A DNA stretch of 64,000 nt. It comes from an uncultured Acidobacteriota bacterium. GTDB lineage: Bacteria > Acidobacteriota > Vicinamibacteria > Vicinamibacterales > CAVPJW01. The stretch lies in contig CAWGYQ010000009.1 in assembly GCA_963826865.1 (NCBI GenBank), positions 14,570 through 78,569 on the forward strand, read 5' to 3'. This document shows positions 1-64,000 of this stretch, piece by piece. How positions within the stretch are numbered: the stretch's first letter is position 1; each line of letters begins with the position of its first letter. The notes beneath the pieces were generated by a model. It had not been told where the DNA came from. It saw only the letters and a program-made list of their open reading frames with translations, and did not search any database. The translations under genes were made by a program, and so were the position numbers.

Positions 1-2
1 GC

Positions 3-509
3 CGCGGCGACCGCGGCCAGAAACTCGCGGCGGAGGAACGCGGTGATCTCGTCGATCGACTCGTCGCTCGAGAAGCCGGCAGCCTGGCGGGGCAGCTGGC
101 GGAACGGCTCGGCGCACGACCCTCACTTTTCGTTGCGCTGGGGGTCTATACGCTCATCGCGGGCATCGGATACCTGATGTCCACGGCCAGCCAGTTCTTT
201 CTGCTCGCCGGACTGGTGGCCACGGTGCAGGGCGGCAGCCAGGCTCTCAGCCGCTCGCTGTTCGCCTCGATGATTCCGCGTGCCAGGTCATCTGAATTCT
301 TTGGATTTTTTTCGGTCTTCGAGAAGATGGCCGGGGTGCTCGGACCGGCACTCTTCGCCATCACGGTGGCGCTGACGGGCTCGAGTCGGGGCGCCGTGCT
401 CGCCGTGGTGGGCTTCTTCGTGGCCGGCGCCGCCGTTCTGGCCAGGGTGAACGTGGCGGAGGGCCAGGCCCTGGCTGCCCGTATGAACGCTCGAGGTGAT
501 CGCGCGTGA
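3..509 (+). CDS. MFS transporter (UMF1/Atg22-like), C-terminal fragment; 5' end lies outside the window
   Basis: Frame of ORF 177..509 stays open back to nt 3. The tail is rich in hydrophobic helices (LFVALGVYTLIAGIGYLMSTASQFFLLAGLVATVQGG...VVGFFVAGAAVLA). The stop overlaps the next start (GTGA at 506-509). Confidence 0.6.
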   Translation, partial: RGDRGQKLAAEERGDLVDRLVAREAGSLAGQLAERLGARPSLFVALGVYTLIAGIGYLMSTASQFFLLAGLVATVQGGSQALSRSLFASMIPRARSSEFFGFFSVFEKMAGVLGPALFAITVALTGSSRGAVLAVVGFFVAGAAVLARVNVAEGQALAARMNARGDRA

Positions 510-2353
510 TCCGCCAGTGCCTTCGACGACGCCCGTCTGGTGTATGGCTCAGCGCGTTGTTGCCGGCAGCCTTCTGGATCCTGACGCTACCGGCCGCGCC
601 TCAAGAGAGTCGGCGGCGCGTGGTGCTCGTGTCGTTCGACGGAGCCGCCGACTGGATCGTCGATCGCATGATCGCAGTCGGCAAGGCGCCCGCAATCGAG
701 AGGCTGGCGCGCGAGGGCGCCCGGGCCGACGCCATGGTCAGCGTGATGCCGACATTGACGGCGCCTGCACATGCCACGCTTTGGACGGGTGTCTCGCCAC
801 GCGCGCATACGGTGGTCGGCAATACGATGCTGCGTCTGCCGCGATCGGCGCACTCGCTGCTGGACCGGCTGTCCGGATTCGACCACCCCACCGCGATCGA
901 GCCGCTCTGGGCGGTGGCTGCGCGCTCGGGGCGCCGCGCTCTGGTGCTGCAAGCAGCCGCCAACCGGCCTTCCCCCGCGCTCGCAGAGCACGTCACGGAG
1001 TTCGACATCTACTCGAGATGCGGCCCCTCCGAGCTCATCGAGGGCCGGCTCGCCAGCGGCCCGGCGAAGCCGTTCGTGATCGAGGTGGAGGACACACCCA
1101 TTGAAATCACGCCGGCTACAGACGGCGTGGCCATCCATGCGCAGGGCCAGCAATCGGTGCTGCGTGCGCGACGAGGGAGCCGGTTTTCACCCCCCATCAG
1201 TGTGGCTACCGGCTCACGGGCGTTTCGCCTCGGCCTCGTGTCGCACGATCGCCCCACGGGAGCGTTTACCGTGCTGCGTGGCCGGGTCTGCGAGGCCCTC
1301 ACGAACCGTCCTGACAAACTCGCCGCCTTTCGCCGAGCCGCCGGCACGATCGTCGGCGAGACCGTGGTCGACTACTACCTCGCGGGACGTCTCGGCGTGC
1401 CACTCGCCGACGGAGGCACGGGCGAGGCCGAGGATCTGCTGTCCGAGGTGCTCGAAGCGAACCAGGAGTTCTTCGACGGCGCCTTGCGTTTCGCGGCAGA
1501 GGAGCCGTGGGACCTGCTGGTGGCGTATGTGCCGTCGCTCGACGCCGCAGGACACGCGCTCGCCGGCATCGTGGATTCCACGACGATGGGACATCGGCAG
1601 GAGCTGGCCGACCGTGCCTGGCTTTCGATCGAACGCATCTTCGCGCGCACGGTCGATGGCTATGTCGCCGATATCCGCAACCGCTTTCCGGATGCGACGG
1701 TGGTGGCCGTCTCCGACCACGGCATGGAGGGATCAGCCAGGACCGTGCATGTCAATGTCGCCCTGCGCCACGCCGGACTGCTGACGCTCGATTCCGGCGG
1801 ACAGATCTCGCTGGCCGAAACACTGGCCTTCCACCTGTACGGCAACGGAGGCGGGATCTTTCTCAATACCACCGATCGGCGGCACGGCATCGTCGACGCG
1901 GATCACCGAGAGCTGGTCAAGAGCCGGGTCACGGCGGCGCTGCTTGGGATTCGCGATCCAGACACCGGCGCGGCGCCCGTCCGCGCGGTATTCGATACCG
2001 ACGTGGATGGCAGCGCGCTGGGAATTGGCGGCAGTGCCGCCGGCGATCTCTACTTCGACCTGGCTCCAGGTTACGACTTCAGCACCTCGCTCGGAGGCGA
2101 CGAAACGATTACCGTACAGCGCGCGGGTGGCAGCGGAGACCATGGCGGCGCACCCTGGCACCGCGGCTTGCACGCCATCTTTGTTGCCTCCGGTCCGGGA
2201 ATTCGGAGCGGGCAACAATTGGGATTGGTGCGCGCCATCGATGTCGCACCCACGGTGGCCTCGCTTCTTGGGTTGCCGCCGCTCCCCGAAGCCGAAGGCC
2301 GCCCGCTCGATCTGTCAGGCGCGCAGGCGACAGGCGGGGTCAAGTCCCAGTAG
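506..2353 (+). CDS. Secreted alkaline-phosphatase-superfamily nucleotide pyrophosphatase/phosphodiesterase (type I phosphodiesterase family)
   Basis: N-terminal signal-like segment. Metal-site and nucleophile motifs VVLVSFDGAADW, MPTLTAPAHATLWTG, LDAAGHA, VSDHGM, GDHGG. Confidence 0.75.
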   Translation: MIRQCLRRRPSGVWLSALLPAAFWILTLPAAPQESRRRVVLVSFDGAADWIVDRMIAVGKAPAIERLAREGARADAMVSVMPTLTAPAHATLWTGVSPRAHTVVGNTMLRLPRSAHSLLDRLSGFDHPTAIEPLWAVAARSGRRALVLQAAANRPSPALAEHVTEFDIYSRCGPSELIEGRLASGPAKPFVIEVEDTPIEITPATDGVAIHAQGQQSVLRARRGSRFSPPISVATGSRAFRLGLVSHDRPTGAFTVLRGRVCEALTNRPDKLAAFRRAAGTIVGETVVDYYLAGRLGVPLADGGTGEAEDLLSEVLEANQEFFDGALRFAAEEPWDLLVAYVPSLDAAGHALAGIVDSTTMGHRQELADRAWLSIERIFARTVDGYVADIRNRFPDATVVAVSDHGMEGSARTVHVNVALRHAGLLTLDSGGQISLAETLAFHLYGNGGGIFLNTTDRRHGIVDADHRELVKSRVTAALLGIRDPDTGAAPVRAVFDTDVDGSALGIGGSAAGDLYFDLAPGYDFSTSLGGDETITVQRAGGSGDHGGAPWHRGLHAIFVASGPGIRSGQQLGLVRAIDVAPTVASLLGLPPLPEAEGRPLDLSGAQATGGVKSQ

Positions 2354-2410
2354 ATCTGACTCGTCCGAGTGTTCTGCCGCGTCTGGCCCGCCCGCGCGAG
2401 GCTGCACGAG

Positions 2411-3544
2411 TCAGTCCAGCCGCTTGCGCGAACGCACGACCGCGAGCGTCACGATCGCGAGCCCCCAGGCCGTCAGTGCGAGTGCCTGCGGCCACAGCGT
2501 TTCGAGACCGACGCCCTTCAGAAAGATCCCGCGCAGCATGACGATGAAATAGCGGAGCGGAATGAGATAGGTCACCGGCTCGATGAGCGGAGGCATGTTC
2601 TCGATCGGAAAGATGAACCCGGAGAGGTAGATCATGGGAAGCAGAAAGAAGAACGTCGTCGTCATCATCGCCTGCTGCTGAGTGCTCGAGATCGTCGAGA
2701 CGAACAGCCCGAGCCCGAGCGTCGTCAGGAGATAGATGAGACACATGCCGAGCAGCAGCCACACGCTGCCCCTCAGCGGCACCTCGAACCAGAGAATCGA
2801 AACGGCCAGCACCAGCACCACGTCAATCATGCCCGCCAGGGCGTATGGCGTGAGCTTGCCCAGAATCAGCTCGATGCGACCGAGGGGCGTGACGTTCAGC
2901 TGCTCGAGCGTTCCGATTTCCTTCTCGCGCACCACGGCCATCGACGACAGGTTCGTCGTCACGACGAGCAGGATCAACGCGACCACACCGGGAATCATGA
3001 ACAGGCGGCTCTCGAGCTGTGGATTGAACCAGACCCGAATCAGTGGGTCGATGCCGCCTTCCGTTCCCGCCCGGTCGCTCGAGCCCGCGAGCTCCTGCGC
3101 GTACGCGGCGACCAGCGCCGTCGCGTAGCCGAGTCCGACATTGGCCGAATTGGAGTCGGTCCCGTCCGCGACAATCTGAACGGTCGCCGTTTGTCCCGAT
3201 GCCAGGTGTCGGCCATGGCCGGCCGGGATCGACAGCCCCATCCACGCTTGGCCTCTCGTGATGAAGGGATCCATCTCGCTCGGGTCGCTGACGACGGCCA
3301 GCACCGTGAAGCTCGGCGAGCGGTCGAAGCGCGCAATGAGCTCGCGGCTGGCCGACGAGCGATCCTGATCGGCCACCACGACGGGAACGTTGCGCACGTC
3401 GGTGGAGGCCGCATAGCCCAGAAACGCCAGTTGTATCAGGGGCGCGACGAAAATCACCGGAAAGAGTCGGGGATCCTGCTTGAGCTCCAGGAACTCCTTC
3501 CACATCAACAGGAAGATCCGGCGGAGGCTGATGGTGAGATTCAT
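2411..3544 (-). CDS. ABC-2 type transporter permease (YbhR/YbhS-like)
   Basis: ORF 2411..3895 trimmed to the internal ATG at 3544, which overlaps the upstream stop (ATGA). N-terminus MNLTISLRRIFLLMWKEFLELKQDPRLF, a large periplasmic loop, then multi-TM C-terminal half. Confidence 0.85.
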   Translation of the reverse strand: MNLTISLRRIFLLMWKEFLELKQDPRLFPVIFVAPLIQLAFLGYAASTDVRNVPVVVADQDRSSASRELIARFDRSPSFTVLAVVSDPSEMDPFITRGQAWMGLSIPAGHGRHLASGQTATVQIVADGTDSNSANVGLGYATALVAAYAQELAGSSDRAGTEGGIDPLIRVWFNPQLESRLFMIPGVVALILLVVTTNLSSMAVVREKEIGTLEQLNVTPLGRIELILGKLTPYALAGMIDVVLVLAVSILWFEVPLRGSVWLLLGMCLIYLLTTLGLGLFVSTISSTQQQAMMTTTFFFLLPMIYLSGFIFPIENMPPLIEPVTYLIPLRYFIVMLRGIFLKGVGLETLWPQALALTAWGLAIVTLAVVRSRKRLD

Positions 3545-4659
3545 GCCCACTGCCGGCGAAGCCGGAAAGCCGCCAGGGACAGCGTGACGGCGCCAAATAC
3601 GACCAGGGCGAGAAGCTCGAGCCAGAACGCGTCGAGCCCTGCGCCCTTGAGGACGATGCCGCGAAGCGCGACCAGGAAATAGCGCGCCGGCACGATGTAG
3701 GTGAGGGCTTGCACCACCGGGGGCATGCTCGCAATCGGGAAGATGAACCCCGAGAGCATCAGCGTAGGCAGAAACGAGACCAGCAGCGCGATCTGAAACG
3801 CCACTTGCTGCGTGTCGGCGACGGTCGAGACGAGGAGGCCGAGCCCGAGAGCGCCCACCAGGAAGAGCCCGATGGCAAAGACCAGGAGCGCCCACGAGCC
3901 CCGCATCGGCAGATCGAAGAGAAGCATCGATGCGAGCACGATGCCGATTGACGACGCCATGGAGATCACGAAGTAAGGAATCGTCTTACCCAGCACGTAG
4001 TGGAGAGCGCCGATCGGTGCCATCCGAACCTGCTCCATCGTGCCCCGCTCCTTTTCGCGCACGACAGAGAGAGCTGTCGAGACCACGGCCGTGATCATCG
4101 CAAGATAGGCAATCAGCCCCGGGACGAGGAACAGACTGCTCCTGAGCTCCGGGTTGTACCAGACACGAGGCTCCGCAATGATGGGCGGTGCGCTGGCGGC
4201 ACGGGCGGCCGGCTCGACCTGGTACGCACGCGACACATTACGCAGGATTGTCCCCGCATAGGCCACGACAGTGGTGGCCGTGTTGGCATTGGCGCCGTCG
4301 ACCAGCACTTGAACCGGCGCCCGCTGACTGCTCAGCAGCCGTCGCTCGGTTCCCGCCGGAATCACCAACACGGCTCGCGCCTGGTTCCGATTCATCAGAT
4401 CGATCGCGTCGCCGGTCCTGTCGATGGCGGCCGTCAACTCGAAGTATCCGGAGTTGATGAACGCCGAAACGATCTGCCGGCTGGCGACAGTCCGGTCGTC
4501 ATCCTGCACCGCCAGCCGGATATGGCGAATGTCGAAGTTGAGCGCGTAGCCGAAGAGCAGCAGGAAAAATACCGGCACGAAGAGCAGAATCAGCAGTGTG
4601 CGGCGATCGCGGGCAATCTGTCGAAGCTCCTTGCGCGCGACGGCCAGCATGCGCTGCAC
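3541..4659 (-). CDS. ABC-2 type transporter permease (YbhR/YbhS-like)
   Basis: MQRMLAVARKELRQIARDRRTLLILLFVPVFFLLLFGYAL... Same architecture as the downstream paralog. Start adjoins the ATPase stop at 4659. Confidence 0.85.
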   Translation of the reverse strand: MQRMLAVARKELRQIARDRRTLLILLFVPVFFLLLFGYALNFDIRHIRLAVQDDDRTVASRQIVSAFINSGYFELTAAIDRTGDAIDLMNRNQARAVLVIPAGTERRLLSSQRAPVQVLVDGANANTATTVVAYAGTILRNVSRAYQVEPAARAASAPPIIAEPRVWYNPELRSSLFLVPGLIAYLAMITAVVSTALSVVREKERGTMEQVRMAPIGALHYVLGKTIPYFVISMASSIGIVLASMLLFDLPMRGSWALLVFAIGLFLVGALGLGLLVSTVADTQQVAFQIALLVSFLPTLMLSGFIFPIASMPPVVQALTYIVPARYFLVALRGIVLKGAGLDAFWLELLALVVFGAVTLSLAAFRLRRQWA

Positions 4660-5585
4660 TACGCGCCTGCCCGTTCCACGACGTCGAGGAACACGTCCTC
4701 GAGCGAGGGTTCAACCGCCTGGAGCAGCGCGCCGCTCACGCCCCCTTCCTCCAGTCGCCTGTTCAGGGCCGGCAGATCATCTGTGCCGGGCTTCATGACC
4801 GCGTGAACCGCGGTGCCGAAAATGCTGGTCTTCTGGACCGACGGCAGCCCGTCCAGCACGCGCATCGCCTGCACCGGGTGCGCCGCTCTGACCTCGACGA
4901 TGGGACGCTCGTCGAACACCTGTTTGAGCTCTCCTGGTGTTCCCATGGCCGCCAGCCGGCCGGCATGAATGATGGCGAGGCGGTGGCAGTGCTCGGCTTC
5001 GTCGAGATAGTGCGTGGTGACGAGAATCGTGACGGCCGCTCGCGACTGCTCATCGATGAGTCGCCAGAACTGGCGGCGCGAGAGTGGGTCCACACCGCCC
5101 GTGGGCTCGTCGAGAAACACGATGGGCGGTTCGTGGAGAATGGCGCAGCCCAGCGCCAGCCGCTGTTTCCAGCCGCCCGACAGATCGCGCGCCAATGTTC
5201 GTTCCCGGCCGGCCAGACCGGCCATCTCGATCACGAACCGACGCCGCGCGTGCAGTCGCTCGGTGTGGAGCCCGTACAGTCCGCCGAAGAAGCGGATGTT
5301 CTGATCGACGGTCAACAGCTCGTACAGTGAGAACCTCTGCGACATGTAGCCGATTCGGCTCTTGACACCTTCGGGATCGCGACCGACGTCAATGCCTCCA
5401 ACAAGGGCCGTGCCGGACGTCGGTTTCAGGAGGCCCGACAGCATGCGGATGGTCGTGGACTTGCCGGCGCCGTTGCTGCCCAGGAAACCGAAGATCTCGC
5501 CCTGCCGCACGGTGAAGCTCACCTGATCGACGGCCACGAAGCTGCCGAACCGGCGGCTGAGTCCGCTGACGGCAATGGCATCCAT
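4659..5585 (-). CDS. ABC transporter ATP-binding protein
   Basis: Walker A GSNGAGKST, signature LSGGWKQRL, Walker B IVFLDEPT. Start trimmed to the ATG at 5585 (MDAIAVSGLSRRFG), just downstream of the TolC stop at 5599. Confidence 0.9.
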   Translation of the reverse strand: MDAIAVSGLSRRFGSFVAVDQVSFTVRQGEIFGFLGSNGAGKSTTIRMLSGLLKPTSGTALVGGIDVGRDPEGVKSRIGYMSQRFSLYELLTVDQNIRFFGGLYGLHTERLHARRRFVIEMAGLAGRERTLARDLSGGWKQRLALGCAILHEPPIVFLDEPTGGVDPLSRRQFWRLIDEQSRAAVTILVTTHYLDEAEHCHRLAIIHAGRLAAMGTPGELKQVFDERPIVEVRAAHPVQAMRVLDGLPSVQKTSIFGTAVHAVMKPGTDDLPALNRRLEEGGVSGALLQAVEPSLEDVFLDVVERAGA

Positions 5586-5598
5586 CGACGAACCTCCG

Positions 5599-6966
5599 TC
5601 AGCGCCCCAGTGCGCGCGCGAGGCGCGCTTCAGCGAGGCGCGTCTCCGCCAGCGCACGTGTCCGATCGAGCTCCGACCTCAGCAGATCCTCCTGTGCCTC
5701 GAGCAGTTCGGTGCTGGTGGCCACGCCCGCCGCGAATCGCTCGGCGGTGACGCGTCTGGCCTCCGCGGCGCTTCGTACGCCGTCAGCGGCGACCTCGATC
5801 GAGGCCAGTCTGGCCAGCAGATCGAGCCGACGCTGACGAACGTCGAAGTCGAGGATCTCATCGAACTCCGCGAGTCGTTCGTCGGCGGCCGATGCCTCCG
5901 CGGCCGCTTCCGCAACCTCGGCCGTCACGCGACCACCGTCCCAGATCGACCAGTTGACGTTGACGCCGACGTCCCAGAAGTCCTGCCAGCGGTCCTCGCG
6001 CGGGAAGATCAGGGGATTCGGACGCGCGTAATCCACACCAGCCACCACGGAGGCGACTGGCAGACGTCCGGCCTTGGCCGCCCCGGTGCGCGAGCGGGCC
6101 GCGGCTATCCGGTTTTCCAGCGCCAGTCGCTCGGGTCGCTGCCGTCTGGCTTCCTGGATCAGGGCATCGAGATTCGCTGGCGGTTGGGTCGGATCTGACA
6201 GCGACGAGGCGAGGGAAAGCGCTGTATCAGGCGCGAGACCAGCCAGCCGTCGAAGATCGGCCCGTACGATCTCGGCCTGGTTCTGAGCCTCGATGAGCAA
6301 CAGTCGCTGGCGGGAGCGCTCGGCCTCCACCGAGAGCACGTCGGCGGGGGAAATGAGGCCGACGTTGAGCTGGTTGCGGACGTCCGTCAACTGCGCCTCG
6401 ACGCGTGCAACTGCTTCCTCCAGCACGCGAACCGCTTCGGCTGCGGTGATGTTCGCCCAATACGCCCGCGTGATTTCCAGGCGCAGATCGGCTCGCGCAG
6501 TCTGGAGGTCCGCTCCTGTGGCCTCGGCCTCCGCGGCAGCCGCCTGCACGAGCGCCGCGGTGCGGCCGCCCGTGTAGATCGGCCATTGCAGGTCCAGGCG
6601 TGTCCGATAGTTGTCCGGCACGTCTGGATAGATCGTCTGAAATCCAACCACTGGCGTGCGGAGGCCGAACTCAGGGACGTGACTCGTCCGCATGTAACCG
6701 CCTTCGAGAGCAATCACGGGCCGATCGGCGGCATCGCGCCCGGCAACGACGGCGCGTGCGGCATCGCCGCGAGCTTTCAGCTCGGCGAGGCGGTGACTCG
6801 TCTCGAGGCCCCTCGCAAGGGCTTCCTCGAGCGTCAAGCGCACTTCCGCCTCGACCTGAGAAACCGGCGGCAAAGCGCCGGTTTCCTGCAGGATCATCTG
6901 CGCGCGAAGCGAGGACACGGATCCCAGCATCCAGAGCGACACGGCGACAACCGTCACGGGCTTCAT
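5599..6966 (-). CDS. TolC-family outer-membrane efflux protein
   Basis: Signal peptide, two-repeat coiled-coil-rich sequence typical of OEP/TolC, embedded in an efflux operon. 4-nt overlap with the upstream ATPase gene (6963-6966). Confidence 0.85.
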   Translation of the reverse strand: MKPVTVVAVSLWMLGSVSSLRAQMILQETGALPPVSQVEAEVRLTLEEALARGLETSHRLAELKARGDAARAVVAGRDAADRPVIALEGGYMRTSHVPEFGLRTPVVGFQTIYPDVPDNYRTRLDLQWPIYTGGRTAALVQAAAAEAEATGADLQTARADLRLEITRAYWANITAAEAVRVLEEAVARVEAQLTDVRNQLNVGLISPADVLSVEAERSRQRLLLIEAQNQAEIVRADLRRLAGLAPDTALSLASSLSDPTQPPANLDALIQEARRQRPERLALENRIAAARSRTGAAKAGRLPVASVVAGVDYARPNPLIFPREDRWQDFWDVGVNVNWSIWDGGRVTAEVAEAAAEASAADERLAEFDEILDFDVRQRRLDLLARLASIEVAADGVRSAAEARRVTAERFAAGVATSTELLEAQEDLLRSELDRTRALAETRLAEARLARALGR

Positions 6967-7913
6967 AGAGGGACACCTTGCCGGCTGCGCTCGGTCAGCC
7001 GTGCGATGAAGACATCCTCGAGCGAGGGCACGATGGGCCGCACGCGTACCAAAGCCGTGTCCGCCCGATCGAACGCCGCTCGAAGCGCCGAGGCCGTGTC
7101 GGCCGTCGACTCCGGGCTCATCCGCACGTGTACGCGATCGCCGAACAACTGCACGTCGATGACGCCGGGCTGTCCGCGCAGGATGTCGGCGGCTGTGTCA
7201 CGGTCCTGAGCCATCACTTCGAAGAAACGGCCCGGCAATGCGGCGCGAAGGCGGTCCGGCGAATCGGCGGCGAGCAGCTCGCCCTCGGTGATGAGCGCCA
7301 CGCGGGTACAGCGCTCGGCCTCGTCCAGGTACGGTGTTGTCATGACAATGGTGATGCCCTCGTTCAACAGCTCAGACAGGAGCTTCCAGAACTCGCGGCG
7401 CGACACAGGATCCACCCCGGTGGTGGGCTCATCGAGAAGGATGAGCGCGGGTTCGTGCACCAGCGTGCAGGCGAGCGCGAGCTTCTGCTTCATGCCCCCG
7501 GAGAGGCGCTCGGCGAGACGTGTTCTGAAGGCCGTGAGCTGCATGAGTTCGAGCAGCCGCTCGCGCCGGTCGCGGTAGGTGGTGACGCCGTGAATCTCGG
7601 CGAAGAACGCAATGTTCTCGTCGATACTCAGATCGCCGTACAGTGAGAAGCGCTGCGAGAGATAACCGACCGACTGCGTCACGGCGCGGTGCTCGGCGAC
7701 CGGATCGCGCCCGAGAATCCGGACCGTTCCACCGTGCGGATGCAGCAGCCCGCACGCCACACGGATGGCCGTCGTCTTCCCGGCGCCGTCTGGCCCGATG
7801 ACGCCGAACATCTCGCCCGCACCCACTTCGAACGAGAGCTCGCGGAGCGCTGCCACGCTCCCATAGCGCAGCGAGACGCGGTGGAAGGACACGGCGGGCG
7901 TCATGGCGGTCAC
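6963..7913 (-). CDS. ABC transporter ATP-binding protein
   Basis: Walker A GPDGAGKTT, signature LSGGMKQKL, Walker B LILLDEPT. 4-nt overlap with the HlyD gene (7910-7913). Confidence 0.9.
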   Translation of the reverse strand: MTAMTPAVSFHRVSLRYGSVAALRELSFEVGAGEMFGVIGPDGAGKTTAIRVACGLLHPHGGTVRILGRDPVAEHRAVTQSVGYLSQRFSLYGDLSIDENIAFFAEIHGVTTYRDRRERLLELMQLTAFRTRLAERLSGGMKQKLALACTLVHEPALILLDEPTTGVDPVSRREFWKLLSELLNEGITIVMTTPYLDEAERCTRVALITEGELLAADSPDRLRAALPGRFFEVMAQDRDTAADILRGQPGVIDVQLFGDRVHVRMSPESTADTASALRAAFDRADTALVRVRPIVPSLEDVFIARLTERSRQGVPL

Positions 7914-8950
7914 GGGGCCAGCGGTACGTCGGCTTCGATTGGCATGCCGTCCTTCAGCACGCCCTCGCGGTTGTCCACGGCGATCTTGATCCGGTACACG
8001 AGCTTCGACCGCTCTTCGGCCGTCTGCACGTTCCGCGGCGTGAACTCGGCCCGCGGTGAGATGAAACTGACGCGGCCGACAATCCCAGGGCCGCCGCCAT
8101 CCGGGAAGACCGTGGCCGGCTGACCCAGCCGCAAGCGCGCTACGTAGGGCTCGTCGACGAAGACCTCGGCCCAGGCATCGTCCAGATTGGTGACGACGAA
8201 CAGCGCCGTGCGCGGCGCGACGATCTCGCCAACCTCCCGGAGCTTGGAGGTCACGATGCCGCCGATGGCGCTGCGGACCACGGCGTCGTCTACGGCCTTG
8301 TCGAGCACGGCAATGTCGGCATCGACGGCCGATACCCGTGCCCGCGCGGCCGCAATTTCCTCCCGTCGCGCCCCCGCCTTCAGGCGCGTGACCCCTTCGC
8401 GAGCCGCCTGGAGGTGTTGCTCGGCCGCCCGTACGCGCTCGCGAGCCACGTCGCGCCGCGTCGCGGCGTCGTCTCGCTGCTTCTGCGATCCGGAATTCGT
8501 CTTGAGGAGCGCTTCGAAGCGTTGCAAGTCCACGTCTGCCGCGCCGAGCTCGGCTTTCGCCGCCTGGAGATCGGCTTCAGCGGCCGAAACCTGGGCCCCG
8601 GCCTCGCGTACGTCCTCCGATCGCGCGCCGGCCAGAAGCAGCTCGAGCTGAGCCTGGGCCTGCGCCCGCCCGGCGACGGCGCGCGCTCGCGCAAGCTCGC
8701 TGTCGCGCGGGTCGAGCCTGGCGACCTCGTCGCCGGGATTCACCCGATCACCTTCGTCCACCTTGAGCTCGAGCACGCGGCCGCCAACCTCGGCAGCCAC
8801 CTGTGCTTCCGTGGCTTCGACATGGCCCGATGCACGGATGGTGTTGGTGGCAGCCGCCTCGCGCCGGCACGCCGACCCGGCAGCCGCCAGCAGGGTCAGC
8901 AGCACCGCAACGCGGAAGACGTCTCTGGACGACGATTGCTCTGTCTGCAC
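7910..8950 (-). CDS. HlyD-family membrane-fusion (periplasmic adaptor) protein
   Basis: N-terminal anchor, long Ala/Glu/Arg coiled-coil hairpin, barrel-sandwich flanks (GHVEATEAQVAAEVGGRVLELKVDEGDRV...). Sits directly upstream of the ABC-2 components. Confidence 0.85.
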   Translation of the reverse strand: MQTEQSSSRDVFRVAVLLTLLAAAGSACRREAAATNTIRASGHVEATEAQVAAEVGGRVLELKVDEGDRVNPGDEVARLDPRDSELARARAVAGRAQAQAQLELLLAGARSEDVREAGAQVSAAEADLQAAKAELGAADVDLQRFEALLKTNSGSQKQRDDAATRRDVARERVRAAEQHLQAAREGVTRLKAGARREEIAAARARVSAVDADIAVLDKAVDDAVVRSAIGGIVTSKLREVGEIVAPRTALFVVTNLDDAWAEVFVDEPYVARLRLGQPATVFPDGGGPGIVGRVSFISPRAEFTPRNVQTAEERSKLVYRIKIAVDNREGVLKDGMPIEADVPLAP

Positions 8951-8954
8951 GGGT

Positions 8955-9581
8955 TCATCCTTCGCGAAGGGCGCGGAGCGCGAATTCCTGATGGCGCGCC
9001 AGAAAAGCGCGCGGATCGAGGTCGGTCAGTTCGTTCGCCTGTACGCGCTGCATCTGGCGGCGCGCAGGCGCCGTCGCGAGAAAGAAGAGAATCGGCGCCA
9101 TCATGCCCATGTAGCCCACAACCGGATGCACGGCGGCAAATGCGCCGGTGCGCTGGCCGTCGGCGAGAACGGCTCGGACCGACTGATACAGGCTCGCAAT
9201 GAGCCGGTAGATCTCCGAATCGAATCGAGGCGCACCTTCCGCCACTTCGCGCAGCAGGATGGCGGGAAAGTAGGGGCGTTTCTCAGCTTCTTCGATCAGC
9301 GCGGCGAGACACGCGGCCAGCTTGCGGTCGGGCGCCTCGTGGCCGGACACGATGAGCTCGAAGCGCCCCTGGACGGCGGCGTACATCTCGCGGATGATTT
9401 CGCGATAGAGCGCTTGCTTGCTCGCGAAGTGGTAATAGATCATGGCTTTGTTCAGCCGGGCGCGGCGCGCGATGCGATCGATGCCGGCGCCGGCATAGCC
9501 GCGGGCCGCGAACTCGGCCGTCGCGGCGGCGAGGATGCGGCCCCGGGAGTCGGCCTGGCGGGTGCGGCGGCGCGGGGTCAT
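8955..9581 (-). CDS. TetR/AcrR-family transcriptional repressor
   Basis: N-terminal HTH RILAAATAEFAARGYAGAGIDRIARRARLNKAMIYYHFASKQALY. First gene of the efflux operon. Confidence 0.85.
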   Translation of the reverse strand: MTPRRRTRQADSRGRILAAATAEFAARGYAGAGIDRIARRARLNKAMIYYHFASKQALYREIIREMYAAVQGRFELIVSGHEAPDRKLAACLAALIEEAEKRPYFPAILLREVAEGAPRFDSEIYRLIASLYQSVRAVLADGQRTGAFAAVHPVVGYMGMMAPILFFLATAPARRQMQRVQANELTDLDPRAFLARHQEFALRALREG

Positions 9582-9584
9582 GTC

Positions 9585-9604
9585 TTAACTAATCGGTTAG
9601 TTAA
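9585..9604. promoter_or_regulatory. Putative TetR operator: inverted repeat TTAACTAA-tcgg-TTAGTTAA
   Basis: Perfect 8-4-8 inverted repeat. It is strongly AT-rich in a GC-rich genome and starts 4 nt upstream of the tetR start codon (9581), in the divergent intergenic region. Confidence 0.5.
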
Positions 9605-9710
9605 TAAAAGCCTCGGAACGTTGTCAAGCCCGAGCACGGAAGAGCTTCCCTCGAGCCGCAATTCCGCGCAAGGCCTCCACGGGGAATCGCCGCTCGATAG
9701 AATGCCGGGC

Positions 9711-10625
9711 ATGCGGATCGCCATGACCGGCGGCACGGGCTTCCTCGGCACACACCTCTCCCACGCGCTGATCGCCGGCGGCCACGACGTGGTCGTCCTC
9801 ACGCGCCGCATCACGGCGACGAAGCGCCCCGGCCTCACGTACCGAACGTGGCAACCCGATCGCGGCATCGCTCAGCTCCTGCCGGTACTCACCGGCGCTG
9901 ACGCCATCGTCAACCTCGCGGGCGAGTCGATCGCGTCCGGTCGCTGGACGAGGTCCAGAAAACAGAGCCTGCGGGACAGCCGCGTGCAGACGACACGCCT
10001 GCTCGTCGAAGCCGCGCGCGCGCTGCCATCGCCGCCACGTGTCTGGCTCAACGGCTCAGCGATCGGCTACTACGGCTCGCGCGGGGACGAGCGGCTGACC
10101 GAGGATTCGCGGCCGGGCCACGATTTTCTCTCGAGTCTGGCCATGGAATGGGAAGCGGCCGCATCCGCGGCCGGCGACTTTGCCAGGGTGGTGCTGATCA
10201 GGACCGGCATCGTGCTCGATGCCCGTGAGGGCGCCCTGCCGCGGATGCTGCTGCCCTTCCGACTGTTCGTGGGTGGCCCGCTCGGGTCGGGCGAGCAGTA
10301 CATGTCATGGATTCATCGCGACGATTGGATCGCGCTCGCCGTTCTTGCGCTCGAACGTGGCGTGTCCGGTCCGCTCAATGCCACCAGTCCAGAGCCGGTC
10401 ACGAATGCGGAGTTCAGCCGCACGCTGGCCCGTGTCCTCCATCGACCCAGCCTGCTGCCGGCGCCGGCGTTCGCGCTTCGCCTGCTGCTCGGCGAAACAG
10501 CCGATGCCCTGCTGCTCGCCAGTCAACGCGTGCTGCCCGCACGCGCCGAACAGCTCGGATTCGAGTTTGGATTTCGCGAGCTGGAACTGGCGTTGCGATC
10601 AGTCCTGGGGAGAACCAGCGGGTAG
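9711..10625 (+). CDS. TIGR01777/YfcH-like NAD-dependent epimerase/dehydratase family protein (with DUF1731-type C-terminus)
   Basis: MRIAMTGGTGFLGTHLSHALIAGGHDVVVLTRR Rossmann motif. The long ORF 8763..10625 is trimmed because its 5' part is antisense to tetR/hlyD. An alternative ATG lies at 9702. Confidence 0.8.
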   Translation: MRIAMTGGTGFLGTHLSHALIAGGHDVVVLTRRITATKRPGLTYRTWQPDRGIAQLLPVLTGADAIVNLAGESIASGRWTRSRKQSLRDSRVQTTRLLVEAARALPSPPRVWLNGSAIGYYGSRGDERLTEDSRPGHDFLSSLAMEWEAAASAAGDFARVVLIRTGIVLDAREGALPRMLLPFRLFVGGPLGSGEQYMSWIHRDDWIALAVLALERGVSGPLNATSPEPVTNAEFSRTLARVLHRPSLLPAPAFALRLLLGETADALLLASQRVLPARAEQLGFEFGFRELELALRSVLGRTSG

Positions 10626-10634
10626 CGGGCGCGA

Positions 10635-11453
10635 CTAGGCCGTGCGCGAAGGTGTCCCGATGAGATACCGCGGGCCCGTCGGGGCGGGCACGCCGCCTTC
10701 GGGCTCGATCGTCAGCGCCATGGCGAGCGGCTGTGGCAGATCGGGCGGCGTCTGGAAGGTCACCGAGACGTTGCCCGACGGATCGGGTTGCACCAGCCCG
10801 GCGCTGATCGGCGCCTGCGCCGTCACCACCCACAGCTGATACGTGCGGCCGGGCGGCAGAGCAGGAAGGTTCGAGGCCGTGAACACCAAACCTCGGGATC
10901 GGCTCCAGTAGGCACGTCCGCTGGCCGTCGGGGCGGCGGGTTCGCCGACGAGATCGACGCGCGCCAGATCGGGTGACATCAGGATGTCCAGGTGAGCCTG
11001 GGCGATCCTCGTATCGCGGCGCGCGTCCGCGACTTGAGCCTCGAGAGCCTCGGCGCGCGCGGTGACGTCTCTGAGGCGGCCTTCGAGGTCGCCGATGCGC
11101 TGCTGCCGATCCCACGTCGCGTAGCCGAGCGCCGCGGCCAGCAGCAATCCGGCGGCTGCGGCCAGCCAGCCGGCTCGCGACCCGGAGTTCGTTTGGGGAC
11201 GGCTCGCCGGTTCTTCGGGTTGGTCGCCGACGACAGCTCTCAAGACCCGCTTGCGAAGTTCGGAGGGTGGCGCGACGGCAGGAACGGCCTGCGCCAGACC
11301 TTGTACGACTGGCGCGAAAGACCCCACTTCCTGGCGGCACTCGGCGCACACACGCAGGTGAGCGTCGAACAACGCACGGTCTTCGAGGCTGAGCGCGCCC
11401 AGCACATAGAGGCCGCTCAGCTCGTGAAGTGCTTCGTGCTCGGGCACGCTCAT
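10635..11453 (-). CDS. Anti-sigma factor (zf-HC2 N-terminus, single TM, RskA-like C-terminal domain)
   Basis: HLRVCAECRQEV (H-x3-C-x2-C), central TM WLAAAAGLLLAAALGYA. C-terminal motifs GRAYWS...YQLWVV...FAVTLEP-like (AMALTIEPEGG). 4-nt overlap with the sigma gene. Confidence 0.75.
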   Translation of the reverse strand: MSVPEHEALHELSGLYVLGALSLEDRALFDAHLRVCAECRQEVGSFAPVVQGLAQAVPAVAPPSELRKRVLRAVVGDQPEEPASRPQTNSGSRAGWLAAAAGLLLAAALGYATWDRQQRIGDLEGRLRDVTARAEALEAQVADARRDTRIAQAHLDILMSPDLARVDLVGEPAAPTASGRAYWSRSRGLVFTASNLPALPPGRTYQLWVVTAQAPISAGLVQPDPSGNVSVTFQTPPDLPQPLAMALTIEPEGGVPAPTGPRYLIGTPSRTA

Positions 11454-12073
11454 GCCTCGGCTCCTGCCAGCGTTTCCCGCAGCTTCAGCAGCGCCAGTCG
11501 CATCCGCGTCTTGACGGTGCCGAGCGGCTGCTCGAGCCGCTCGGCGATCTCACTCTGACTGAGGCCCTCGTAATAGGCCAGCTCGATGGCGATTCGCTGC
11601 AGGAGCGGCAGGCGTTCGAGGGCCGTCCGGACACGTGCCGCCTGCTCGTGGCTCACGAGCAGCAGATCCTGTGACGGCAGCGGATCGCGAAGGGCACCCA
11701 GCTCGCGCTCGTCCGCGGTCGTTCGTTCCGGGCGCGCGCGACGCGCACGCAAGCGGTCGATCGCGCGGCTGCGCGCGATGGTCAATAGCCAGGCTCCAAC
11801 CGCGCCGCGAGAGGCATCGTGACGGCCAGCCTGCGACCAGGCCTGCGAAAAGACTTCCTGCACGACGTCCTCGGCATCGCCCTGGTTCTGGACGATTCGA
11901 AACACCAGTGAGTAAACCGCTCGTTCATGGCGATCGTAGAGAGACGTGAGCGCGTCAGCCTCGCCCGCCGCCACCCGGCGGATCAGATCTTCATCGACGC
12001 GCCGCTCCTCAGGTCCCTGACGGTGGGAACCGGGCACACCACCCCAGCGGTCCAAGACCGCCCACATCCACAT
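11450..12073 (-). CDS. ECF-type RNA polymerase sigma-70 family factor
   Basis: Region 2 (DAEDVVQEVFSQAW) and region 4 HTH (LSQSEIAERLEQPLGTVKTRMRLALLKLR). The true start may be the internal GTG near 12037. Confidence 0.85.
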   Translation of the reverse strand: MWMWAVLDRWGGVPGSHRQGPEERRVDEDLIRRVAAGEADALTSLYDRHERAVYSLVFRIVQNQGDAEDVVQEVFSQAWSQAGRHDASRGAVGAWLLTIARSRAIDRLRARRARPERTTADERELGALRDPLPSQDLLLVSHEQAARVRTALERLPLLQRIAIELAYYEGLSQSEIAERLEQPLGTVKTRMRLALLKLRETLAGAEA

Positions 12074-12189
12074 CTACATGTGCTACGCATGAACCGCGCC
12101 AGCGGTTCTGCTGCCGGCGCCGGGCCTGCGTGCTCCTCCAACCCTTGTCGCCCCGCGGTGCCTCCCGCGGCGGCGCGACGATCTGACGG

Positions 12190-12882
12190 CTACGAGGCGC
12201 TTCGACTGTATCTCTGCAGCGTGGCGCGCCACCGGGACACCGGTTCGGGAGCGCCACCCTGATGATCGAGCACGATGTGGCGTGTGCGATATCTGACACC
12301 GTAGAAGCGCTCGTTCGCGTCCTGGTCCTGGCGTATCGCGGCCCCTTCCAGACTCACACCTGCAAACAATCCCCGCGACCTCGAGTAGCTCAGCATCTCC
12401 GCCCTCAGTTGAATATCCGTCGAGGCTTCGGCTTCCCGTCCGACCGGCCCTGCGGCCACCGAGGCGTCGGCTCCGATCTTGAACTGGTTGCTGAGCAGGT
12501 TCTCGAGCCCGCGGCGATTCTGAATGATCAGCACGAAGTCGGTCGCCTGTCCACCCACCTGCAAGCCGATGCTGCCGCCGGTGATCGTGAGGAACGCAGG
12601 AGCCGACCAGTTGTTGCTCGGCCGATCGCGCACGCTGACGATGCCCCGACCGAAGTGCGCGGCCAGGATGAACCCGCCTTTGAGCGTACCGGGAAAGATC
12701 GCGATGGCCTCGGCCTTGGCCAGAACGCTCGCAGGAATGCCTTTGTCGGGCGCGGCCATGATTTCGGCGAACACGGTGCTCGCTTCGTCGATACGGTCGG
12801 CTTCGTCGGACTGCGCCAGAAGCAGTCCGGATTGAACCATCGAGCATATCAACACCGCCGCCGACGTCTTCAGATGTCGCAT
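12190..12882 (-). CDS. Secreted SYLF/Ysc84 (DUF500) lipid-binding-domain protein
   Basis: Signal peptide MRHLKTSAAVLICSMVQSGLLLAQS. Repetitive glycine-rich beta motifs GGSIGLQVGG, GADASVAAGPVGR, SRSRGLFAGVSLEGA typical of the SYLF domain. Confidence 0.7.
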   Translation of the reverse strand: MRHLKTSAAVLICSMVQSGLLLAQSDEADRIDEASTVFAEIMAAPDKGIPASVLAKAEAIAIFPGTLKGGFILAAHFGRGIVSVRDRPSNNWSAPAFLTITGGSIGLQVGGQATDFVLIIQNRRGLENLLSNQFKIGADASVAAGPVGREAEASTDIQLRAEMLSYSRSRGLFAGVSLEGAAIRQDQDANERFYGVRYRTRHIVLDHQGGAPEPVSRWRATLQRYSRSAS

Positions 12883-12972
12883 GAGTCGCTCATCTCTCCT
12901 CGCTCGGTCGGTCGCGCTTCGGGACTCGACCGGTGGCGCGACGCGCGAGTTCAGGTCGACGCGGTCACACCC

Positions 12973-13956
12973 TCAGTAGGCCATGAGCTGTCTGAGGGCA
13001 TTGGTGATGGTGTCGGCGTTCGGCAGATTGTGCTGCTCGAGAGCCGCGGCGAATGGACAGTGCGTGTCGGGATAGGTCACACGCAGAATCGGCGCATCGA
13101 GCGCATCGAACCGCTCCTCAGAAATCGCAGCCGACAGTTCGGCGCCAAAGCCGAGCGTTCGAACGTCCTCGTGAACGATCAGCACCCGGCTGGTCTTCTC
13201 GACCGACGCGAACACCGCGCTCTTGTCCCAGGGCATGAGCGAGCGCAGATCGAGCAGCTCGACCTCGACCCCCTCTTTCGACAACCGCTCGCAGGCTTCG
13301 AGCGACGGCTGGACCATCGCTCCGTAGGTCAGCACCGTGGCCTGGCGTCCTTCGCGGCGCACCGCCGCCACTCCAATCGGAACGATTTCGTCACCTTCAG
13401 GAACAGGTCCCTTGGCGCGACGGTACAGATACTTGTGCTCGAAGTAGACCACCGGGTTGTCGTCTCGAATCGCCGCCTTGAGCAGGCCCTTGGCGTCCCA
13501 CGGTGTCGACGGCGCCACGACCTTGAGTCCCGGGCGGTGGACGAACCAGGCTTCGGGATTCTGCGAATGATAGAGACCGCCACCCACATTGCCGCCAGAC
13601 GGCGCGCGAATCACGAGGGGCACCGACGCCCGGCCACCGTATCGGTACCTCAGGGTCGCCGCCTGGTTCACGATCTGATCGAAGCCGCAGCTGATGAAAT
13701 CCGCGAATTGCATCTCCGCGACCGGACGATAGCCGCGGAGCGATGCCCCGATGCTCACGCCGACAATGGCCGACTCTGAGATCGGCGTGTCGAGACACCT
13801 CAGCTCGCCGAACTCGTCGAACAGACCCTGCGTGACGCCGAACGCGCCGCCGTAAGCGCCCACGTCCTCGCCGAGCACCAGAACCTTGGCGTCGCGCCGC
13901 ATCTCCTCGATGAGCGCTTCACGAATCGCTTCCAGATAGGTGATCTCGCGAGCCAT
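12973..13956 (-). CDS. 2-oxoacid (pyruvate/branched-chain) dehydrogenase E1 component, beta subunit
   Basis: MAREITYLEAIREALIEEMRRDAKVLVLGEDVGAYGGAFGVTQGL..., 327 aa, directly downstream of the alpha subunit. Confidence 0.9.
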   Translation of the reverse strand: MAREITYLEAIREALIEEMRRDAKVLVLGEDVGAYGGAFGVTQGLFDEFGELRCLDTPISESAIVGVSIGASLRGYRPVAEMQFADFISCGFDQIVNQAATLRYRYGGRASVPLVIRAPSGGNVGGGLYHSQNPEAWFVHRPGLKVVAPSTPWDAKGLLKAAIRDDNPVVYFEHKYLYRRAKGPVPEGDEIVPIGVAAVRREGRQATVLTYGAMVQPSLEACERLSKEGVEVELLDLRSLMPWDKSAVFASVEKTSRVLIVHEDVRTLGFGAELSAAISEERFDALDAPILRVTYPDTHCPFAAALEQHNLPNADTITNALRQLMAY

Positions 13957-13964
13957 CGCTGAAC

Positions 13965-14948
13965 CTACGCGTAGAGATCGGCGACCGCGTCCGAGGGATC
14001 CGGGTCCGGGCTCTTCTCGGCGAATTCCACGGCCTCGTCAATCACCGACGTGATGCGGCGGTCGATCTCCTCGAGCTTCTCGGGCACCAGGATTTTCATG
14101 GTCTGCAGGTACGTCGTAAAGGTCGGAATGGGGTCGCGGCTCTTCCACATCGCGAGCTCCTCTTCCGTACGGTAAAAGGCCTTGTCGTGCTCGGAATGGC
14201 CGTGCCAGCGGTACGTCTTGCACTCGATGAGCGTCGGCCCTTCACCCTGACGCGCCCGCCGCAGTGCGCCCTGCATGGTCTGGTACACAGCGAGCACGTC
14301 GTTGCCGTTGATCGCCACGCCGTCGAAGCCGTAGCTCTCGGCGCGGTCGGCGACATCTTCGATGGCCATCGACTTCTCGAAGGGCACCGAGTACGCGTAG
14401 AGGTTGTTCTCGCAGATGAAGACGATCGGCAGCCGATGAACACCGGCGAAATTGAGGCCCTCGTGAAAGTCGCCGGTGTTGCTGGCGCCCTCGCCGAAAT
14501 ACGCGACCACGACGTTGTCGCTGTGCTCGATCTTCAAGGTGAGACCGAGGCCCGCGGCCACGGGCAGGTTCGCGCCGAGCATGCTGGTGTTGCCGAAGAT
14601 GCCGAGCTCCGGCACGCCGCTGTGCAGGGCCGAATCGCGGCCCTTGGAGAGGCCCGTCGCCTTGCCGAACATCTGCGCCATCATGATCCGCGGCTCGACG
14701 CCCTTCATCAGGAACGCGCCGAGGTCGCGGTGGAGAGGACAGACATGGTCCTCAGGCCGCAGACTGAAACAGCTGCCGACGATGATCGCTTCCTGGCCGA
14801 TGCCGGTGTAGACGCCGCTGCGGACCTTACCCTGCCGCACGAGCACGCTGAGCCGCTCGTCGAAGCCACGGATCAGCTTCAGCCAATACAGCATGTCCAG
14901 CTGCTGTTCTGGCGTCAGCTTGAACTTCGTGCGTTTGATCGACGGCAT
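13965..14948 (-). CDS. 2-oxoacid dehydrogenase E1 component, alpha subunit (TPP-dependent)
   Basis: TPP motif GEGASNTGDFHEGLNFAGVHRLPIVFICENNLYA; RWHGHSEHD. Confidence 0.9.
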   Translation of the reverse strand: MPSIKRTKFKLTPEQQLDMLYWLKLIRGFDERLSVLVRQGKVRSGVYTGIGQEAIIVGSCFSLRPEDHVCPLHRDLGAFLMKGVEPRIMMAQMFGKATGLSKGRDSALHSGVPELGIFGNTSMLGANLPVAAGLGLTLKIEHSDNVVVAYFGEGASNTGDFHEGLNFAGVHRLPIVFICENNLYAYSVPFEKSMAIEDVADRAESYGFDGVAINGNDVLAVYQTMQGALRRARQGEGPTLIECKTYRWHGHSEHDKAFYRTEEELAMWKSRDPIPTFTTYLQTMKILVPEKLEEIDRRITSVIDEAVEFAEKSPDPDPSDAVADLYA

Positions 14949-15026
14949 GACAGAAGCCGTAGTCTAACACCGGCGTTGTCGGATTCGACCGGTCCTCCAT
15001 CCCCTGTTCCGGGAGCAGGACGACCG

Positions 15027-15449
15027 TTACAGCTGCGCCAGATCGAGCGAGCTGATGAACTGCACACCCGGGACGACGAGCCCGGCGAGCCGGTCGTCGT
15101 GCGCGACGAACAGATCGACGCCGATCTGGGCGGCAGCCGCAAGTTGCAGGGCGTCGGCAGGACCGACGGCGGCATGTTGGCGGATCGCCGCGAAGCGTCG
15201 GGCCACGTGCTGGTCAATCGACACGATGGAGGCGCCCAGTGTGACGGCTCGCTCGTAGGCCTCGACGAGGGCGGCGTCACGGGCCTCGATCGGCTTGACC
15301 AGCAACTCGCCCCACGTCAGCGCGGAGGTGAACAACTGATCGTGGCGAGCGAGCATGCGGCGACGGAGCGTGGCCACTTTTGATCCGAGCCGCGGCGTAT
15401 CCTCGAAGAGGTAGAGGAAGAGATGCGTGTCCCAGAAGATGCGGCTCAT
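15027..15449 (-). CDS. vapC: Type II toxin-antitoxin system VapC-family PIN-domain toxin
   Basis: 140 aa. PIN-like layout: FWDTHLFLY (first acidic residue), TWGELL, DALQLAAA, VAHDDRL. The ATGA overlap with the upstream gene (15446-15449) is typical of TA pairs. Confidence 0.8.
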   Translation of the reverse strand: MSRIFWDTHLFLYLFEDTPRLGSKVATLRRRMLARHDQLFTSALTWGELLVKPIEARDAALVEAYERAVTLGASIVSIDQHVARRFAAIRQHAAVGPADALQLAAAAQIGVDLFVAHDDRLAGLVVPGVQFISSLDLAQL

Positions 15450-15934
15450 TGCCAGGAGTCGCGGAGGCGGCGGATGTGATCGTCGGGATGCTCCGTGCCG
15501 GCCACGTGCCGTCCTGCGGCGCGAGCCGCCAGGAGAGGATCGTCCGCCGCGCCCTGTCTGATGTCGGCCGCGTGGGCGAACGCCCCGTAGTACCAGTCGA
15601 TCAGGTCCTGATAGGCGGCAGGCAACGCATCCCGAAGCGGGATGGTTTTCGACCCGTCCCGGCGCGGGTCGAACGGGTCACCTGGACGAAAGAGGCGCCG
15701 TCGGTTCCGGGCCGTCGCAGTCAGGAGCCGCCATCGTCCCGGACTGGGCGGCAGGTTCGCCACGCAGTGCTGGACAACGCTGACGTAGACGCCGGGCCGG
15801 ACAGAGCCATGAACGCCCTGCCGGGCGACGCGGGCAAGAATGTCGGCGACAGAAAAATCAATCGCCTCCGGTTGCTCGCGGTGCAGAAGGGCGGTGGCGA
15901 CCCACACTTCGTCTGCCACCCGGATTGGCCGCAT
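15446..15934 (-). CDS. Hypothetical protein, putative atypical (162-aa) antitoxin partner of VapC
   Basis: Translationally coupled upstream of vapC. The C-terminal tail (DPLLAARAAGRHVAGTEHPDDHIRRLRDSW) resembles tails of short PIN-associated antitoxins. The ~110-aa N-terminal domain is not recognised. Confidence 0.45.
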   Translation of the reverse strand: MRPIRVADEVWVATALLHREQPEAIDFSVADILARVARQGVHGSVRPGVYVSVVQHCVANLPPSPGRWRLLTATARNRRRLFRPGDPFDPRRDGSKTIPLRDALPAAYQDLIDWYYGAFAHAADIRQGAADDPLLAARAAGRHVAGTEHPDDHIRRLRDSWQ

Positions 15935-15975
15935 GTCCTACTAAGTAAAGATACTATATTATTTGGCCACTACAG
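15935..15975 (-). promoter_or_regulatory. AT-rich putative promoter/operator of the TA pair
   Basis: Minus-strand CCAAATAATATAGTATCTTTACTTAGTAGGAC-ATG. TATAGT is a -10-like hexamer, and TACTA is repeated 13 nt apart. This is a conspicuous AT island in GC-rich DNA. Confidence 0.35.
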
Positions 15976-16017
15976 GCGAGCCCTGAGAGTCGCGGACTTC
16001 TTCAAGCTTCGATCGCG

Positions 16018-18741
16018 CTATTGACCTGGTTGCGCAGCCCGGGTGGAAGGGGTGCCCAGGCTCAGCAGATTGGCCAGCAACTGGTAGGCGCCGTCGGTGC
16101 CCGCGGGCAGCTGCCGCCACAGTCCGAGACCCACGTAGAGCCATCGGCCCCGCCCAATGCGGGCCTCGACCAACGCTCCCCGTTTCGGCCCCCGATTGTT
16201 CTCGAACGGATCGCTCATCTCCACGAGATCCACATACTGCCGATCCTTCTCGCCCAGGAAATAGAGTCCCCGCTCCTGGACCCAGCCCTGCCAGGCGGCC
16301 TCGCCGATGCGATTGGGCGATTGAAACACCGGATGGTCGGGGACGAGCACACTGACCGGCGCGTTCTCATCCGTCACCCGGTTTGAGCTCACACTCGCGG
16401 GATAAGGGCCGTACTGCGCCTCGTTGAACTCGAACTTGTTGTACTGCACCAACACCACGCCACCGCCTCGCGCGTACTCCAGCAGCCGATGGTTGTGCGC
16501 ACGCAGGTCCTCGCGGCGCTCATACGCGCGAACGCCGACGACGATGGCATCGTAGCGGGCGAGATCACCCCAGGCGAGCTGTTCGGCATCGATCATCTCG
16601 AGCCTGACGCCCAGCTGCTCGATGGCTGGCGGAACCTGGTCGCCCACCCCCATCACGTACCCGACGCTCAGGTTCGGCCTCGCCTGGACGTCGACGAGCT
16701 TCATGGCCCCCGTCGCCTCGTGCATCACGTGGCGGCGCCGAATGTGCGGGTACTCGATCACCTGATACCCCGCGGCCAGCCACTCGCCGTCGACCCTCGC
16801 CATGGCGCGCATGCGGTATTCGCCAGGTGGCGTGGCAGCCGGAAGATCGACCGCAAAACGCACCGTCTGCGCTTCGTCCTCGCGCGAGAAGTTGAGGGGC
16901 ACCGAATCGGGCGTCGATCTCCAGCGGCCCGGCAGCTCCAGCTTCACCTCGCCGGAAGCCGGGCCGCGAACGCCGTTGGTCACCGTGACGCGGACCTCGC
17001 GGTGCACTTGCACATGTGAGTCCGGCCCACCTCGGTTCAGAAGGACCTCGCTGGTTGGTCGCGGGATAATCCCAACCTGTGGTGTCAGCCGCACGGCGAA
17101 TCGCGGCACCACGTGCAGCTCCGCGCGTTTTTCGCCGCTGAAGATATTGCCCTCATAGCGAAATTCGACGGGCAGCCTTGCGGGAACTTCGCTTCCGCCC
17201 ACGCTCAGCACAACGCGCGCCTGGAACGGCGTTGGACGAAACGGCAGGCCAAATGGCGCGTCGGGCTCGAACTCGTAGCGAGCCGCGTCAGACAACCGTT
17301 TCCAGTAAGGACCTGTTGGACGCGCATCTGCCGGTACACGCAAGTCCGCCTGGCAGTTGAAAACGGCGGCGTGCCCTAATGACGCGCCCACGCATGACGG
17401 GCCGGCAGCGTCGAATCCGTCGAAGTCCACGCGCCTGACCTCGACCGTGGCCGCTCCCCTGTTGGCGATGATGATCGTCGCCTTGATCGGCTGACCACCG
17501 ACGATCACGCCGTCGTCCGCCAACACCTCGAGCCGAAGGTTGGCCGCCGCGACGATGGCTTCCTCGAATTGTTGCTGCTTGGTCCCGAGTCGCGCGTCGA
17601 TCTCGAATTGGGCCGCCTCTTCCAGGCGCATCCGGGCCAGATCGGATCTGAGTGCGCGGACGGCCTCCAGCCCGGCGGCCAGCGGCGACATCACCGCGTC
17701 CATCCCGTCGTGTTCGAAGAGCGACTGTGCCCGCCGGGCGTGGCCCGCGATGACGGCAAGACCCTCGGTGAGCCCAACGGGCGGCGTTTGTCCGGCGTAG
17801 CGGCTCAGGCTTTCAATCGAGGTGTCGACGCCATCGAACAACGAGCGCTCGTCCTTGTCGGCCTGACCCGCAATCGTCGTGTCAGCGAGCAGGTAGCGCG
17901 AAACAGAGGACGTTCCGGGAAGCGCGAGCAGCTGCGCCATGCCCTGGCATTTGTGCATGCTGCGCGCGAAGCTGCCGAGCTCCTGGTAAGTCGAGCCGAG
18001 CAGCGCATCGTATTTGCTGGCGTCGATGGTGACGGACCGCACGCCGGAGGGAAGCTCTGCGCCCCGGCCGAAGCCCGCCGTCGTGTAGAGCTTTCGCGCC
18101 TGCCACGGCCTGAGACCGTCTCGAAGCTGCTCGGGAAACTGGGTCGGATCTCCGGCCGCCCGGAAGGCGTCTTTGGTGAGAAGCGCCGAGCCCTGATGGT
18201 GGAGCCCTCCGGCGGTTCCCACAAGGGCCATCGTCGCGATGACATCGGGACGCGTCATGCGAATCAGACGGACGAAGTCACCGAGAATCTCCTGGCGTCC
18301 CCATCGCTCGAAGGTCTCCTCGACGCTGAAGGAGTATCCGAAGTCCACGGCTCGCGTGAAATACTGTTCGGCGCCGTCCACACGATGCACGGCGGCGAGC
18401 TCCTCGGTTCGGAGCACACCCAGCTCCTCGAACAATTCCGGGCCGATCTCGTTCTGGCCACCGTCACCGCGCGTGGCCGTGGCGAGCACCGTTCGAAACC
18501 CCTGGCCACGCGAGAGCATCACCAGCAGGGCGTTGTTCTCATCGTCGGGGTGCGCCGTGGCCTGCATGAAGACGCCCACGGTGTTGAGACGGCGAAGCAG
18601 AAGGCCGAGGCCGACATGGCCGCCATCGTCCAGCGTCGCGGGCGGCGAGGGCCGAGCGGCGAGGGCTGCGGCCACGAGGGCCGCGGCGACGGCCAGCAGG
18701 AGGCACAGGATCGCCGCTCCGAACCGCACATTACGTCTCAT
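16018..18741 (-). CDS. Large (907 aa) secreted PIG-L/LmbE-family deacetylase with long C-terminal extension (GATase1/ThuA-like end)
   Basis: ORF trimmed to the ATG at 18741 (MRRNVRFGAAILCLLLAVAAALVAAALA signal). LmbE motif ATAHPDDENNALLVMLS...ATRGDGGQNE. C-terminal YDAIVVGVRAY...GGGVVLVQYNK. Confidence 0.75.
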   Translation of the reverse strand: MRRNVRFGAAILCLLLAVAAALVAAALAARPSPPATLDDGGHVGLGLLLRRLNTVGVFMQATAHPDDENNALLVMLSRGQGFRTVLATATRGDGGQNEIGPELFEELGVLRTEELAAVHRVDGAEQYFTRAVDFGYSFSVEETFERWGRQEILGDFVRLIRMTRPDVIATMALVGTAGGLHHQGSALLTKDAFRAAGDPTQFPEQLRDGLRPWQARKLYTTAGFGRGAELPSGVRSVTIDASKYDALLGSTYQELGSFARSMHKCQGMAQLLALPGTSSVSRYLLADTTIAGQADKDERSLFDGVDTSIESLSRYAGQTPPVGLTEGLAVIAGHARRAQSLFEHDGMDAVMSPLAAGLEAVRALRSDLARMRLEEAAQFEIDARLGTKQQQFEEAIVAAANLRLEVLADDGVIVGGQPIKATIIIANRGAATVEVRRVDFDGFDAAGPSCVGASLGHAAVFNCQADLRVPADARPTGPYWKRLSDAARYEFEPDAPFGLPFRPTPFQARVVLSVGGSEVPARLPVEFRYEGNIFSGEKRAELHVVPRFAVRLTPQVGIIPRPTSEVLLNRGGPDSHVQVHREVRVTVTNGVRGPASGEVKLELPGRWRSTPDSVPLNFSREDEAQTVRFAVDLPAATPPGEYRMRAMARVDGEWLAAGYQVIEYPHIRRRHVMHEATGAMKLVDVQARPNLSVGYVMGVGDQVPPAIEQLGVRLEMIDAEQLAWGDLARYDAIVVGVRAYERREDLRAHNHRLLEYARGGGVVLVQYNKFEFNEAQYGPYPASVSSNRVTDENAPVSVLVPDHPVFQSPNRIGEAAWQGWVQERGLYFLGEKDRQYVDLVEMSDPFENNRGPKRGALVEARIGRGRWLYVGLGLWRQLPAGTDGAYQLLANLLSLGTPSTRAAQPGQ

Positions 18742-18856
18742 AAGCGACCATGCGACGGGACTCGCCGAGAACGCGTGAGTCTCGTGACCAGAAAGTATAT
18801 AACGGCGTATTGGGCCTTGAATCGAGCCGTGAACAGGCCCTTCCCGGGAGGTTTGG

Positions 18857-19570
18857 ATGGCCTTCGACCTGCTCGCGTTCGGGCCACACCCTGACGACAT
18901 CGAGATTGGTGTCGGCGCCACCCTTGCGGCTCATGCCGCAGCCGGGTTTCGCGTGGCATTGTGCGATCTCACCCGGGGCGAGCTTGGAAGCAATGGGACG
19001 CCCGAGGAGCGCGCGTCGGAAGCGGAAGCCGCCCGGGAGGTCATTGGCGCGGACCTTCGCGAGAATCTGGGTTGGCCGGACGGCGGGATCGGCACGAGCG
19101 CCGACCACGAGCGCGAAGCCGTCCGCACGCTCCGCCGCCTGCGGCCCCGGACGGTCCTCATTCCGTGGTGGAAGGATCGCCACCCCGACCATCGCGCGGC
19201 GAGCGAGTTATTGTCGCGCGCCGTGTTTCTCGGCGCTCTGCGCCGTTACGATGCGCCTGGCGACCCATGGCGGCCAGACTGGTGCTGCTATTACTTCATC
19301 AACGACTCGGCACGCGCGTCGTTCCTGGTGGACGGATCCGCGCACTACGACAGAAAGCGGGCGGCGCTTGCCTGCTATCGCAGTCAGTTCCAGACCCCTG
19401 GTCCGGGGGCGGTCGCGACCCGCCTGACCTCACCGCGATTCCAGCAGCTCGTCGAGAGCCGCGATGCGCAGTTCGGCGCGCTCGTCGGGGCGGAGTTCGC
19501 CGAGGGCTTCATCGTGAGGGAGCCGCTGGCGAGACCTCACCTGCTCAAAGACTGGAGCGCGCGGCCGTAG
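18857..19570 (+). CDS. bshB1: Bacillithiol biosynthesis deacetylase BshB1 (PIG-L family)
   Basis: Collinear by-eye match to B. subtilis BshB1: LLAFGPHPDDIEIG, CDLTRGELGSNGT, DRHPDH, AEGF. Immediately upstream of bshA, as in Bacillus. Confidence 0.8.
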   Translation: MAFDLLAFGPHPDDIEIGVGATLAAHAAAGFRVALCDLTRGELGSNGTPEERASEAEAAREVIGADLRENLGWPDGGIGTSADHEREAVRTLRRLRPRTVLIPWWKDRHPDHRAASELLSRAVFLGALRRYDAPGDPWRPDWCCYYFINDSARASFLVDGSAHYDRKRAALACYRSQFQTPGPGAVATRLTSPRFQQLVESRDAQFGALVGAEFAEGFIVREPLARPHLLKDWSARP

Positions 19571-19583
19571 CCACCGAGGACCC

Positions 19584-20729
19584 ATGAACATCGGCATGGT
19601 CTGTTACCCGTCGATTGGCGGCAGCGGTGTCGTCGCCACGGAGCTTGGCAAGTGCCTGGCGGATCGCGGGCACCGGGTCCATTTTCTCAGCAGCGAGCCG
19701 CCGTTCAGGCTCAGCGGCTACCACCCCGGCATCACCTTCCACGGTGTCCAGACACCGGGCTATCCGCTGTTCCGCGAGCCGCAGTATCTGCTGACGCTGG
19801 CCAACAAGATCGTGCAGGTCAGCCGCGCCTTCGAGCTCGAGGTCATTCACGCGCACTATGCCATTCCTCACGCGGCTGCGGCCTATCTCGCCCGGCAGAT
19901 TCTGAGCGCTACGAACCACGGGGCGATCCCGCGCGTCATCACGACACTGCACGGCACGGACATCACGCTGCTGGGCAGCGACCCGTCCTACTCGGAGACT
20001 GTGGCCTTCTGCATCGACCGGTCGGATGGCATCACGGCGGTCTCCGAGAGCCTGAAGCGCGACACGTATCGTGACCTGCCCGTACGCGGAGACATTCGCG
20101 TCATCCATAATTTTCTCGATACCGACGTGCACCGCCGTGTCGAAGCCGACGAGCTGCGCCGCCGGATCTGCCCGCCCGACGAGTTCTCGCATCTCGTCAT
20201 CCACGTTTCCAATTTCCGGCCGGTGAAGCAGGTCGAAGCGGTCGTACGAATCTTCGAGCGCATTCAGCGGGGGATTCGGGCCAAACTGGTGCTCGTGGGC
20301 GATGGACCCGAATTGGGGCAGGTGATGCGGCTCGTGAAGGAGCTCGGTCTGAACCGCGCCGTCGACGCGATGGGTGGGCAGGACGAAGTCGTGCCCCTGC
20401 TGTCGGCCGCCGACCTCTTTCTGCTGCCGTCACGGCAGGAAAGCTTCGGTCTGGCCGCGCTCGAAGCCATGGCCTGCGAGGTGCCGGTCGTCGCGTCGGC
20501 GGTCGGCGGGCTGCCGGAGGTGATCCAGTCTGGAGTCCACGGCTTTCTGCATCCACCCGACGATTTCGACGCGATGGCCGAGAGCAGCATTGCGCTCCTG
20601 ACGGATTCCGACCTCCATCGTCGGATCGCCGAAGCCGGCCGCCGGCGCGTTCTCGAGCATTTCTCCGATGACGTGGTAGTCCCGCGCTATGAGGAGTACG
20701 ATCGCGAAGTGATCGCCAGGAGCTCGTAG
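19584..20729 (+). CDS. bshA: N-acetyl-alpha-D-glucosaminyl L-malate synthase BshA (GT4 glycosyltransferase)
   Basis: MNIGMVCYPSIGGSGVVATELGKCLADRGHRVHF, IHAHYAIPHA, TTLHGTDIT, HVSNFRPVK, LVGDGPE, ESFGLAALEAMACEVPVV. Strong by-eye similarity to B. subtilis BshA. Confidence 0.88.
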   Translation: MNIGMVCYPSIGGSGVVATELGKCLADRGHRVHFLSSEPPFRLSGYHPGITFHGVQTPGYPLFREPQYLLTLANKIVQVSRAFELEVIHAHYAIPHAAAAYLARQILSATNHGAIPRVITTLHGTDITLLGSDPSYSETVAFCIDRSDGITAVSESLKRDTYRDLPVRGDIRVIHNFLDTDVHRRVEADELRRRICPPDEFSHLVIHVSNFRPVKQVEAVVRIFERIQRGIRAKLVLVGDGPELGQVMRLVKELGLNRAVDAMGGQDEVVPLLSAADLFLLPSRQESFGLAALEAMACEVPVVASAVGGLPEVIQSGVHGFLHPPDDFDAMAESSIALLTDSDLHRRIAEAGRRRVLEHFSDDVVVPRYEEYDREVIARSS

Positions 20730-21497
20730 TGCGGCTCGGACTCCCTCAATGGACCCGCTGGATCGCCGTCGCGTGCCTGGCCGCGGCCACGGCCGCGGCG
20801 TCCGCACAGTCACGCTGGGATGACGAGCTCGGAGGCTACGAGGCGGCCTACGACGGCCGGTTTGCGTTCGCGCGGCTTCGATGGAACGCGGGGTCAGACG
20901 GCGGGTATCGCTGGCGGATGAGCAATGCGTGGAACCATGACTTCCCGCGCGCCGAGCAGCACCTTGCGCGCATTCTGAAGGAGCTGACGCTCATCGACGT
21001 GAGGCACCGAGGGCAGCCGGATTGTCTCGCTGGGCGATCCCGAGCTCTTCAACTACCCCATCGCCTACATGTGGGAACCCGGGTTCTGGTCGATGACCGA
21101 CGACGAGGCGGCGCAGCTTCGCGATTACCTGTTGAAGGGTGGCTTTGTCATCTTCGATGACTTCGAACAGGAGCAGTGGGACAACTTCGCGGAACAGATG
21201 CGGCGCGTGCTGCCTGACGGCCGCTTCGTGCAGCTCGATCGCACTCACACCATCTTCGACGCCTTCTTCCGCATGAAGACCATCGACTTTCCGCATCCGA
21301 TGATGGGTATTCTCCCCACCTATTTCGGCATCTTCGAGGACAACGATCCGGCCAAACGCCTCATGGTGATCGCGAACTACAACAACGACGTCGCCGAGTA
21401 CTGGGAGTGGTCGGACACCGGCATGCTTCCCATCGACATGTCGAACGAGGCCTACAAACTCGGCGTCAACTACATGATCTACGGCTTCACGCACTGA
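20729..21497 (+). pseudogene. DUF4159-domain secreted protein, interrupted by a +1 frameshift near 21008 (as assembled)
   Basis: ORF 20729..21160 (signal peptide; FAFARLRWN...NHDFPRAEQHLARILKELTLIDV) continues from ~21009 in the frame of ORF 21069..21497 (EGSRIVSLGDPELFNYPIAYMWEPGFWSMTDDEAAQLRDYLLKGGFVIFDDF...LGVNYMIYGFTH). An extra base sits in cac-c-gag. The GTG start overlaps the bshA stop. Confidence 0.65.
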
Positions 21498-21654
21498 CGT
21501 TCCCGCCGCGGACCGAAATCAGGGCGGCACAGATCGATCAGCCCTGTCAGAGTGCACTGTTCGGGGATTACCGGGCGAGTGAGGCGCGCATCTCCGCGGC
21601 CGGATCAGGCAGCATGCGGGCCGACAACAACCGCCCTGGGACGGCCCGACCGTG

Positions 21655-22767
21655 TTACTGGGCGGTGCTCGAGAGAGGGACGGAGCCGACGACGGGATTC
21701 GTCAGCGTGCCGATGCTTTCAATCGCGCACACCGAGAGATCGCCAGGTTTGAAGTAGATCGGCGTGGAGCGGGCCGTGCCCACACCTGCCGGTGTGCCCA
21801 TCGCAATCATGTCTCCAGGACGCAGAGTCAGGATGTGCGAGGCGAAGCTCACCATCTCGTACACGTTGTGCGTCATGCGATCGGTCGTCGAGTCCTGCAT
21901 GATGCGCCCGTTGAGGGTGAACCGCACGGCCAGACGCTGCGGGTCCTTCACGAATTCCCTCGGGACGATGAAGGGGCCCATGGGCGCGAACGTGTCGTGC
22001 CCCTTGCCGATCAGCCAGTCCGAACCATGCCGACCGTCGTGGCGTCCCCCACGGTCCGACACGTCGTTCTCGAGTGTGTAGCCGAAGATGTAGTCGGCGG
22101 CGCGTTCGACCGAGACGCGGCTCGCGGTGCGGCCGACCACAACCGCCAGCTCGCACTCCCAATCGATCTGGTCGCGACCGGGCGGCAGACGAATGGCATC
22201 GCCGTCTCCAATGACGGCCGACGGCGGCTTCAGGTAGAGATACGGGCTCTGGCGAGTGTCATTCGGCTTGCGAGGCCAGAGTCCTGGTATCGAGTCCGAT
22301 CGTCGGGCCGCGGCACCTGCGCCCCCCTCGAGGCGCGCCATCTCCGACGCATGCTCCTTGAAGTTCAAGGCCGAGTTCAGGATCGTTCCCGGTTTGAGCA
22401 CGGGCGGACGGATTCGAACCGACTTCAAGTCGCGGAGGTACCCGGATCCGGCAACTGCGGCGCTCGCCATGCTGGCGATGGCATGCACACGCTGGCGGAT
22501 CGGCTCTTCCCCGTACTGCTCGAGGAGCGCCTTCATGTCGGACGCCAGCACGATGGCCAGGGACGCCGCGGAATCTCGCTCGTAGCTCAGGTTGGCGGCT
22601 TCCAGATCGACGACGATCGTGTCTTTGATCACCAAGCCGACAAACGTCCGGCCGCCCTGCTCGAACGTGCCGAGCTTGAAGGGCTCCGGCGATGCCGGCA
22701 CCTGAGCCACGACCAGCGCGGCCGACAGGACGCCCGCCAAGACGCCGCCACCGAACAGCAGTCGCAT
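21655..22767 (-). CDS. Fumarylacetoacetate hydrolase (FAH)-family protein with N-terminal signal peptide and ~120-aa N-terminal extension
   Basis: Start trimmed to the ATG at 22767 (MRLLFGGGVLAGVLSAALVVAQVPA). FAH core: IDWECELAVVVG, IFGYTLENDVSDR, WLIGKGHDTFAPMGP, LRPGDMIAMGTPAGVG. Confidence 0.8.
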   Translation of the reverse strand: MRLLFGGGVLAGVLSAALVVAQVPASPEPFKLGTFEQGGRTFVGLVIKDTIVVDLEAANLSYERDSAASLAIVLASDMKALLEQYGEEPIRQRVHAIASMASAAVAGSGYLRDLKSVRIRPPVLKPGTILNSALNFKEHASEMARLEGGAGAAARRSDSIPGLWPRKPNDTRQSPYLYLKPPSAVIGDGDAIRLPPGRDQIDWECELAVVVGRTASRVSVERAADYIFGYTLENDVSDRGGRHDGRHGSDWLIGKGHDTFAPMGPFIVPREFVKDPQRLAVRFTLNGRIMQDSTTDRMTHNVYEMVSFASHILTLRPGDMIAMGTPAGVGTARSTPIYFKPGDLSVCAIESIGTLTNPVVGSVPLSSTAQ

Positions 22768-22851
22768 CGGTCGATCAATCTGAGATGGGCCCGCCCCGTA
22801 CCGCGTCACACATCGTGCGCGGTAGGGGGCGAGCCCAAACAACCAGGGGAA

Positions 22852-23987
22852 CTATCTGCCGGCGCTCGAGGTGGCTGCCGTCGGGACTTCGGCCTTCGCC
22901 GTGTGCGTCAGCGTCCCGATGCCATCGATGGTGGCGACGATCTTGTCGCCGTCCTTGAGGAAGATCTGCTCAGCGCGAACTGTCCGTGACATGCCCGTCC
23001 CGGCCGGGCTGCCGGCCGAGATCAGGTCGCCGGGGAACAGCGTGATGATCATCGAGCCTGTACTCGACGAGCTCATTCACGTTGTGAATCATGTCGGTGG
23101 AGCGCGCGTCCTGCATCGCCTGGCCGTTGACCGTCAAGAGTTGACGAACGTTCTGTACGTCGCCGTAGAACTCCTTCGGAACGATGAAGGGACCCATGGG
23201 CGAGAAGGTGTCGTGGCCCTTGCCCACCAGCCAGTCGGTACCGAACCGGGACGGCCCGGTCTCACCCGGCCGCGTGCCTCGATCCGACATGTCGAGCGAG
23301 ATCGTGTAACCGAAGATGTACGTCCCGCGCCTGCGCCTCGGTCACATACTTCGCCGTCTTCCCGATGACGACGCCGATCTCGCACTCCCAATCGATGCGA
23401 TCGCGGCCCTTCGGCAGGATGATGTCGTCTCCATTGCCCACCACGGCGCCCCGCGTCGGCTTCAGGAACAGATAGGGATAGGCTGGCCGGTTCGCGCGCA
23501 AGTCGGCCTCAATCTTCTTCGCCTCCGCGGGCGAGCTGGCCTCACCAGCGTGCGCGTAGTAGTTCGCGGCCGCGTTCATGATCTTCGAGGGGTAGAGGAT
23601 TGGGGCGAGCGTGCGCACCTTGCCGACGTCGTACACCCAGGGCGCACGGTTGGCGCCGGTCACCAGGTTGCTCCTGACGGCCCAATTGACGATCTCGTAC
23701 AACCGCCGCTGTACGCCGTACTCATAGGCCGAGATGATCCCGAGCATGTCGCCGGGCATGGCCACCGTGGCCGCGCTGGGATTCAGCATCATGTCGGCGT
23801 TCGCCGCCTGCACGTCGAGAATCAACGTGTCCCTGAGGACGAGGCCGACCGTGGGCTTCCCGTGAATCAGGAACGTGCCGAGCTTGAAGGGCTCGGCGAT
23901 GTTCGGCTGCTGCGCCTGCATCGGCGCGTGGCTCGTCATCAACGAGACGCCGATTGCAATCGTCAGCGCGTAAATGGCTCGACGCAT
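22852..23987 (-). pseudogene. Second FAH-family paralog (signal peptide), broken by two +1 frameshifts (~23321 and ~23059)
   Basis: Three ORF pieces in three frames (23262..23987, 22970..23290, 22852..23076) join into one FAH protein: ...IDWECEIGVVIGKTAKYVTEAQARD/YIFGYTISLDMSDRG...WLVGKGHDTFSPMGPFIVP...MIHNVNELVEY/GSMIITLFPGDLISAGSPAGTG... GGAGG lies 8 nt upstream of the ATG at 23987. Confidence 0.7.
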
Positions 23988-24184
23988 ATCACTAACCTCC
24001 AGAGCAAACTGTTAGGACGAAAGCTTTGCTCGACAGCCCGACCTTCGAGAACCTAAGGCCTTGTCGAGCACACCGAAAAGGGAGGATGCCTGAGAACCCA
24101 TGAGGACCCTCGTGGGCACCATAGCAGGGTCCAGTATGGGGGAATTGTTAATAGATGTCTCTGAGCTATTACCGGCCGGAAGGG

Positions 24185-24226
24185 GAAAACGCAGAGGGTG
24201 TCCCGCAGTCGCGGGACACCCTCTGG
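24185..24226 (-). terminator. Rho-independent-type terminator after the TonB-dependent receptor gene
   Basis: Perfect 15-bp GC-rich stem CAGAGGGTGTCCCGC/GCGGGACACCCTCTG (24192-24225) with a 4-nt loop. It lies 14 nt past the stop (24240) and is followed on the minus strand by GTTTTCCCC. Confidence 0.6.
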
Positions 24227-24239
24227 TGGAGCGCTCGTC

Positions 24240-27197
24240 TTAGAACGTGTAGCGGACCCCCAACTGCATCGTCCGCATCGTTTGCGCGGCGACCGGGACG
24301 AGGAAGTTGGCGCTGTTGCGGTTACCCGTGGGGTTCCCGAAGTTCACGCGATTGGTCAGGTTGTAGATCTCCCAGAAGAACCCGATCTCGTTCCGGTTCG
24401 GTCTGAGGATGTACTGGAACCTGGCATCCACCGTGAACTGCTCCTCGCCGTCGATGCCATTGCGAATCGCGCGGCCATTTGAATCGAGCTCCGAAACGAT
24501 TGGCCGAGTCGCATCGTCGACGCCCGCCACGGGACGATCGAAGGCGTCGTTGTCACGGTTCACGTCGCGCCCGACCGTCTCGTTGATCGGGTTGCCCGAG
24601 TAGTCCTTGAGGCTGATGCCGCCGCCCAGGCCACCCCAGATGTCGGCGTTGGCGCTGGCCACGAACCCGTGCCGGTTGTCGAAGTTCGTGCGGGCGTAGT
24701 CGGCGCGTGGGTCGAAGTCGTTGTCCACTCTCTTGGCAGCGACGCCACCCGCCGTGCCCACGTCGTGGGCCTCGGAGAGCGTGTACGCCAGACGACCGCC
24801 CCAACGGCTCGCGAACCGCTTCTCGAGTGAGAACTCGAGCGCGTCGTAGTCGGTGTCGAAGGCGTCCAGCGTCTGGTACTGCAGGAAGCGCTGGAAGCTC
24901 GCGTCACGCGAGCCCGCGGGCACGAGCGCGCCCGACGGGTCGAACCCATCGGCCTGCGGACGCACGCCACCGGTCGGCTCGTTGAGGTCGATGAGCCCCG
25001 TCTGGTCTTTGCCGCGGTTCCCGATGTAGTCCACGCCGACCGCGATGGTATTGCCGATCTGCTGCTTGAACCCCACGCTGAAGCTGTAGAGATACCCCAG
25101 CTTGCGGTCGCCGTCGACCGACGGGTTGGCGTTCGTGAAAGCGCCCGCGAACACCTGATTCCGGATGTCCGTGAGATCGGCGCGGCATTGCGGGCCGATC
25201 AGCGCTCGGCCCTGCCCATCGCCCGAGGGCAGCAGACACGGATCCTCGGGAAATTCGCCGTCGAGCGGGCTCTCGTCCTCGTCCGTCTCGTAGGTGATCG
25301 ACTTCGAGACCACCGGCTGGGTCAGGAGCGTCGCCCGGATCGTCAGCGGCTGGTATTCATAGAATTTCCCAATTCCACCGCGGAGGACCGTGCGACCGTT
25401 ACCACTCAGGTCGTAGGCGACGCCGAGGCGTGGCGCGAACGCGGTGTTCGTGTCCACCAGATCCTGCTTGTCGTATCTCAGACCGAGATTCAGGGTCAGC
25501 CGGCGATTCACCTGCCACTTGTCCTGGAAGTAGAAGTTGAAGCGCTCGTCGTCCTGCGGGTAGATGGTCTGCCCCAGCCGGATACTGAACACCGAGGGAT
25601 AGGTGAACGCGTTCGACGGATCGAAATTGAGATTGTGCAGGAACTCGAAGCCCCCGATCTGACCCCCGCCAATCTCCTGTGGGTCCGCCGAGTTCTTGCT
25701 GAACCCGACGCCCGCCTTGAACGTGTGGTCGCCGCGCCAGCCGGACTTGATGAACGTGAACGCGTTCTCGAACCCGTAGGTGCGGATCTTGTCCTGCTGG
25801 AAGGTATCGCTCGGCCCCGCCACGTAGTCCTCGTGTTCGTTTGTCGAGCCGATGTCGAACTGATCCCGACCGCCGAGCCCGGTGAAGGCGTAGTCGTCGC
25901 ACGGTGGGGCGGCGCACCCGCCGCCGAACGCAAACAGCCCGCCCTGCAGAAGGTTCTCGCGCACGTGGCTGACCTTGAACTCGTTCGTCGCGCGATTGCC
26001 GAGCACCGAGGTCCAGGAGAAGCTGTACACCTGATCGCCGCTGTCGTTCTCGATCTCGCAGTTCTCCAAAAGGCTCAGGCCGTCCTGCAGATCCTCGCAG
26101 TCGGTGATCGCCGCTTCACGCACCCACCGGAAGCTCAGGTTGTTGGTCTGATTCAGCTGGTAGTCCGTCCGGATGAACGTGTTCCAGGCGCGGATGGCGG
26201 TTTGATCCTGGTAACTCTGGGCAAGAGGCGCGGCCTCGTCGGGGAAGAGCAGGTTAGCGGCCTGCTCGATGAGGTTGCGCTCGATGTTGAAGAACCAGAA
26301 CGCCTTGTTCTTGACGATCGGACCACCGAGGCTGCCGCCGAACACCTTGCTGCCCGCGTCGGTCTTCTCCCCGCCCTCCTGCTCGACGAAGTAGTCGATG
26401 GCATTGAGGCTGTCGTCCTGGTAGTAAAAGAACGTGCGACCCTGTATGCGGTTCGTCCCGCTGCGGGTGACCGCGTTCACGATGACTCCGGACGATCCGC
26501 CGAACTCCGCCGTGTACTGATGCGTCAGCACCTGGAACTCGGCCATCGTGTCGAGCGTGACGCGCGCCTGGTTGGCCTGCGAACCGCCCCGGCGGTCGTC
26601 GTTGTTGTACACGCCGTCCACGAGGAACTGGTTGCTCGTCGTCTCACGGCCGTTCGCATTGAACTGACCGCCTTCGAACGAACCCACCGACAGGCTCGGC
26701 GTCAGGCCGGGGACCATCGCCATCAAGCTCAACTGGCTGCGCCCCTGGCTCGGCAGGTTATCGATCTCCTGGTTGCTGATGTTGGCGCCAACCCTGCTCG
26801 CCGTCACTTCGACAAGCGGCGCCTCGCCGGTGACGGTGACCGATTCCTGGATGCCACCCACCTGCATCGTCATCGCGACCGTGAGTTCCTGGCCAACGCC
26901 CAGGGTGATGCCAGTCTGAGTCGTCGGCTGAAAGCCGACCAGCTCGGCCTTAATCGTGTACTTGCCCGGAAGGAGAGTCGTGATCACGAAAGTGCCGTCA
27001 CCCGAGGTGACGCTATCCCGCGTGAGCCCCGTGCCCTCCTCCGTTAGGAGGATGGTCACTCCGGGCAGTACGGCCTTTTCCTGGTCGTACACGACACCGT
27101 TGATTTCGGCGCGGCCGGCTCCTTGCCCGAAGGCAGGCGATGCGAAGGCCACTCCCAAGACGAACAGGACTAGAAAGCTGGAGAGGCGACGGAGCAT
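24240..27197 (-). CDS. TonB-dependent receptor with N-terminal carboxypeptidase-regulatory-like (CarboxypepD_reg) domain
   Basis: Signal peptide; EINGVVYDQEKAVLPGVTILL...GDGTFVITTLLPGKYTIKAELVGF. Plug (VTVTGEAPLVE...NLPSQGR), a long beta-barrel and a C-terminal aromatic end ...LGVRYTF. Confidence 0.9.
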   Translation of the reverse strand: MLRRLSSFLVLFVLGVAFASPAFGQGAGRAEINGVVYDQEKAVLPGVTILLTEEGTGLTRDSVTSGDGTFVITTLLPGKYTIKAELVGFQPTTQTGITLGVGQELTVAMTMQVGGIQESVTVTGEAPLVEVTASRVGANISNQEIDNLPSQGRSQLSLMAMVPGLTPSLSVGSFEGGQFNANGRETTSNQFLVDGVYNNDDRRGGSQANQARVTLDTMAEFQVLTHQYTAEFGGSSGVIVNAVTRSGTNRIQGRTFFYYQDDSLNAIDYFVEQEGGEKTDAGSKVFGGSLGGPIVKNKAFWFFNIERNLIEQAANLLFPDEAAPLAQSYQDQTAIRAWNTFIRTDYQLNQTNNLSFRWVREAAITDCEDLQDGLSLLENCEIENDSGDQVYSFSWTSVLGNRATNEFKVSHVRENLLQGGLFAFGGGCAAPPCDDYAFTGLGGRDQFDIGSTNEHEDYVAGPSDTFQQDKIRTYGFENAFTFIKSGWRGDHTFKAGVGFSKNSADPQEIGGGQIGGFEFLHNLNFDPSNAFTYPSVFSIRLGQTIYPQDDERFNFYFQDKWQVNRRLTLNLGLRYDKQDLVDTNTAFAPRLGVAYDLSGNGRTVLRGGIGKFYEYQPLTIRATLLTQPVVSKSITYETDEDESPLDGEFPEDPCLLPSGDGQGRALIGPQCRADLTDIRNQVFAGAFTNANPSVDGDRKLGYLYSFSVGFKQQIGNTIAVGVDYIGNRGKDQTGLIDLNEPTGGVRPQADGFDPSGALVPAGSRDASFQRFLQYQTLDAFDTDYDALEFSLEKRFASRWGGRLAYTLSEAHDVGTAGGVAAKRVDNDFDPRADYARTNFDNRHGFVASANADIWGGLGGGISLKDYSGNPINETVGRDVNRDNDAFDRPVAGVDDATRPIVSELDSNGRAIRNGIDGEEQFTVDARFQYILRPNRNEIGFFWEIYNLTNRVNFGNPTGNRNSANFLVPVAAQTMRTMQLGVRYTF

Positions 27198-27539
27198 ATG
27201 TGATCCTCCAAGCTGACCGGTTGCGAACGAAAACGATGGCGACCGAGACGGACGTTTTCAGGCAGCGACGCTACACCATCGCTAACCCGCCGGAACGTCA
27301 AAACTTATCTCCTGAATGTCTCCGAATTGTCTCTCGAAAGGCGCTCCCGAACAGCCGGAGCGTCGCTTCAGCGCTAGGAACTACGTGCAATCATTGCACC
27401 GCCGGGAGTTAACCCGAACTGCGCGAAAATCTTTAGGAAATCCGGTTGGTGCGCCGATCGACCACAGCTTACCCGACAACTCGCCGGATGAATTCTTCGG
27501 ATTCTTGGATCGGAACGCAGTTCCGTGATCGATTCGACC

Positions 27540-28244
27540 TTACACCGTCAGGTGATACCCGCTCCCGTGCACGGTGACGATGTAGCGGGGATCGTGGGGC
27601 TTCGGCTCGAGGTGCGCCCGCAGCTTGAAGATGTAGTTGTCCACGGTTCGCGTGACCGACAGGTGGGAGTAGCCCCACACGTCGCGGAGCAGCTGCTCGC
27701 GGCTCACGACTTCGCCTCGATGCGCGATGAGATACCGGAGCAGCTCGAACTCGCGCGGCGAGATATCGAGCCGCTTGCCGCGCCGGGTCACGATCCGGCT
27801 CCGCAGATTCACCTTGACGTCGCCGAAAACGAACTCGCCTGCGTCGGGCGCCGGCGAGTCGCGCCTGAGTTGCGCGCGCACGCGCGCCATCAGCTCGCGA
27901 ACACTGAACGGCTTGCTCACGTAATCGTCGGCGCCCAGATCCAGACCGATCACGCGATCGGCCTCCTCCGTGCGTGCGGTGAGCATGATGATGGGGACGC
28001 GATTCCCGCGGGCCCGGACCTGACGGCAGAACTCGAACCCGCTCATGCGCGGCAGCATCACGTCGAGGAGAATCAGCGCGTAGCTGTTGCGCTCCATCCG
28101 TGCGAGCGCGTCCTCGGCCGACTCCACCGACGTGGCGCGAAACCCTTCGAACTCGAGATTGTCGGCGAGCAGACCCCGGAGCTGCGGCTCGTCTTCGACA
28201 ATCAGAATGTGGTGGGATGGTTGACCGGATTCAGATGTCTTCAT
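27540..28244 (-). CDS. OmpR/PhoB-family response regulator (receiver + winged-helix DNA-binding domain)
   Basis: HILIVEDEPQLRGLL, LILLDVMLP (phospho-Asp), PIIMLTA, DDYVSKPF, C-terminal YIVTVHGSGYHL. Confidence 0.9.
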   Translation of the reverse strand: MKTSESGQPSHHILIVEDEPQLRGLLADNLEFEGFRATSVESAEDALARMERNSYALILLDVMLPRMSGFEFCRQVRARGNRVPIIMLTARTEEADRVIGLDLGADDYVSKPFSVRELMARVRAQLRRDSPAPDAGEFVFGDVKVNLRSRIVTRRGKRLDISPREFELLRYLIAHRGEVVSREQLLRDVWGYSHLSVTRTVDNYIFKLRAHLEPKPHDPRYIVTVHGSGYHLTV

Positions 28245-28280
28245 GGCTCCTCGGCCCCGCGCGTTCCGGCTCGACCACGA

Positions 28281-30063
28281 TCACCCGCGGGCCGTGGCCG
28301 ACGTCTCGGCCTGCGCCGCCGATTCAGCGGAGACCGCGGCTTCGACTGGTCCTCGGGTGGCGAGCGGCAGCCGTACCGTGAAGGTGCTGCCCTTCCCGGG
28401 CACACTCACGACATCGATACGGCCGCGGTGCGCCGCGACGAGCTCGCTGGCAATCGCGAGACCCAGACCGAAGCCCTGCCGGTTCAAACGCGCTCCCGAG
28501 CCTCTGAAGAACCTGTCGAAGATGCGATGCCGATCCGACGGCGCAATACCCACGCCCTCATCAGCGATCGAGATGGCGACTTCTGCCGGCGTCTCCTCCA
28601 GCCTGACGATCACGTGCTTCGCGCCGTCCGAGTACTTCACCGCGTTGTCGAGAAGGTTCACGAGCACCTGCTCGATGGCGACCGGATCGGCGAAGACGAT
28701 GGGCGACGAGCTCGTATCCTCGATTCGGATATCGAACCCTTCGAGCGCGAGGCTGCGCTGAAAGGCCTCGACAGTCTCTCGCACGAGAGTCGCGAGCTTC
28801 ACGTGCTCGGGCTCGTATCGGCGCGCGTCGGCCTGTACCCGCGAGAACTCCAGCACGCGCTCCACGAGCGTCGAGAGGCGGGCGGTTTCAGTGCGCATGA
28901 TCTCGAGATACTGCGAAAGCTTTTCGGGCGACCGAACGCGATCCATCCCCACGGTCTCGATGGCAGCGCTCAAAAGAGACAGTGGCGTCTTCAACTGGTG
29001 CGACACGTGCGAGATGAAGTCGGACTGCATGCGCGCGAGCTGGTCGGCGCGCTTGCTGCCCTTGACCGCGAAGAAGAGCGCCACGACGATGAGCCCAATC
29101 GAGAGACCCGACAGCCAGTACCGCTTGCCCCCCCGACCACGACGCCAGGCTCGCGATCGACGACGCCGAAGGACTGACCAGCACCGACCAGCGCCGCTGC
29201 GGCACGACCGACGACATGCGATTCTCGAGCTCATCGCCGGGGTAGAACTGGAGCAGGAAGCTCGAGCGTGCCGTCACTGAGCTGAGGGCCTCGCCCGAAC
29301 TGAACACGGGCTGCCCGGCCTCGTCGAGCAGGCGCATGACGAGGTGGGGATCGCCCTTCAGGAGCGGCGCCAGCCGGCGGCGGTAAATCTCGGGAAACGC
29401 CTGCGTCTTGAACGCCTCGTGATTGACGATGAATCCAAGGATGGCGAACAGGCGATCGCGGTTGGCATCGACCCAGAGCATCCGAAGCATCACGTCCGAT
29501 CGGGCGCCGCCGAAATTCTCCTCCACGGCGGCGTACGCCAGCTGCGACTTGCTCTTCGCCCGCGCGGCGTCATAGACCACGCGGCCCACGGCGCTGTCAC
29601 GGTAGAACCCCGGGACGCTTCGCCCGCGGACCTTGAGATCCACACGCTGGATGTGCGGAGCGTTCGGCTGCGCTCCCAGGAAAAGCACTTCGCCCGGCAC
29701 GACGCGGTCGGTCAGATCTTCCCAGATGAAGAACCGCTCGACGTGCGGAAAGTCCTTGAGACCCTTGGCGTAGTGCTCGGCCACCAGGTCGAGCCGACCG
29801 GCGCTCAGGAGCGGGTGGTTCACGGCCGCGAGCGTCAGAAACACCGGGCCCTCGAACGACCGGCGAATCTCGGCCGCCAGGCGGTTTGCGGTGTTCGACG
29901 ACATCTCCGTGAGGACCAGCTCAGTCTGGCGCTGCAGACTGGTCAAGGCACGGTGCTGCAGATAGAGGACCAGGACGGAGGCGCAGAGCAGGGCCAGAAT
30001 GACGAAGAGCACTGGCTCAGGACCCTTGAGCCGTCGCCTGAAAAGGCCCATATGGTCGGACAT
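28281..30063 (-). pseudogene. Sensor histidine kinase, reading frame broken inside a 7-nt C/G homopolymer (29128-29134)
   Basis: The N-terminal sensor part (ORF 28888..30063, TM + periplasmic-like domain) and the C-terminal part (ORF 28281..29234) join as ...SIASLASWSGG/KRYWLSGLSIGLIVVALFF... if one G of GGGGGGG is removed. The C-terminal part carries the second TM, the H-box FISHVSHQLKTPL, DEGVGIAPSDRHRIFDRFFRG and GFGLGLAI. Confidence 0.8.
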
Positions 30064-30098
30064 TAGCGGTGCGCGGCGGCGAGTGTCAAGGCTCGAGG

Positions 30099-31328
30099 CT
30101 AGGCGATCACTCTCGTAAAGGCGAACGCGTCGTCGCCGCGGTCAGAGTGGCCGTGATAGGCGCGCAGCAGCAGCCGCGCGGCCAGAAACGCCTGCGCAAG
30201 ACCGTCCGATCCTGCGCCCAGCGCAAAGAGGTGCCGCGGGTAATTCCTGTGCGGACCGATAAAGGGCACGCCGTCCGCCGTGCGCGCGTACGCCGTGTCC
30301 CAGCCGAAGGATGGCATCAGCCCGGAAATCGCGGGATAGATGCGGGACAGCTGGTACATCGGCTGCCCGGTACGCTGCACCACGGCTTTCTGGCGGGCTC
30401 GTTCGGGAAGCGCAGCCCGGTCGGCGCCGCTGAAGAGCACGCGGTCCTCGCGAAGCCAACCAAGGCCGTGAGGCGGATTGCCCGCGCCGCGCACGATGGC
30501 TTGGAGCCGGCCCGTCGCGCGGCGAACCGAGGCGGGCAAGGGCTCGGTTGCCACGAGATACGTGTGCATGCGCTTGAAGTGCCGCTCGAGCGACCGAAAC
30601 GCACCGGAGGGACTCCCGGTGGCCAGGATCGCGGTCTGTGCCCGGACCGTGCCATCCGCTGTCTGGACGTCGATCCACTTGCGGGCCGGCTTCACACGCC
30701 GCACCTCTGAGTGCTCGAACAGGAGCGCGCCGCGGCTGGCGGCGGCCTTTGCAATCCCCAGACATGCCTTCAGTGGATCGAGCTGAGCGTCACCACCACG
30801 GCGAATCCCGCCCTGCGCCTCGATAGCCAGCTCGCTCGACAAGCGGCGCGCGTTCACCCAGCCAGCCTCGATCCCTGCTTCGCGTCGGGCGGCCAGCTCG
30901 CGCTTGAGCCGCTTGACCTCATCGTCGGTGGTGGCCAGCTGGACGCTCGCGCGCGACGTCAAGTCGCACCTCACGCCGAGCCGCTTGAGCGTCGCGACGA
31001 GATCGAGCGCGGCGCGGTGGGTGGCTTGGTACACATGCCGCGCGGTTCGGACGCCGTGGAAGCGCGACAACTCGGAGAACGAGGTCGAAGGGTCCTGAAG
31101 CACGAGACCGCTGGCGCAGCGTGTGGCGCCGCCCGCGAGGCGCTCGGCCTCGAAGAGCGCCACCTTGATCCCCCCGGCCGCAAACACATACGCCGTCGCG
31201 CATCCGGTGAGCCCTCCGCCGACAATGGCCACGTCGACATCGAGATGACCACGATGGCGCGGCCATGACATCCGTTTGTTTTGCGGGGTCAAGCCGTCCC
31301 AGAACGACACGCCGTACTTAGTTGTCAT
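30099..31328 (-). CDS. FAD-dependent oxidoreductase (DAO/glycine-oxidase-like family)
   Basis: Dinucleotide-binding motif VAIVGGGLTGCATAYVFAAGGIKVALFEA; 409 aa. Confidence 0.8.
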   Translation of the reverse strand: MTTKYGVSFWDGLTPQNKRMSWPRHRGHLDVDVAIVGGGLTGCATAYVFAAGGIKVALFEAERLAGGATRCASGLVLQDPSTSFSELSRFHGVRTARHVYQATHRAALDLVATLKRLGVRCDLTSRASVQLATTDDEVKRLKRELAARREAGIEAGWVNARRLSSELAIEAQGGIRRGGDAQLDPLKACLGIAKAAASRGALLFEHSEVRRVKPARKWIDVQTADGTVRAQTAILATGSPSGAFRSLERHFKRMHTYLVATEPLPASVRRATGRLQAIVRGAGNPPHGLGWLREDRVLFSGADRAALPERARQKAVVQRTGQPMYQLSRIYPAISGLMPSFGWDTAYARTADGVPFIGPHRNYPRHLFALGAGSDGLAQAFLAARLLLRAYHGHSDRGDDAFAFTRVIA

Positions 31329-31383
31329 GCGCGTTGGGTTCGGGCGGTTGTCGGCTCGCGCACCGCCCTGCCTGAACGTCCGG

Positions 31384-32307
31384 TCATGGCGCTTCGAGAC
31401 TCGTCAGCACCTGGATCAGACGCGTAACCTGGGCGAGCTCCGGAAGCGTCCCGCGCACCCAGTGCGCGTCGGCGCGGGACAGCCCGGGGACATATGACGC
31501 CCGCTCGGCGTCGATGGTGAGCTTGAAGCCGATTTCGAACTGCACCGGCGTGTCGATGGGATAGAGGCGTGCCTCGCCGATCCGGGACATCGCGCGCCCG
31601 ACACCTTCCCGAATCATCTGCCGACCTCTCGCCGGCGTCACCGATAGCGCCGAGTGGTAGCCCAGGCCTTCCTTCACGATCACGCCTTCGACCCACGGCG
31701 CCACCGATCGCAGTTTCTCGACGGCCGCGCGATCGCCCGAGATGAACACGACCGGCACCTTGTAGTGCGCAGCGAGCCCGGCATTGATGATGCCCTCGGA
31801 AGCGTCCATGCCGTTCAGCCGGATACCGAGGAGCTTGGCGCTCGAGATCGTATGTCCGCGCACGGCGTCCACACCCCACTCGCTCGCGTGATAGCCGATG
31901 AACATGGCGGCCTGAAAGGTGTCGTCGATGCCCTGCATCATCGACAGCGGCCGCGGGAAGCCGCGCACGATCCGGACATCGTCGGGCAGCTTGTCGATGA
32001 GGACGTTCTGCGCATTGCCGTGCGAGTCGCTGATGACAATTTCGCGCGCGCCGGCCGCGCGCGCGCCGTCGATGGCAGCAAGGAGCTCGCCCGTCATCCA
32101 TTCGCGCGCCAGGCCGTATTCGAACCCGGTCGGTCCGAGCTGGGCCGGCTGTACCACACCCGTGATGCCTTCCATGTCGATCGAGATGTAGACCTTGAGA
32201 GGGCGCTGGGATGCTGGCGCCTGGCCGGCAGCCAGACGCGAGGGATTGGTCGAGCTCAGCACCGCGATGCCGAGCAGGATGAGCACCACCCGAATCAACG
32301 GCTTCAC
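31384..32307 (-). CDS. M55-family D-aminopeptidase (B. subtilis DppA-type), with signal peptide
   Basis: KVYISIDMEGITGVV, REIVISDSHGN, MFIGYHA motifs; N-terminal MKPLIRVVLILLGIAVLSS. Confidence 0.75.
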   Translation of the reverse strand: MKPLIRVVLILLGIAVLSSTNPSRLAAGQAPASQRPLKVYISIDMEGITGVVQPAQLGPTGFEYGLAREWMTGELLAAIDGARAAGAREIVISDSHGNAQNVLIDKLPDDVRIVRGFPRPLSMMQGIDDTFQAAMFIGYHASEWGVDAVRGHTISSAKLLGIRLNGMDASEGIINAGLAAHYKVPVVFISGDRAAVEKLRSVAPWVEGVIVKEGLGYHSALSVTPARGRQMIREGVGRAMSRIGEARLYPIDTPVQFEIGFKLTIDAERASYVPGLSRADAHWVRGTLPELAQVTRLIQVLTSLEAP

Positions 32308-32678
32308 CGGACGCCTCGCCGGCGCAACCGCCCGGGTGGCGCCGCCAGGGCTCTCACCACTGCCCGTTCAAGGAGCAGCGCCAGATGAGCAAACCCACTG
32401 CGGTTCGGACGCACCACGCTCCATCCTTTCGACGCTCGGCCGTTGATCACCAGCGGATCAATCGTCACGTTCCGGCCCCGCACATCGTCCTTCGTCAATC
32501 GACAGACGAGCCCGCCCTCGACGACGCAAGCCACCAGGCGCCGGCCGGCATAGACGGCCGGCATGCCGAACATGGCGCCGGTCCTCAGCCCCGAGCGCGC
32601 CCGCGCGAATTCTCTGAGAAACTCGACCAGAGATCCAGGCGTGCCCTCTCGGCTGACTGAAGGTGGCAAGGCCGGCAC
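32304..32678 (-). CDS. Small TfoX-N-terminal-domain-like protein (hypothetical)
   Basis: GAMFGMPAVYAGRRLVACVVEGGLVCRL resembles the TfoX_N core (MFGg..ly..G..Fa.v.d..l.lK). 4-nt overlap with the M55 gene. Confidence 0.4.
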   Translation of the reverse strand: MPALPPSVSREGTPGSLVEFLREFARARSGLRTGAMFGMPAVYAGRRLVACVVEGGLVCRLTKDDVRGRNVTIDPLVINGRASKGWSVVRPNRSGFAHLALLLERAVVRALAAPPGRLRRRGVR

Positions 32679-32775
32679 ATTCTACATCTGCGCGCGACCC
32701 GGCCGAGTCGGTCTAACATGAGCCGGTCGCATCCACGCCAATACTTGGAGCGCTGACTCGACCGGGAGGACGTTC

Positions 32776-33972
32776 ATGGATCGCAGAGAGTTTCTCCTGA
32801 CCGCTGCGGCGGCCGCTGTGGCGCCTCGTCGCGTGACGGCCTCCGGGCTGCCCGAATCGGTCCGCACGAACTTTCCCATCGCGTTGTCACGAACGTATCT
32901 GGACTCCGCGGCGATTCATCCGATGGGCGCGCATGCGGCCCGCGCGCTCGAACGTCACCTGGCGTTCCGACTCAAGGGGCCGGGCGAAGGCCGGGCGGAC
33001 TTCGACGCCGAGCGCCAGGGCGACCTGAAGCGCCGATTTGCCGGCCTGATCAACGCGACGCCTGCCGAGATTGCTTTCGTCCAGAACACATCCGACGGAG
33101 AGAACATCGTCGTCATGGGGATGGACCTCGCGAAGCGCGGAGGCAACGTCGTGCTCGACGAGCTGCACTTCACGTCTTCTCTCTACATGTACAAGTCGCT
33201 CGAAGCGAAGGGGCTGGAGCTCAGAATCGTGAAGCACCGCGACTGGGCCATCGACACCCGCGACGTCGAGCGAGTCGTCGATCGGAACACCCGCCTCGTC
33301 TCGCTGGCCCTGGTGTCAAACGTCAACGGCTATCTGCACGATGTTCGGGCCATCAGCCAGCTGGCGCATGCGCACGGCGCTTACCTCTACGCCGACATCG
33401 TCCAGGCCGTCGGAGCCGTGCCCATCGACGTTCGGGCAATGGGCATCGACTTCGCGGCAACCGCCACTTACAAATGGTTGATGGGCGAACGCGGCTTCGG
33501 ATACCTGTTCGTGCGCGAAGAGCTTCAGGAGGCGGTCGTTCCGACGACGCGCTATGGCCACCGGCAGGTGGCTGCCTTCGACCGCGTGGCACTGAGCTGG
33601 CAGAAAATTCCCGGCGCGGCGCAGTACGAAACGGGCACGTTCCCGAACGCGCTGGCAGTGTGCGCGTCCGAGTCCCTGACGTACATCGAGACGCTGGGTG
33701 TTCCAGCCATCCGGTCGCACGCGAAAGCGCTGACCGATCGCCTGCAGAAAGAGCTGCCCGCGGCCGGATACCCGTCGCTGACGCCCAAGGCGAATGACAC
33801 GCCGATCGTCGCCTTTCAGCTGAAGGATCCTGGCGAGGCGGCTCGCCGCCTGAAGGCCGCCAACGTCTCGGCCACCATCGTCGCGGACGAGAAGCGCCTG
33901 CGTCTCTCCGTGTCGGTCTTCAACACCGACGAAGACGTCGATCGCGTCGTGCGCGCGCTCGGCTCGGCGTAG
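32776..33972 (+). CDS. Class V aminotransferase-fold PLP-dependent enzyme (cysteine desulfurase/epimerase-like) with Tat-type signal
   Basis: MDRREFLLTAAAAAVAPRRVTA (twin-arginine RREFLL). PLP-lysine context ATATYKWLMGERGFGYLF; DIVQAVGAVPIDV. Confidence 0.75.
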   Translation: MDRREFLLTAAAAAVAPRRVTASGLPESVRTNFPIALSRTYLDSAAIHPMGAHAARALERHLAFRLKGPGEGRADFDAERQGDLKRRFAGLINATPAEIAFVQNTSDGENIVVMGMDLAKRGGNVVLDELHFTSSLYMYKSLEAKGLELRIVKHRDWAIDTRDVERVVDRNTRLVSLALVSNVNGYLHDVRAISQLAHAHGAYLYADIVQAVGAVPIDVRAMGIDFAATATYKWLMGERGFGYLFVREELQEAVVPTTRYGHRQVAAFDRVALSWQKIPGAAQYETGTFPNALAVCASESLTYIETLGVPAIRSHAKALTDRLQKELPAAGYPSLTPKANDTPIVAFQLKDPGEAARRLKAANVSATIVADEKRLRLSVSVFNTDEDVDRVVRALGSA

Positions 33973-33982
33973 ACGAGACGGG

Positions 33983-35080
33983 CTAGCCGGCCCGGCGGCC
34001 AGCGGAGGGCGCGGCGCGCCGTCGCTCCTGCTCGAGCAGGGCCTTCTTCCGCTCGACGCCCCAGCGGTAGCCGCCGGATGTCCCGTCGCCGGAGACGACG
34101 CGGTGGCACGGAATGACGAGGGCAACCGGATTTCTGGCGCACGCCTGTGCCACCGCGCGTGCGGCCGTCGGGCGGCCGAGCCGCCTGGCGACATCGCCGT
34201 ACGATCGAGTCTGGCCGTACGGAATGGCCTGAAGCTGCCGCCACACCCGCCACTGAAACGCCGTCGCCTGGACGTCGACCGGCAGACTCAGGCTGGGCCG
34301 CGCGCCGGCGAGATGCTGGAGGATGACTCCGGTGGACGCCGACAGGCGTCGATCGTCGCGCGTCACGGCAGCTGACGGATACTCCCGCCGCAGCTCTGAT
34401 TCGAGCGCGGCATCGCTGTCGCCGAGCTTCACGGACGAGATTCCGCGCACCGTCGCTGCCACGAGCAGCCGGCCGAGCGGTGAATCGAGAATCGTGTAGC
34501 GCATGCTGACCCCCAGCCCGCCGCGCCGATAGGTGGCCGGCGTCATGCCGAGTGCCCGATCCGACTTCTCGTACAGGCGACTGCTCGACCCGTACCCGGC
34601 GCCATACATCGCGGTCGTCACGTTCTTCCCCTCCTTGAGCTCCGCCTTGAACCGACCGACCCGGCACGCCTCCGCGTACTGCTGTGGCGACACGCCGACG
34701 ACGCGACTGAAGGTGCGTTGAAGGTGATGCGGACTTCCTCCAACGTGACGGCTGAGCGACGCCAGCGTGATGCGTTCGTCGCAGTGCTGGCGAATGTAGC
34801 GACACGCCTGCTCAACGCGCGCGAGCACCGGGTCCGGGCCTGGTGAAGCGGTCGGCTTGCAACGCCGGCAGGCGCGAAACCCGGCGCCTTCGGCGAGTTC
34901 CGCCTGTTCGAAGAACTGGACCACCGATCGTCGGGGTCTCCGGCTGGGACAGGACGGGCGGCAGAAGACGCCCGTGGAAGTGACACCGTAGACGAAGGCC
35001 TCGTCCCAGGCACCGTCGCGCGCGAGCACGGCGTTCCAGCGCAGATCGTCAATCGGCAGGTCGATAGCTCGTGACGTCAT
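33983..35080 (-). CDS. ada: Bifunctional Ada: methylphosphotriester-DNA methyltransferase/AraC-type regulator fused to O6-methylguanine-DNA methyltransferase
   Basis: N-Ada Cys4 zinc site (FCRPSCPSRR...FRACRRCKP), AraC HTH (HLQRTFSRVVGVSPQQY), C-terminal MGMT active site IPCHRVV. Start trimmed to the ATG at 35080. Confidence 0.85.
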   Translation of the reverse strand: MTSRAIDLPIDDLRWNAVLARDGAWDEAFVYGVTSTGVFCRPSCPSRRPRRSVVQFFEQAELAEGAGFRACRRCKPTASPGPDPVLARVEQACRYIRQHCDERITLASLSRHVGGSPHHLQRTFSRVVGVSPQQYAEACRVGRFKAELKEGKNVTTAMYGAGYGSSSRLYEKSDRALGMTPATYRRGGLGVSMRYTILDSPLGRLLVAATVRGISSVKLGDSDAALESELRREYPSAAVTRDDRRLSASTGVILQHLAGARPSLSLPVDVQATAFQWRVWRQLQAIPYGQTRSYGDVARRLGRPTAARAVAQACARNPVALVIPCHRVVSGDGTSGGYRWGVERKKALLEQERRRAAPSAGRRAG

Positions 35081-35191
35081 GCTCACACGATAGTCGAGAG
35101 CGCCGGAGGGGGCTATCCGAACGTTGCGGCAAAACATGTCCGCCGCCGGGGGGCGGGAACGGTCGGCTGCGGTGCAGCAGGGCGAGACAGG

Positions 35192-35698
35192 CTACGGGAG
35201 CGTCGCGCTCAGGACCTTGGCGGCCTGCTCCTGTCGAAACGACTTCAGGCTGGCGCGCAGGTCGGGACGGCTGAGCGAAAGAATCGCCACGGCCAGGAGC
35301 GCCGCATTGGAAGCGCCCGCGTCGCCAATCGCGAGAGTGCCGACGGGAATGCCGGCCGGCATCTGAACGGTTGCGAGGAGCGAATCGAGCCCGTTGAGCG
35401 CCTTGCTTTGAATGGGCACGCCGAGCACGGGCAGCGTCGTGTGGGCCGCGGTGACGCCGGCCAGGTGCGCCGCCCCGCCGGCCGCGGCAATGAACACCTC
35501 GATGCCCCGCGCCTCGGCACCGGACACATACTCCGCCGTTTCGTGCGGAGTGCGGTGCGCGGAGAGCACGCGCGATTCGTGCGGCACACCGAAGCGCGTC
35601 AACATCTCGTCGGCCAATCTCATCGTCTCCCAGTCGGACTTGCTGCCCATCAGAATGGCGACGAGAGGTGTTCCACTGCCGATGTGACTGGCGGCCAC
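35192..35698 (-). CDS. purE: 5-(carboxyamino)imidazole ribonucleotide mutase PurE
   Basis: [39 protein letters not shown]; 168 aa. Confidence 0.9.
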
Positions 35699-35705
35699 GG
35701 TTCGA

Positions 35706-37145
35706 TCAGTCTCCTTCGAGCGAGTAGCCGCGATCGCCGTCGAACGTGCAGAGGTGCTCGGTCTTGATGAAGTCGTAGCCGGCCTGACCCAGGCGATCGA
35801 GCTGCGCCACGATCTGCGCGTGCGTGACGGGCGTGGCCGGATCCGCGGACATGAACCGGCAGCGCCAGTGGTCGCTCAGAAATGTCTCGGGAAAGCCATC
35901 GGGCCAGACGCGAACGCCGCGATTGCTCAGCATCGACAGGCTCAGGCCGGGCACCACCAGGGTCTTGAGTCCTTGGCCCAGTGTCTCAGCCGGGCCCTCG
36001 GACCAGTCGAGGAAGATGTCCACGCCGACGAGCACCTTCTTCGCATCGACGGTCTCGGCTGCCTGTTCGACAATCTGGGGCGCCGACCGATACGTGACCG
36101 GCTTCAGCTTCTCGGGCTTCTGTCCGAGACGCTCGATGACGGCCGATGCAAATTCCTTCGTGCCGACCTTGCTCCGGCTCACGCCCTCCTCGTAGATGTC
36201 GTAGGTGTGCACGCCCTCTTCGAGGGTCTTGAGCCACGCGTTGTGCACTCGCTCGGCCACATCGGTTTGATCGATGTGCACCAGCATCATCACCGCGCCC
36301 AGCAGCAGACCTGACGGGTTGGCGAGATTCTGCCCTGCCCGGCGCGGCGCCGACCCGTGAATGGCCTCGAACATGGCGCAGTGATCGCCGATGTTCGCCG
36401 AGCCGGCCAGGCCGACCGATCCGGCAATCTGCGCGGCGACGTCGGACAGGATGTCGCCGTAGAGGTTCGGCATGACGATGACATCGAAGGCCTCTGGCGA
36501 ATCAGCCAGCTTCGCAGCGCCGATATCGACGATCCAGTGCTCCTTCTCGATGTCGGGATAGCGGGCGCCGATCTCGTCGTACACCTTGTGGAACAACCCG
36601 TCGGTGAGCTTCATGATGTTGTCCTTCGTGAAGCAGGTCACCTTCTTCCGGTTGTTCCGCCGCGCGTACTCGAAGGCATAGCGCACGATCTTCTCGGATC
36701 CGGGCCGCGAGATCAGTTTGAGGCACTGCACGACCTGTGCGGTCTGGCGATGCTCGATCCCCGCATACAGGTCTTCCTCGTTCTCGCGCACGATGACCAC
36801 GTCCATCACCGGGTGCTTCGTCCCTACGAAAGGATGATAGGAGACGCACGGACGCACATTGGCGTACAGCCCGAGCGTCTTCCGCGTGGTCACGTTGAGG
36901 CTCTTGAACCCGCCCCCCTGAGGAGTGGTGATCGGCGCCTTGAGGAACACCTTGGTCCGGCGGAGCGATTCCCAGGAGCCAGGCTCGATGCCGGTCTTGC
37001 TCCCGCGGTTGTACACGCGTTCGCCGATCTCGATGGTCTCGATGTCGAGGCGCGCGCCGGCTTCCTCGAGGATGCGCAGCGTCGCGTCCATGATTTCCGG
37101 ACCGATGCCGTCGCCGTGGGCGACGGTAATGGATCGTGAGTTCAT
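35706..37145 (-). CDS. icd: Isocitrate dehydrogenase, long (~480 aa) form with extra C-terminal domain
   Basis: [53 protein letters not shown]. The length and C-terminal extension match what I recall of Thermus-type IDH. Start trimmed to the ATG at 37145. Confidence 0.88.
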
Positions 37146-37248
37146 AAAGGGGATGTCTCTCCTGATGCGAGCGGACATCTTACTTCATCCCGTCGGCTCG
37201 AGCGCGAGGCGGAAGCCGGCGAGCCGAACCGAACGCACGGGGTGTAAG

Positions 37249-38637
37249 ATGCGAACAATCATGCGGGCGCTCCTTTTTCGAACGGTTGCGGTCGTCGCGG
37301 TGGCGGTTGCCGTCACGCTGCCGCCCTCTTCTGCACAAAGCCCGCCCTCGACACCGGCGCCGCTCCAGGTGCCGTATACGCAGTTCAGACTGAAGAACGG
37401 ATTGCAGGTGATCCTGCACGAGGATCACAAGGTGCCGCTCGTGTCGGTGAACGTCTGGTATCGGGTGGGATCCGGACGCGAAAGCGTGGGCCGCACCGGT
37501 CTGGCGCACCTCTTCGAGCACCTCATGTTCGAGGGCTCGGCCCATGTCAGGGAAGGCGAGTTCGATCGGCTGCTGGAGGGGGCCGGCGGCGACAACAATG
37601 GCTCGACCAGCAACGACCGCACCAACTATTTCATCGACGTGCCGTCCACGGGGCTGGAGCTCGCGCTGTTCCTCGAATCCGATCGGATGGGGTTCCTGCT
37701 CGATGTCATCACCCCCGAGCTCGTCGACGGGCAGCGAGACGTCGTCAAGAACGAGCGTCGCCAGAGCTACGAGAACCAGCCTTACGGGATGGCCTCGCTG
37801 GTGCTCGACGAGATGCTGTTCCCCAAGGGACATCCGTACAGCTGGCCGACGATCGGGCACATGGAGGATCTGACGGCAGCCAGCTTTGAAGATGTCGTGG
37901 CGTTCTACAAACGCTACTACGGACCCGGCAATGCCAGTCTGTCGATTGCCGGCGACATCGAGCCGGCCAGCACTCGAGCGCTGGTCGAGAAGTACTTCGG
38001 AGAGATTCCGCCGCGGCCTCCGGTGGAGCCGCTCGATGCCCCGCTTGCGGTGCTCACCGAAGTGAAGCGACGGACGCTCTACGACAAGGTGCAGCTTCCG
38101 CGACTGTACCTGGCCTGGCTGACGCCCTCCGCGCTGACGCCCGGCGACGCGCAACTCGATCTCGCTGCGGACGTCCTGACCGGCGGCAAGAATGCCAGGC
38201 TCTACCGGCGTCTCGTCTACGACATGCAGATCGCCCAGGATGTCACGGCTATGCAGGGCTCGGCGGATCTGGTTTCGACTTTCATGATCGTCGCCACAGC
38301 GCGCCCTGGTCACACCGTCGACGAGCTCAAGGCCGTCATCGACGAAGAGCTCGAGAAGCTCCGCGAGACTCCACCGGACACTCGTGAAGTACAGCGCGCG
38401 TTTCATGCCTACGAAGCGGCGTTCTTCGGAAGCATCGAGCGTATCGGCGGTTTCGGTGGCAAGGCCGATCTGTTGAACGCGTATTACACGGGAACCGGCA
38501 TCCCGGATTACTTTGCCGAAGACCTCTCGCGCTACCAGGCCTCGACCGCCTCGGACGTCCAGGCCGTGATCCGGCGCTATCTCCCCACCGATGCGCGCGT
38601 CGAGCTCGTCGTGCTGCCCGAGGCAGGCAAGCCGTGA
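37249..38637 (+). CDS. M16-family zinc peptidase (active subunit, HxxEH motif), secreted
   Basis: Signal MRTIMRALLFRTVAVVAVAVAV; GLAHLFEHLMFEGS (inverted zinc motif HLFEH); NGSTSNDRTNY. Start trimmed to the ATG at 37249. The stop overlaps the next start (GTGA). Confidence 0.85.
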   Translation: MRTIMRALLFRTVAVVAVAVAVTLPPSSAQSPPSTPAPLQVPYTQFRLKNGLQVILHEDHKVPLVSVNVWYRVGSGRESVGRTGLAHLFEHLMFEGSAHVREGEFDRLLEGAGGDNNGSTSNDRTNYFIDVPSTGLELALFLESDRMGFLLDVITPELVDGQRDVVKNERRQSYENQPYGMASLVLDEMLFPKGHPYSWPTIGHMEDLTAASFEDVVAFYKRYYGPGNASLSIAGDIEPASTRALVEKYFGEIPPRPPVEPLDAPLAVLTEVKRRTLYDKVQLPRLYLAWLTPSALTPGDAQLDLAADVLTGGKNARLYRRLVYDMQIAQDVTAMQGSADLVSTFMIVATARPGHTVDELKAVIDEELEKLRETPPDTREVQRAFHAYEAAFFGSIERIGGFGGKADLLNAYYTGTGIPDYFAEDLSRYQASTASDVQAVIRRYLPTDARVELVVLPEAGKP

Positions 38638-40083
38638 AGCCAGTTGCAGCACTCGTCTTCGGTGTGCTGGTCGCCGCCATCTCCGCCCAGGCGCCCGATC
38701 GATCCTCGCCGCCGAAGGTGGCGCTGCCTCCCCCGCTGCGACTGCCGCCGGTCGAGCGCTTCGCCCTGTCGAACGGGCTGCCCGTGTGGCTCGTCGAACG
38801 GCACGATATCCCCCTGGTGCAGGTGGATGTGGTCGATCTTCACCGGCGCCACATCCGATCCGCAGGGCAAGTTCGGTCTGGCCAGCCTGACGGCAGCGAT
38901 GCTGGACGAGGGGGCCGGCGCCAGAAACGCGCTCGAGATCGCGGACGCGATCGACTTTCTCGGCGCGGGCCTCGGCGCATCCGGCAGCTACGACGCGTCG
39001 GCGGTCGGCCTCGACGTGCCGGTGGCACGCCTGACGCCAGCCCTCGAGGTGATGAGCGACGTCCTCCGCTCGCCGACGTTCCCGGTGAACGAGCTGGAGC
39101 GATTGCGCGGCGAGTGGCTGACCGACTTGCTCCAGGCGCGCGACGACGCCGGATCGATCGCGGCAACTGCATTTCCGAAGCTGCTGTTCGGCGACGCGCA
39201 TCGCTACGGCACGGCGGCCAGCGGCACGCCCGTCACCATCCGATCGTTCACGGTGGATGATCTGCGTGCATTTCACGCCGCACACTACCGTCCCGACAAC
39301 GCGGCCGTGATCGTCGCGGGTGACGTGACTCCGGCATCGATCAGGCCGCTGCTCGAAACGGCGCTGGGCACGTGGAAGGCGGCGGGACCGAAACCGGCGG
39401 CCGCCACGGTGCCCACCGCTCGCCAGCCGGTCCGGCGCCAGCTCTATCTCGTGAACAAGCCCGATGCGGCGCAATCGGAGATCATCATCGGCGGCATCGG
39501 CGCCGCCCGGTCCACGCCCGATTATTTTGCGATCACGGTGCTCAATACCGTGCTCGGGGGATCGTTCACGTCGCGGCTCAATCAGAACCTGCGCGAAACG
39601 CGGGGGTATGCCTATGGCGCGGGGTCGCGGTTCGATCTGCGCAAATGGCCGGGAGCGTTTCGGGCGGCGGCGGCCGTTCAGACCGACAAGACAGCCGAGT
39701 CAGTGACCGAGTTCTTCAAGGAGCTGGAGGCCATCCGCAGCCCGATTCCGGACGACGAGCTGGGCCGCGCACGAAACTATCTCGCGTTCGGGTTCCCGGC
39801 GGACTTCGAAACGATCGCCTCGCTGGCGTCGAACGTCGAAGAGCAGGTGCTCTACGATCTCCCGCCCGATATCTTCAACCGCTACGTGAACGAGATTCAG
39901 GCCGTCTCGGCCGCCGACGCTCAGCGGGTTGCCGCCAGATACATCCAGCCCGACAAACTCATTGTCGTCATCGTCGGCGATCTCGGGAAGATCGAAGCGC
40001 CGATCCGCGCGCTGAAGCTGGGCGAGATCAACGTGCTCTCGATTGACGATGTGATGGGCCCGACCGTCAACCCCGCGCCGTAA
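38634..40083 (+). pseudogene. M16-family peptidase partner subunit (no HxxEH seen), interrupted by a +1 frameshift at ~38835
   Basis: ORF 38634..39260 (signal peptide...NGLPVWLVERHDIPLVQVDVV) continues in the frame of ORF 38644..40083 (IFTGATSDPQGKFGLASLTAAMLDEGAG...). An extra g sits in gtc-g-atc. Confidence 0.8.
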
Positions 40084-41761
40084 GTGCTCTGCCCGGAGCG
40101 TGGACCAGCCGGAGCATCGGAAGCCGTGAGCGGGCGTGGCCCGAAGGACCGCGGAGCACCTGACCCGGCCTTGCGCCGGTGTAATTCCCGTCTTTCACGA
40201 CCAGCACACCGTTGACCAGGACGTGTTGCACGCCGGTCGGGTACTGATGCGGCCGATCGTAGGTGGCGGGATCGCCTACCTTCGCAGCGTCGAACAGCAC
40301 GAGATCGGCGGCGTACCCGGCTGCCATTCGTCCGCGCCCGGCGAGGCGGAAATGATCCGCCGGCAGCGACGTCATCTTTCGCACGGCCTCTTCGAGAGAA
40401 AGCACGTGCTGCTCGCGCACGTATCGGCCGAGCACGCGCACGGTGTTGCCATACCCGCGCGGGTGCGGAACCCCCGCCCCCGAAACGAGCACCCAGCTGT
40501 CCGACGCCACGGAGACCTGCGGATGACGCATGATGCGGCCGATGTCGTCCTCGGACATCAGGTGATAAACCATCGACGCGCCGCCCTTTTTCATCATCGA
40601 ACGAACCACCTCGAGCTGAGCATCGACGGAGCCCGAACCGGTCACGAGCTCGGCAATCTGCTTGATCGACTTGCCGTTGTAGGCCGGTGCCGCGACGTGT
40701 GATGCGACCACGGCAAACGACAGGTCGCTGAAGCCCCGCTCGGTGAAGAGCGCGATGGTCTCCTCCTTGATGCGCTGCCAGACGATTGGGTCGTCCATCC
40801 GCCGGTTGATGGCGTCCTGCCCGCCCTCGAGCACCCATGACGGCAGGCGGATCCCGAGGTTCGAGCTGGCGGCCGTATAGGCGTACTGATCGGCCCTGAC
40901 GTCGATACCACGCGCACGTGCCTGGTCGATCAAGGCGAGCGCCTTCTCGCTGGCGCCCCATCGTCTCGGACTGTCGACCTTGAGGTGTGAAATCTCCACG
41001 GGACAGCTCGCTGCCTCGCCAATCGCGATCGCCTCGCCCACCGCGCGCTCGAGTTCGGTGCCTTCGTTACGCATGTGTGTGGCGTACACGCCGCCGCGCG
41101 CGGAAGCGGTCCTGGCAAGTTCGATGATTTCGGCGGTCTCGGCATATGTGCCGGGCACGTACTGAAGCCCGGTCGAGAAGCCGACCGCGCCGTCGGACAT
41201 GGCGCGCGCCACGAGCATCTTCATCCTGTCGAGCTCTGCCGGCGTCGGCGCGCGGCGGGCCGTGCCCATGACTTCCGAGCGCACGCTGTTGTGCCCGACG
41301 AGCGTCGCGAAGTTCAGCGACGCCCCGCTCGCGCGAATCTGGGCGAACGCCTGCGCGGTGTCGACCGCCGAGCTCCCGCAATTGCCGGCCACGATCGCCG
41401 TGACGCCCATCCGGACGAAGTTCTCGGCGGAGGGCGTCTCGAACAGGTTGTCTGCGTGCGTGTGGACGTCGATGAACCCCGGCGCGACCGTCAACCCGGC
41501 GGCGTCGATGACGGCGGGCGCGGAAGAGTCGAGCTCGCCGATCTGTACGATTCGGCCGCCCGCGATGCCGACGTCGCTCCGGAACGCCGGCCTGCCGGTA
41601 CCGTCCACAATCGTCCCGCCCCGGATGATCAGGTCCAGCGACGGCGTCGTCTGTCCGGGCAGAACGGTCGTCGTCGCCAGCCACGTCGTGGCGAGCAGCG
41701 CCATCCCGACCACGAGGCGAACGGTCGTGCGGCTCGAAGGGCCGTCAGGACGAATGTGCAT
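40067..41761 (-). CDS. N-acyl-D-amino-acid deacylase (D-aminoacylase) family amidohydrolase, secreted
   Basis: [14 protein letters not shown]...[13 protein letters not shown]...[31 protein letters not shown]. Start placed at the ATG at 41761; 41782 and 41704 are alternatives. Confidence 0.8.
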
Positions 41762-43448
41762 GACGTGATTTCGGCCGCTCACTGTAGCTCAACGCCATCC
41801 CAACGACGACCACGACGACCACGCCAACGACGTTATGCCACAGAAACGAAATCGAGGTCGTGAAGGCGACATACGCCACGGCGCCCATGCCCGCGATGAG
41901 ACCCCAGAACGCGCCGCGCCCGGTCGCGCGCTTCGTGCCGATGGCCAGCACGAACACACCCAGCAGCGATCCGTAGAAGAACGAGCCGAATCGATTCACC
42001 ACTTCGATCAAGGGTCCCAGGGTGCTTGCGTAGATCGCCACCAGGCACGCGGCGAGGCCCCAGACGCCGGTGGCAATCTTGGACACGAGCAGGTAGTGTG
42101 CGTCGGTCTCATCGGGCCTGAAACGCCGGCGGTAGAGATCGATGACGGTGCTCGTCGACAACGAGTTCAGCTCGGCGGCGATGCTGGACATCGCGGCCGC
42201 GAAGATGGCCGCGATGATCAACCCCACCAGACCGATCGGCATCCAGGTCGTCACGAAGGTGGGAAAGACATAGTTGACGTCGGTGTACCGGCTGTCGTCG
42301 CGCGACCGCCGCGCAAGTGCGATGGCACGGTCGTGCGTGTCGCGAACCTGGCGCTCGGTGGCGTTGAACGCAAGCGACGCCTCGTCCCGCCTGACCGACT
42401 GATTGCCGCGACGGACGGCCGCCAGCGTCCCGGCCGCCTGGCGCCGCGCGTCCAGGGCAGCGGCGTGCTCTCGCTCGAGGGAGGCGAGCTCCGCGGGAGC
42501 TTCCGCGCGCAACCGCCGCGCATCCTCCGGATTGAAGAACAGCGGCGGGGGCACGAAGAGATAGAACACGAAGACGAACACGCCGGTCAGCAGAATCAGC
42601 GCCTGCAGCGGGATCTTGACGAACGCGCTCATCAGCAGGGATTCGCGGCCTTCCTTGATCGAGCGGGCGGTCAAGTACCGCTGCACCTGGCTTTGATCGC
42701 AGCCGAAGTACGAAAGCATCAAAAAGAGTCCGCCGATGAGACCCGACCAGAACGTATAGGTCTGATTGAGATCGAACGAAAAATCGACAGCCTTCAGCCG
42801 GCCCGCGGCGCCCGAGAGAAACAGAGCGCCCGACACACCGAGATCGGAAGGAAACGCCCCTATCAGGACCGCCACGGCCGCGACGATGCCCGCGACGATC
42901 ACCACCATCTGCTTGACGTCAGTCCATGTCACCGCCTGCACGCCGCCGACGATCGTATACGCGGCCGTCGGGAGCCCGAGGGCCAGAACGGTCAGCGTCA
43001 GATTCCAGCCGAGGACAATCGAGAGGATCAGAGCCGGCGCCGCGACGATCACGCCGCACGACAGTCCTCGGGATATGAGGAATAGGACGCTGGCCAGCGT
43101 GCGGGTGCGAACGTCGAAGCGCTGCTCCAGATACTCGTACGCGGTGTAGACACGGGCCCGATAGAAGAACGGCACGACCGTCACCGAGAGGATGATCATC
43201 GCGAGCGGCAGGCCGAAATAGAACTGCACGAAGCGCATCCCGTCGGCGTAGCCCAGCCCCGTCGTACCGACGAGCGTGATGGCGCTCAGTTGTGTCGCCA
43301 TCACCGAGAGCCCGACCGCCCACCACGGAAGACTGCGGTTGGCCAGGAAATAGCCTTCGATCTTGTCGCTGTCCTTGGTGCGCTTCAGGCCGTCGTGAAC
43401 AATCCACGCCAGGTAGGCGACCACGACGGCCCAGTCGACAAGATGCAT
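41745..43448 (-). CDS. Sodium:solute symporter (SSS) family transporter
   Basis: 567 aa, polytopic. N-terminal [32 protein letters not shown] is typical of SSS. An internal ~80-aa Arg/Ala-rich cytoplasmic insert is present. Confidence 0.85.
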
Positions 43449-43454
43449 GCGGCG

Positions 43455-43598
43455 TCAGCGGACGAAGTACTGCTCGAGTCCCCACAACAGGAACATCGTC
43501 ACGGCCTGCACCAGCATGACGGCCACATACATGCCTGTCTGGCTTCCATCGTTCTGCGCGCCAGCCGGGATGTCCGGTGTGGTGCGGGAATCCGTCAT
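43455..43598 (-). CDS. 47-aa single-TM micro-protein upstream of the symporter (possible symporter accessory subunit)
   Basis: MTDSRTTPDIPAGAQNDGSQTGMYVAVMLVQAVTMFLLWGLEQYFVR. Its ATG (43598) overlaps the upstream stop (ATGA), and it ends 6 nt before the symporter start. Confidence 0.5.
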   Translation of the reverse strand: MTDSRTTPDIPAGAQNDGSQTGMYVAVMLVQAVTMFLLWGLEQYFVR

Positions 43599-45049
43599 AC
43601 GGCGGCGCTCCGTTCGGTCAGTCGTGCTCCTGCGTCGGCCACTGCCGTCCTGGCGCGTATCCACCAGCTCTCGTCCGAGTCGAGCCGCTGACGGGCCTGG
43701 TCAAGGGCACGGCGCGTTTCGTCCGGTGAGGGCCCACCCGGCGTGCGGCGGATGTCGACGAAGTGGCGAGCACTGAGCCGCTCGGCGATCTCGTCTGCCG
43801 TGTAGCGCGGTGGCGGGTCGACGAGTCCCGACGCCGCGTCGGCCAGCGCGTCCGAGGGCGACACGTCGGGATGGTCGCGGCGAATGGCGCTGAAACGGGC
43901 GGCGATCCGGTGCGCCGTGCGGAAGGGCACCCCCTTTTCGCGCGTCAGGCTGTCGGCCAACTCGGTCAGCGTGGTCCACCGCGCTCCCGCTACTGCCTGC
44001 AGCCGGTCGACGTCCAGCTCGGCGTCGGCAAGCGCGGCAGCCAGCAGCGTCACCGCGCGCGTGACGTCGCGGAACGTCGAGAAGACCAGCGGCTGCAAAT
44101 CGTCCTCGGTGTCGACGATGTCTCCGAACGGCGTGTTGTGGACGGCGCCTATCACGGCAGTGGCCTGGCCGAGAGCCCGGCTCAGGATCGCGCGCGCATG
44201 CTCGAGCGCCACGGGATTGCGCTTCTGCGGCATGATGCTGCTCGCCTGCACGAAGCCGTCAGGCAGCCGGAGGTAGCCGAATTCCGCCGTGGACCACAGC
44301 AGCAGGTCCTGAACGACCCGGCCCAGCCCGACCGCGAGCACGGCGACTGCGGCAGCGCTCTCGAGCACATGGTCGACCGTCGCGATGCTGCCGTAGGTAT
44401 TGCCCGTCGGCCGATCGAACCCCAGTAGCGACGCCGTCAGCCCGCGATCGATCGGGAATCCCGTCCCGGTGATCGCGCAGGCGCCGAGCGGACAGCGGTT
44501 CGTCGTCTCGTAGGCCGCCCTGAGCCGCCCGTCATCACGTTCGAGCTGTTCGACGACCGCCAGCAGATAGTGCGCGATGGTGGTCGGCTGGGCGGGTTGT
44601 GCGTGCGTGTGCGCGGCCACGAGCGTATGACGGTGGCGATCGCCGATGGCGATGAGCACACGACGCAGGCCCTGCGCCGCCACCGCGATCGCCGTCAGCG
44701 CTTCACGGAGCCGCATCCGGTACATGGTCATGTCGACGTCGTTGCGGCTCGACGCCGCTCCGAGCCGGCCGGCCAGAGCTTCGCCGCACGCTTCGGTCAG
44801 GAGACGCTGAACGTAGAAGAACAGGTCCTCGCAGGAGCCGTCGTAGACGGCGCGGCCCACCGACTCGAGCGACAGCCCGTCGAGGGCCTCGCGCAGCCGA
44901 CGGGCGTCGGCCGGGGACACGATGCCGCGATCGGCGAGCATGACGAGGTGCGCCCGCAGAATGGCGACGAGCGGTGACAGAAAACGCGCCTTCGCGTCGT
45001 CGAAATGCTCGGTCAGGACAGCCCTGACGTACTCCGGCGCGAACGTCAT
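43595..45049 (-). CDS. Argininosuccinate-lyase-like enzyme (fumarate-lyase superfamily, ArgH paralog lacking the canonical N-terminus)
   Basis: SSRNDVDMTMYR, THAQPAQPTT, signature-loop-like ASSIMPQKRNPVALEHAR; 484 aa. Confidence 0.75.
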   Translation of the reverse strand: MTFAPEYVRAVLTEHFDDAKARFLSPLVAILRAHLVMLADRGIVSPADARRLREALDGLSLESVGRAVYDGSCEDLFFYVQRLLTEACGEALAGRLGAASSRNDVDMTMYRMRLREALTAIAVAAQGLRRVLIAIGDRHRHTLVAAHTHAQPAQPTTIAHYLLAVVEQLERDDGRLRAAYETTNRCPLGACAITGTGFPIDRGLTASLLGFDRPTGNTYGSIATVDHVLESAAAVAVLAVGLGRVVQDLLLWSTAEFGYLRLPDGFVQASSIMPQKRNPVALEHARAILSRALGQATAVIGAVHNTPFGDIVDTEDDLQPLVFSTFRDVTRAVTLLAAALADAELDVDRLQAVAGARWTTLTELADSLTREKGVPFRTAHRIAARFSAIRRDHPDVSPSDALADAASGLVDPPPRYTADEIAERLSARHFVDIRRTPGGPSPDETRRALDQARQRLDSDESWWIRARTAVADAGARLTERSAAV

Positions 45050-45087
45050 GGAAGAAAGTATAGTCTCTGGCGTTGGAGGGGACGGCT

Positions 45088-45549
45088 GTGACCGAGATCG
45101 AGCGCATCCAGGATCAGATCCGGCGGGTCTACGAAGGCGACGCGTGGCACGGCACGTCCACGCACGAGATCCTCGCGGGCGTGCCGGCGGCCGTGGCGGT
45201 CAAGCGCGTGCAGCCAGCCGTCCACACCATTTGGGAGCTTGCGCTTCACATGACCGCCTGGCGCACGGTGGTCGTGCGACGGATCGAAGGCGAGGCGGTC
45301 GAGCTGTCACACGAGGCCGACTGGCCGCGACGACAGGGAGAAACCGAGGAAGACTGGCGACGGATCCTGGACGAGCTCGACCGCAGCCAGGAACGTCTGC
45401 TCGATGCGGTGGGCTCGATGACCGATGCCCGTCTGGGCGACGCCGTACCGGGCAAGGATTACGACTATTACGTGATGCTGCAGGGCATCGTGCAGCACGA
45501 TGCCTATCACGCGGGCCAGGTGGCGCTCATGAGGAAGCTCCTGGCGTAG
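45088..45549 (+). CDS. DinB-family (DinB_2) metal-dependent protein
   Basis: WHGTSTHEIL...HTIWELALHMTAW...GIVQHDAYHAGQVALMRK (His triad). Start moved from the TTG at 45073 to the GTG at 45088, which has GGAGG 8 nt upstream. Confidence 0.75.
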   Translation: MTEIERIQDQIRRVYEGDAWHGTSTHEILAGVPAAVAVKRVQPAVHTIWELALHMTAWRTVVVRRIEGEAVELSHEADWPRRQGETEEDWRRILDELDRSQERLLDAVGSMTDARLGDAVPGKDYDYYVMLQGIVQHDAYHAGQVALMRKLLA

Positions 45550-45579
45550 TGAGGCGGGGCCACCCGCTATAATCGGAGC

Positions 45580-46990
45580 ATGCGTTTCTCATTTTTGCTC
45601 CTGTCCCTTGCTCTCGTCCTCTCGCCACGCGAGGCCCTCGCCCAGGTCGATGCGCCGTCGCAGGCCCTGGCGCGCGAGATCTACAAAGAACTCGTCGAAA
45701 TCAACACCACCGATTCGGTGGGCGACAACACGGCCGCGGCGAACGCCATGAGCAAGCGGCTGCTCGCCGCAGGGTTTCCTGCCGAAGACGTCCGGGTGCT
45801 GGGGACCCAGCCACGCAAGGGCAACCTGGTGGCGCGCCTGCGCGGAACCGGTGCCCGCCGGCCGGTTCTGCTCCTGGCGCACCTCGATGTCGTCGAGGCG
45901 CGAAAGGAAGACTGGTCGGTCGATCCATTCGTCTTCCTCGAACGTGACGGCTTCTTCTACGGGCGCGGCACCTCCGACGACAAGGCGCAGGCGGCCATCT
46001 GGATCGCCAATCTCATTCGCTACAAGCAGGAAGGCTTCATGCCCGATCGCGACCTCATCGTCGCGCTGACGGCCGACGAGGAAGGCGGCGACTTCAACGG
46101 CGTGAGCTGGCTGCTCGAACACCATCGCGATCTGATCGACGCGGCGTTTTGTCTCAACGAGGGCGGAGGCGGACAGATCAAAGGCGGGAAGTACCTGCTG
46201 AACGAGATCCAGGCGAGTGAAAAGGTGTACCAGAGCTTCAAGCTGGAGGTGCGCGACTCGGGCGGCCACAGCTCGCTGCCCCGCCCCGAGAACCCGATCT
46301 ACAGACTGGCTGCGGGCTTGACCCGTATCGCGCAGTTCACGTTTCCGGTGACGCTCAACGAGGTGACACGAACGTTCTTCGAACGCATGGCACTGCTCGA
46401 ATCCGGCCAGCTGGCATCCGACATGCGTGGCGTGATCGCGCCGACGCCCGATCCGGCTGCCGTCGCGCGCCTGTCGAGCTCCGCGTACTACAACGCCCTG
46501 CTACGCACGACGTGCGTGGCCACCCAGCTTCTGGGCGGGCACGCCGAGAACGCGTTACCGCAGCTGGCTACCGCAACCGTCAACTGCCGCATGCTCCCGG
46601 GCTCGAAGCCTGAAGACGTCAAGGCAACGCTCGTCGGCGTCCTCAACGATGCGCGGATCACGGTGACGCCGGTGGCCGAATCGAGGCCCAGCGATCCTTC
46701 GCCGCTCTCCGCCGATGTGATGGGCCCGGTCGAAGCCGTCACGAACAGCATGTGGCCCGGCATGCGGGTGGTGCCGACGATGAGCACTGGCGCGACGGAC
46801 GGACTGTTCCTCCGCAATGTCGGCATTCCAACATACGGTCTGTCCGGTCTGTTCGAGGACATCGACGACACACGGTCGCACGGCCGCGACGAGCGGATGG
46901 GCGTCAAGCAGGTACTACGACGGGCTCGAGTTCCTTTACCGACTGGTCAAGGCGATGTCGTCGGGCCCAGCCTCGTCTCAGCATCGCTGA
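45580..46990 (+). pseudogene. M20-family metallopeptidase (secreted), C-terminus displaced by a +1 frameshift at ~46912
   Basis: LLLAHLDVV, GRGTSDDKAQ, ALTADEEGG, SGGHSS. After ...HGRDERMGVKQ the conserved tail YYDGLEFLYRLVKAMS continues in the next frame and stops at 46988-46990. An extra g sits in cag-g-tac. Confidence 0.8.
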
Positions 46991-47024
46991 GTCGCCTGCC
47001 GCCTCAGGAACGTCTCGCGCGACC

Positions 47025-47750
47025 ATGCACCGCGAGTACCACCGCTGGCATTCTCCGCGCCTGGCGCGCGACATGGGCCTGATGGTCTACGGTCACTGGG
47101 GCCCGCCGATGCTCGCCTTTCCGACAAGCGGAGGTGACGAGCGGGAGCTGGAACAACAGGGCATGATCGGCGCCCTCGCCGATTTGATCGATGGCGGACG
47201 CGCCAAGGTGTTCAGCGTGGGCAGCGTCAACCAGGAGTCGTTCTACAACCGCTCGGCCCACCCCGCCCACCGAAGCTACGTGCAGGTTCAGTTCGACGCG
47301 TACGTGCGCCACGAAGTCGTGCCGTTCATCGAGAATCACTGCCAGACGCGGGGGATCGCCGTCACCACGATGGGAGCGTCGTTCGGCGCGTATCACGCGG
47401 CGAACACGCTGCTCAAGCATCCCGAGATCGTCAAACGATGCTTCGCGCTGTCGGGAATCTACGACCTGAGACGCTTCATGGACGGGCACTCCGACGACAA
47501 TTTCTATTTCAACAACCCCATCGACTATGTGGAAGGGCTCGACGATCCGACCGTTCGCCTGCACCTTTCGACCTGCGAGATTCGCCTGGCCACGGGATCG
47601 GGACCGTGGGAAAACAGTGTGCCGACCTACGCCATGTCGGCCGCGCTGACGAGCAAGGGCATCGCACATCACCTGGACGACTGGGGAAGCGAAGGCGGAC
47701 ACGACTGGCCCTACTGGCAGCGCCAGATGCGTACGTACCTCGGCGGATAG
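47025..47750 (+). CDS. Putative esterase-family (esterase D/PF00756-like) serine hydrolase
   Basis: MHREYHRWHSPRLARDMGLMVYGHWGPPMLAFPTSGG...; nucleophile elbow GASFGAYHA; ...GGHDWPYW. Start is the ATG at 47025 within ORF 46752..47750. Confidence 0.7.
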   Translation: MHREYHRWHSPRLARDMGLMVYGHWGPPMLAFPTSGGDERELEQQGMIGALADLIDGGRAKVFSVGSVNQESFYNRSAHPAHRSYVQVQFDAYVRHEVVPFIENHCQTRGIAVTTMGASFGAYHAANTLLKHPEIVKRCFALSGIYDLRRFMDGHSDDNFYFNNPIDYVEGLDDPTVRLHLSTCEIRLATGSGPWENSVPTYAMSAALTSKGIAHHLDDWGSEGGHDWPYWQRQMRTYLGG

Positions 47751-47846
47751 AGGCCCGCGATTCCGCCGGACCGCGCCGTTGCCGTTCGGCGTCTGCAGGG
47801 CTCACACGCAGGCAAGCGCGGCGGATCACGACCGGCGGGACGATGA

Positions 47847-48845
47847 TCACGGAGCGTGACGTCCCAGTCGGGTCAGGGCACTATTCAGGAACGTTCGATC
47901 GGCAAACACCGGCGCGCGATCGTAATCGGGCAGCACTCCTGCGCGCGCGAAAAAGTCCGCCGTTCGCTTGACCTGATCATCGTCGAGCCCCCCGTCGACC
48001 GGCCAGATCCCCGATTCCACGTACTCACGCGACACCGCCGCCAGATCCTCGCCGGTGTTCAGGAACGCCGCAGCTTCCGATGCCAGGCGCTGATGATCAC
48101 CTGCGATGGTCCTGAAGGCTTGGAGGCAGGCCTCGATGTACTCCTGCACCATGTCCGGATGCGCGCGCGCGAAGCCGGTGTGAGCAAACGTCGCGCGCAT
48201 GACCATGCCCGGCCAGCGGACGCCGAAGTCCTGAAGAACGGCGAGCTGCCGCCCGGTTTGCATCTCTATCGCGAGCGCATCCGATCGCTGGACCACGGCG
48301 GCGTCGACGGCACCCGCCAGCAGCGATGCCGTGCGCGTCGCGGAGCCGGGAATATAGATGAGAGTTGGAACCGCCTCCGGGCACTCGTCAGCCAGATACG
48401 CGCGCAGGAGAATCGTGCCCGACGATCCCGGGCTGTGCAGGCCGATGCGTCCTCTCGCCAACCCGGCGCAGGTCGCGGTTGCAGGCGCCACGAGCACGTT
48501 GTTGTCGAGGGCGTCCTGCAGCACGGCAACGACCGGGGCGCCCTTGACGGCGGCCGCCCACAGAACACGCGTCGAGCCCAGGAGGAAATCGGCATCGCCC
48601 CGGGCGATGGCGGCCGCAGCGACCTCCGGCTGCGCATAGTAGGTGGTGGTCACCACATGGCCGCGCTCCCCCAGCGAGCGATGAGCCATGAGGGTGGGCG
48701 TGTCGGCGAAATTGATGGCCGACGAGAAGGCCACACGCAGCGGAGGTCGCTCCTCGCGCACCTCCGAAGAGCACGACGCGACGAACAGAGCGAGGGCGGC
48801 ACCGCGCGCCAGGACCGAGCGGCGCAAAGATCGGCGCGGGGTCAC
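47847..48845 (-). CDS. NMT1/SsuA-like periplasmic substrate-binding lipoprotein (paralog 1, most divergent)
   Basis: Lipobox ALFVAS-C. Type-II PBP-like layout shared with the paralogs at 50460 and 51476 (LRVAF...TPTLMAH...GDADF...VLVA...GLHSPGSSG...AGAVDAAVV). ATGA overlap with the upstream gene. Confidence 0.65.
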   Translation of the reverse strand: MTPRRSLRRSVLARGAALALFVASCSSEVREERPPLRVAFSSAINFADTPTLMAHRSLGERGHVVTTTYYAQPEVAAAAIARGDADFLLGSTRVLWAAAVKGAPVVAVLQDALDNNVLVAPATATCAGLARGRIGLHSPGSSGTILLRAYLADECPEAVPTLIYIPGSATRTASLLAGAVDAAVVQRSDALAIEMQTGRQLAVLQDFGVRWPGMVMRATFAHTGFARAHPDMVQEYIEACLQAFRTIAGDHQRLASEAAAFLNTGEDLAAVSREYVESGIWPVDGGLDDDQVKRTADFFARAGVLPDYDRAPVFADRTFLNSALTRLGRHAP

Positions 48846-50425
48846 GACGACGCCGCGCCCGCGTAATGGAGCGCGAGAATCTTCGACGTCGAGGTCGCGT
48901 ACGGATCGCGGCGTGCGATACGCAACGTGTCACCATCTCGCCAGCGATCCGCCATCATGGCCTGCGCCGGCCCGCCGCGGGCGAGCGCATCGAGGACCGC
49001 CGCGCGGATCTGCTGCTCGTCGATCTCGCCCAGTCGTGGACTGACGAGCAAATCGACTCTCGTGAGACCGTTTTCCTCCGTCTCGACGAACTGGTAGTCG
49101 GTCGGGTTGCCTCCAAACGCTGCCGGCAGCACGCGATCGATGACGTCGAGGAGCTCTTCGCCGATGAAGTGCATGCCTTCGCTGGTGAGCTTCTCGTGGC
49201 TCCGAACGTGATGGAGATGTCGAAGGAATCCGAGCTCGTCGAGGCCGCAGCCACAACGCCTCTGCGTCACCTTCGCGTAGTCGCCGCTGTCGACGTTCAA
49301 CATGATCTTGGGCGAGGCGGGGTGGATGGTCGTGAGAAAGAGCGCGTCCACGCGCGCCCCGCCGCCCACTGCCAGCGGACGCTGAATCATGGCCAGTTTG
49401 TGCTCGAGAAAATGCACTTCGTCGAGTGCGGCGGGTGACGCGCACGCCAAGCCGATCCGGCCTACCTCGGCCATCGAGTAATGAGCGAAGGCCCCCGCGC
49501 CGGCTTCGGCGATCACGCGCGCCTTGCCGTCCGTATAGGGCTCGCCGCCCGTGCGGAACAGCGACCCGGCGATGTCAAGACCGCGATCAAGGGCAGTCCG
49601 GCAAACGCGCACACACGTTGACACGCTGGCATCGAGCAGCGCGGGCTCGCCGAGCGACTTCTGATGAGCGAGCCACGTGGCCACGCGCCAGGCCTCTTCC
49701 AGCCGCGTGTAGCGGGGCCACGGCACGGCGCCACCCAGAGCCTGGCCGGTGAGGGCGGAGAAGATGGTCAGCACACTGTGGCGCGCGTTTCCCTGACGGA
49801 ACGATATCGGCTGCTGGGTGAACCAGCGCCGAAGCGGACGGCCCTGCTTCGCTCGGCGAAGCGCGGTCTTGAGCCCGGCGGAGCCGGGAGGTACGGGACG
49901 CCACATCCCTGCCGGCCGCGCGAGGCCCTCGATGGTCTTGGCGACGACCATTTCAACGCGCGCTTCATCCGACAGCAGAGCGAGATCGAGCACCATGCGC
50001 CGGCGCACGCCGCGCGATCCGCCGGACGACAGCGTGAAATCGCCGGCGATGAGGGCGTTGTCGAAGCTCGTCGGCGAGACTTCGATGTCGATCCCGGGCC
50101 GGCGAATGGGGTGGCGGCCTTTGAACTCGGCGAGGCTCAGACGCACGCCCGCGTTGTAAAGGCGTTCGAGCGCGCTTTCGACCCCGTCGCGCTCGACCAG
50201 CGGCACGACGTCACCCAGTTCCACCCCTGCGTGCCTGAGAAGCGACAGGTAAGGACTCGTTGGCTGTCGGAAGACGGCGTGGTCGAGCAGCCGCAGAAAG
50301 GCCGGGCCGCGATCGGCGATTGACTGGCGAATCGGCTCGTCGATCGAGTCGGGGTCGATCGGGGTGGCGAGATAACGCACGAGACCGCGCGCATAGCGCA
50401 GTCCCATGGCGGCGGATGCAAGCAT
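48842..50425 (-). CDS. Hypothetical protein, possibly a divergent adenylate-forming enzyme (PaaK/coenzyme-F390-synthetase/GH3-like)
   Basis: 527 aa. SSGGSRGVRRR sits where the ANL/PaaK P-loop (SSGTTGxP) would be. TGGEPYT-, HYSMAE- and C-terminal EKLTSEGMHFIGEELLDVI...YQFVETEENGLTRVDLLV resemble a PaaK-type C-terminal lid. By-eye only. Confidence 0.35.
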   Translation of the reverse strand: MLASAAMGLRYARGLVRYLATPIDPDSIDEPIRQSIADRGPAFLRLLDHAVFRQPTSPYLSLLRHAGVELGDVVPLVERDGVESALERLYNAGVRLSLAEFKGRHPIRRPGIDIEVSPTSFDNALIAGDFTLSSGGSRGVRRRMVLDLALLSDEARVEMVVAKTIEGLARPAGMWRPVPPGSAGLKTALRRAKQGRPLRRWFTQQPISFRQGNARHSVLTIFSALTGQALGGAVPWPRYTRLEEAWRVATWLAHQKSLGEPALLDASVSTCVRVCRTALDRGLDIAGSLFRTGGEPYTDGKARVIAEAGAGAFAHYSMAEVGRIGLACASPAALDEVHFLEHKLAMIQRPLAVGGGARVDALFLTTIHPASPKIMLNVDSGDYAKVTQRRCGCGLDELGFLRHLHHVRSHEKLTSEGMHFIGEELLDVIDRVLPAAFGGNPTDYQFVETEENGLTRVDLLVSPRLGEIDEQQIRAAVLDALARGGPAQAMMADRWRDGDTLRIARRDPYATSTSKILALHYAGAASS

Positions 50426-50459
50426 GAGATGGCGGCCGCCCTTTGGCCCGCCTCAAAGT

Positions 50460-51479
50460 CTAGTCCATGGTGTTTGCAGCAGCGCGTGTCACGCGTCCGA
50501 TTGCCTGAAGCACGCGATCGAGGAAGGAGCGGTCGACGAACGCCGTCGCGTCGGCGTCGGGAGGGAGACTGCCGGCTCGGACGTAGAACTGCCGCGTGTC
50601 TCGGACCGACTCGGGCGTCATCCCTCCATTGACGTCCCAGGTGTCCGCACGCACGAATTGAGTGGCGGCAGGCAGCAGATCCGTGTCGCTTCCCAGCAGA
50701 GTGCTCGCAACAGCGGCGAGCCGCGCCGGATCGCCGCCGATTGTGCGATGCGCCGACAAACAGGCCGCGATCATGTCGTCCACCGCCTGAGGATACGCGC
50801 GCGCGAACTGCCGGTTGACGATCAAGCCGGTAGTAGCCACGTTGGGCCAGCGCCGCGCAAAGTCCTCGATCAACCCGATCGACTCCGGTGCGCGACGCTC
50901 TGTTTCAACGACGTGCTCACGCATGAGCGTGGCGGCATCGACAGCGCCCGCCAGGAAGGCCGCTGCACGGTTGGCGGGGCCGATCATGATGAGCATCTCG
51001 GGCTTCGTGCCCGGGCATTCCTCCGCGATGTACGCCCTCACGAACGCCCCGCCGATTGCGCCCAGACTGTTCAACGCGAGCTTTCGTCCCGCCAGATCGC
51101 GACACTGCACGATCGAGCGTGAGGCGACCAGGAGGTGAGTGTTGCGCGCCTGCTCCATGACGGTCACGACGGGAGCGCCTCGTGCCGCCGCCGCCCAATA
51201 GGTCGGGAGCGCACCGAACGCGACGTCGGCGTGGCCACCCGCCAGCGCCTCCGCGGCCAGCTCGGTTTGCGCGTAGTGGGTGCTTTCGATCTCGTAGCCC
51301 TGCTCGACGAGCCGCTGCGCGGCCACGAGCGCGGGTACGTCGCTCATGTTGGGAGCCGTCGTGCCGGCGACCCGAATGAGCGTCGAGCCCGGGGAGCGAG
51401 CGCTCCGCTCGCAGCCAGAACCAATCGCAACGGCCAGCGCGCAGGCGAGGGCGCCGGCTCTCACGGGGAAGGCCGTCAC
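50460..51479 (-). CDS. NMT1/SsuA-like substrate-binding lipoprotein (paralog 2)
   Basis: Lipobox AIGSG-C. About half of the residues are identical by eye to paralog 3 (…EQGY.IES..YAQT.LAA.ALA.G..DVAFG...TYW.AA.RGAP...VME.AR...LVAS...). Confidence 0.7.
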   Translation of the reverse strand: MTAFPVRAGALACALAVAIGSGCERSARSPGSTLIRVAGTTAPNMSDVPALVAAQRLVEQGYEIESTHYAQTELAAEALAGGHADVAFGALPTYWAAAARGAPVVTVMEQARNTHLLVASRSIVQCRDLAGRKLALNSLGAIGGAFVRAYIAEECPGTKPEMLIMIGPANRAAAFLAGAVDAATLMREHVVETERRAPESIGLIEDFARRWPNVATTGLIVNRQFARAYPQAVDDMIAACLSAHRTIGGDPARLAAVASTLLGSDTDLLPAATQFVRADTWDVNGGMTPESVRDTRQFYVRAGSLPPDADATAFVDRSFLDRVLQAIGRVTRAAANTMD

Positions 51480-52513
51480 GACGCAGGCACGGCGCGAGAC
51501 GGTTGCCGCCCGACGACATCGAGTGCGCGATCCAGAAAGCTGCGGTCGATCATGCTGTCCGGATCGGTGTCGGCCGGCACCGCCCCGGCCCGAGCGAGAA
51601 ACTGCACGGTCCTGGTCATGACGTGCGGCGTCAGGCCACCATTGAGATCCCAGGAGTTGGCCTGCACGAACGCCGTCGCCGTCGGCAGATAGTCCTTGTC
51701 GCCGGCGCCCAGCAGGGATTGGGCCAGGCGTGCCAGCCGCACCGGGTCGTGAGCCACGGCGCGATGTTCAGCAAGACAGGCGATCACGAGATCGTCGATG
51801 CTCTGCGCATGAGCACGCGAGAACGGCACGTTGACCATGACACCCGTGATGGCGATATCCGGCCAGCGAATGCCGAAATCTTCGACCAGCCCGATGCGGT
51901 CGGGAGCGCGCTGCTGGATCTCGATGAAATCCTCACGCATGACGGCAGCCGCATCGACGGCCCCCGCGAGAAACGCGGCCAGCCGTGTGGGCGATCCCGG
52001 CATCACCAGCACATGAGGCTCGGTACCGGAGCATTCCTCGGCAAGATAGAACTTGAGAAGCGACGCGCCGCTGGCGCCCAGCCCGTTGACGGCGAGCCGT
52101 CTCGCCGACAGGTCCGAGCACTTGGTGATGGGCTTGGATGCCACCAGGACGTGGTGGATGCGCGCCAGCTCCATGACCGCCGCGATCGGCGCACCGCGCG
52201 AAGCCGCAGTCCAATAGGTGGAGAATCCTCCAAACGCGACGTCCACGTCGCCAGCGGCGAGCGCCTGCGCCGCCAGCGCGGTCTGGGCGTAGTCGATGCT
52301 CTCGATCAGGTACCCCTGTTCTTTGAGGCGTCCAAGGGCCGCAATCGCCGGCACGTCGGCGAACGTCGCGGTGTTCGCGATGCGAAGCCGACGCGGAGAG
52401 TCCCCGGCCTTTCTGCTTTCGCTCGCGCAGCCTTCGGTGAGCCCCAAAAGCGCGACAGCAGCGAGAACCCCCTGAAAGGTCGCCGAAGGGTGGCGGCGAA
52501 GGATCGGCACCAT
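51476..52513 (-). CDS. NMT1/SsuA-like substrate-binding lipoprotein (paralog 3)
   Basis: The 711-aa ORF 51476..53611 is trimmed to the ATG at 52513 (MVPILRRHPSATFQGVLAAVALLGLTEG-C). The upstream part of that ORF overlaps the M29 gene out of frame. ATGA overlap with paralog 2 (51476-51479). Confidence 0.7.
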   Translation of the reverse strand: MVPILRRHPSATFQGVLAAVALLGLTEGCASESRKAGDSPRRLRIANTATFADVPAIAALGRLKEQGYLIESIDYAQTALAAQALAAGDVDVAFGGFSTYWTAASRGAPIAAVMELARIHHVLVASKPITKCSDLSARRLAVNGLGASGASLLKFYLAEECSGTEPHVLVMPGSPTRLAAFLAGAVDAAAVMREDFIEIQQRAPDRIGLVEDFGIRWPDIAITGVMVNVPFSRAHAQSIDDLVIACLAEHRAVAHDPVRLARLAQSLLGAGDKDYLPTATAFVQANSWDLNGGLTPHVMTRTVQFLARAGAVPADTDPDSMIDRSFLDRALDVVGRQPSRAVPAS

Positions 52514-52515
52514 TC

Positions 52516-53559
52516 CTACTCCATCCCCAGACGGTCGAGCAAATATTGCCCCCTGACGATGACCGGCTCGTCGTCCAACCACACATTGCAGTCGCGGGTC
52601 AGGACGTCGATATGGGTCGAGGAGTTCCACTGCGCGCCCGTCTGAGTGCCGTAAGGATCCCCGAAGGCCAGATGAACACCCGGGAACTTCTCGTCCTGGA
52701 GCAGCACGCCGATGAACTCCGTCAGGCCGAGATTGGTGCCGAACGCCAGCTCCCCCACGCGATCGCTGTTCTCGTCGGTGTGGCAATACTCCCAGAACTC
52801 GTGCTCGAGCTCGGTGCGCTCCGAGCGGGCTTCGACGAGACGGCCCCCTTCGATCGTCAGCACCAGTGGTGTCGCTTTGAGATCGCCGTACTTGCGGTTG
52901 AAGTAGTCGCCGGCCGTGGCGTCGCACACGAACGTGCCGTCGACGCGGCCCGGGGTCGTGAAGACTTCCCCCGCCGGCAGATTCGACCAGTACCGCGGGC
53001 TGATGAGACCGCTCGTCTTGATCCACGCATGCGAGGCGTCGAAGCGCGCCGTGAACGCCGTGCCGGCATCCGTTCTCACGCTCAACGATTGCGCATGGGC
53101 GAGCCGCGCCAGGAGCCGATCGCTCAGCCGATCGATCCGGCGGTAGTCGGCGCGCATACCCTGCTCCATGATGGCGGGAGTGACGCCGATCATGTGCGCG
53201 TAGCGGATCTGACATCGCTCGACGACCGCCACGATCGCCATGCGTGACGACAGCTCGCCCTCGAGAGGCTGGATGCAGAGGATCCCGACGTCGGCCCGTT
53301 CCAGCGCGTCCAGCACTTCGACGGGCGGCTCGCTCAGAGGACGCGGCGCCAGGTCCTCGAGCACACAGCCCGTCCAGGATGCGCCTCGGTCGGTGAGCGC
53401 ACGGGACAGGGCCGCGGCGACTTCGAGGCTGGCTTCGTCGGCGATGAGGGCGACGCGCTCGCCTGCCTGAACGGCCAGACACGTCTCGATAGCGTTTCGG
53501 GCACCAGGCAGCAGCGCCGGATTCAGCGGCGCAAGTGACTCCGTCGTGCGATCGCTCAT
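52516..53559 (-). CDS. M29-family aminopeptidase (AmpS/PepS/aminopeptidase T-like)
   Basis: Start at the ATG at 53559 (ATGA overlap with the upstream stop). LPAGEVFTTP, VGELAFGTN, LLQDEKFPGVHLAFG, NSSTHIDV motifs. Confidence 0.8.
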   Translation of the reverse strand: MSDRTTESLAPLNPALLPGARNAIETCLAVQAGERVALIADEASLEVAAALSRALTDRGASWTGCVLEDLAPRPLSEPPVEVLDALERADVGILCIQPLEGELSSRMAIVAVVERCQIRYAHMIGVTPAIMEQGMRADYRRIDRLSDRLLARLAHAQSLSVRTDAGTAFTARFDASHAWIKTSGLISPRYWSNLPAGEVFTTPGRVDGTFVCDATAGDYFNRKYGDLKATPLVLTIEGGRLVEARSERTELEHEFWEYCHTDENSDRVGELAFGTNLGLTEFIGVLLQDEKFPGVHLAFGDPYGTQTGAQWNSSTHIDVLTRDCNVWLDDEPVIVRGQYLLDRLGME

Positions 53560-54929
53560 GACCGTTCGTGCCCGGTCCACTCCGAGACGACGAAGGCTGG
53601 CACCTGGCCACCCCCGGAGCTCACATTGGCCAGGCCCGTCGCGCTCAGCCGCGTCAGAAAACCGGACAGCCGACCGCGAAACAAGTACGGCGCCAGATCG
53701 ACCAGCACGTCGCGCATCGCAACCGGGTGTCCCGCCTCGAACTGCGGAAAAATCTCGCGTCGCACGGGAATGCGCTCCTGGACCACCCACGCGCCCGTTT
53801 CCCCGCCCGTCGCCGTCTCGATGGTCCGATCCCAGAGAGCCTCGCTCGTCTCCCAGCCCAGCGTCACCCCGTGGCCGCCGTAGTCGTCATTCGGCTTGAT
53901 CACCAGCGTTTCCCGGCGCGAGCGCACGAAGGGCAGCAGATCGATCTCCTGCTCGCCGTAGTGGGTCCGCGTGTCTCGAAGAAGTCTGGTCCACGGAATG
54001 TGATCGCCAATCAGCCCGCGCTCTTCCTGGCTGAACAGACGGCGGTTTCGCTCGTCGGTCAGCACCGCGAAGAACGCCTTCTTGTGCGGGATCTTGCAGC
54101 GCAACGTGTTGGCCATGCAGATTGCGCGCGACCGGTAGGCCTCGATCAAGGCCCCGGACTCTTCCGGACGCGCGATGATGTCGTTGATGAGCACGCGGCG
54201 GTACACCAGGTCGATCGGCTGGCCGAGCGCCGTCAACCGCTTCCCGTCGAATTCGAGGTCGCGCGGATCGCAGACGATCGTCGGAACGCCGCGGGCGACA
54301 AACCGATCGCGGAGGATCTCGAACTCGGACCAGGTGGGCACTTCGCGCCAATCGACGATCGCCACGAGCGGCGGCGACTTGGTGCCGCCCCACTCGCGAT
54401 AGCTGGCGAGCAACGCCTCGAGCATCGAGGCCGAGAGCGGGTAGCTCTGTGTGCCATACCTCTCGCGGAAGCGCGCCATGATCTCGAGCGGATCGAACAG
54501 CTCGGCGAGCGTCTCCGTATAGCCCAGGCCCGCGGGCGACTCGGCGTTGTACTCGGCGAATTTCAGCGCGTCAGGCAACAGGAAGGCGTCGAGCCTCGAG
54601 GCCGTGCTCGCCGTGCCGTAGCCGGGGTCGAGGCGGACGAGCCGCTCCTCGGCGTCCGTCAGGGCGAACTGGCCGAGCAGATCCGGGTCCTGGAGCGCTT
54701 CGTTCGTGACGCGCTCGCCGATGGCGGCCAGCGCTTCCGCGACCCGGCGCACGCGGCGCTCGTCGGCGGCATCGATGAAGAAGGGGCGGAGGAACGGACA
54801 GTGCACGCGCCCGCCGAATGTCAGGCGCGCCCCGCGCATCCTGCCCGTAAGTTCCTCGCCGAAGCCGGGAGACAGCTCCACGTCCTCGCGGAGGAGCGAC
54901 TGCCAGTAGGACGCGGCCGCGGGCATCAT
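53556..54929 (-). CDS. ATP-grasp-superfamily amidoligase, glutathionylspermidine-synthase (GspS/YgiC)-like or circularly permuted ATP-grasp-like
   Basis: Start at the ATG at 54929 (ATGA overlap). SRLDAFLLPDALKFAEYNAESPAGLGY (pre-ATP-grasp motif R.D....g.lK..EyNa.sP), VIKPNDDYGGHGVTLG, WVVQERI, LVDLAPYLF, TRLSATGLANVSSGGGQVPAFVV. Confidence 0.55.
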   Translation of the reverse strand: MMPAAASYWQSLLREDVELSPGFGEELTGRMRGARLTFGGRVHCPFLRPFFIDAADERRVRRVAEALAAIGERVTNEALQDPDLLGQFALTDAEERLVRLDPGYGTASTASRLDAFLLPDALKFAEYNAESPAGLGYTETLAELFDPLEIMARFRERYGTQSYPLSASMLEALLASYREWGGTKSPPLVAIVDWREVPTWSEFEILRDRFVARGVPTIVCDPRDLEFDGKRLTALGQPIDLVYRRVLINDIIARPEESGALIEAYRSRAICMANTLRCKIPHKKAFFAVLTDERNRRLFSQEERGLIGDHIPWTRLLRDTRTHYGEQEIDLLPFVRSRRETLVIKPNDDYGGHGVTLGWETSEALWDRTIETATGGETGAWVVQERIPVRREIFPQFEAGHPVAMRDVLVDLAPYLFRGRLSGFLTRLSATGLANVSSGGGQVPAFVVSEWTGHERS

Positions 54930-55894
54930 CGGCCTTGCGGGGCTCCGACGAACCCGGACGACGCGGCCAGGCCGAGCATCTCCTCCCAGCGAGGCCACGC
55001 CTGGCCAGGCTGGCCGTTCAGCGCGCGGTCGATCACGAGGTCGGCCATCTTCTTGACGACGAGATCGAAGTAGAACGGCGTGATCCGATCGCGCTCGAAG
55101 TCGGGCGCCGGGTTCAGGAAGTCGATCGCATATGGCACATCGTCGCGAATGGCGAACTCGATCGTGTTCATCTCGTAGCCGAGCGCCGTGTTGAGGATTC
55201 GGGCGTCGCGGACGACGCGCTCGCCGACGTCGGCGGAGAGATAGTGGTGGTCCACGATATAGCGCCGATCCCGGACGTCGTACGCCACCGGCGTGATGTC
55301 GGTCTTGCCGAACGTGAAGCACCGCACGTACTGGTTGAAGTCGATGAATTCCTGGAGCGTCATGCAGTACGGCGCCGTGCGATCGTAGGCGGCCAGCAAT
55401 TCCTCCCGGTTTCGCACCTTGTAGACGTGCTTCCAGCCGCCGCCGGAAAACGGCTTCAGGATGGCCGGCCGTCCCACGTAGTCGAGCAGAGCATCCCAGT
55501 CGACGGGGTACTCGAGATTGCGCAGCGATTCGGGCTGAATGTCCACGTCGGCCGGATAGGCCTTCTGCGGCAACAGCACGGTACGCGGCACGGCCACACC
55601 GAGCCGCGAGGCGACCGAGTAATTGAAGAACTTGTCATCGGCCGACCACCAGAACGGGTTGTTGATCACATACGCGCCGTGCAGCACGGCGTGCTTGAGA
55701 TACCCGCGGTAGAAGTCCACTTCGTGCGAGATGCGGTCGACGACTACGCGGTATTCGGCGAGCTCGCCCAGCCGCACGCCGCCCAGCCGCACCAGCTCGG
55801 CCGTTACGTCGTGCTCGCGGCCGAGCGTGTTCACCGCGTCGAGGAATGCGGACGGAAACGAATGCTCCCGTCCGCACAACAATCCAACCTTCAT
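54926..55894 (-). CDS. ATP-grasp domain ligase (RimK/GshB-like size, 322 aa)
   Basis: AILKPFSGGGWKHVYKVRNREELLAAY, MTLQEFIDF, YVRCFTFG, NTIEFAIRDDVPYAIDFLN. ATGA overlaps on both sides. Confidence 0.7.
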   Translation of the reverse strand: MKVGLLCGREHSFPSAFLDAVNTLGREHDVTAELVRLGGVRLGELAEYRVVVDRISHEVDFYRGYLKHAVLHGAYVINNPFWWSADDKFFNYSVASRLGVAVPRTVLLPQKAYPADVDIQPESLRNLEYPVDWDALLDYVGRPAILKPFSGGGWKHVYKVRNREELLAAYDRTAPYCMTLQEFIDFNQYVRCFTFGKTDITPVAYDVRDRRYIVDHHYLSADVGERVVRDARILNTALGYEMNTIEFAIRDDVPYAIDFLNPAPDFERDRITPFYFDLVVKKMADLVIDRALNGQPGQAWPRWEEMLGLAASSGFVGAPQGR

Positions 55895-57022
55895 GCGGTC
55901 CCCTTCGAAGCCACACTGTGACGATCGAGCACGCGCGTCTCCTGCACGACGTGCTGCACGACGGCGCGCAGGTCGCCGGTTTCACGATAGACGCGAAGCT
56001 GGCGGTCGGCGCTGGTGCCCTCGGCCAGAATCGTGTGGACGTAGCTCACTTCCTCGCGGCTCCCGAGCTCGTCGAGCGACATCGTCCACAAAGGCCAGGA
56101 GCTCGAGCGTCAAATCTCGCATCGGCACCTCGGTGCGCTTGCCGAAGTCGATGAGGTTGCCGTCCAGGCCGTAGCGCGAGGCGCGCCACTTGTTCTCCTC
56201 GATGAGCGCGCGCCGGTAGAGCCGGAAGCCCAGGTTCTTCTCGTAGAGCTTGTGGAGCTTCACGATGATGGCCTGGATGAGCGCGGCGATCGCGATGGTC
56301 TCTTCGACGCGAGTCGGGAGATCGCAGACGCGGAACTCGAGCGTGCCGTAATAGGGATGCGGCCGCACGTCCCACCAGATCTTCTTGCCATCGTCGATGC
56401 AGTGGAGATCGGTGAGCAGCTTGACGAAGTTCTCGTACTCGCTCCACGAGCCGAAATGATCCGGAATGCCCGTGCGCGGAAATCGCCGGAAGACGGTGGC
56501 GCGGTACGACTTCAGGCCGGTGTCCCGTCCCATCCAGAACGGTGAGCTCGTCGAGAGCGCCAGCAGGTGCGGCAGGAAGTACCGCGCGGCGTTCATGAGA
56601 TCGATTGTCGTGTTCTTGTCGGGCATCGCCACGTGGACGTGCAACCCGAAGATGAGCAGTGAGCGGGCGAGCTGCTGCAGCTCTTCGACGATGTGCTTGT
56701 AGCGCTCGCCGGGCGAGATGACCTGATCGATCCAGCTCGAAAAGGGATGAGTGCCCGCCGCCGCCACGCAGAGGCCGACATTCTCGGCGGCCGTGACGAG
56801 CTGCTCGCGGTTCTTGGTGAGCTCCACGCGCAACTCGTCCATGTCGGCGCAGATATGCGTGCCGACCTCGACGATCGACTGGTGCAGCTCGCGCCTGATC
56901 TGCTCGCCCAGCGTCTTCGCGCTCGATTCGATCAGGTGCGTGACGTGCGAGCGCAGCTCCCACGTCTCGGGATCGACGATCTGAAACTCTTCCTCGACGC
57001 CTAGCGTGAACCGATGTGACAT
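55891..57022 (-). pseudogene. Carboxylate-amine ligase, YbdK/GCS2 (glutamate-cysteine ligase family 2), interrupted by a +1 frameshift at ~56080
   Basis: MSHRFTLGVEEEFQIVD..., ELHQSIVEVGT, GLHVHVAMPD, WWDVRPHPYYGTLEFRVCD. After ...LLAFVDD the conserved tail SLDELGSREEVSYVHTILAEGTSADRQLRVYRETGDLRAVVQHVV continues in the frame of ORF 55891..56091. Confidence 0.85.
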
Positions 57023-57075
57023 GACCACCACCTGCAAGACCCGCCCACCGAGACGCGGGTATCATAGCCCGGCCC

Positions 57076-58683
57076 ATGCCTGCTTTTCGAATCCGCGCGC
57101 GCGCAGCGCGGGGCTACGCGAGCGGACCCGCGTTCGAAACCAATCCCGAGGTGCTGCAGGCGTTTCTGGAAGACGCGGCTCACCACGCCGGTGGCCACGC
57201 CGCCTCCATCGCCTTCCCCACGACCGAAGCGGAGGTCGTTGCCGCCCTCCACGCCAGCCGACGCATCCTGCCGATCGGCGCGCAGTCGTCTCTGACCGGC
57301 GGCGCCACGCCGGATGGCGACACCCTGCTCGGCTTCGCACGCATGAATCGGATTGTGGAGATCGACCGCACGCGTGTTCGGGTCGAGCCAGGCGTGCCGC
57401 TCCAGACGCTGCAGGAGACACTCGACCCGCATGGTCTCTGGTACCCGCCTGTCCCGACCTTCGCCGGCGCGTTCGTCGGAGGGACGGTGGCCACCAACGC
57501 CGCGGGAGCGGCAACATTCAAGTACGGCAGCACGCGCGCGTGGGTGGACGCGCTCACAGTCGTGCTCGCGTCTGGCGATGTACTCGATCTCACTCGGGGC
57601 GAGGTCGTCGCGAGCCCCGACGGGCATTTCGAGATCGACACCCACCACGGGCGAATCGACGTCAGGGTCCCCACCTACAGGATGCCGGACGTGCCCAAGC
57701 GATCGGCCGGCTACCATGCGGCGCCTGGCATGGATCTGGTCGATCTGTTCGTCGGCTCGGAAGGCACGCTGGGTATCGTCACGGAAATCACACTGCGCGT
57801 GTTGGACGCCGTCCCATTGAGATGCCTGGCGCTGGTGCCTGTGTCGAGTGAAGCCGATGGATTGAAGCTGGTGTCGATACTGCGCACCGAATCGCAGAAC
57901 ACCTGGAGGGGCGATTCACGTGGCATGGACGTGAGCGCGATCGAGCACATGGACCGCCGGGCCATCGAAGTCCTCGTCGAGGACGGCCACGACCGGCGCC
58001 TGGGCGTGAGCTTTCCCCCGGCCGCTGCCATGGCCCTGCTGGTGCAACTCGAGCTCCCCTCGGGCACGACGGCCGAGCGCGCGTACGCGGAGATCGGGAG
58101 CGCACTCGATTCCAGCGCGCCGGACACGCCTCTCGTCCGCTTCGCGAGAGTGCTGGAGGAATTGGGCGCACTCGATTGCACCGAGATGGCGATGCCGGGC
58201 GACGCTCGACGCCGCGAGCAGCTGCTCGCCGTGCGTGAAGCGGTGCCGACGTCGGTGAATCACCGGGTCGCCTTGGCGAAGAGCTGGATCGATTCGACCA
58301 TCTCGAAAACTGCCGCTGACGTCATTGTGCCCTTCCACCGTTTTGCCGACATGATGGCGCGAACGCGCGAGGCCTTCGAACGTCACGGCCTTGACTACGC
58401 CGTCTGGGGCCACATCTCCGACGGCAACGTGCATCCCAATCTCATCCCGCGGTCATTGGCGGACGTACGGGCCGCTCATGAAGCGATTCTGGAGCTGGGA
58501 CGCGACGCGATCATGATGGGAGGATGTCCGCTGGCCGAGCACGGGGTCGGCCGAAGCCCGCTGAAGCAACGGTTGCTCGTCGAGCTCTATGGAAGCGAGG
58601 GAATCGAGGAGATGCGCCGCGTGAAGCGCGCACTCGATCCCGAATGGAAGCTGGCGTCCGGAGTGCTGTTCCCGCCGATGTAG
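57076..58683 (+). CDS. FAD-linked oxidase (GlcD/D-lactate dehydrogenase-like, FAD_binding_4 + C-terminal oxidase domain)
   Basis: AFPTTEAEVVAAL...ILPIGAQSSLTGGATP, RVEPGV.LQTLQE, GGTVATNAAGAATFKYG, GSEGTLGIVTEITLRV, C-terminal GCPLAEHGVG. Divergent from the ligase operon (53-nt spacer). Confidence 0.8.
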   Translation: MPAFRIRARAARGYASGPAFETNPEVLQAFLEDAAHHAGGHAASIAFPTTEAEVVAALHASRRILPIGAQSSLTGGATPDGDTLLGFARMNRIVEIDRTRVRVEPGVPLQTLQETLDPHGLWYPPVPTFAGAFVGGTVATNAAGAATFKYGSTRAWVDALTVVLASGDVLDLTRGEVVASPDGHFEIDTHHGRIDVRVPTYRMPDVPKRSAGYHAAPGMDLVDLFVGSEGTLGIVTEITLRVLDAVPLRCLALVPVSSEADGLKLVSILRTESQNTWRGDSRGMDVSAIEHMDRRAIEVLVEDGHDRRLGVSFPPAAAMALLVQLELPSGTTAERAYAEIGSALDSSAPDTPLVRFARVLEELGALDCTEMAMPGDARRREQLLAVREAVPTSVNHRVALAKSWIDSTISKTAADVIVPFHRFADMMARTREAFERHGLDYAVWGHISDGNVHPNLIPRSLADVRAAHEAILELGRDAIMMGGCPLAEHGVGRSPLKQRLLVELYGSEGIEEMRRVKRALDPEWKLASGVLFPPM

Positions 58684-58690
58684 CGCCGGC

Positions 58691-60565
58691 CTACGACCCG
58701 CCTTTGCTGCCCAACCACTCTTCTCTGAATTTTTTCTGAGCCGCTGTCAGCGAGCGGTCAGTGGACTCGACCGTCACGATCTCGCGGCGCGGGTCGGGCT
58801 CGAGCGTGACCGATGCGGCAACCCGCTGACCGCCGCGGCGTCGGTAGGTGATTGGCACGATCTCGCCGGGTGCGCGGCGCCGCAGCACTCCATCGAGCCG
58901 GCTGCGATCCGTCAACGCCTCGCCGTCGAGCGTCGCGATCACATCGTCCTGATCGAGGCCGGCCTGATAGGCTGGCGAACCAATCGGCGTCGGTGCATCG
59001 ACGCGGGCTCCGTCGGCCGAGAAGTCCAGATTCAGATCGCCGATCCATGCGGCGCGCGGCGATCGCGCGACGAGCGCGAGCCCGGCACGCGACAGGAGAC
59101 GCTCGTAATCCGGCACCTCGTGTCCCGCGACGTAGCGGTTGATGAACGCCTCGGCGAAGGCGGCATCTCCGCTCACCGCCGCGAGACGCGCCGTCACGTC
59201 TTCGGCCGTGTAGGGCCGATCGACGAATCCCGGTTGACGGCCACCGGGCTTGCCGAAGTTCGTCCACAGATCGCGCTGGAGGTCGTCGAGCGTCACCCGC
59301 CCGTCTGTCCGATCCCGGAGCGCCAGGTCGAGGCCCAGGCCAATTGCCGCGCCCCACGTGTAGTAGGAGATAAAGGTGTTGCCCCAGTTGGTGCGATCAA
59401 CCGCGCGGGCCTCGTCGACGAGCGGCGCCAGACGGCTCATCTCTTGCGCGCTGCGAATGCGACGGGCCGGCGAATTGGTCACCTGGTTGATGAGGCCGGC
59501 GAAGTCGGTCAGGGTCTCGGAAAGCGACTGCAGCCTGGCGCGGTGCATCACCAGCAGCTCGTAGTAGCTGGTGACGCCCTCGGCGAGCCACAGCTCGGGC
59601 GACATGTTGGCGTCGGCCAGATTGAACGGTTCCAGCGAGCGCGGGCGAATCCGTTCGACGCTCCAGCCGTGAAACAACTCGTGCGCCGCATTCGACAGGA
59701 TCGCCGAGCGAGCGCTGGAATCGGCGGGCGAGCCGGGAACGGTGATGATGGTGCTGTTGCGATGCTCCATGGCGTCGCCGTCGGCCCACGGCAGGCAGTC
59801 GGCGAGAAACGTGTAACGTCCGACATCGTAGCGGGGGAACTCGCCGAAGATAGCGCCCTCTTCGCGGGCGATCTTCTCCAGGTCCGACGCCAGGCGGATG
59901 GCGTCGTCGTCGGAGCCACCATGGAGCGCCAGCCGGAAATCGGTGCGGGCCGTCCCGCGTGTGACGAAGAAGTCACGCACGGTGTGCCGCGACACCTCGA
60001 TCGGGCTGTCCATGAGGTACTGGAGGTTGGGCGCCGTGAACGTCAAACCGTCCTCGCCCGCGAAAAGCTGAGTGGCCACGCGCCAGTCCGACCCTGGCGG
60101 CGGCTCGATGGCGACGCGCGAGGGACGATCTTCGAGCCCGCGCGCCCACATCAGCGCAGCCGGCATGTTGATGTGAGCGTGCGTCGAGTCGACCGCGAGG
60201 TAGGTGCCGTCGAGCTGATCGCCGTACACCTTGTAGCGCACGCGCACGGTGCCGCCGTGCCCGGCGACCCGCCATTCATGGAGACTGGGTCGCGTAATGC
60301 TCACGCTTCGATCCCCGCCACCGACGATGACCACGTCGTAGACGTTCTTTGCGAATTCGTGCAGCGCGTAGCGTCCGGGCGAGCTGCGGCTCATGTGCAG
60401 CTCGAGATCGGCATCTCCGATCTCCGGAAACGTCACCTCGACGTGCATCGTGCGGTGCTCGGCGTCCGGAAAGGTCAGCCGGTAACCGACCGGCGTCTGG
60501 GCAAGAGCCGGCAGCGCCCACACGCCCCACAGAACGGCAATCGCAGCGATTCGTATCAACGGCAT
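58691..60565 (-). CDS. M61-family glycyl aminopeptidase with C-terminal PDZ domain, secreted
   Basis: Signal peptide; SSPGRYALHEF; zinc motif AAHELFHGWSVERIRP; C-terminal PDZ-like GSPAYQAGLDQDDVIATLDGE. Confidence 0.85.
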   Translation of the reverse strand: MPLIRIAAIAVLWGVWALPALAQTPVGYRLTFPDAEHRTMHVEVTFPEIGDADLELHMSRSSPGRYALHEFAKNVYDVVIVGGGDRSVSITRPSLHEWRVAGHGGTVRVRYKVYGDQLDGTYLAVDSTHAHINMPAALMWARGLEDRPSRVAIEPPPGSDWRVATQLFAGEDGLTFTAPNLQYLMDSPIEVSRHTVRDFFVTRGTARTDFRLALHGGSDDDAIRLASDLEKIAREEGAIFGEFPRYDVGRYTFLADCLPWADGDAMEHRNSTIITVPGSPADSSARSAILSNAAHELFHGWSVERIRPRSLEPFNLADANMSPELWLAEGVTSYYELLVMHRARLQSLSETLTDFAGLINQVTNSPARRIRSAQEMSRLAPLVDEARAVDRTNWGNTFISYYTWGAAIGLGLDLALRDRTDGRVTLDDLQRDLWTNFGKPGGRQPGFVDRPYTAEDVTARLAAVSGDAAFAEAFINRYVAGHEVPDYERLLSRAGLALVARSPRAAWIGDLNLDFSADGARVDAPTPIGSPAYQAGLDQDDVIATLDGEALTDRSRLDGVLRRRAPGEIVPITYRRRGGQRVAASVTLEPDPRREIVTVESTDRSLTAAQKKFREEWLGSKGGS

Positions 60566-61570
60566 CTACTCCGCGCTCTTGGGATCGTCGTGTCGCCTGT
60601 GCCTCGCAACCACGCACAGCAGCTCGAAGAGGAGGTTCGCGGCCAGCAGTGAGGTGATGTGTCCCGGACCGTCGAACACCGGCGCCACCTCGACGACGTC
60701 GAAGCCGACGAGGTCGATGCCGGCCAGGCCCCGCAGGAGCCGCTGCGCTTCGTGCGACGTCAAGCCGCCGATTTCGGGCGTGCCCGTGCCGGGCGCGAAG
60801 GCCGGATCCACGGCATCGATGTCGAACGTCACGTAACACCGGCCTGTCGCGACCCGGCGCACGGCGTCGATGGTAGCTTCCACGCCGCGCTTGACCTGAT
60901 CGATGTCCACAACCGTGATGCCGTGCTCGCGGTGAAAGTCGAAGTCGTCCTCGCCGTACATCGGCCCCCGGATGCCAACCTGGATGAACCGTTTCGGATC
61001 CACCAACCCTTCTTCGATCGCCCGACGGAACGGCGTGCCGTGAAAGTATTTGGTGCCGAAGTACTCGTTCCACGTGTCGATGTGCGAATCGAACTGCACG
61101 AGGCCGACGGGTCCATGCGCCCGGGCCAGCGCTCGAAGCACGGGCAGCGAAATGCTGTGGTCCCCGCCAATGACTGCCGGTAGCGCGCCGGCTTCGATGA
61201 CGGAGGCGACGTGCCGCTCGATCACCTCGTAGCACTGCTCGATGGCAACAGGAGGGGCGTCGATATCACCCGCGTCCACGATGTTCAGGCGCTCGAACGG
61301 CGCAGTCTTCTGGAAATAGCTGTAGGGCCGGATGAGCGATGACTGGGCGCGGATCTCCCGCGGACCCAGCCGGGCGCCAGGACGGTAAGACGTGCCGCCG
61401 TCGAAGGGCACTCCGAGAATGGCCACGTCCACACCACGAAGGTCGGTGACGTGCGGCAGACGCATGAAGGTGGCAGGCTGAGCGAACCGCGGGGACTTGA
61501 ACGACTCGCGGGGTGTGAACGTCATCTGGTTCCAGTTTACTGGAACCCTTTTGTATCTTTGCTCCATCAT
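60566..61570 (-). CDS. speB: Agmatinase / ureohydrolase (arginase family)
   Basis: ATFMRLPH, GVPFDGGTSYRPGAR.GP, GGDHSISLP, FDSHIDTW, TFDIDAVDPAFAPGTGTPEIGGLT. The start may instead be the ATG at 61525, because the 61570 start leaves only 11 nt to the divergent permease gene. Confidence 0.8.
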   Translation of the reverse strand: MMEQRYKRVPVNWNQMTFTPRESFKSPRFAQPATFMRLPHVTDLRGVDVAILGVPFDGGTSYRPGARLGPREIRAQSSLIRPYSYFQKTAPFERLNIVDAGDIDAPPVAIEQCYEVIERHVASVIEAGALPAVIGGDHSISLPVLRALARAHGPVGLVQFDSHIDTWNEYFGTKYFHGTPFRRAIEEGLVDPKRFIQVGIRGPMYGEDDFDFHREHGITVVDIDQVKRGVEATIDAVRRVATGRCYVTFDIDAVDPAFAPGTGTPEIGGLTSHEAQRLLRGLAGIDLVGFDVVEVAPVFDGPGHITSLLAANLLFELLCVVARHRRHDDPKSAE

Positions 61571-61581
61571 AGGGCCCGCTC

Positions 61582-62979
61582 ATGGCGGCACCCGGCATCA
61601 GGCTTCACCGATCGCTCAGCATCGTCGAGTTCTTCACCTTTGGCTTCGGCTCCATGGTGGGCGTCGGCTGGGTCGTGGTGATGGACGATTGGCTCGGGCG
61701 AGGCGGGCCGGCCGGCGCGGCGCTCGGGTTCCTGATCGGCGGACTGCTCTTCCTGCCGATCGGGCGCACCTACGGGCGTCTGATCGCACGCATCCAGGAC
61801 GCCGGCGGCGAGATCGCCTACACCGAAGGGATCTTCCCCCCGTTCCTCAGCTTCGCCACCGGCTGGACGATGATTCTGGCCTACGCCATCGTCTGTCCGT
61901 GGGAAGCCGTCGCAATCGGCAATCTCCTGGGCCGTGCGTTTCCAGCGTTGAACGCATACCCGCTCTACAGCGTGGCTGGCAGCCCCATCTATCTGCCCCG
62001 ACTCGCGGCCGGACTGTTGATGACGCTCGTCATCGCCGGTGTGAATTACAGAGGCATTCGCCTGAGCGGCATCTTTCAGAACCTGACCACTTTTGGGCTG
62101 CTCGCGGTGTTCGTGTTGTTCACGACCCTTGGATTCGCGCGTGGCGAGGCGGCCAACCTGCCACCGCTCTTTGCCCGTCCCGGCGTCGTGGGGGCATGGC
62201 TCTCGATCCTTCTGGTCATGCAAATCGTTCCCTACTTCATGACCGGGTTCGAGTCGGTCGGCAAGGGATCGGAGGAAGCTCGACCTGGGTTCGACGCGCG
62301 AGACTTCGGACGGGCCATCGACATGGCCGTCGTCGCCGGGTTCGTCTTCTACGTCCTGGTCATCGCCGTCGTCTCATACGTGTATCCGTGGCCGCAACTC
62401 GTGGCCGGCCGGCTGGGATCGGAGATCGCCTTCGAGCGCGCGTTCGGCTCACGTGCGATGGCGCAGGCCATTCTCTTCGGCGCGTTCCTGTCGCTCTTCA
62501 AGGTCTTCAACGGCAACTTCGTCGCCGCGACGAGGCTCATGTACGGCATTGGGCGGCGTGGTCTCGTTCACGGCTCGCTCTCGTACATTCATCCGACGCG
62601 TGGCACACCGGCGACGGCCATTCTGCTGCTGGCGGGACTGACGGCCGCCGCGGCCTTTCTCGGGGATGCGGCGCTCATCCCGATTACCGAAGTCGGATCC
62701 CTGGCGGTCGGCGTGGGATGGATGTCGGCCTGCCTGGCCTATCTGGGGCGCACGGGACGGCACGCGAACAGCGCGGGCAGGCCCGCCGCCATCGCCGGCG
62801 CCCTCGTCAGCGGGGCGATCATCACGATGAAGGTGCTGCCGTTCGTACCGGGCAGCTTCGGGCCGTACGAGTGGACCGCGTTCCTGTTCTGGTGCGCGAT
62901 CGGCGTCGCCTTCTGGCTGGCCCGCGGCCAACTCAAGGAGACGGCGGACGCTCCGCTTCCTGAAGCGCCTCTGCGATGA
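61582..62979 (+). CDS. APC-superfamily amino acid/polyamine permease
   Basis: 465 aa, ~12 TM. FFTFGFGSMVGVGWVV...GGPAGAALGFLIGGLLFLP...GGEIAYT. Confidence 0.85.
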   Translation: MAAPGIRLHRSLSIVEFFTFGFGSMVGVGWVVVMDDWLGRGGPAGAALGFLIGGLLFLPIGRTYGRLIARIQDAGGEIAYTEGIFPPFLSFATGWTMILAYAIVCPWEAVAIGNLLGRAFPALNAYPLYSVAGSPIYLPRLAAGLLMTLVIAGVNYRGIRLSGIFQNLTTFGLLAVFVLFTTLGFARGEAANLPPLFARPGVVGAWLSILLVMQIVPYFMTGFESVGKGSEEARPGFDARDFGRAIDMAVVAGFVFYVLVIAVVSYVYPWPQLVAGRLGSEIAFERAFGSRAMAQAILFGAFLSLFKVFNGNFVAATRLMYGIGRRGLVHGSLSYIHPTRGTPATAILLLAGLTAAAAFLGDAALIPITEVGSLAVGVGWMSACLAYLGRTGRHANSAGRPAAIAGALVSGAIITMKVLPFVPGSFGPYEWTAFLFWCAIGVAFWLARGQLKETADAPLPEAPLR

Positions 62980-63589
62980 ACGCGTCCTCGGGGAGCGATC
63001 CGAGAATTTCGATGCGGTCGTCAACGATCGTCTTCGGCACACCGGTAATCCGATGCCGGCGCACGAGATCGGGAAATTCCGTGGCTTCGATGGCCGTGGC
63101 TCGAATCTTCGGGTTCTCGACGGCCATCCGGTAGGCAAGGCCCACGGCCCTGGGACAGTGCGGTCAAGTCGGCGTGACGTAGACGAGAATCTCGAGCGGA
63201 TTCGACACGGCGGCGACCCGCGCCCGGTTCGCCTCGGAGAGGCCCGAGTTACCGCTCGAGGCCAGCTGCACCGCATCGACCAGCGACATGAACTCGTAGC
63301 CAGACGGCGCGCCCAGATACGTCATTCTCTGGCCGCCCTTCCCGACGACGACGATGGCTGGGGCCCGCTCCACGCCGTACTCGGCTGCGGCGTCTTTCTC
63401 GAGCACGAGGTTATGTTCCTCGATGGTGATTTTCTCGGAAAGCGAGGCCAGCTCGTCGAGGATCTGTCTTGCCGTGCCGCAGGTCTCGCACTCAAAGGTC
63501 TGCGTGAAGAACACGAGCCGGACCGGATCGCTCAACTCGGCCAGTTGGCCGGCGAGCGTCTGACGATCGGCCTCGGAGAGCAGGGCCAT
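62933..63589 (-). CDS. Two-unit thioredoxin-fold protein-disulfide oxidoreductase (glutaredoxin-like/PDO-type) with in-frame TGA at 63164-63166 (candidate selenocysteine, U-P-H-C)
   Basis: ORFs 63164..63589 and 62933..63145 are in the same frame, separated only by TGA plus PHCPRA. The N-terminal unit has CETC. Read-through gives ...LVYVTPT-[TGA]-PHCPRAVGLAYRMAVENP...TGVPKTIV..., placing TGA at the first Cys of the second CPxC motif. Confidence 0.65.
63136..63152 (-). promoter_or_regulatory. Candidate bacterial SECIS-like stem-loop
   Basis: mRNA CAGGGCC-GUG-GGCCUUG (7 bp including one G-U; loop GUG) begins 11 nt 3' of the in-frame UGA. A second 9-bp stem GAUGGCCGU/ACGGCCAUC spans 63089-63128. 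Confidence 0.4.
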
Positions 63590-63595
63590 CGAGCT

Positions 63596-63994
63596 CTACT
63601 TGAAGAGATCGTCGAAGGCCTGCCGGGCGCTCGTCGTGCCGGGCGACCCGGTTTCGCGCTCGATTGTCACGCGCGGCTCGAAGAACCCGCAGTCATTCTG
63701 AACATCCTTGACGGCTATCCGTGCCGGAATGAGCTCCGTGCACTCGAAGTGACTGCTCGTGTCGAAGTGTGTGCACTGAAGACAGCTGTGCAGGTCGGTC
63801 CCGCATTTCGAACATCGTGAATCCACGGCGATCTCGACAGTGCCGGGCTGCCCGCATCGGCTGCACCGGACGACGCGCTTGAAGCCGGGCACGTTCGGCG
63901 CGCGCATCTCGGGCGGCTGCGGATCGCGCTTGGGCGCCCGCTCCGTTCGAGGCTCGTCCTGATACCCGCGCTGCCGGTACTTGCGATCGCTCAT
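63596..63994 (-). CDS. Cys-rich zinc-ribbon hypothetical protein
   Basis: 132 aa. Basic disordered N-terminus (MSDRKYRQRGYQDEPRTERAPKRD), then CSRC...CSKC...CLQC plus two further Cys. Lies 6 nt upstream of the oxidoreductase gene on the same strand. Confidence 0.5.
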   Translation of the reverse strand: MSDRKYRQRGYQDEPRTERAPKRDPQPPEMRAPNVPGFKRVVRCSRCGQPGTVEIAVDSRCSKCGTDLHSCLQCTHFDTSSHFECTELIPARIAVKDVQNDCGFFEPRVTIERETGSPGTTSARQAFDDLFK

Positions 63995-64000
63995 TGGGGT

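Follow-up and report, generated by a model that had tools for sequence, protein, structure and literature searches.

The eight co-directional minus-strand genes at 47847-57022 of the window (the whole 64-kb stretch of DNA that was analysed) most plausibly represent two evolutionary modules within one operon. Module A (52516-57022, with a convergent hydrolase gene at 47025-47750) would belong to a widespread CP_ATPgrasp_2/GCS2 amidoligase module, while module B (47847-52513) would be a clade-specific accessory cassette. For the function we favour, with some confidence, a pathway that builds a small amide-linked metabolite step by step at the expense of ATP and also turns it over, the clade-specific genes serving as an accessory for uptake and acyl activation.

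In order of transcription, the genes encode a frameshift-split GCS2/YbdK-family carboxylate-amine ligase (55891-57022), an ATP-grasp ligase of 322 aa (54926-55894), a circularly permuted ATP-grasp type 2 ligase (CP-grasp, 53556-54929), a short M29-family metallopeptidase-like protein of 347 aa (52516-53559), the NMT1/SsuA-type binding proteins SBP1 (51476-52513) and SBP2 (50460-51479), a PaaK-like adenylate-forming (ANL superfamily) enzyme of 527 aa, X527 (48842-50425), and the NMT1-type binding protein SBP3 (47847-48845). Five junctions are 4-nt start/stop overlaps. The sequence-only reading described all five as ATGA; the overlaps stand, but the wording is right only for 55891-4, 54926-9 and 53556-9, as 51476-9 and 48842-5 read GTGA because both genes start with GTG. 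The remaining junctions, a 2-nt gap at 52514-52515 and a 34-nt gap at 50426-50459, are exactly as first given. A 4-nt overlap is the commonest junction of co-directional bacterial genes, a sign of an operon and not unusual. Just upstream of the GCS2 start lies a sigma-70-like -35/-10 pair, TCGAAA-18-TATGAT (57061-57090, minus strand); it is the sole match in the region, at a count not above shuffle expectation, and is weak evidence. No Rfam element was found. The reported absence of an NRPS at the locus, of an obvious precursor-peptide ORF and of an ABC permease or ATPase near the operon was confirmed, no small ORF being conserved and the lone LSGGQ/Walker-A ORF of the window lying at ~7505.

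All eight genes are genuine coding genes. Homologues exist for each, and in every one the substitutions relative to a 94%-identical relative (L001) are biased towards third positions (55 of 67 in GCS2, 32 of 41 in the CP-grasp and 90 of 131 in X527). Judged from sequence comparison, all eight are under purifying selection.

The family assignments proposed from the letters alone (GCS2/YbdK, RimK-size ATP-grasp, circularly permuted ATP-grasp, M29, three NMT1/SsuA-like binding proteins and a possible PaaK-like adenylating enzyme) all hold, for the ATP-grasp and X527 at the level of the fold. The GCS2 protein matches Pfam GCS2 at 1.1e-63 and passes the generic NCBIfam 'carboxylate-amine ligase' model PRK13515 (474.7 bits, cut-off 371); its closest solved homologue is E. 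coli YbdK (PDB 1r8g, 2.5e-53), and its GhExE-type motif reads 'GVEEE' (residues 8-12). The 322-aa ATP-grasp matches none of the Pfam ATP-grasp models and hits TIGR00768 rimK_fam at 8.9e-10, under that model's cut-off. Its AF2 model (pLDDT 77.3) is matched by Foldseek to MdnC (9e-12), Ddl, RimK (TM 0.63/0.71) and LysX/ArgX, at E ~1e-11. It is 70-77% identical over four compared loci and 74-87% across database homologues. The CP-grasp reaches 26.6 bits (3.7e-6) against CP_ATPgrasp_2 (PF14403), under the gathering score of 32; the model is found in 19/19 aligned homologues (best 1.2e-11), out of a family of more than 7000, and PF04174 is touched weakly by 11/19.

The M29-like protein scores 53.7 bits against Peptidase_M29 (2e-14, cut-off 27). 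All five metal ligands (E198, E270, H296, H316 and D318) are conserved without exception and fall on ligand motifs of the AmpS type. Its PDB matches are NicX (7e-8) and AmpS (0.005); the closest solved relative, NicX, is a dioxygenase, which speaks against taking a peptidase role for granted.

Pfam NMT1 is found in all three binding proteins, whereas the NCBIfam SsuA and TauA models stay under cut-off for each. SBP1 (NMT1 3.2e-9; SsuA_fam 1.5e-12, under cut-off) has a signal-peptide-like N-terminus with a Cys at ~position 29. SBP2 (NMT1 1.9e-13; SsuA_fam 8e-21, under cut-off) and SBP3 (NMT1_2 1.4e-5, NMT1 1.1e-4) are its paralogues, at 50% identity in the paralogue alignment and 37% identity, respectively. 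The lipoprotein status of the three is putative, judged by visual inspection; a canonical lipobox (VASC) is present in SBP3 alone. X527 has no match in Pfam, including AMP-binding, or NCBIfam. Its AF2 model (pLDDT 89.7) matches PaaK1 (2e-16) and BT_0428 (TM 0.58/0.69) in Foldseek. The HMM alignment to a PaaK-type ligase takes in GGEP, YxxxE, GD and CxC, and K515, near the C-terminus, is invariant; the glycine-rich loop, SGGSRG, departs from the ANL consensus. The family comprises 1193 50%-identity clusters at E<=1e-30.

The core module is carried by at least 591 species genomes, mostly Acidobacteriota. Its fixed part is the trio of GCS2, ATP-grasp and CP-grasp, usually joined by M29 and by a convergent PF00756 'putative esterase' alpha/beta hydrolase, here at 47025-47750 on the plus strand (Esterase 1.7e-14, with a GASFG nucleophile-elbow motif in its translation). 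In 71 loci with a CP-grasp at least 55% identical, GCS2 is present in 64/64, the ATP-grasp in 69/69, M29 in 58/67 and the hydrolase, at 60-67% identity, in 54/63 loci with room for it. The ATP-grasp/CP-grasp junction is, at the median across loci, a 4-nt overlap. Core proteins 55-79% identical occur in MAGs labelled Acidobacteriota, Verrucomicrobiia, Gammaproteobacteria, Dormiibacterota, Ca. Cybelea and Methylomirabilota. In 9/67 loci M29 is absent or has been replaced, and trimming by this enzyme is therefore not obligatory.

The genes flanking the core change between genomes. Here, a DinB_2 gene (45073-45549, plus strand, DinB_2 9.1e-13) and an M20 peptidase gene that runs into the esterase gene (45580-47082, plus strand, Peptidase_M20 2.5e-25) are clade-level neighbours. 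On the other side a GlcD-like FAD-linked oxidase gene (57076-58683, plus strand, FAD_binding_4 8e-30, FAD-oxidase_C 4e-30), divergent from GCS2, is a recurrent neighbour that adjoins GCS2 in 5/80 loci. The surroundings further include an M61 aminopeptidase, an arginase, an amino-acid permease and an argininosuccinate-lyase-like gene.

Co-localisation in other genomes thus holds fully for the trio and largely for M29 and the hydrolase, but not for the other genes, and the idea of eight genes as one conserved unit has to be given up: an SBP or X527 is present in 0/80 other core loci. The distance from M29 to the hydrolase is a median of 63.5 nt in most genomes; in this clade only, that spot is occupied by the 4.7-kb SBP-SBP-PaaK-like-SBP cassette. 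These genes behave like a cassette in its own right, which also turns up in other settings. Next to the closest relatives of X527 (55-70% identity) there are again NMT1-type SBPs, and in JGI contigs these relatives lie beside Esterase/DinB_2 in three cases (with M20 in one) and beside M29 in a fourth; in JGI contigs a FAD_binding_4 gene also precedes the SBP-X527-SBP cassette.

The cassette could instead have come to lie between M29 and the hydrolase by chance, with no functional relation to the ligases, which we regard as unlikely, though not negligibly so. Besides the 80/80 core loci that do without it, the X527 family occurs in glycosyltransferase, methyltransferase, AsnB, TonB-receptor and Nramp contexts, and an SBP is adjacent in only 6/80 metagenomic X527 loci. 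As distant relatives sit in such unrelated contexts, the tie between X527 and module A could be mere clade synteny. However, the 2-nt gap and the two GTGA overlaps fuse the cassette into the operon, and relatives at 65-70% identity keep M29 or Esterase/M20/DinB_2 as neighbours, so that the association has survived substantial divergence.

In the two-module reading, which we prefer, the GCS2 protein of module A, which has the glutamine-synthetase fold, and its classical and circularly permuted ATP-grasps would all be ATP-dependent carboxylate-amine ligases, each converting a carboxylate to an acyl-phosphate that is then joined to an amine. Between them they could make as many as three amide bonds in a small non-ribosomal peptide or amino-acid conjugate, probably of gamma-glutamyl type. 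This product may be trimmed or turned over by the metallo-aminopeptidase M29 and by the alpha/beta hydrolase, a serine enzyme. In module B, the three extracytoplasmic putative lipoproteins would capture a solute, with the permease presumably encoded elsewhere, and X527, PaaK-like and cytoplasmic, would turn a carboxylate into an acyl-adenylate. Module B might thereby provide or derivatise a building block for what module A makes, or feed the breakdown of that product. Several points weigh against this picture: three adjacent ligases need not act on one molecule, the CP-grasp of the window falls under the Pfam gathering score, neither a permease nor an ATPase lies near the SBPs, and the X527 loop is atypical.

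A more specific version, a low-molecular-weight thiol pathway, seems to us quite unlikely. GCS2 would make gamma-Glu-Cys (GshA/EgtA-like), the ATP-grasp would add a third residue (GshB-like), the CP-grasp would add an amine (glutathionylspermidine synthetase-like) and the hydrolases would recycle the product. The enzyme classes of the trio do parallel GshA, GshB and GspS, and the ATP-grasp is named 'glutathione synthase' in some sources. Further, DinB_2 proteins, often thiol-dependent transferases, recur nearby, and S-formylglutathione hydrolases fall within PF00756, but such neighbours are circumstantial. The lone PDB sequence match of the CP-grasp, 3n6x, is a 'putative glutathionylspermidine synthase', but at E 0.096 it is not significant. 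All NCBIfam glutamate-cysteine ligase equivalogs remain below cut-off for the GCS2 protein (best 347 vs 409), where the generic model passes, and there is no sign of cysteine specificity.

Slightly less likely again is that an imported amine or peptide is broken down by a 'protect-oxidise-deprotect' route like that of the gamma-glutamylation (Puu-type) pathways, in which the ligases tag the substrate, the oxidase modifies it and the peptidases release the products. Ligase-plus-hydrolase pairs are typical of tagging catabolic routes, and the degradative surroundings (the peptidases, arginase, permease, lyase-like gene and oxidase listed above) and the uptake-type binding proteins inside the operon would fit. 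Core loci, however, mostly lack the oxidase and always the SBPs, the flanking genes vary from genome to genome, and three distinct ligases exceed the needs of any known tagging route.

It is also improbable that the operon is decaying, with GCS2 a true pseudogene and the pathway inactive in the source organism. The GCS2 frame is broken after ...LLAFVDDV by one extra base at 56077/56078, and this +1 frameshift, which could be real, costs the protein its last ~60 residues; with one base deleted there, the frame reads through to a YbdK-like protein of 376 aa whose end lies at the ATGA overlap. The extra base is not present in L001, where ~10 private single-base indels affect the neighbouring genes. 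Scattered single-base indels are a pattern typical of long-read assemblies, and sequencing error is therefore favoured. In addition, the GCS2 substitutions are mostly third-position and the downstream genes are intact; the frameshift is probably an assembly error rather than the mark of a pseudogene.

Least probable of all is post-translational peptide tagging or a RiPP, in which the ligases, in the manner of RimK, PafA or graspetide enzymes, would add residues to a protein or a ribosomal precursor peptide for M29 to trim: the graspetide macrocyclase MdnC and RimK are among the best fold matches of the ATP-grasp, and PafA, the Pup ligase, has its closest relative in GCS2 (PMC2588565), but the Foldseek scores of MdnC, Ddl, RimK and LysX are alike and therefore indicate a common fold only, and the surroundings of the core contain no conserved small ORF, the most frequent candidate being present in 9 of the loci scanned and looking like a zinc-ribbon neighbour.

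Compared with known systems, the individual proteins are familiar in type and differ in setting. The GCS2 protein shares size and GhExE motif with E. coli YbdK, a weak gamma-glutamyl-cysteine ligase; the ybdK gene stands alone, whereas its homologue here heads a conserved multi-ligase operon. The ATP-grasp has the fold and size of RimK, LysX and Ddl, but only 13-18% identity to them, and the vicinity of the core module showed no partner of the S6 or LysW type. The binding proteins resemble SsuA/TauA/NMT1-type SBPs, all over the NMT1 gathering cut-off and with signal-peptide-like N-termini, but here three paralogues stand in tandem, with neither a permease nor an ATPase inside the operon or within ~40 kb. 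X527 shares with PaaK phenylacetate-CoA ligase the two-domain fold, the four motifs and the C-terminal invariant Lys; it differs in an N-terminus ~100 residues longer and in its loop, and no paa genes are present.

At the level of pathways, the trio matches the logical order of GshA, GshB and GspS, with a gamma-glutamyl-type ligase first, an ATP-grasp of ~320 aa second and an amine-ligating permuted ATP-grasp last, but without a significant match to GshB or GspS; those three genes are not known to form one operon with peptidases. The CP_ATPgrasp_1 - Alpha-E - transglutaminase - Anbu system (predicted peptide tagging) is likewise centred on a circularly permuted ATP-grasp, but Alpha-E, transglutaminase and Anbu are absent here and the partners are others. 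A full-text literature search found no paper on the module, and the earlier statement that the combination maps to no characterised pathway is right as far as experiments go. It does not hold for predictions: the core is presumably the neighbourhood for which PF14403 was defined, and which Iyer, Abhiman, Burroughs and Aravind (2009, Mol Biosyst 5:1636, a reference listed in PMC4431377) reportedly described as giving "predicted small-peptide synthesis". There, CP_ATPgrasp_2 and a GCS2-like ligase are said to be adjacent and to have an alpha/beta-hydrolase and an M20 peptidase close by, as here; a GAT-II-like amidohydrolase is reportedly listed in addition. The classical ATP-grasp, invariant in our loci, the usual M29, the NMT1-type lipoproteins and the PaaK-like enzyme are reportedly not on that list. 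The core module has thus already been flagged by comparative genomics, and the locus in the window is a variant of it, not a new kind of system.

Eight consecutive ORFs run on the minus strand, starting with GCS2 (55891-57022). It is followed by a 322-aa classical ATP-grasp protein (54926-55894), a 457-aa CP-ATP-grasp protein (53556-54929), a 347-aa M29-like protein (52516-53559), the SBP-like ORFs SBP1 (51476-52513) and SBP2 (50460-51479), the 527-aa protein X527 (48842-50425) and a third SBP-like ORF, SBP3 (47847-48845). The eight genes and the five 4-nt start/stop overlaps that the sequence-only reading had described are all present in the window, and its gaps of 2 and 34 nt are exact. Three of the overlaps do read ATGA as claimed, while the other two are GTGA, because both SBP2 and SBP3 begin with GTG.

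The frame of GCS2 is lost after ...LLAFVDDV, where there is one extra base at 56077/56078. Deleting one base here gives a protein of 376 aa with a typical YbdK C-terminus and a stop inside the downstream ATGA overlap. In L001, a related 1.1-Mb metagenomic contig with 94% DNA identity, the same eight genes are found in unchanged order and the extra base in GCS2 is absent. About ten single-base insertions are scattered over M29, SBP2 and X527 in L001 itself; the L001 gene calls of 225 aa, 191 aa and 153+383 aa are artefacts of these insertions, which fragment the three genes. This pattern of indels suits long-read assembly errors better than decay. The GCS2 frameshift is probably an assembly error, and we treat the gene as functional; for expression the frameshift should be repaired, or an orthologue used. 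Further, the differences between the window and L001 are in excess at third codon positions in all eight genes (GCS2 55 of 67, CP-ATP-grasp 32 of 41, M29 31 of 40, X527 90 of 131, SBP1 47 of 74), indicating that all eight are under purifying selection.

The family and fold results support all the class assignments made from the sequence. GCS2 matches the Pfam family of that name (1.1e-63, 215.7 bits against a cut-off of 21), the NCBIfam carboxylate-amine ligase model PRK13515 (474.7 bits, cut-off 371) and E. coli YbdK (2.5e-53), and has the GhExE motif as GVEEE at residues 8-12. The 322-aa protein has the three-domain ATP-grasp fold (AF2 pLDDT 77.3, pTM 0.78). In Foldseek its model matches MdnC, Ddl, RimK and LysX/ArgX with probability 1.00 and E-values from 9e-12 to 5e-10, with a TM of up to 0.71 for RimK; the Pfam search for this protein was blank and the NCBIfam rimK_fam model stayed below threshold (38.4 bits against 143.4). 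For the 457-aa protein the match to PF14403 (CP_ATPgrasp_2) is under the gathering score of 32 (26.6 bits, 3.7e-6). The same profile is matched by 19 of 19 aligned members of the family, at best with 1.2e-11, and homologues at 65-98% identity carry PF14403 as a precomputed assignment.

The CP-ATP-grasp protein is widespread, with more than 7000 homologous clusters and, when one genome was scanned for each species, a relative in at least 591 species. The carriers are mainly Acidobacteriota MAGs (Acidiferrales, Terriglobia, Vicinamibacteria), and other records are labelled Verrucomicrobiia, Gammaproteobacteria, Dormiibacterota, Ca. Cybelea and Methylomirabilota. Co-localisation was counted in 71 fetched loci where this protein is at least 55% identical, using only loci with room for the gene in question as the denominator. 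GCS2 is present in 64 of 64 and the classical ATP-grasp in 69 of 69 such loci, M29 in 58 of 67 and a convergent PF00756 hydrolase in 54 of 63. The core proteins are 55-79% identical even between phyla, and the junction between ATP-grasp and CP-ATP-grasp is at the median a 4-nt overlap.

The hydrolase is kept in most loci and is also present in the window (47025-47750, plus strand, serine-hydrolase-like), and therefore the conserved unit is a five-gene module. The operon boundaries drawn from the sequence left this last member of the core outside. Of the proposed co-localisation of the eight genes, one part holds: the three ligases are always together and M29 and the hydrolase usually accompany them. 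The other part fails, as homologues of the SBPs and X527 were found in 0 of 80 other core loci.

None of the other neighbours of the core (a second esterase, DinB_2, an O-methyltransferase, another ATP-grasp, a molybdenum enzyme, enolase and GlgC) occurs in more than 19 of 80 loci, and they were treated as synteny. A variant is found in Pyrinomonadaceae (L081 10001-13521, L087 9986-13540), with a CP-ATP-grasp protein at 44% identity followed by a PilZ-domain protein, a 177-aa protein and GCS2, and with the ATP-grasp about 5 kb away on the opposite strand. Loci of this type were searched for clues to function and added none. In an Acidiferrales locus, L002, a tRNA gene (7458-7531) lies within a 790-nt spacer upstream of GCS2, and M29 and the hydrolase have a DDE transposase between them.

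The 347-aa protein scores 53.7 bits against Pfam Peptidase_M29 (cut-off 27), with a match that covers only profile positions 193-353 of 406. Among solved structures, the dioxygenase NicX is the nearest to it in sequence (7e-8), with the aminopeptidase AmpS second (0.005). Five residues are invariant in eight orthologues: E198 (PAGEVFT), E270 (VGELA), H296 (GVHLAFG) and H316 and D318 (THIDV). E198, E270 and H296 can be aligned to AmpS motifs, H316 and D318 to the His and Asp of NicX. The metal ligands of AmpS-type enzymes we take to be Glu, Glu, His, His and Asp, and unlike in NicX the acidic ligands of the peptidase type are kept. From these residues, the protein appears to be binuclear-metal peptidase-like, and an aminopeptidase role is predicted.

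There is no copy of M29 in the Vicinamibacteria-type core loci that are nearest to the window by GCS2 identity (L040, L065, L050, L072). In such loci a protein of about 375-380 aa follows the CP-ATP-grasp (L040 11373-12515 and L065 11383-12510, both on the plus strand, 57% identical to each other). It has no match in Pfam, NCBIfam or PDB sequence searches, nor to M29 by hhalign. Read from its motifs VCHTFG and NHHPE, it looks like a Cys-His-Glu amidotransferase-type hydrolase; if so, one peptidase has been substituted by another. In three more loci the gene that directly follows the CP-ATP-grasp, in the position of M29, is PhzF-like and convergent (L031 11473-12225, L041 11485-12387 and L074 11351-12256, all on the minus strand).

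In typical genomes the median distance between M29 and the hydrolase is 63.5 nt, and in the window this space is filled by the 4.7-kb block SBP-SBP-X527-SBP. The three SBPs are paralogues, 50% and 37% identical, and score 37.4, 51.3 and 22.7 bits against NMT1 (gathering score 20.5), with the NCBIfam SsuA and TauA models all below their cut-offs. Inspected by eye, all three begin with a hydrophobic stretch and have a Cys after it, at about residue 29, and the canonical lipobox is seen in SBP3 only. ABC permease or ATPase genes are found neither in the operon nor within 10 kb on either side in L001, and across the 64 kb of the window there is a single ABC-ATPase motif, at about 7505.

X527 is modelled (AF2 pLDDT 89.7) as a two-domain ANL protein with a PaaK-like, adenylate-forming fold. 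The model matches PaaK1 (2e-16) and BT_0428 (TM 0.58/0.69), while no Pfam model, AMP-binding included, and no NCBIfam model matches the sequence at E<=0.01. E320, D382, C391/C393 and K515 are invariant, and in part they align to a PaaK-type ligase. The segments GGEP, YxxxE, GD and CxC and a C-terminal Lys are conserved, where the motif equivalences are our own reading, and the glycine-rich loop reads SGGSRG instead of S-G-T-T-G-x-P-K. The family has 1193 clusters at 50% identity (E<=1e-30), and no member of its surroundings is constant: when the neighbours of 80 metagenomic loci with relatives at 42-50% identity were clustered and annotated, none was universal. The settings include clusters with glycosyltransferases, PMT_2 and lipid-A acyltransferases, as well as methyltransferases, asparagine synthase, TonB-type receptors, Nramp and M28 peptidases. 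An SBP is adjacent in just 6 of these 80 loci, and a frequent upstream neighbour of about 330 aa was ruled out as an SBP (hhalign probability 0.1).

The closest relatives of X527 (55-70% identity) are all flanked by NMT1-type SBPs. On JGI contigs they adjoin M29 or a set of Esterase and DinB_2 (with M20 in one contig), and DUF6962 and a FAD-binding oxidase often precede these cassettes. The absence of the cassette from other core loci, together with the other settings of X527, shows that it is a separate evolutionary module. Its tie to the hydrolase end of the core, which persists in one clade, argues for some functional link there; it does not argue for the cassette as a member of the core system. 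One Thermodesulfobacteriota locus, L007, has two X527 paralogues (1029-2663 and 8001-9578) inside a cell-envelope cluster with glycosyltransferases, PMT_2, a polysaccharide deacetylase, an acyl carrier protein, an AMP-binding enzyme and a lipid A acyltransferase. This context is a hint at a role of the wider family in modifying surface glycoconjugates.

A plus-strand string of DinB_2, M20 peptidase and the PF00756 hydrolase (45073-47750) converges on the operon. The M20 ORF (45580-47082), the neighbour on the hydrolase side, runs 58 nt past the hydrolase start in the window, against a 34-nt gap in L001; this difference may reflect one more small indel, at the 3' end of M20. With the M20 of the window as query and at the thresholds used, none was detected in the 80 other core loci. 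The starts of GCS2 and a divergent FAD-linked oxidase are just 53 nt apart (57023-57075). The sole promoter-like site upstream of GCS2 (57061-57090, minus strand), which is weak evidence, reaches into the oxidase ORF, so one of the two starts or promoters may be misplaced; the same scan gave no terminators above chance level, again weak evidence.

Upstream of the oxidase there is an M61 glycyl aminopeptidase with a PDZ domain (58691-60565, minus strand, and beyond), followed by an arginase and an amino-acid permease that are placed by synteny with L001 1945-6231. An argininosuccinate-lyase-like gene is at 43595-45049. Together with M20 and M29, these genes make the region unusually rich in peptide and amino-acid metabolism.

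In line with what had been noted from the sequence, the operon is without NRPS, conserved precursor-peptide ORF and ABC permease or ATPase. Clustering of small ORFs across the core loci gave no precursor-peptide candidate beside the ATP-grasp that is common to more than nine loci, and a graspetide/RiPP idea was rejected on this clustering. Nine Acidiferrum-type loci have a protein of about 77 aa with CxxC...CxxC and a glycine run just upstream of GCS2 (L024 7076-7310, L025 1994-2225, L035 1514-1751, L038 7180-7405 and five more); it is probably a zinc-ribbon gene that is there by synteny, not a precursor peptide. When the window and three loci were scanned with Rfam, the tRNA of L002 was the only hit and there was no riboswitch, and the window has neither tRNAs nor tandem repeats.

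The three ligases are in families that form amide bonds via acyl-phosphate intermediates, while X527, judged from its model, has an acyl-adenylate-forming fold. We suggest that the trio would assemble one small amide-linked molecule stepwise, and that M29 and the PF00756 hydrolase would serve to trim or recycle this product. The lipoproteins and X527 might, in this clade, deliver and activate a carboxylic acid that is linked to that molecule. By an attractive analogy, the trio could be similar to GshA-GshB-GspS of the glutathione/glutathionylspermidine route, and DinB_2 genes recur near the core; GCS2, however, passes none of the NCBIfam glutamate-cysteine ligase equivalogs (best NF010043, 347.1 bits against 409), and because of this the thiol analogy is given the rank of a sub-hypothesis. 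Two weaker readings are catabolic tagging by a Puu-like route and the tagging of proteins.

Acidobacteriota rank with the most abundant bacteria of soils, and their specific metabolism is little known. Taken to its full extent, stepwise assembly by the trio, which is so conserved in at least 591 species, mainly Acidobacteriota from soil, would give an undiscovered and physiologically central small peptide, with a new gamma-glutamyl redox buffer, a stress protectant or a nitrogen store as candidates. In this clade the peptide would be further conjugated to an imported carboxylic acid, with the three lipoproteins to capture that acid and a new PaaK-like branch, outside Pfam, to activate it. We hold this joint proposal only tentatively, and it is rather unlikely to be right in all its parts. 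The module matters if its product is a general metabolite of soil bacteria, and is routine annotation if this is a minor dipeptide or tripeptide. For product discovery the operon offers a sound target with clear limits, and the minimal expression set is GCS2, ATP-grasp and CP-ATP-grasp, with or without M29 and the hydrolase. The PaaK-like family of about 1200 clusters, outside the Pfam and NCBIfam models and here tied to NMT1-type lipoproteins, is a second, independent object of study.

Full-text literature searching found no experimental characterisation of the module; the neighbourhood was first predicted in 2009, and what is sharply conserved here is the three ligases, always, and the two hydrolases, usually. 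Pfam gives a Roseiflexus protein as the prototype of CP_ATPgrasp_2. Iyer et al. reportedly described in 2009 a neighbourhood of CP_ATPgrasp_2, a GCS2-like ligase, an alpha/beta-hydrolase peptidase, a GAT-II-like amidohydrolase and an M20 peptidase, which is said to have been predicted to make small peptides. PMC4431377 has this 2009 paper among its references. Four of these five features are present in the window, with GCS2 two genes upstream of the CP-ATP-grasp; the missing one is the GAT-II-like amidohydrolase, of which there is none among the genes scanned at 43.6-60.6 kb. The architecture had been taken as unprecedented, but the core matches the neighbourhood reportedly described in 2009. 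What the window adds is the invariant classical ATP-grasp, the usual M29 and, uniquely, the SBP/X527 cassette. The core belongs to an already predicted kind of neighbourhood, and the whole operon is a novel arrangement of it.

Follow-up and report, generated by a model that had tools for sequence, protein, structure and literature searches.

Pfam describes its family PF14403 (CP_ATPgrasp_2) as one associated with a GCS2-like COOH-NH2 ligase, with a peptidase of the alpha/beta-hydrolase fold and with an M20 peptidase. Gene neighbourhoods of this family reportedly feature in a 2009 survey of amidoligases by Iyer, Abhiman, Burroughs and Aravind (Mol Biosyst 5:1636). Amidoligases that are linked in an operon usually catalyse successive ligations (PMC4431377), and the characterised enzymes with the circularly permuted ATP-grasp fold discussed below, i.e. 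glutathione and homoglutathione synthetases, GspS, YgiC/YjfC and Cp1B, all couple a small carboxylate with an amino acid or an amine (PMC12568646). Systems of the kind described here have already been predicted by comparative genomics, while we found no experimental study of the cassette in the literature searched.

The window analysed here (64 000 nucleotides of DNA from an uncultured Acidobacteriota bacterium) encodes a GCS2 ligase, a PF00756 alpha/beta-hydrolase and an M20 peptidase, all near a permuted ATP-grasp gene. Codon-position GC placed the genuine genes of the 53556-57022 interval on the minus strand where, read from 57022 to 53556, a GCS2 ligase, a classical ATP-grasp ligase and a circularly permuted ATP-grasp ligase follow one another, confirming the trio of consecutive ligases that the earlier note had described. 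The direct translational coupling that it had proposed is equally evident, with ATGA start/stop overlaps at 55891-55894, 54926-54929 and 53556-53559 linking four genes, namely the three ligases and an M29 metallopeptidase. The interval 53556-57022 given previously thus covers the three ligases but omits both the coupled M29 gene and a co-conserved PF00756 hydrolase; since these two hydrolases belong to the unit, it exceeds a trio of ligases and is a synthesis-plus-hydrolysis module.

The first gene (55891-57022, minus strand) encodes a YbdK/GCS2-type carboxylate-amine ligase, the family to which it had been assigned before. It matched Pfam GCS2 (PF04107) over the full model (positions 1-291 of 291; 215.7 bits, cut-off 21), NCBIfam NF010039 'carboxylate-amine ligase' (474.7 bits, cut-off 371), TIGR02050 (316 bits, cut-off 176) and Escherichia coli YbdK (1r8g, E = 2.5e-53). 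The GhExE Mg/ATP-site signature of GCS2 ligases (PMC2588565) is present as LGVEEEF (core GVEEE) at residues 7-13 counted from the ATG at 57022, or 12-18 in the longer ORF starting with the TTG at 57037. The gene starts at ATG 57022, its TGA overlaps the ATG of the second ligase gene, and the product comprises about 376 amino acids once one seemingly spurious base is removed. This extra base, a 1-nt frameshift near 56077, is missing from a 98% identical relative (L003), which has an indel of its own 30 nt downstream; an assembly error is thus the probable cause in both cases. In the NCBIfam models scored, the protein fell below every glutamate-cysteine ligase equivalog cut-off (NF010043, 347 bits versus 409; NF010042, 256 versus 427; NF010044, 244 versus 437; NF010045, 221 versus 395; and TIGR02048, 53 versus 249), as it did for the subfamily model NF010041 (275 bits, cut-off 332).

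The second gene (54926-55894, minus strand; 322 amino acids; hereafter grasp2) encodes a classical ATP-grasp ligase. Family models did not uphold its earlier classification as a GshB/RimK-type enzyme: no Pfam family, including the RimK and GSH-S_ATP models, matched at E <= 0.01, and scores reached only 38.4 bits for the RimK family TIGR00768 (cut-off 143.4) and 19 bits for the LysX model (cut-off 276). Membership of the ATP-grasp superfamily is nevertheless evident from the fold, the ATP-binding Lys, the Gly-rich loop and the acidic/Asn Mg ligands. Its AF2 model (pLDDT 78) was matched by Foldseek to Ddl, LysX/ArgX, RimK and MdnC (E about 1e-10 to 1e-11, probability 1.0), and residues K147, G151-G153, E246, D258 and N261, invariant in 37 sequences, line up with the motifs of Ddl. 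No other gene of the module is as conserved: at least 8000 clusters of homologs were found, with 75-80% identity among the best 120, across annotated orders.

The third gene (53556-54929, minus strand; 457 amino acids) encodes a circularly permuted ATP-grasp ligase of the CP_ATPgrasp_2 type. The protein itself scored 26.6 bits against PF14403, under the gathering cut-off of 32, and most of its homologs at 63-80% identity carry a precomputed match to this family. With its AF2 model (pLDDT 92) the best Foldseek matches were eukaryotic glutathione synthetase (2hgs, TM 0.71/0.69, E = 1.7e-17), followed by YjfC/YgiC, 3n6x, GspS and Cp1B, with homoglutathione synthetase also among the best; 8fbz gave E = 4e-19, and 7uk6, 7uk8 and 2io7 gave E about 1e-14 to 1e-15 and TM 0.56-0.70. 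Nine residues invariant in the family, R112, D114, E126, N128, S131, R245, K345, G351 and D411, align to R125, D127, E144, N146, S149, R267, K364, G370 and E425 of human glutathione synthetase (reference sequence checked against 2hgs_A), and D349, nearly invariant in the family, and E385 align to its E368 and E399; we take the roles of these human residues to be those generally assigned to the enzyme. The gamma-Glu-Cys pocket residues E214, N216 and Q220 of the human enzyme are not matched, pairing with V197, T199 and F203 in a pairwise alignment that is weak at 16% identity. By sequence there was no Pfam glutathione synthase match, and hhalign returned a probability of 2.8% for eukaryotic glutathione synthetase and of 8.6% for YgiC, the latter limited to the N-terminal motif region, in which YgiC shares an SRLD...E-x-N-A-[DE]-[ST]-P motif with the window protein. 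The earlier description as 'GspS-like' therefore holds for the fold, for this motif and for the name given by PGAP to remote plasmid relatives ('glutathionylspermidine synthase family protein'), but not for membership of GSP_synth (PF03738), to which there was no Pfam match; nor does Pfam detect a CHAP amidase domain, the protein opening directly with the ligase domain. Such remote relatives lie in plasmid small-molecule gene clusters, beside other ligases and efflux pumps. Missing catalytic residues, which the earlier note had named as evidence that would count against its proposal, were looked for, and the catalytic motifs are intact in all three ligases.

The M29-family metallopeptidase-like protein (52516-53559, minus strand; 347 amino acids), whose gene overlaps that of the permuted ligase, matched Pfam Peptidase_M29 (PF02073; 53.7 bits, cut-off 27) over model positions 193-353 of 406, as well as NicX (7e-8) and AmpS (0.005) in the PDB. 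Its motifs GELAFG, HLAFG and HID are invariant and provide E270, H296, H316 and D318, presumably metal ligands of the aminopeptidase type. The PF00756 'putative esterase' (47025-47750, plus strand; 241 amino acids), an alpha/beta-hydrolase with a GASFG nucleophile motif, scored 53.3 bits against Pfam Esterase (cut-off 22) and is 63% identical to the copy in locus L009; its gene converges on the end of the operon. Directly upstream of it lies an M20-family peptidase gene (45580-47082, plus strand; Pfam Peptidase_M20 and M20_dimer; NF006596, 636 bits), an order repeated in L003, making the M20 peptidase a neighbour in the window lineage. The operon also has a 3' extension (47847-52513, minus strand) seen only in the window and L003. 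It comprises two SsuA/NMT1-like lipoprotein binding proteins (52513-51476 and 51479-50460; Pfam and NCBIfam), a distant PaaK-like adenylate-forming enzyme (50425-48842; PDB 9s3l, E = 0.002) and a third binding protein (48845-47847), joined by GTGA overlaps and one 2-nt gap. Genes for argininosuccinate lyase, agmatinase and an amino-acid permease are present elsewhere in the window, and the neighbours in locus L004 include amt, P-II and glnD.

The ligase cassette and the two hydrolases are kept together in hundreds of soil bacterial species. Among the 31 informative loci of the close subgroup, 30 had the three ligase genes side by side and 27 of the 31 also contained M29, while the flanking genes varied. 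Of 38 close loci, 29 had the PF00756 esterase gene beside the cassette. In L044, L045, L047, L058 and L068 this gene immediately precedes grasp2 and shares its strand, and despite rearrangement of the genes it co-occurred with the ligases in Acidobacteriota, in Chloroflexota and in a MAG labelled Dormibacterota, the esterase-grasp2 pair being the most persistent association. With est and CPgrasp denoting the esterase and the permuted ligase, the gene order was grasp2-CPgrasp-GCS2 in Blastocatellia, est-grasp2-CPgrasp-GCS2 in Chloroflexia and est-grasp2-GCS2-M29 in Terriglobia. Given the adjacency in 30 of 31 close loci and its recurrence in other gene orders in distant lineages, the association of the ligases is not due to chance. 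In many distant carriers (e.g. Pyrinomonadaceae and Caldilineaceae) grasp2 was found apart from both the GCS2 and the permuted ligase, so it may also act alone. No conserved exporter was found among the cassette loci and, because the genes overlap in the window, there is no space for a conserved small ORF.

We consider it reasonably likely that these genes form a cytoplasmic module, complete in itself, for the assembly and turnover of a non-ribosomal peptide (amide). The three ATP-dependent carboxylate-amine ligases would work successively on one growing product, each via an acyl-phosphate intermediate: the amide made by the GCS2 enzyme would most likely be gamma-glutamyl (or formed on a similar side-chain carboxylate), the permuted ATP-grasp enzyme would extend a terminal carboxylate of this intermediate with an amino acid or amine, and grasp2 might add a further residue or supply a dipeptide building block, while the M29 metallopeptidase and the PF00756 serine hydrolase could trim, proofread or recycle the product. 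We infer the sequence of steps, the substrates used and the kind of product, which would be a small intracellular peptide or conjugate. Of the stepwise ligation cascade first suggested for this locus, the idea of a pathway is well supported by a linkage that survives gene-order rearrangement across phyla, as a pathway predicts and in keeping with the successive ligations generally ascribed to linked amidoligases (PMC4431377), whereas the specific chemistry attached to it is not supported. It appears rather unlikely, as a broader extension, that soil Acidobacteriota and Chloroflexota share a widespread and so far unrecognised gamma-glutamyl-type compound (a glutathione-like peptide cofactor or a cyanophycin-like polyamide as nitrogen store), with the permuted ligase in a bacterial sister group ancestral to eukaryotic glutathione synthetase.

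The ligases could instead add amino acids to a carboxylate on one particular protein of the cell, with M29 and the alpha/beta-hydrolases removing the tag, on the model of RimK acting on S6, LysX/ArgX on LysW or PafA with Pup. The structural neighbours of grasp2 in Foldseek include the protein-modifying RimK and LysX/ArgX, which speaks against a small-peptide module, and its extreme conservation (75-80% identity) would be compatible also with recognition of a conserved macromolecule. Moreover, PafA descended from GCS2-like ligases (PMC2588565), and related type-1 permuted ATP-grasp enzymes have been predicted in peptide synthesis/modification systems (PMC3597751, PMC3235984). Protein or peptide tagging is nevertheless quite improbable, as a small conserved ORF for a carrier or tag could not be fitted between the overlapping genes, the variable flanks lack any conserved target gene and all characterised members of the permuted fold group act on small molecules (PMC12568646). 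The location of the relatives of this ligase in small-molecule gene clusters, together with the missing exporter and small ORF, would fit the small intracellular peptide or conjugate proposed above.

A glutathione-like thiol route, in which GCS2 would form gamma-Glu-Cys, the ATP-grasp enzyme a tripeptide thiol and the GspS-like enzyme a conjugate with an agmatinase-derived polyamine, is distinctly unlikely. In its favour, the GCS2 family includes weak or true gamma-Glu-Cys ligases such as YbdK (PMC2588565), the third ligase is structurally nearest to glutathione and homoglutathione synthetases and then to the peptide-spermidine ligases YgiC/YjfC and GspS (PMC12568646), and the agmatinase, confirmed by NCBIfam, lies 3.5 kb from the cassette. 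However, this enzyme adjoins the cassette only in the near-identical L003 and in 0 of 80 other loci, so the polyamine link drawn by the earlier note has no evidence and the association is confined to the window lineage. The gamma-glutamyl-cysteine-type chemistry is likewise not supported, with the GCS2 protein under all glutamate-cysteine ligase equivalog cut-offs and the glutathione synthetase pocket (E214, N216, Q220) unmatched, in a weak alignment, in a permuted ligase that also lacks the CHAP amidase domain of GspS. The bacillithiol genes reported elsewhere in the window were recovered as BshB1 and BshA, and because both are present the organism probably already makes bacillithiol, as gene content predicts for Acidobacteria (PMC6282198). 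This weakens the proposal that the cassette makes a main low-molecular-weight thiol.

It is very unlikely that the module handles a cyanophycin-like storage polyamide, whose acidic backbone a RimK-like ATP-grasp enzyme might polymerise, the GCS2 and permuted ligases decorating or priming it and the serine hydrolase, M29 and M20 peptidases perhaps depolymerising it when nitrogen is needed. The three ligases with up to three hydrolases of different classes, the persistence of the esterase-grasp2 pair and the neighbours with a link to nitrogen or arginine metabolism, given above for L004 and the window, would fit such a polymer, and cyanophycin has been listed as one product of linked peptide ligases (PMC4431377). 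Across loci, however, conservation of these neighbours is lacking, there is neither a sign of processivity in grasp2 nor a Mur-ligase-like domain, and the reading is drawn purely by analogy. That the ligases are functionally independent, their clustering reflecting only inherited synteny or co-regulation, is extremely improbable, for although many distant genomes have grasp2 without the other two ligases nearby, the linkage is kept in at least three gene orders, in several phyla and among unrelated flanks, and the ATGA overlaps imply coupled translation.

The module proposed here, i.e. stepwise assembly and turnover of a small peptide or conjugate, resembles the pathway from glutathione to glutathionylspermidine in combining a glutamine synthetase-fold carboxylate-amine ligase with ATP-grasp ligases in series, in the permuted ATP-grasp fold of its third enzyme with the catalytic Arg, Glu-x-Asn, Lys and Gly-loop, and in pairing a hydrolase with the synthetases (cf. 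the GspS amidase). It differs in that no GshA, GshB, eukaryotic glutathione synthetase or GSP_synth model is matched (hhalign probability only 2.8-8.6%), the gamma-Glu-Cys pocket has no counterpart, the CHAP amidase domain is absent, the host has bacillithiol genes, and the module adds a third ligase of no known family as well as two hydrolases, M29 and PF00756. With the RimK, LysX-ArgX and Ddl class, grasp2 shares the three-domain ATP-grasp fold, the KP...GGG loop and the E/D/N Mg ligands, but it scores far under the family cut-offs and forms a highly conserved family of its own. The association of a permuted ligase with a GCS2 ligase and peptidases recalls what is said of CP_ATPgrasp_2 neighbourhoods, except that here an M29 peptidase and an unclassified ATP-grasp ligase come in addition and that the window protein scores under the PF14403 cut-off. 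As in the NRPS-independent pathways of the E-64 and dapdiamide type (ATP-grasp plus adenylating amide-bond synthetase), standalone ligases would form amide bonds stepwise; Cp1B has the fold of the permuted ligase (PMC12568646), and the operon of the window lineage has gained a PaaK-like adenylating enzyme. Unlike those pathways, the cassette has no warhead-forming oxygenase or exporter, and it is chromosomal and conserved like housekeeping genes rather than distributed like a sporadic secondary-metabolite cluster.

Codon-position GC places the coding frames of the window (66% G+C) on the minus strand from 47.8 to 57.0 kb, a stretch that includes four tightly packed genes. The first encodes a GCS2 ligase (ATG at 57022 to TGA at 55891) that matches the Pfam GCS2 family over its full length (215.7 bits). 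It is followed by a classical ATP-grasp ligase of 322 amino acids (grasp2; 55894–54926), a member of no Pfam family with sub-threshold similarity to RimK and LysX, by a circularly permuted ATP-grasp ligase of 457 amino acids (CPgrasp; 54929–53556) with a sub-threshold match to CP_ATPgrasp_2 (26.6 bits; cut-off 32), and by an M29-family metallopeptidase-like protein (53559–52516; 53.7 bits against a cut-off of 27). An ATGA start/stop overlap was found at each junction of the four genes, and hence both the coordinates of the ligase trio (53556–57022) and its translational coupling, as claimed in the earlier note, are correct.

The GCS2 protein scored above the NCBIfam equivalog NF010039 'carboxylate-amine ligase' (474.7 bits; cut-off 371) and under the cut-off of every NCBIfam glutamate–cysteine ligase equivalog. 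Escherichia coli YbdK (1r8g) matched it with E = 2.5e-53, and the family signature GhExE (PMC2588565) reads GVEEE. As assembled, its ORF shifts frame near 56077 through one extra G. L003, a near-identical relative (98–99% identity), lacks this G and has an extra C of its own 30 nt downstream (~8880). The difference between the two indels, together with the many split genes of L003, suggests that both are long-read assembly errors and that the gene, with its frame repaired, is intact and encodes about 376 amino acids. Other ORFs of the window may be broken by similar indels: two adjacent minus-strand ORFs (21655–24011), both matching fumarylacetoacetate-hydrolase family models, and a histidine-kinase ORF overlapping a 417-amino-acid ORF without family (28281–30141) may be genes split by frameshifts. 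A 1005-amino-acid ORF on the minus strand (24240–27257) has a strong coding signal (GC3 0.85) and no NCBIfam match.

Upstream of the cassette, an Rfam gathering scan of 10 loci detected no riboswitch or RNA leader, only a tRNA. In the window (57076–61570), a gap of 53 bp separates the operon from a divergent gene for a GlcD-like FAD-linked oxidase, and beyond it, on the minus strand, lie a PDZ-containing M61 glycyl aminopeptidase and then an agmatinase. M61 was found upstream of the cassette elsewhere only in L036 and L041.

The AlphaFold2 model of grasp2 (pLDDT 78) is that of a classical ATP-grasp enzyme and matched Ddl, ArgX/LysX, RimK and MdnC (TM about 0.6, Foldseek probability 1.0). Across 37 homologs there is no variation in the ATP-binding K147, in the glycine loop or in E246, D258 and N261, the Mg ligands, and all of these line up with the Ddl motifs. 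No relatives of grasp2 were found on plasmids.

The CPgrasp model (pLDDT 92) is that of a circularly permuted ATP-grasp enzyme, and its closest structures are the eukaryotic glutathione synthetases (2hgs, TM 0.71/0.69, E = 1.7e-17; 8fbz, E = 4e-19) and homoglutathione synthetase. Ranked below them are two peptide-spermidine ligases of E. coli, YjfC and YgiC, together with 3n6x (a type-1 permuted ATP-grasp), GspS, trypanothione synthetase and Cp1B, a fungal ligase of E-64 synthesis (PMC12568646). By sequence, CPgrasp had no significant match among solved structures (profile against PDB giving 3n6x alone, E = 0.035), was not significantly aligned by hhalign with YgiC (8.6%) or human glutathione synthetase (2.8%), and fell outside the family models of both GSP_synth and eukaryotic glutathione synthetase. 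In a global alignment at 16% identity with the human enzyme (reference sequence 100% identical to 2hgs_A), human R125, D127, E144, N146, S149 and R267 correspond to R112, D114, E126, N128, S131 and R245 of CPgrasp, and human K364, E368, G370, E399 and E425 to K345, D349, G351, E385 and D411; these human residues are catalytic. Nine of the 11 matched residues are invariant in the CPgrasp family and D349 is nearly so (Glu in most members), E385 being absent from both conservation lists. E214, N216 and Q220 of the human gamma-Glu-Cys pocket are unmatched in this 16%-identity alignment. The stretch SRLD...AEYNAESP lines up with SRLD...ENNADTP of YgiC. Given the matched catalytic and unmatched pocket residues, CPgrasp is, on its model and sequence, an active-looking ligase of the glutathione synthetase/GspS fold group with a probably different acyl pocket. 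The earlier note had read all three genes as ligases, and on checking, the catalytic residues of both ATP-grasp enzymes proved conserved and GVEEE was in place in the GCS2 protein.

Remote relatives of CPgrasp (23–27% identity) occur in two plasmid-borne gene clusters. That of Bacillus thuringiensis plasmid pSCG364 (L088) encodes two tandem 'glutathionylspermidine synthase family' proteins alongside a MATE pump and an enzyme of the AMP-binding type. That of a 38-kb Pantoea agglomerans plasmid (L089) encodes EctB, ThiF, TauD, GNAT and CapA, as well as an MFS transporter and two further ATP-grasp enzymes. Both look like uncharacterised small-molecule biosynthetic clusters.

Homologs of CPgrasp form at least 7237 clusters (best 120, 63–80% identical) and those of grasp2 at least 8000 (best 120, 75–87% identical). 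Conservation is thus very high, with 75–80% identity of grasp2 between annotated orders. About 600 or more species-representative genomes carry the module (at least 596 confirmed loci, one genome per GTDB species), mainly those of uncultured soil Acidobacteriota, but also of Chloroflexota and one Dormibacterota-labelled MAG; the best 80 of these loci were examined. A close subgroup (grasp2 at least 65% identical) comprises Acidoferrales/Acidiferrum, Acidobacteria of subdivisions 2 and 6 and the Dormibacterota-labelled MAG, to which L004, a relative labelled Limnocylindria, was added by looking up its contig separately; a distant subgroup is 50–57% identical. GCS2, grasp2 and CPgrasp keep the order of the window in 30 of the 31 close loci with enough flank, 27 of which also have M29, and the outer flanks vary. 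Many Acidoferrales cassettes are preceded by genes for GlgC, enolase and an aminotransferase, which were judged to be lineage synteny, outside the system. Among the best 80 of at least 596 loci, distant members show the order grasp2-CPgrasp-GCS2 (Blastocatellia and Chloroflexia) or grasp2-GCS2-M29 (one Terriglobia MAG), and in Pyrinomonadaceae and Caldilineaceae grasp2 is often apart from the other ligases.

When all neighbouring ORFs were clustered, one more partner, the fifth, proved recurrent: an alpha/beta-hydrolase of PF00756 ('putative esterase'). In the window its gene lies at 47025–47750 on the plus strand; the protein contains the nucleophile motif GASFG and shares 63% identity with the Acidiferrum copy. 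The esterase had no PDB sequence match. Among the best 80 of at least 596 loci, 29 of 38 close ones have it just past M29 in convergent orientation, while three Chloroflexota MAGs (Caldilineaceae/Anaerolineales), Chloroflexia L058 and Terriglobia L068 have it on the strand of grasp2, immediately upstream of that gene. Only in the window lineage is M29 separated from the esterase by an extension of the same operon (47847–52513, minus strand), which encodes three SsuA/NMT1-like lipoprotein binding proteins, the first two with lipobox signal peptides, and a 527-amino-acid, distantly PaaK-like adenylating enzyme (PDB 9s3l, E = 0.002) without Pfam or NCBIfam family. No permease or ATPase genes were found near the binding proteins. 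An M20 peptidase directly precedes the esterase in the window, where the plus strand (45073–47750) reads DinB-family protein, M20 peptidase, PF00756 esterase. The M20 ORF runs 58 nt past the esterase start, compared with a 35-nt gap in L003, and this overlap may be another indel.

Several loci carry variations on the cassette. In L001, L007, L008, L021, L033, L040 and L048 a further ATP-grasp protein of about 400–500 amino acids, with weak ATP-grasp_4 and Dala_Dala_lig_C matches, adjoins it downstream. Six of these seven loci, all but L040, also have a further PF00756 esterase, different from the first, next to this protein. These loci point to some lineages having a fourth ligase. In Caldilineaceae L044 (4198–9289) grasp2 lies between an esterase and a polysaccharide deacetylase, downstream of a subtilase with a glycogen-binding CBM48 module and with neither GCS2 nor a permuted ligase nearby; the esterase-grasp2 pair recurs in L045 and L047. 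In Pyrinomonadaceae L057 (827–9855) a longer grasp2 (401 amino acids) is followed by a different alpha/beta-hydrolase, and the permuted ligase, encoded on the opposite strand, is some 5 kb upstream, past an HtrA-like protease and a sigma factor; about 14 loci have this layout.

Operon-linked amidoligases of different folds typically perform successive ligations, leading to peptide metabolites, cofactors or storage polymers (PMC4431377), and we consider it fairly probable that three ATP-dependent steps of the module build up a short product joined by amide bonds. This product is more likely a small molecule, free within the cell, because the linkage outlasts rearrangement and the genes are coupled by overlaps, because the overlapping window genes leave no room for a small carrier ORF and no exporter is conserved across loci, and because all characterised members of the CPgrasp fold group act on small molecules (PMC12568646) and its remote relatives sit in plasmid biosynthetic clusters. 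For the steps and substrates, we infer that GCS2 would activate a side-chain carboxylate, e.g. the gamma-carboxylate of Glu, that both ATP-grasp enzymes would extend terminal carboxylates, and that the M29 and PF00756 hydrolases may trim or recycle the product.

The earlier note had instead proposed a glutathione-like thiol conjugated to a polyamine, which now appears unlikely. The agmatinase it invoked is genuine (60566–61570), but among the best 80 of at least 596 loci it lies beside the cassette only in near-identical L003, and the polyamine link was rejected as resting on a lineage-specific neighbour. The GCS2 scores likewise argue against a gamma-Glu-Cys-type first step. The bacillithiol genes that the note placed elsewhere in the window were confirmed, BshB1 (18833–19570, 261 bits) being overlapped by BshA (19518–20729, 502 bits) on the plus strand, and bacillithiol is predicted for Acidobacteria from their gene content (PMC6282198). 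There is therefore no need for another major thiol, though one is possible. Divergent from BshB1/BshA is a 970-amino-acid ORF (16018–18930, minus strand), which over residues 122–289 bears a weak resemblance to Mca, the mycothiol conjugate amidase of the LmbE family. Protein tagging by the ligases would suit the RimK/LysX-like fold and extreme conservation of grasp2, but set against the small-molecule habit of the CPgrasp fold group it too is improbable. A cyanophycin-like polymer, consistent with three ligases accompanied by up to three hydrolases and with the persistent esterase-grasp2 pair, is quite unlikely. Mere co-location of the ligases, to be set beside their lasting linkage, is very improbable.

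Once identified, the product of the module would be a metabolite or modification new to the physiology of a dominant soil phylum and probably abundant there. Its identity would also give a role to proteins that number in the thousands and are now called 'hypothetical' or wrongly named 'glutathione synthase' or 'RimK family'. The module could also show the origin of the permuted eukaryotic glutathione synthetase fold. With four coupled genes and one hydrolase it is a compact, very widespread target for metabolite discovery, and therefore directly testable by heterologous expression.

Comparative genomics had already predicted systems of this kind, in which peptidases share an operon with GCS2 and ATP-grasp ligases. 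The Pfam entry CP_ATPgrasp_2 reportedly links the family to a GCS2-like ligase and to two peptidases, one of the alpha/beta-hydrolase fold and one of family M20. We found no experimental study of the cassette in the literature. The cassette itself is uncharacterised; its grasp2 is without Pfam family and its CPgrasp lies outside the GSP_synth and eukaryotic glutathione synthetase models.

Follow-up and report, generated by a model that had tools for sequence, protein, structure and literature searches.

The question raised by this locus is whether a TGA codon within one minus-strand reading frame ends a small protein or encodes selenocysteine (Sec) in the redox site of a larger one. The window analysed here is the whole stretch of 64,000 nucleotides. 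The original prediction held that two open reading frames (ORFs) share one frame and are split only by the TGA, and both ORFs, 63164..63589 (141 aa) and 62933..63145 (70 aa, with a GTG start), lie on the minus strand as described. The TGA at 63166..63164, followed by CCG CAC TGT CCC AGG GCC, is the sole interruption of the frame. The features of the locus are listed below.

62933..63589, minus strand: predicted selenoprotein gene, complete (translation, TIGR02187 profile and match to the Pyrococcus PDO)
63164..63166, minus strand: in-frame UGA, residue 142, position 1 of U-P-H-C (alignment with homologues and with 1J08/1A8L)
63155..63166, minus strand: C-terminal thioredoxin-fold unit, predicted redox motif UPHC with Sec142-Pro-His-Cys145 (translation and alignments)
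63479..63490, minus strand: N-terminal thioredoxin-fold unit, motif CETC with Cys34..Cys37 (translation)
63136..63152, minus strand: SECIS-type hairpin of 17 nt (folding, bSECIS rules and enrichment in Sec forms)
63089..63128, minus strand: second stem of 9 bp, present in the minimum free energy (MFE) fold, not part of a conserved element
63596..63994, minus strand: hypothetical protein of 132 aa, Cys-rich with three CxxC, directly upstream of the PDO gene

Read as one gene, the frame starts with ATG at 63589..63587 and runs to a true stop, TGA, at 62935..62933. Translation through the internal TGA gives ...LEILVYVTPT-[TGA]-PHCPRAVGLAYRMAVENPKIRATAIEATEFPDLVRRHRITGVPKTIV..., and the product ends at residue 218. 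With Cys put in place of the TGA, this protein scored 238.2 bits against the TIGR02187 profile 'PDO_seleno_TRX' (cutoff 185), with residues 6-209 lying on profile positions 2-207 of 209. Pfam places Thioredoxin at residues 25-103 and Thioredoxin_3 at residues 133-209 of the same protein. Judged from its sequence, the single chain of the PDO, about 220 residues long, carries two thioredoxin-fold units in tandem. The GC pattern by codon position is maintained 3' of the TGA. It had been claimed that the stop sits at the first Cys of a CPHC motif and that the first unit carries CETC. The CETC is seen in the translation, and the position of the stop was borne out by the alignments with homologues and with 1J08/1A8L; in homologues the TGA column is the first Cys of TPTCPHCP, a residue that hardly varies. 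Not all members of the family have the N-terminal CxxC; among Sec forms it is found in approximately 40%.

Two other family assignments were rejected. As an AhpF (TIGR03140) the protein reached 70.6 bits where the cutoff is 502.9, and the chain stops at residue 218 compared with about 520 aa. As a classical glutaredoxin it scored 24.7 bits with TIGR02181 (cutoff 90), and PF00462 covers the first 25 profile positions only. Our preferred reading, to which we assign a probability of about 0.9, is that the gene is predicted to encode one 218-residue cytoplasmic disulfide oxidoreductase (PDO / AhpF-N-terminal-domain-like, TIGR02187) in which UGA 63166..63164 specifies selenocysteine. The original prediction of a selenocysteine-containing PDO-like oxidoreductase is supported, as a prediction, by TIGR02187, by the Pyrococcus PDO and by the published UxxC listing.

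The TGA is conserved among relatives. The identical split into 141 aa and 70 aa was found in two Logan assemblies from different runs, and the same TGA occurs in MAG contigs of two other samples from close relatives (L002 and L149). MAGs near-identical to the source are MFD06229.bin.2.236 / ERZ25039555 and ERZ25039469. The TGA is also kept in four loci of Vicinamibacterales/Acidobacteria with 53-59% identity (L003, L004, L005 and L027). A scan of metagenomes found it in at least 119 contigs (119 of the 120 pattern matches listed) with 31-92% identity, each with about 70-84 conserved codons 3' of the TGA. The scan pattern fixed the TPT-TGA-PHCP flanks, and therefore the conservation of TPT and PHCP in this set is by construction and no frequency of Sec and Cys forms can be derived from it. 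At the same column, Cys (TGC or TGT) is found in L006-L026 and L150-L155, and the sister genomes L006 and L016 have TGC. In the proposed comparison of orthologues, divergent sequences fall into two groups at this very column, one with TGA and one with Cys, with the downstream frame intact. Nor are the orthologues one-domain proteins that end here, since in more than 120 homologues the frame runs on through the conserved codons. A screen of the window for in-frame TGAs flanked on either side by an open frame, with coding-like GC3, gave no convincing candidate for a further selenoprotein gene.

The original prediction also placed a 17-nt hairpin 11 nt 3' of the UGA. This hairpin is present, with a 5' arm CAGGGCC (63152..63146), a loop GUG (63145..63143) and a 3' arm GGCCUUG (63142..63136), and the spacer of 11 nt is 63163..63153. 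Its stem of 7 bp is perfect, with -9.4 kcal/mol for the 17-mer, and the hairpin is retained in the MFE structure of its 37-nt context, with -10.1 kcal/mol. The bSECIS rules (Zhang & Gladyshev 2005, summarised in PMC13188914) describe an apical loop of 3-9 nt on an upper stem of 4-16 bp, a G at loop position 1 or 2 that is usually followed by G or U, a distance of 16-37 nt from the UGA to the apical loop, and an MFE of -7.5 kcal/mol or lower. The hairpin agrees with all four rules. It has a 3-nt loop on a 7-bp stem, the loop begins with G-U, the spacer and the 7-nt arm place the loop 18 nt from the UGA, and its energy lies below the limit. The G and U of the loop correspond to G22 (invariant) and U23 (at least 90% conserved) in an alignment of 119 sequences. 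The pair A13:U27 of the window is replaced by C13:G27 in L003 and L004 through two synonymous changes.

Stems such as this are common in coding DNA of 66% GC. The hairpin stands above chance by comparison with its relatives and not by its folding energy. The energy in the window is unexceptional, with z = -0.25 for the 87 nt 3' of the UGA compared with dinucleotide shuffles and z = -0.27 for the window's own 30 nt compared with synonymous recoding. The MFE fold of the 87 nt holds an alternative, weaker hairpin (-7.7 kcal/mol). Across the family, the stem starts 11-12 nt after the UGA in 87 of 115 sequences, and among Sec forms the register of the stem differs and the loop ranges from 3 to 8 nt. 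Pairing at fixed columns involved 63-65% of cells in two registers, a modest excess over shuffles, with different registers in different subgroups, and RNAalifold predicted no pairs on the codon-anchored alignment of Sec forms. The weak covariation at fixed columns is due to a shift of the stem register by 1 nt between subgroups, and for this reason tests on each sequence replaced the codon-anchored consensus. A perfect stem of at least 7 bp around the loop position was found in 33% of Sec-form homologues, compared with 5% of synonymous recodings, and a stem of at least 6 bp in 77% compared with 24%. Among Cys forms, stems of at least 6 bp occurred in 19% of 21 and in two of the seven with a matched peptide, about 21% overall. 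The MFE z was -1.05 for Sec forms, -0.36 and -0.18 for control regions and -0.17 for Cys forms. Our data indicate that selection at synonymous sites maintains the hairpin across the family, in Sec forms only. A scan of the whole window at Rfam gathering thresholds found nothing, and the matches from an E-value scan of 62800-63700 were all below threshold and meaningless; the hairpin matched no Rfam family. The 9-bp stem at 63128..63089, which had been proposed to follow the hairpin, exists in the sequence but is not conserved; compared with synonymous recoding it has z = -0.46 in the window and a mean z of 0.05 in the family.

Several explanations other than selenocysteine have to be weighed. 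Sequencing or assembly might have introduced the TGA by error, or TGC or TGT might recently have mutated to it, so that the locus is an ordinary Cys-PDO or, through inactivation, a pseudogene. The source resembles a long-read metagenome assembly, and genes of its relatives are fragmented (a split permease in L001, the arginase and the N-terminal part of the PDO in L149, and a frameshift in L016). However, the defects of the relatives are indels and not substitutions, and the TGA is constant. Close relatives show it in five independent assemblies, and more than 120 divergent homologues carry it with an intact downstream frame; the conservation of their 3' part at 31-92% identity would be unexpected in a pseudogene. 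The TGA is therefore genuine, as had been proposed, since close relatives and independent assemblies all carry it, and the chance of an error or a pseudogene is negligible. Reassignment of the TGA codon was ruled out because TGA terminates most genes here; 19 of the 32 long ORFs of the window end in TGA, as does the PDO gene itself. The predominance of TGA among the stops of the window would also suit a true stop at 63166..63164 between two separate genes, one for a one-domain thioredoxin-fold protein of 141 aa and one for a protein of 70 aa starting at GTG 63145. Public gene calls have this form, and the GTG lies six codons past the TGA. Against this, the 70-aa product would be missing the redox motif and the strand with which its fold begins. 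Between the TGA and the GTG, the codons encode P-H-C-P-R-A, the rest of the active-site segment CPHCPRA of Cys homologues, and the supposed GTG start encodes the conserved Val of A-V. In solved PDO structures one chain extends across both halves, and selection on the hairpin is confined to TGA forms. We give two separate genes only a very slight chance.

The remaining alternative accepts the full-length protein and differs from the preferred reading in the residue inserted. Near-cognate suppression stimulated by the hairpin might place Trp, Cys or Arg at the UGA, or Cys might be carried on tRNA-Sec. Structures downstream of a stop codon can stimulate its read-through, and the Sec machinery of the source genome is not demonstrated. 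The stop, however, coincides exactly with the column of the catalytic Cys in a catalogued UxxC selenoprotein family, and the hairpin has the geometry of a SelB-binding bSECIS with G/U in its loop. Trp or Arg in place of the nucleophile would destroy the redox site. Read-through without Sec therefore has a small chance, and selenocysteine at residue 142 remains our preferred reading.

The genes selA, selB and selD and tRNA-Sec were not seen in the 64-kb window or in 1.07 Mb of compared loci. Their lack in the searched DNA is uninformative because the window is only 64 kb of the source genome. Neither the window nor a set of 40 loci yielded a tRNA gene of any kind. A tblastn search of the 1.07 Mb with approximate queries for E. 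coli SelA, SelB and SelD returned only IF2 matches; four matches to 'SelB', in Chloroflexota loci, were rejected as IF2. Acidobacteriota include Sec users, a precedent at the level of the phylum. A literature search on selenocysteine in Vicinamibacter found nothing usable.

The established bacterial Sec pathway suggests how the gene would be decoded, and from it we infer Sec insertion and SelB dependence at UGA 63166..63164. As the ribosome nears, the mRNA 12-28 nt 3' of the UGA would fold into the 7-bp hairpin with its GUG loop. SelB with Sec-tRNA(Sec) would bind the loop and upper stem, deliver Sec to the A site and outcompete release factor 2, and translation would run on past P-H-C-P... 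until the true stop, 62935..62933. In the second thioredoxin fold, the U-P-H-C site should cycle between selenolate/thiol and selenenylsulfide, which would make the product a disulfide reductase or isomerase of the thioredoxin-like kind. Archaeal PDO and the N-terminal domain of AhpF suggest, by analogy, that a flavoprotein of the thioredoxin-reductase type probably recharges it.

The Cys-rich protein encoded upstream belongs to no Pfam or NCBIfam family, and its 3379 homologues are all unnamed. The stop of the 132-aa gene lies 6 nt before the ATG of the PDO gene, and the two genes are therefore probably co-transcribed. In 18 of the 84 Sec-form loci with enough flank, a homologue of the 132-aa protein is encoded by the next gene upstream, in the same orientation. 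This adjacency is the sole basis for reading the pair as a two-gene module. If the module is real, the PDO might be, for example, a dedicated reductase of the 132-aa protein, or the pair might form a metal/redox relay.

In every public record examined, the PDO gene is split into 'hypothetical' ORFs of 141 aa and 70 aa. With such split calls, the selenoprotein is under-represented in protein databases and selenium use by the Acidobacteriota that abound in soil is under-counted. The split calls in all records examined, together with at least 120 contigs from a narrow pattern scan, suggest that the Sec-PDO may be more than an oddity confined to some thermophiles. We tentatively propose, as a somewhat unlikely extension, that the Sec-PDO is a major soil and sediment selenoprotein missed by annotation, especially in Acidobacteriota of the Vicinamibacterales type, and that it forms a two-gene module with the 132-aa protein in the clade of the window. 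The 119 aligned Sec-form sequences and their hairpins could serve as a test set for bacterial SECIS predictors on high-GC genomes. The gene in the window adds one member to a selenoprotein family that has been predicted since 2004 and is not a discovery; knowledge of Sec decoding and of the PDO family is unchanged by it.

Comparison with known systems places the gene among both selenoproteins and PDOs. The minimal SECIS of E. coli fdhF has an 11-nt spacer and a size of 17 nt, equal to those of the hairpin in the window. A literature search for this spacing and size in fdhF found nothing usable. The fdhF element has a bulged U, which the window hairpin does not have, and the two sequences are unrelated. 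The selenoprotein family was first predicted by Kryukov & Gladyshev in 2004. Its representative is ABB15282.1 of Carboxydothermus hydrogenoformans, and it also occurs in Symbiobacterium thermophilum. The UxxC motif is stated for the PDO selenoprotein family (PMC13188914, PMC9312934), and reviews describe the family as 'predicted with high confidence', with a selenium content that is not experimentally shown. The gene in the window resembles the family of ABB15282.1 in scoring above the TIGR02187 cutoff, in having two thioredoxin folds with predicted Sec first in the C-terminal UxxC, and in having a SECIS-type hairpin directly 3' of the UGA. This comparison was made through the family HMM and the motif. 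The hosts of that family are thermophilic Firmicutes and Actinobacteria, whereas the host here belongs to soil Acidobacteriota (Vicinamibacterales).

PDOs of Pyrococcus, Aquifex and Aeropyrum (1A8L, 1J08, 2AYT, 2YWM and 2HLS) match the protein over its full length with E values from 1e-33 to 1e-22, those of Pyrococcus furiosus and P. horikoshii (1A8L, 1J08) with 1e-33. They share with it the pair of thioredoxin folds, a CxxC in the N-terminal fold and the TPTCPxCP site in the C-terminal one. Unlike the gene in the window, which has UGA (UPHC), these PDOs have the Cys of CPYC at this position. They come from hyperthermophiles and have two insertions, of five and four residues, that are absent from the window protein. 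The N-terminal domain of AhpF (1ZYN, 1HYU, 4O5Q) has a homologous double thioredoxin fold with CxxC in its second unit, but the window protein is without the fused FAD/NAD(P)H reductase module of AhpF. The likeness to this domain suggests that the PDO might receive its electrons from a TrxR-like flavoprotein.

The protein disulfide oxidoreductase (PDO) gene is split solely by an in-frame TGA, and the original prediction that ORFs of 141 aa and 70 aa share one frame agrees with the ORF coordinates and the translation. The gene has the following parts.

ATG 63589 to TGA 63166..63164, minus strand: first ORF, 141 codons
Same frame past the first TGA to a second TGA at 62935..62933, minus strand: second part, 76 more codons
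63490..63479, minus strand: CETC motif in the N-terminal half

Translation with read-through gives a product of 218 residues, ...LEILVYVTPT-[UGA]-PHCPRAVGLAYRMAVENPKIRATAIEATEFPDLVRRHRITGVPKTIVDDRIEILGSLPEDAF..., with no obvious signal peptide by sequence. GC at the three codon positions is 0.66/0.44/0.84 in the first ORF and 0.71/0.49/0.72 in the part beyond it; therefore, the coding signature persists past the TGA. Family searches were run with Cys in place of the internal stop. Pfam matched Thioredoxin (residues 25-103) and Thioredoxin_3 (residues 133-209), and the protein scored 238.2 bits with NCBIfam TIGR02187 (current short name 'PDO_seleno_TRX'; curated cutoff 185). Structure alignments and 23 full-length homologues place the TGA at the first Cys of TPTCPxCP, which is nearly invariant. 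The TIGR02187 score and this position at the redox Cys column support the proposed selenocysteine (Sec)-containing, PDO-type oxidoreductase. Identity as AhpF was rejected (70.6 bits vs 502.9; the window protein has no reductase module), as was identity as a classical glutaredoxin (24.7 bits vs 90).

We put the probability that the UGA at 63166..63164 is decoded as selenocysteine at about 0.9. The codon is conserved in relatives. Two Logan assemblies from different sequencing runs have an identical 141-aa ORF, with the 70-aa ORF 18 nt beyond it. MAG contigs from two other samples have the TGA in the same place: ERZ25039555 ('uncultured Acidobacteriota bacterium MFD06229.bin.2.236', carrying loci L001 and L002) shares 97% nucleotide identity with the window over the aligned PDO gene, and ERZ25039469 (locus L149) is near-identical across 161 nt around the TGA. 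At 53-59% protein identity, L003, L004 and L027 (Vicinamibacterales) and L005 ('Acidobacteria') retain the TGA and an intact downstream frame. The codon in relatives, a comparison proposed with the original prediction, is TGA in close MAGs and assemblies, and TGC in L006 (Vicinamibacteria) and L016 (Acidobacteriota). Metagenome contigs were scanned for ACNCCNACNTGACCNCAYTGYCC (T-P-T-TGA-P-H-C-P), and at least 120 matched. Among the matches listed, 119/120 encode PDO homologues in frame, in which about 70-84 codons past the TGA are conserved, and the proteins of these Sec forms (TGA at the redox column) are 31-92% identical to that of the window (median 42%). Because the scan pattern fixes them, the residues flanking the TGA are conserved by construction in this set, which therefore yields no ratio of Sec forms to Cys forms (TGC or TGT). 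Orthologues do not end at the TGA as one-domain proteins, since the downstream frame is conserved in L003, L004, L005, L027 and the metagenomes. A Sec-form subgroup with UPHCPPAVLLA (metagenome loci L032, L036, L041, L054, L066, L075, L076 and others) resembles Cys forms of Thermoleophilia MAGs (L017, L024-L026; CPHCPPAVLMA). It is therefore possible, from this likeness, that Sec-form PDO occurs in more than one phylum.

Occurrence of the same TGA in independent assemblies, distant genomes and metagenomes is incompatible with a sequencing error. Long-read MAG relatives do contain gene breaks of the indel type, and the TGA is constant throughout. Apparent frameshifts split the permease in L001 (10611-12009) and the arginase in L149 (12469-13427), break the N-terminal part of PDO in L149 (10482-10832) and shift the PDO frame in L016 (10001-10638); the permease and arginase copies in the window are intact. 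A pseudogene is incompatible with the downstream frame conserved across divergent Sec forms, and so is a genuine two-gene arrangement. Gene callers have divided PDO, in all public records seen, into a 141-aa ORF (116-aa in L149) and a 70-aa 'Thioredoxin_3' ORF (L001 10001-10657; L149 10482-11063; Logan contigs), and the full-length Sec protein is therefore missing from protein collections. A protein homology search gave Cys forms only, plus one truncated match (P0012). Reassignment of TGA in the organism was rejected, as TGA terminates 19/32 long coding-like ORFs in the window, the PDO gene included. Most of the probability not given to Sec decoding falls to Sec-independent read-through or a true stop at the TGA.

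The predicted 17-nt hairpin 11 nt past the UGA is present and agrees with the published bacterial SECIS rules.

63152..63136, minus strand: hairpin CAGGGCC-GUG-GGCCUUG, 11 nt past the UGA, perfect 7-bp stem

The bacterial SECIS model has an apical loop of 3-9 nt, an upper stem of 4-16 bp, G at loop position 1 or 2 (as a rule with G or U next), 16-37 nt from UGA to loop and an MFE of -7.5 kcal/mol or lower (PMC13188914). The window hairpin has a 3-nt loop (GUG) with G then U, a 7-bp stem, 18 nt from UGA to loop and an MFE of -9.4 kcal/mol alone. In its local 37 nt it lies within the MFE fold (-10.1 kcal/mol); the 87-nt global fold instead contains a competing, weaker hairpin (GUGGGC-CUU-GCCUAC, -7.7 kcal/mol). 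The window fold after the UGA was not exceptional against dinucleotide shuffles (z = -0.25), nor was the hairpin region against synonymous recoding (z = -0.27). Agreement with SECIS rules, taken alone in coding DNA of 66% GC, proves little.

Comparative evidence from per-sequence tests makes a clear sequence-level case for the hairpin. The Sec-form set was drawn among the matches listed (119 distinct sequences, ungapped alignment).

Perfect stems and MFE z (nt +7..+36) past the UGA or Cys codon
Sec forms among the matches listed: at least 5 bp 90%, at least 6 bp 77%, at least 7 bp 33%; MFE z -1.05
Synonymous recodings of Sec forms: 41%, 24%, 5%; MFE z reference
21 Cys forms: 52%, 19%, 5%; MFE z -0.17
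7 Cys forms with the same CPHCPRAV peptide: at least 6 bp 2/7, at least 7 bp 0/7 (stems 3, 3, 4, 6, 4, 6 and 3 bp)

Elsewhere in these Sec-form genes, two control regions gave MFE z of -0.36 and -0.18. Among the matches listed, loop G22 (counted from U of UGA) is invariant and U23 at least 90% conserved in the 119 Sec forms, and the stem starts 11 or 12 nt past the UGA in 87/115; the 7-bp stem of the window ranks within the top third of the family. As to covariation, a check proposed with the original prediction, the A13:U27 pair of the window is C13:G27 in L003/L004, where both codons have changed synonymously (AGG to CGG, CUU to CUG), and L002 has A14:U26 for the window's G14:U26. Pairing in a codon-anchored consensus was 63-65% whichever of two registers was used and RNAalifold gave no pairs, because subgroups differ by one nucleotide in where the stem lies (for example CCGGGC/GCCUGG vs GCGAGC/GCUCGC). 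The second, 9-bp stem of the original prediction exists at 63128..63089, but there is no family selection for structure there (synonymous recoding, family mean z = 0.05, window z = -0.46). Codon 9 past the UGA or Cys codon (63139-63141, Gly in the window) is part of the 3' arm of the hairpin. This residue is mostly Thr in close Cys forms (ACG; PRAVTLA; 16/23), and Ser, Arg, Leu, Val or Gly in Sec forms, where Thr occurs in just 1 (L135) among about 125 compared. It seems that the hairpin limits the choice of residue at this codon.

Standard bacterial Sec decoding is the best-supported mechanism. By analogy with the established pathway, summarised in PMC13188914, the UGA would occupy the A site while SelB with Sec-tRNA(Sec) recognises the hairpin by its G/U loop and upper stem; Sec would then be inserted and translation would go on. 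Of the two thioredoxin folds in the product, the first has CETC and the second would have a U-P-H-C site. Homology to PDO and to the N-terminal domain of AhpF suggests that the protein works as a disulfide reductase or isomerase of thioredoxin-like type; it may cycle via a selenenylsulfide, probably with a flavoprotein of the thioredoxin-reductase type as its reductant. Sec use is documented at phylum level for Acidobacteria/Acidobacteriota. No tRNA gene was found in the 64-kb window or in 40 related loci, and tblastn of approximate E. coli SelA, SelB and SelD queries against 1.07 Mb of the window and related loci matched no sel gene. SelB-like matches at about 700-1700 in L009, L019, L020 and L023 (Chloroflexota loci with Cys-form PDO) were rejected as IF2-type; a single ORF among them was inspected (L019, 629 aa), and its features are those typical of translation initiation factor IF2. 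No second selenoprotein candidate was visible in the window.

The PDO gene has these neighbours.

63994..63596, minus strand: Cys-rich ORF, 132 aa, ending 6 nt before the PDO start codon
61582..62979, plus strand: amino-acid permease, convergent, downstream of PDO
60566..61570: arginase-family gene, beyond the permease

The 132-aa ORF has three CxxC pairs and further Cys, no Pfam or NCBIfam family, and 3379 homologues, all unnamed. Among the matches listed, 18/84 Sec-form loci with enough flank have it as the next gene upstream, in the same orientation, and these are mostly loci with PDO closest to the window's; this protein may be a functional partner of PDO. The 3' ends of the permease and PDO overlap by 47 nt (62933-62979), as they do in L001, L149 and Logan contigs. 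In close relatives (L001 1-9419, L149 1-9378), a cluster on the opposite strand lies immediately upstream of the gene pair, beyond coordinate 64000, with Pfam matches to NrfD, a large 4Fe-4S ferredoxin, a multihaem cytochrome c, SCO1/SenC and COX2. From these matches, we take the NrfD, ferredoxin and cytochrome genes to resemble alternative complex III.

The following points are modestly new: Sec-form PDO is evidently abundant in Vicinamibacterales and in metagenomes from soil and sediment, it is systematically annotated wrongly as two ORFs, and the conserved upstream 132-aa gene is a possible partner. The family's Sec form is credited to Kryukov & Gladyshev 2004 and listed in 2022 and 2026 reviews; a 2006 survey placed it in Carboxydothermus hydrogenoformans and Symbiobacterium thermophilum. 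Reviews class this selenoprotein family as 'predicted with high confidence', without experimental verification of Sec. The window gene agrees with the family in every testable respect and is therefore a new member of an already known PDO selenoprotein family. The window PDO aligns end to end with the Pyrococcus PDO structures 1J08 and 1A8L (E about 1e-33), whereas its alignment to the Aquifex and Aeropyrum PDOs and the AhpF N-terminal domain is weaker.
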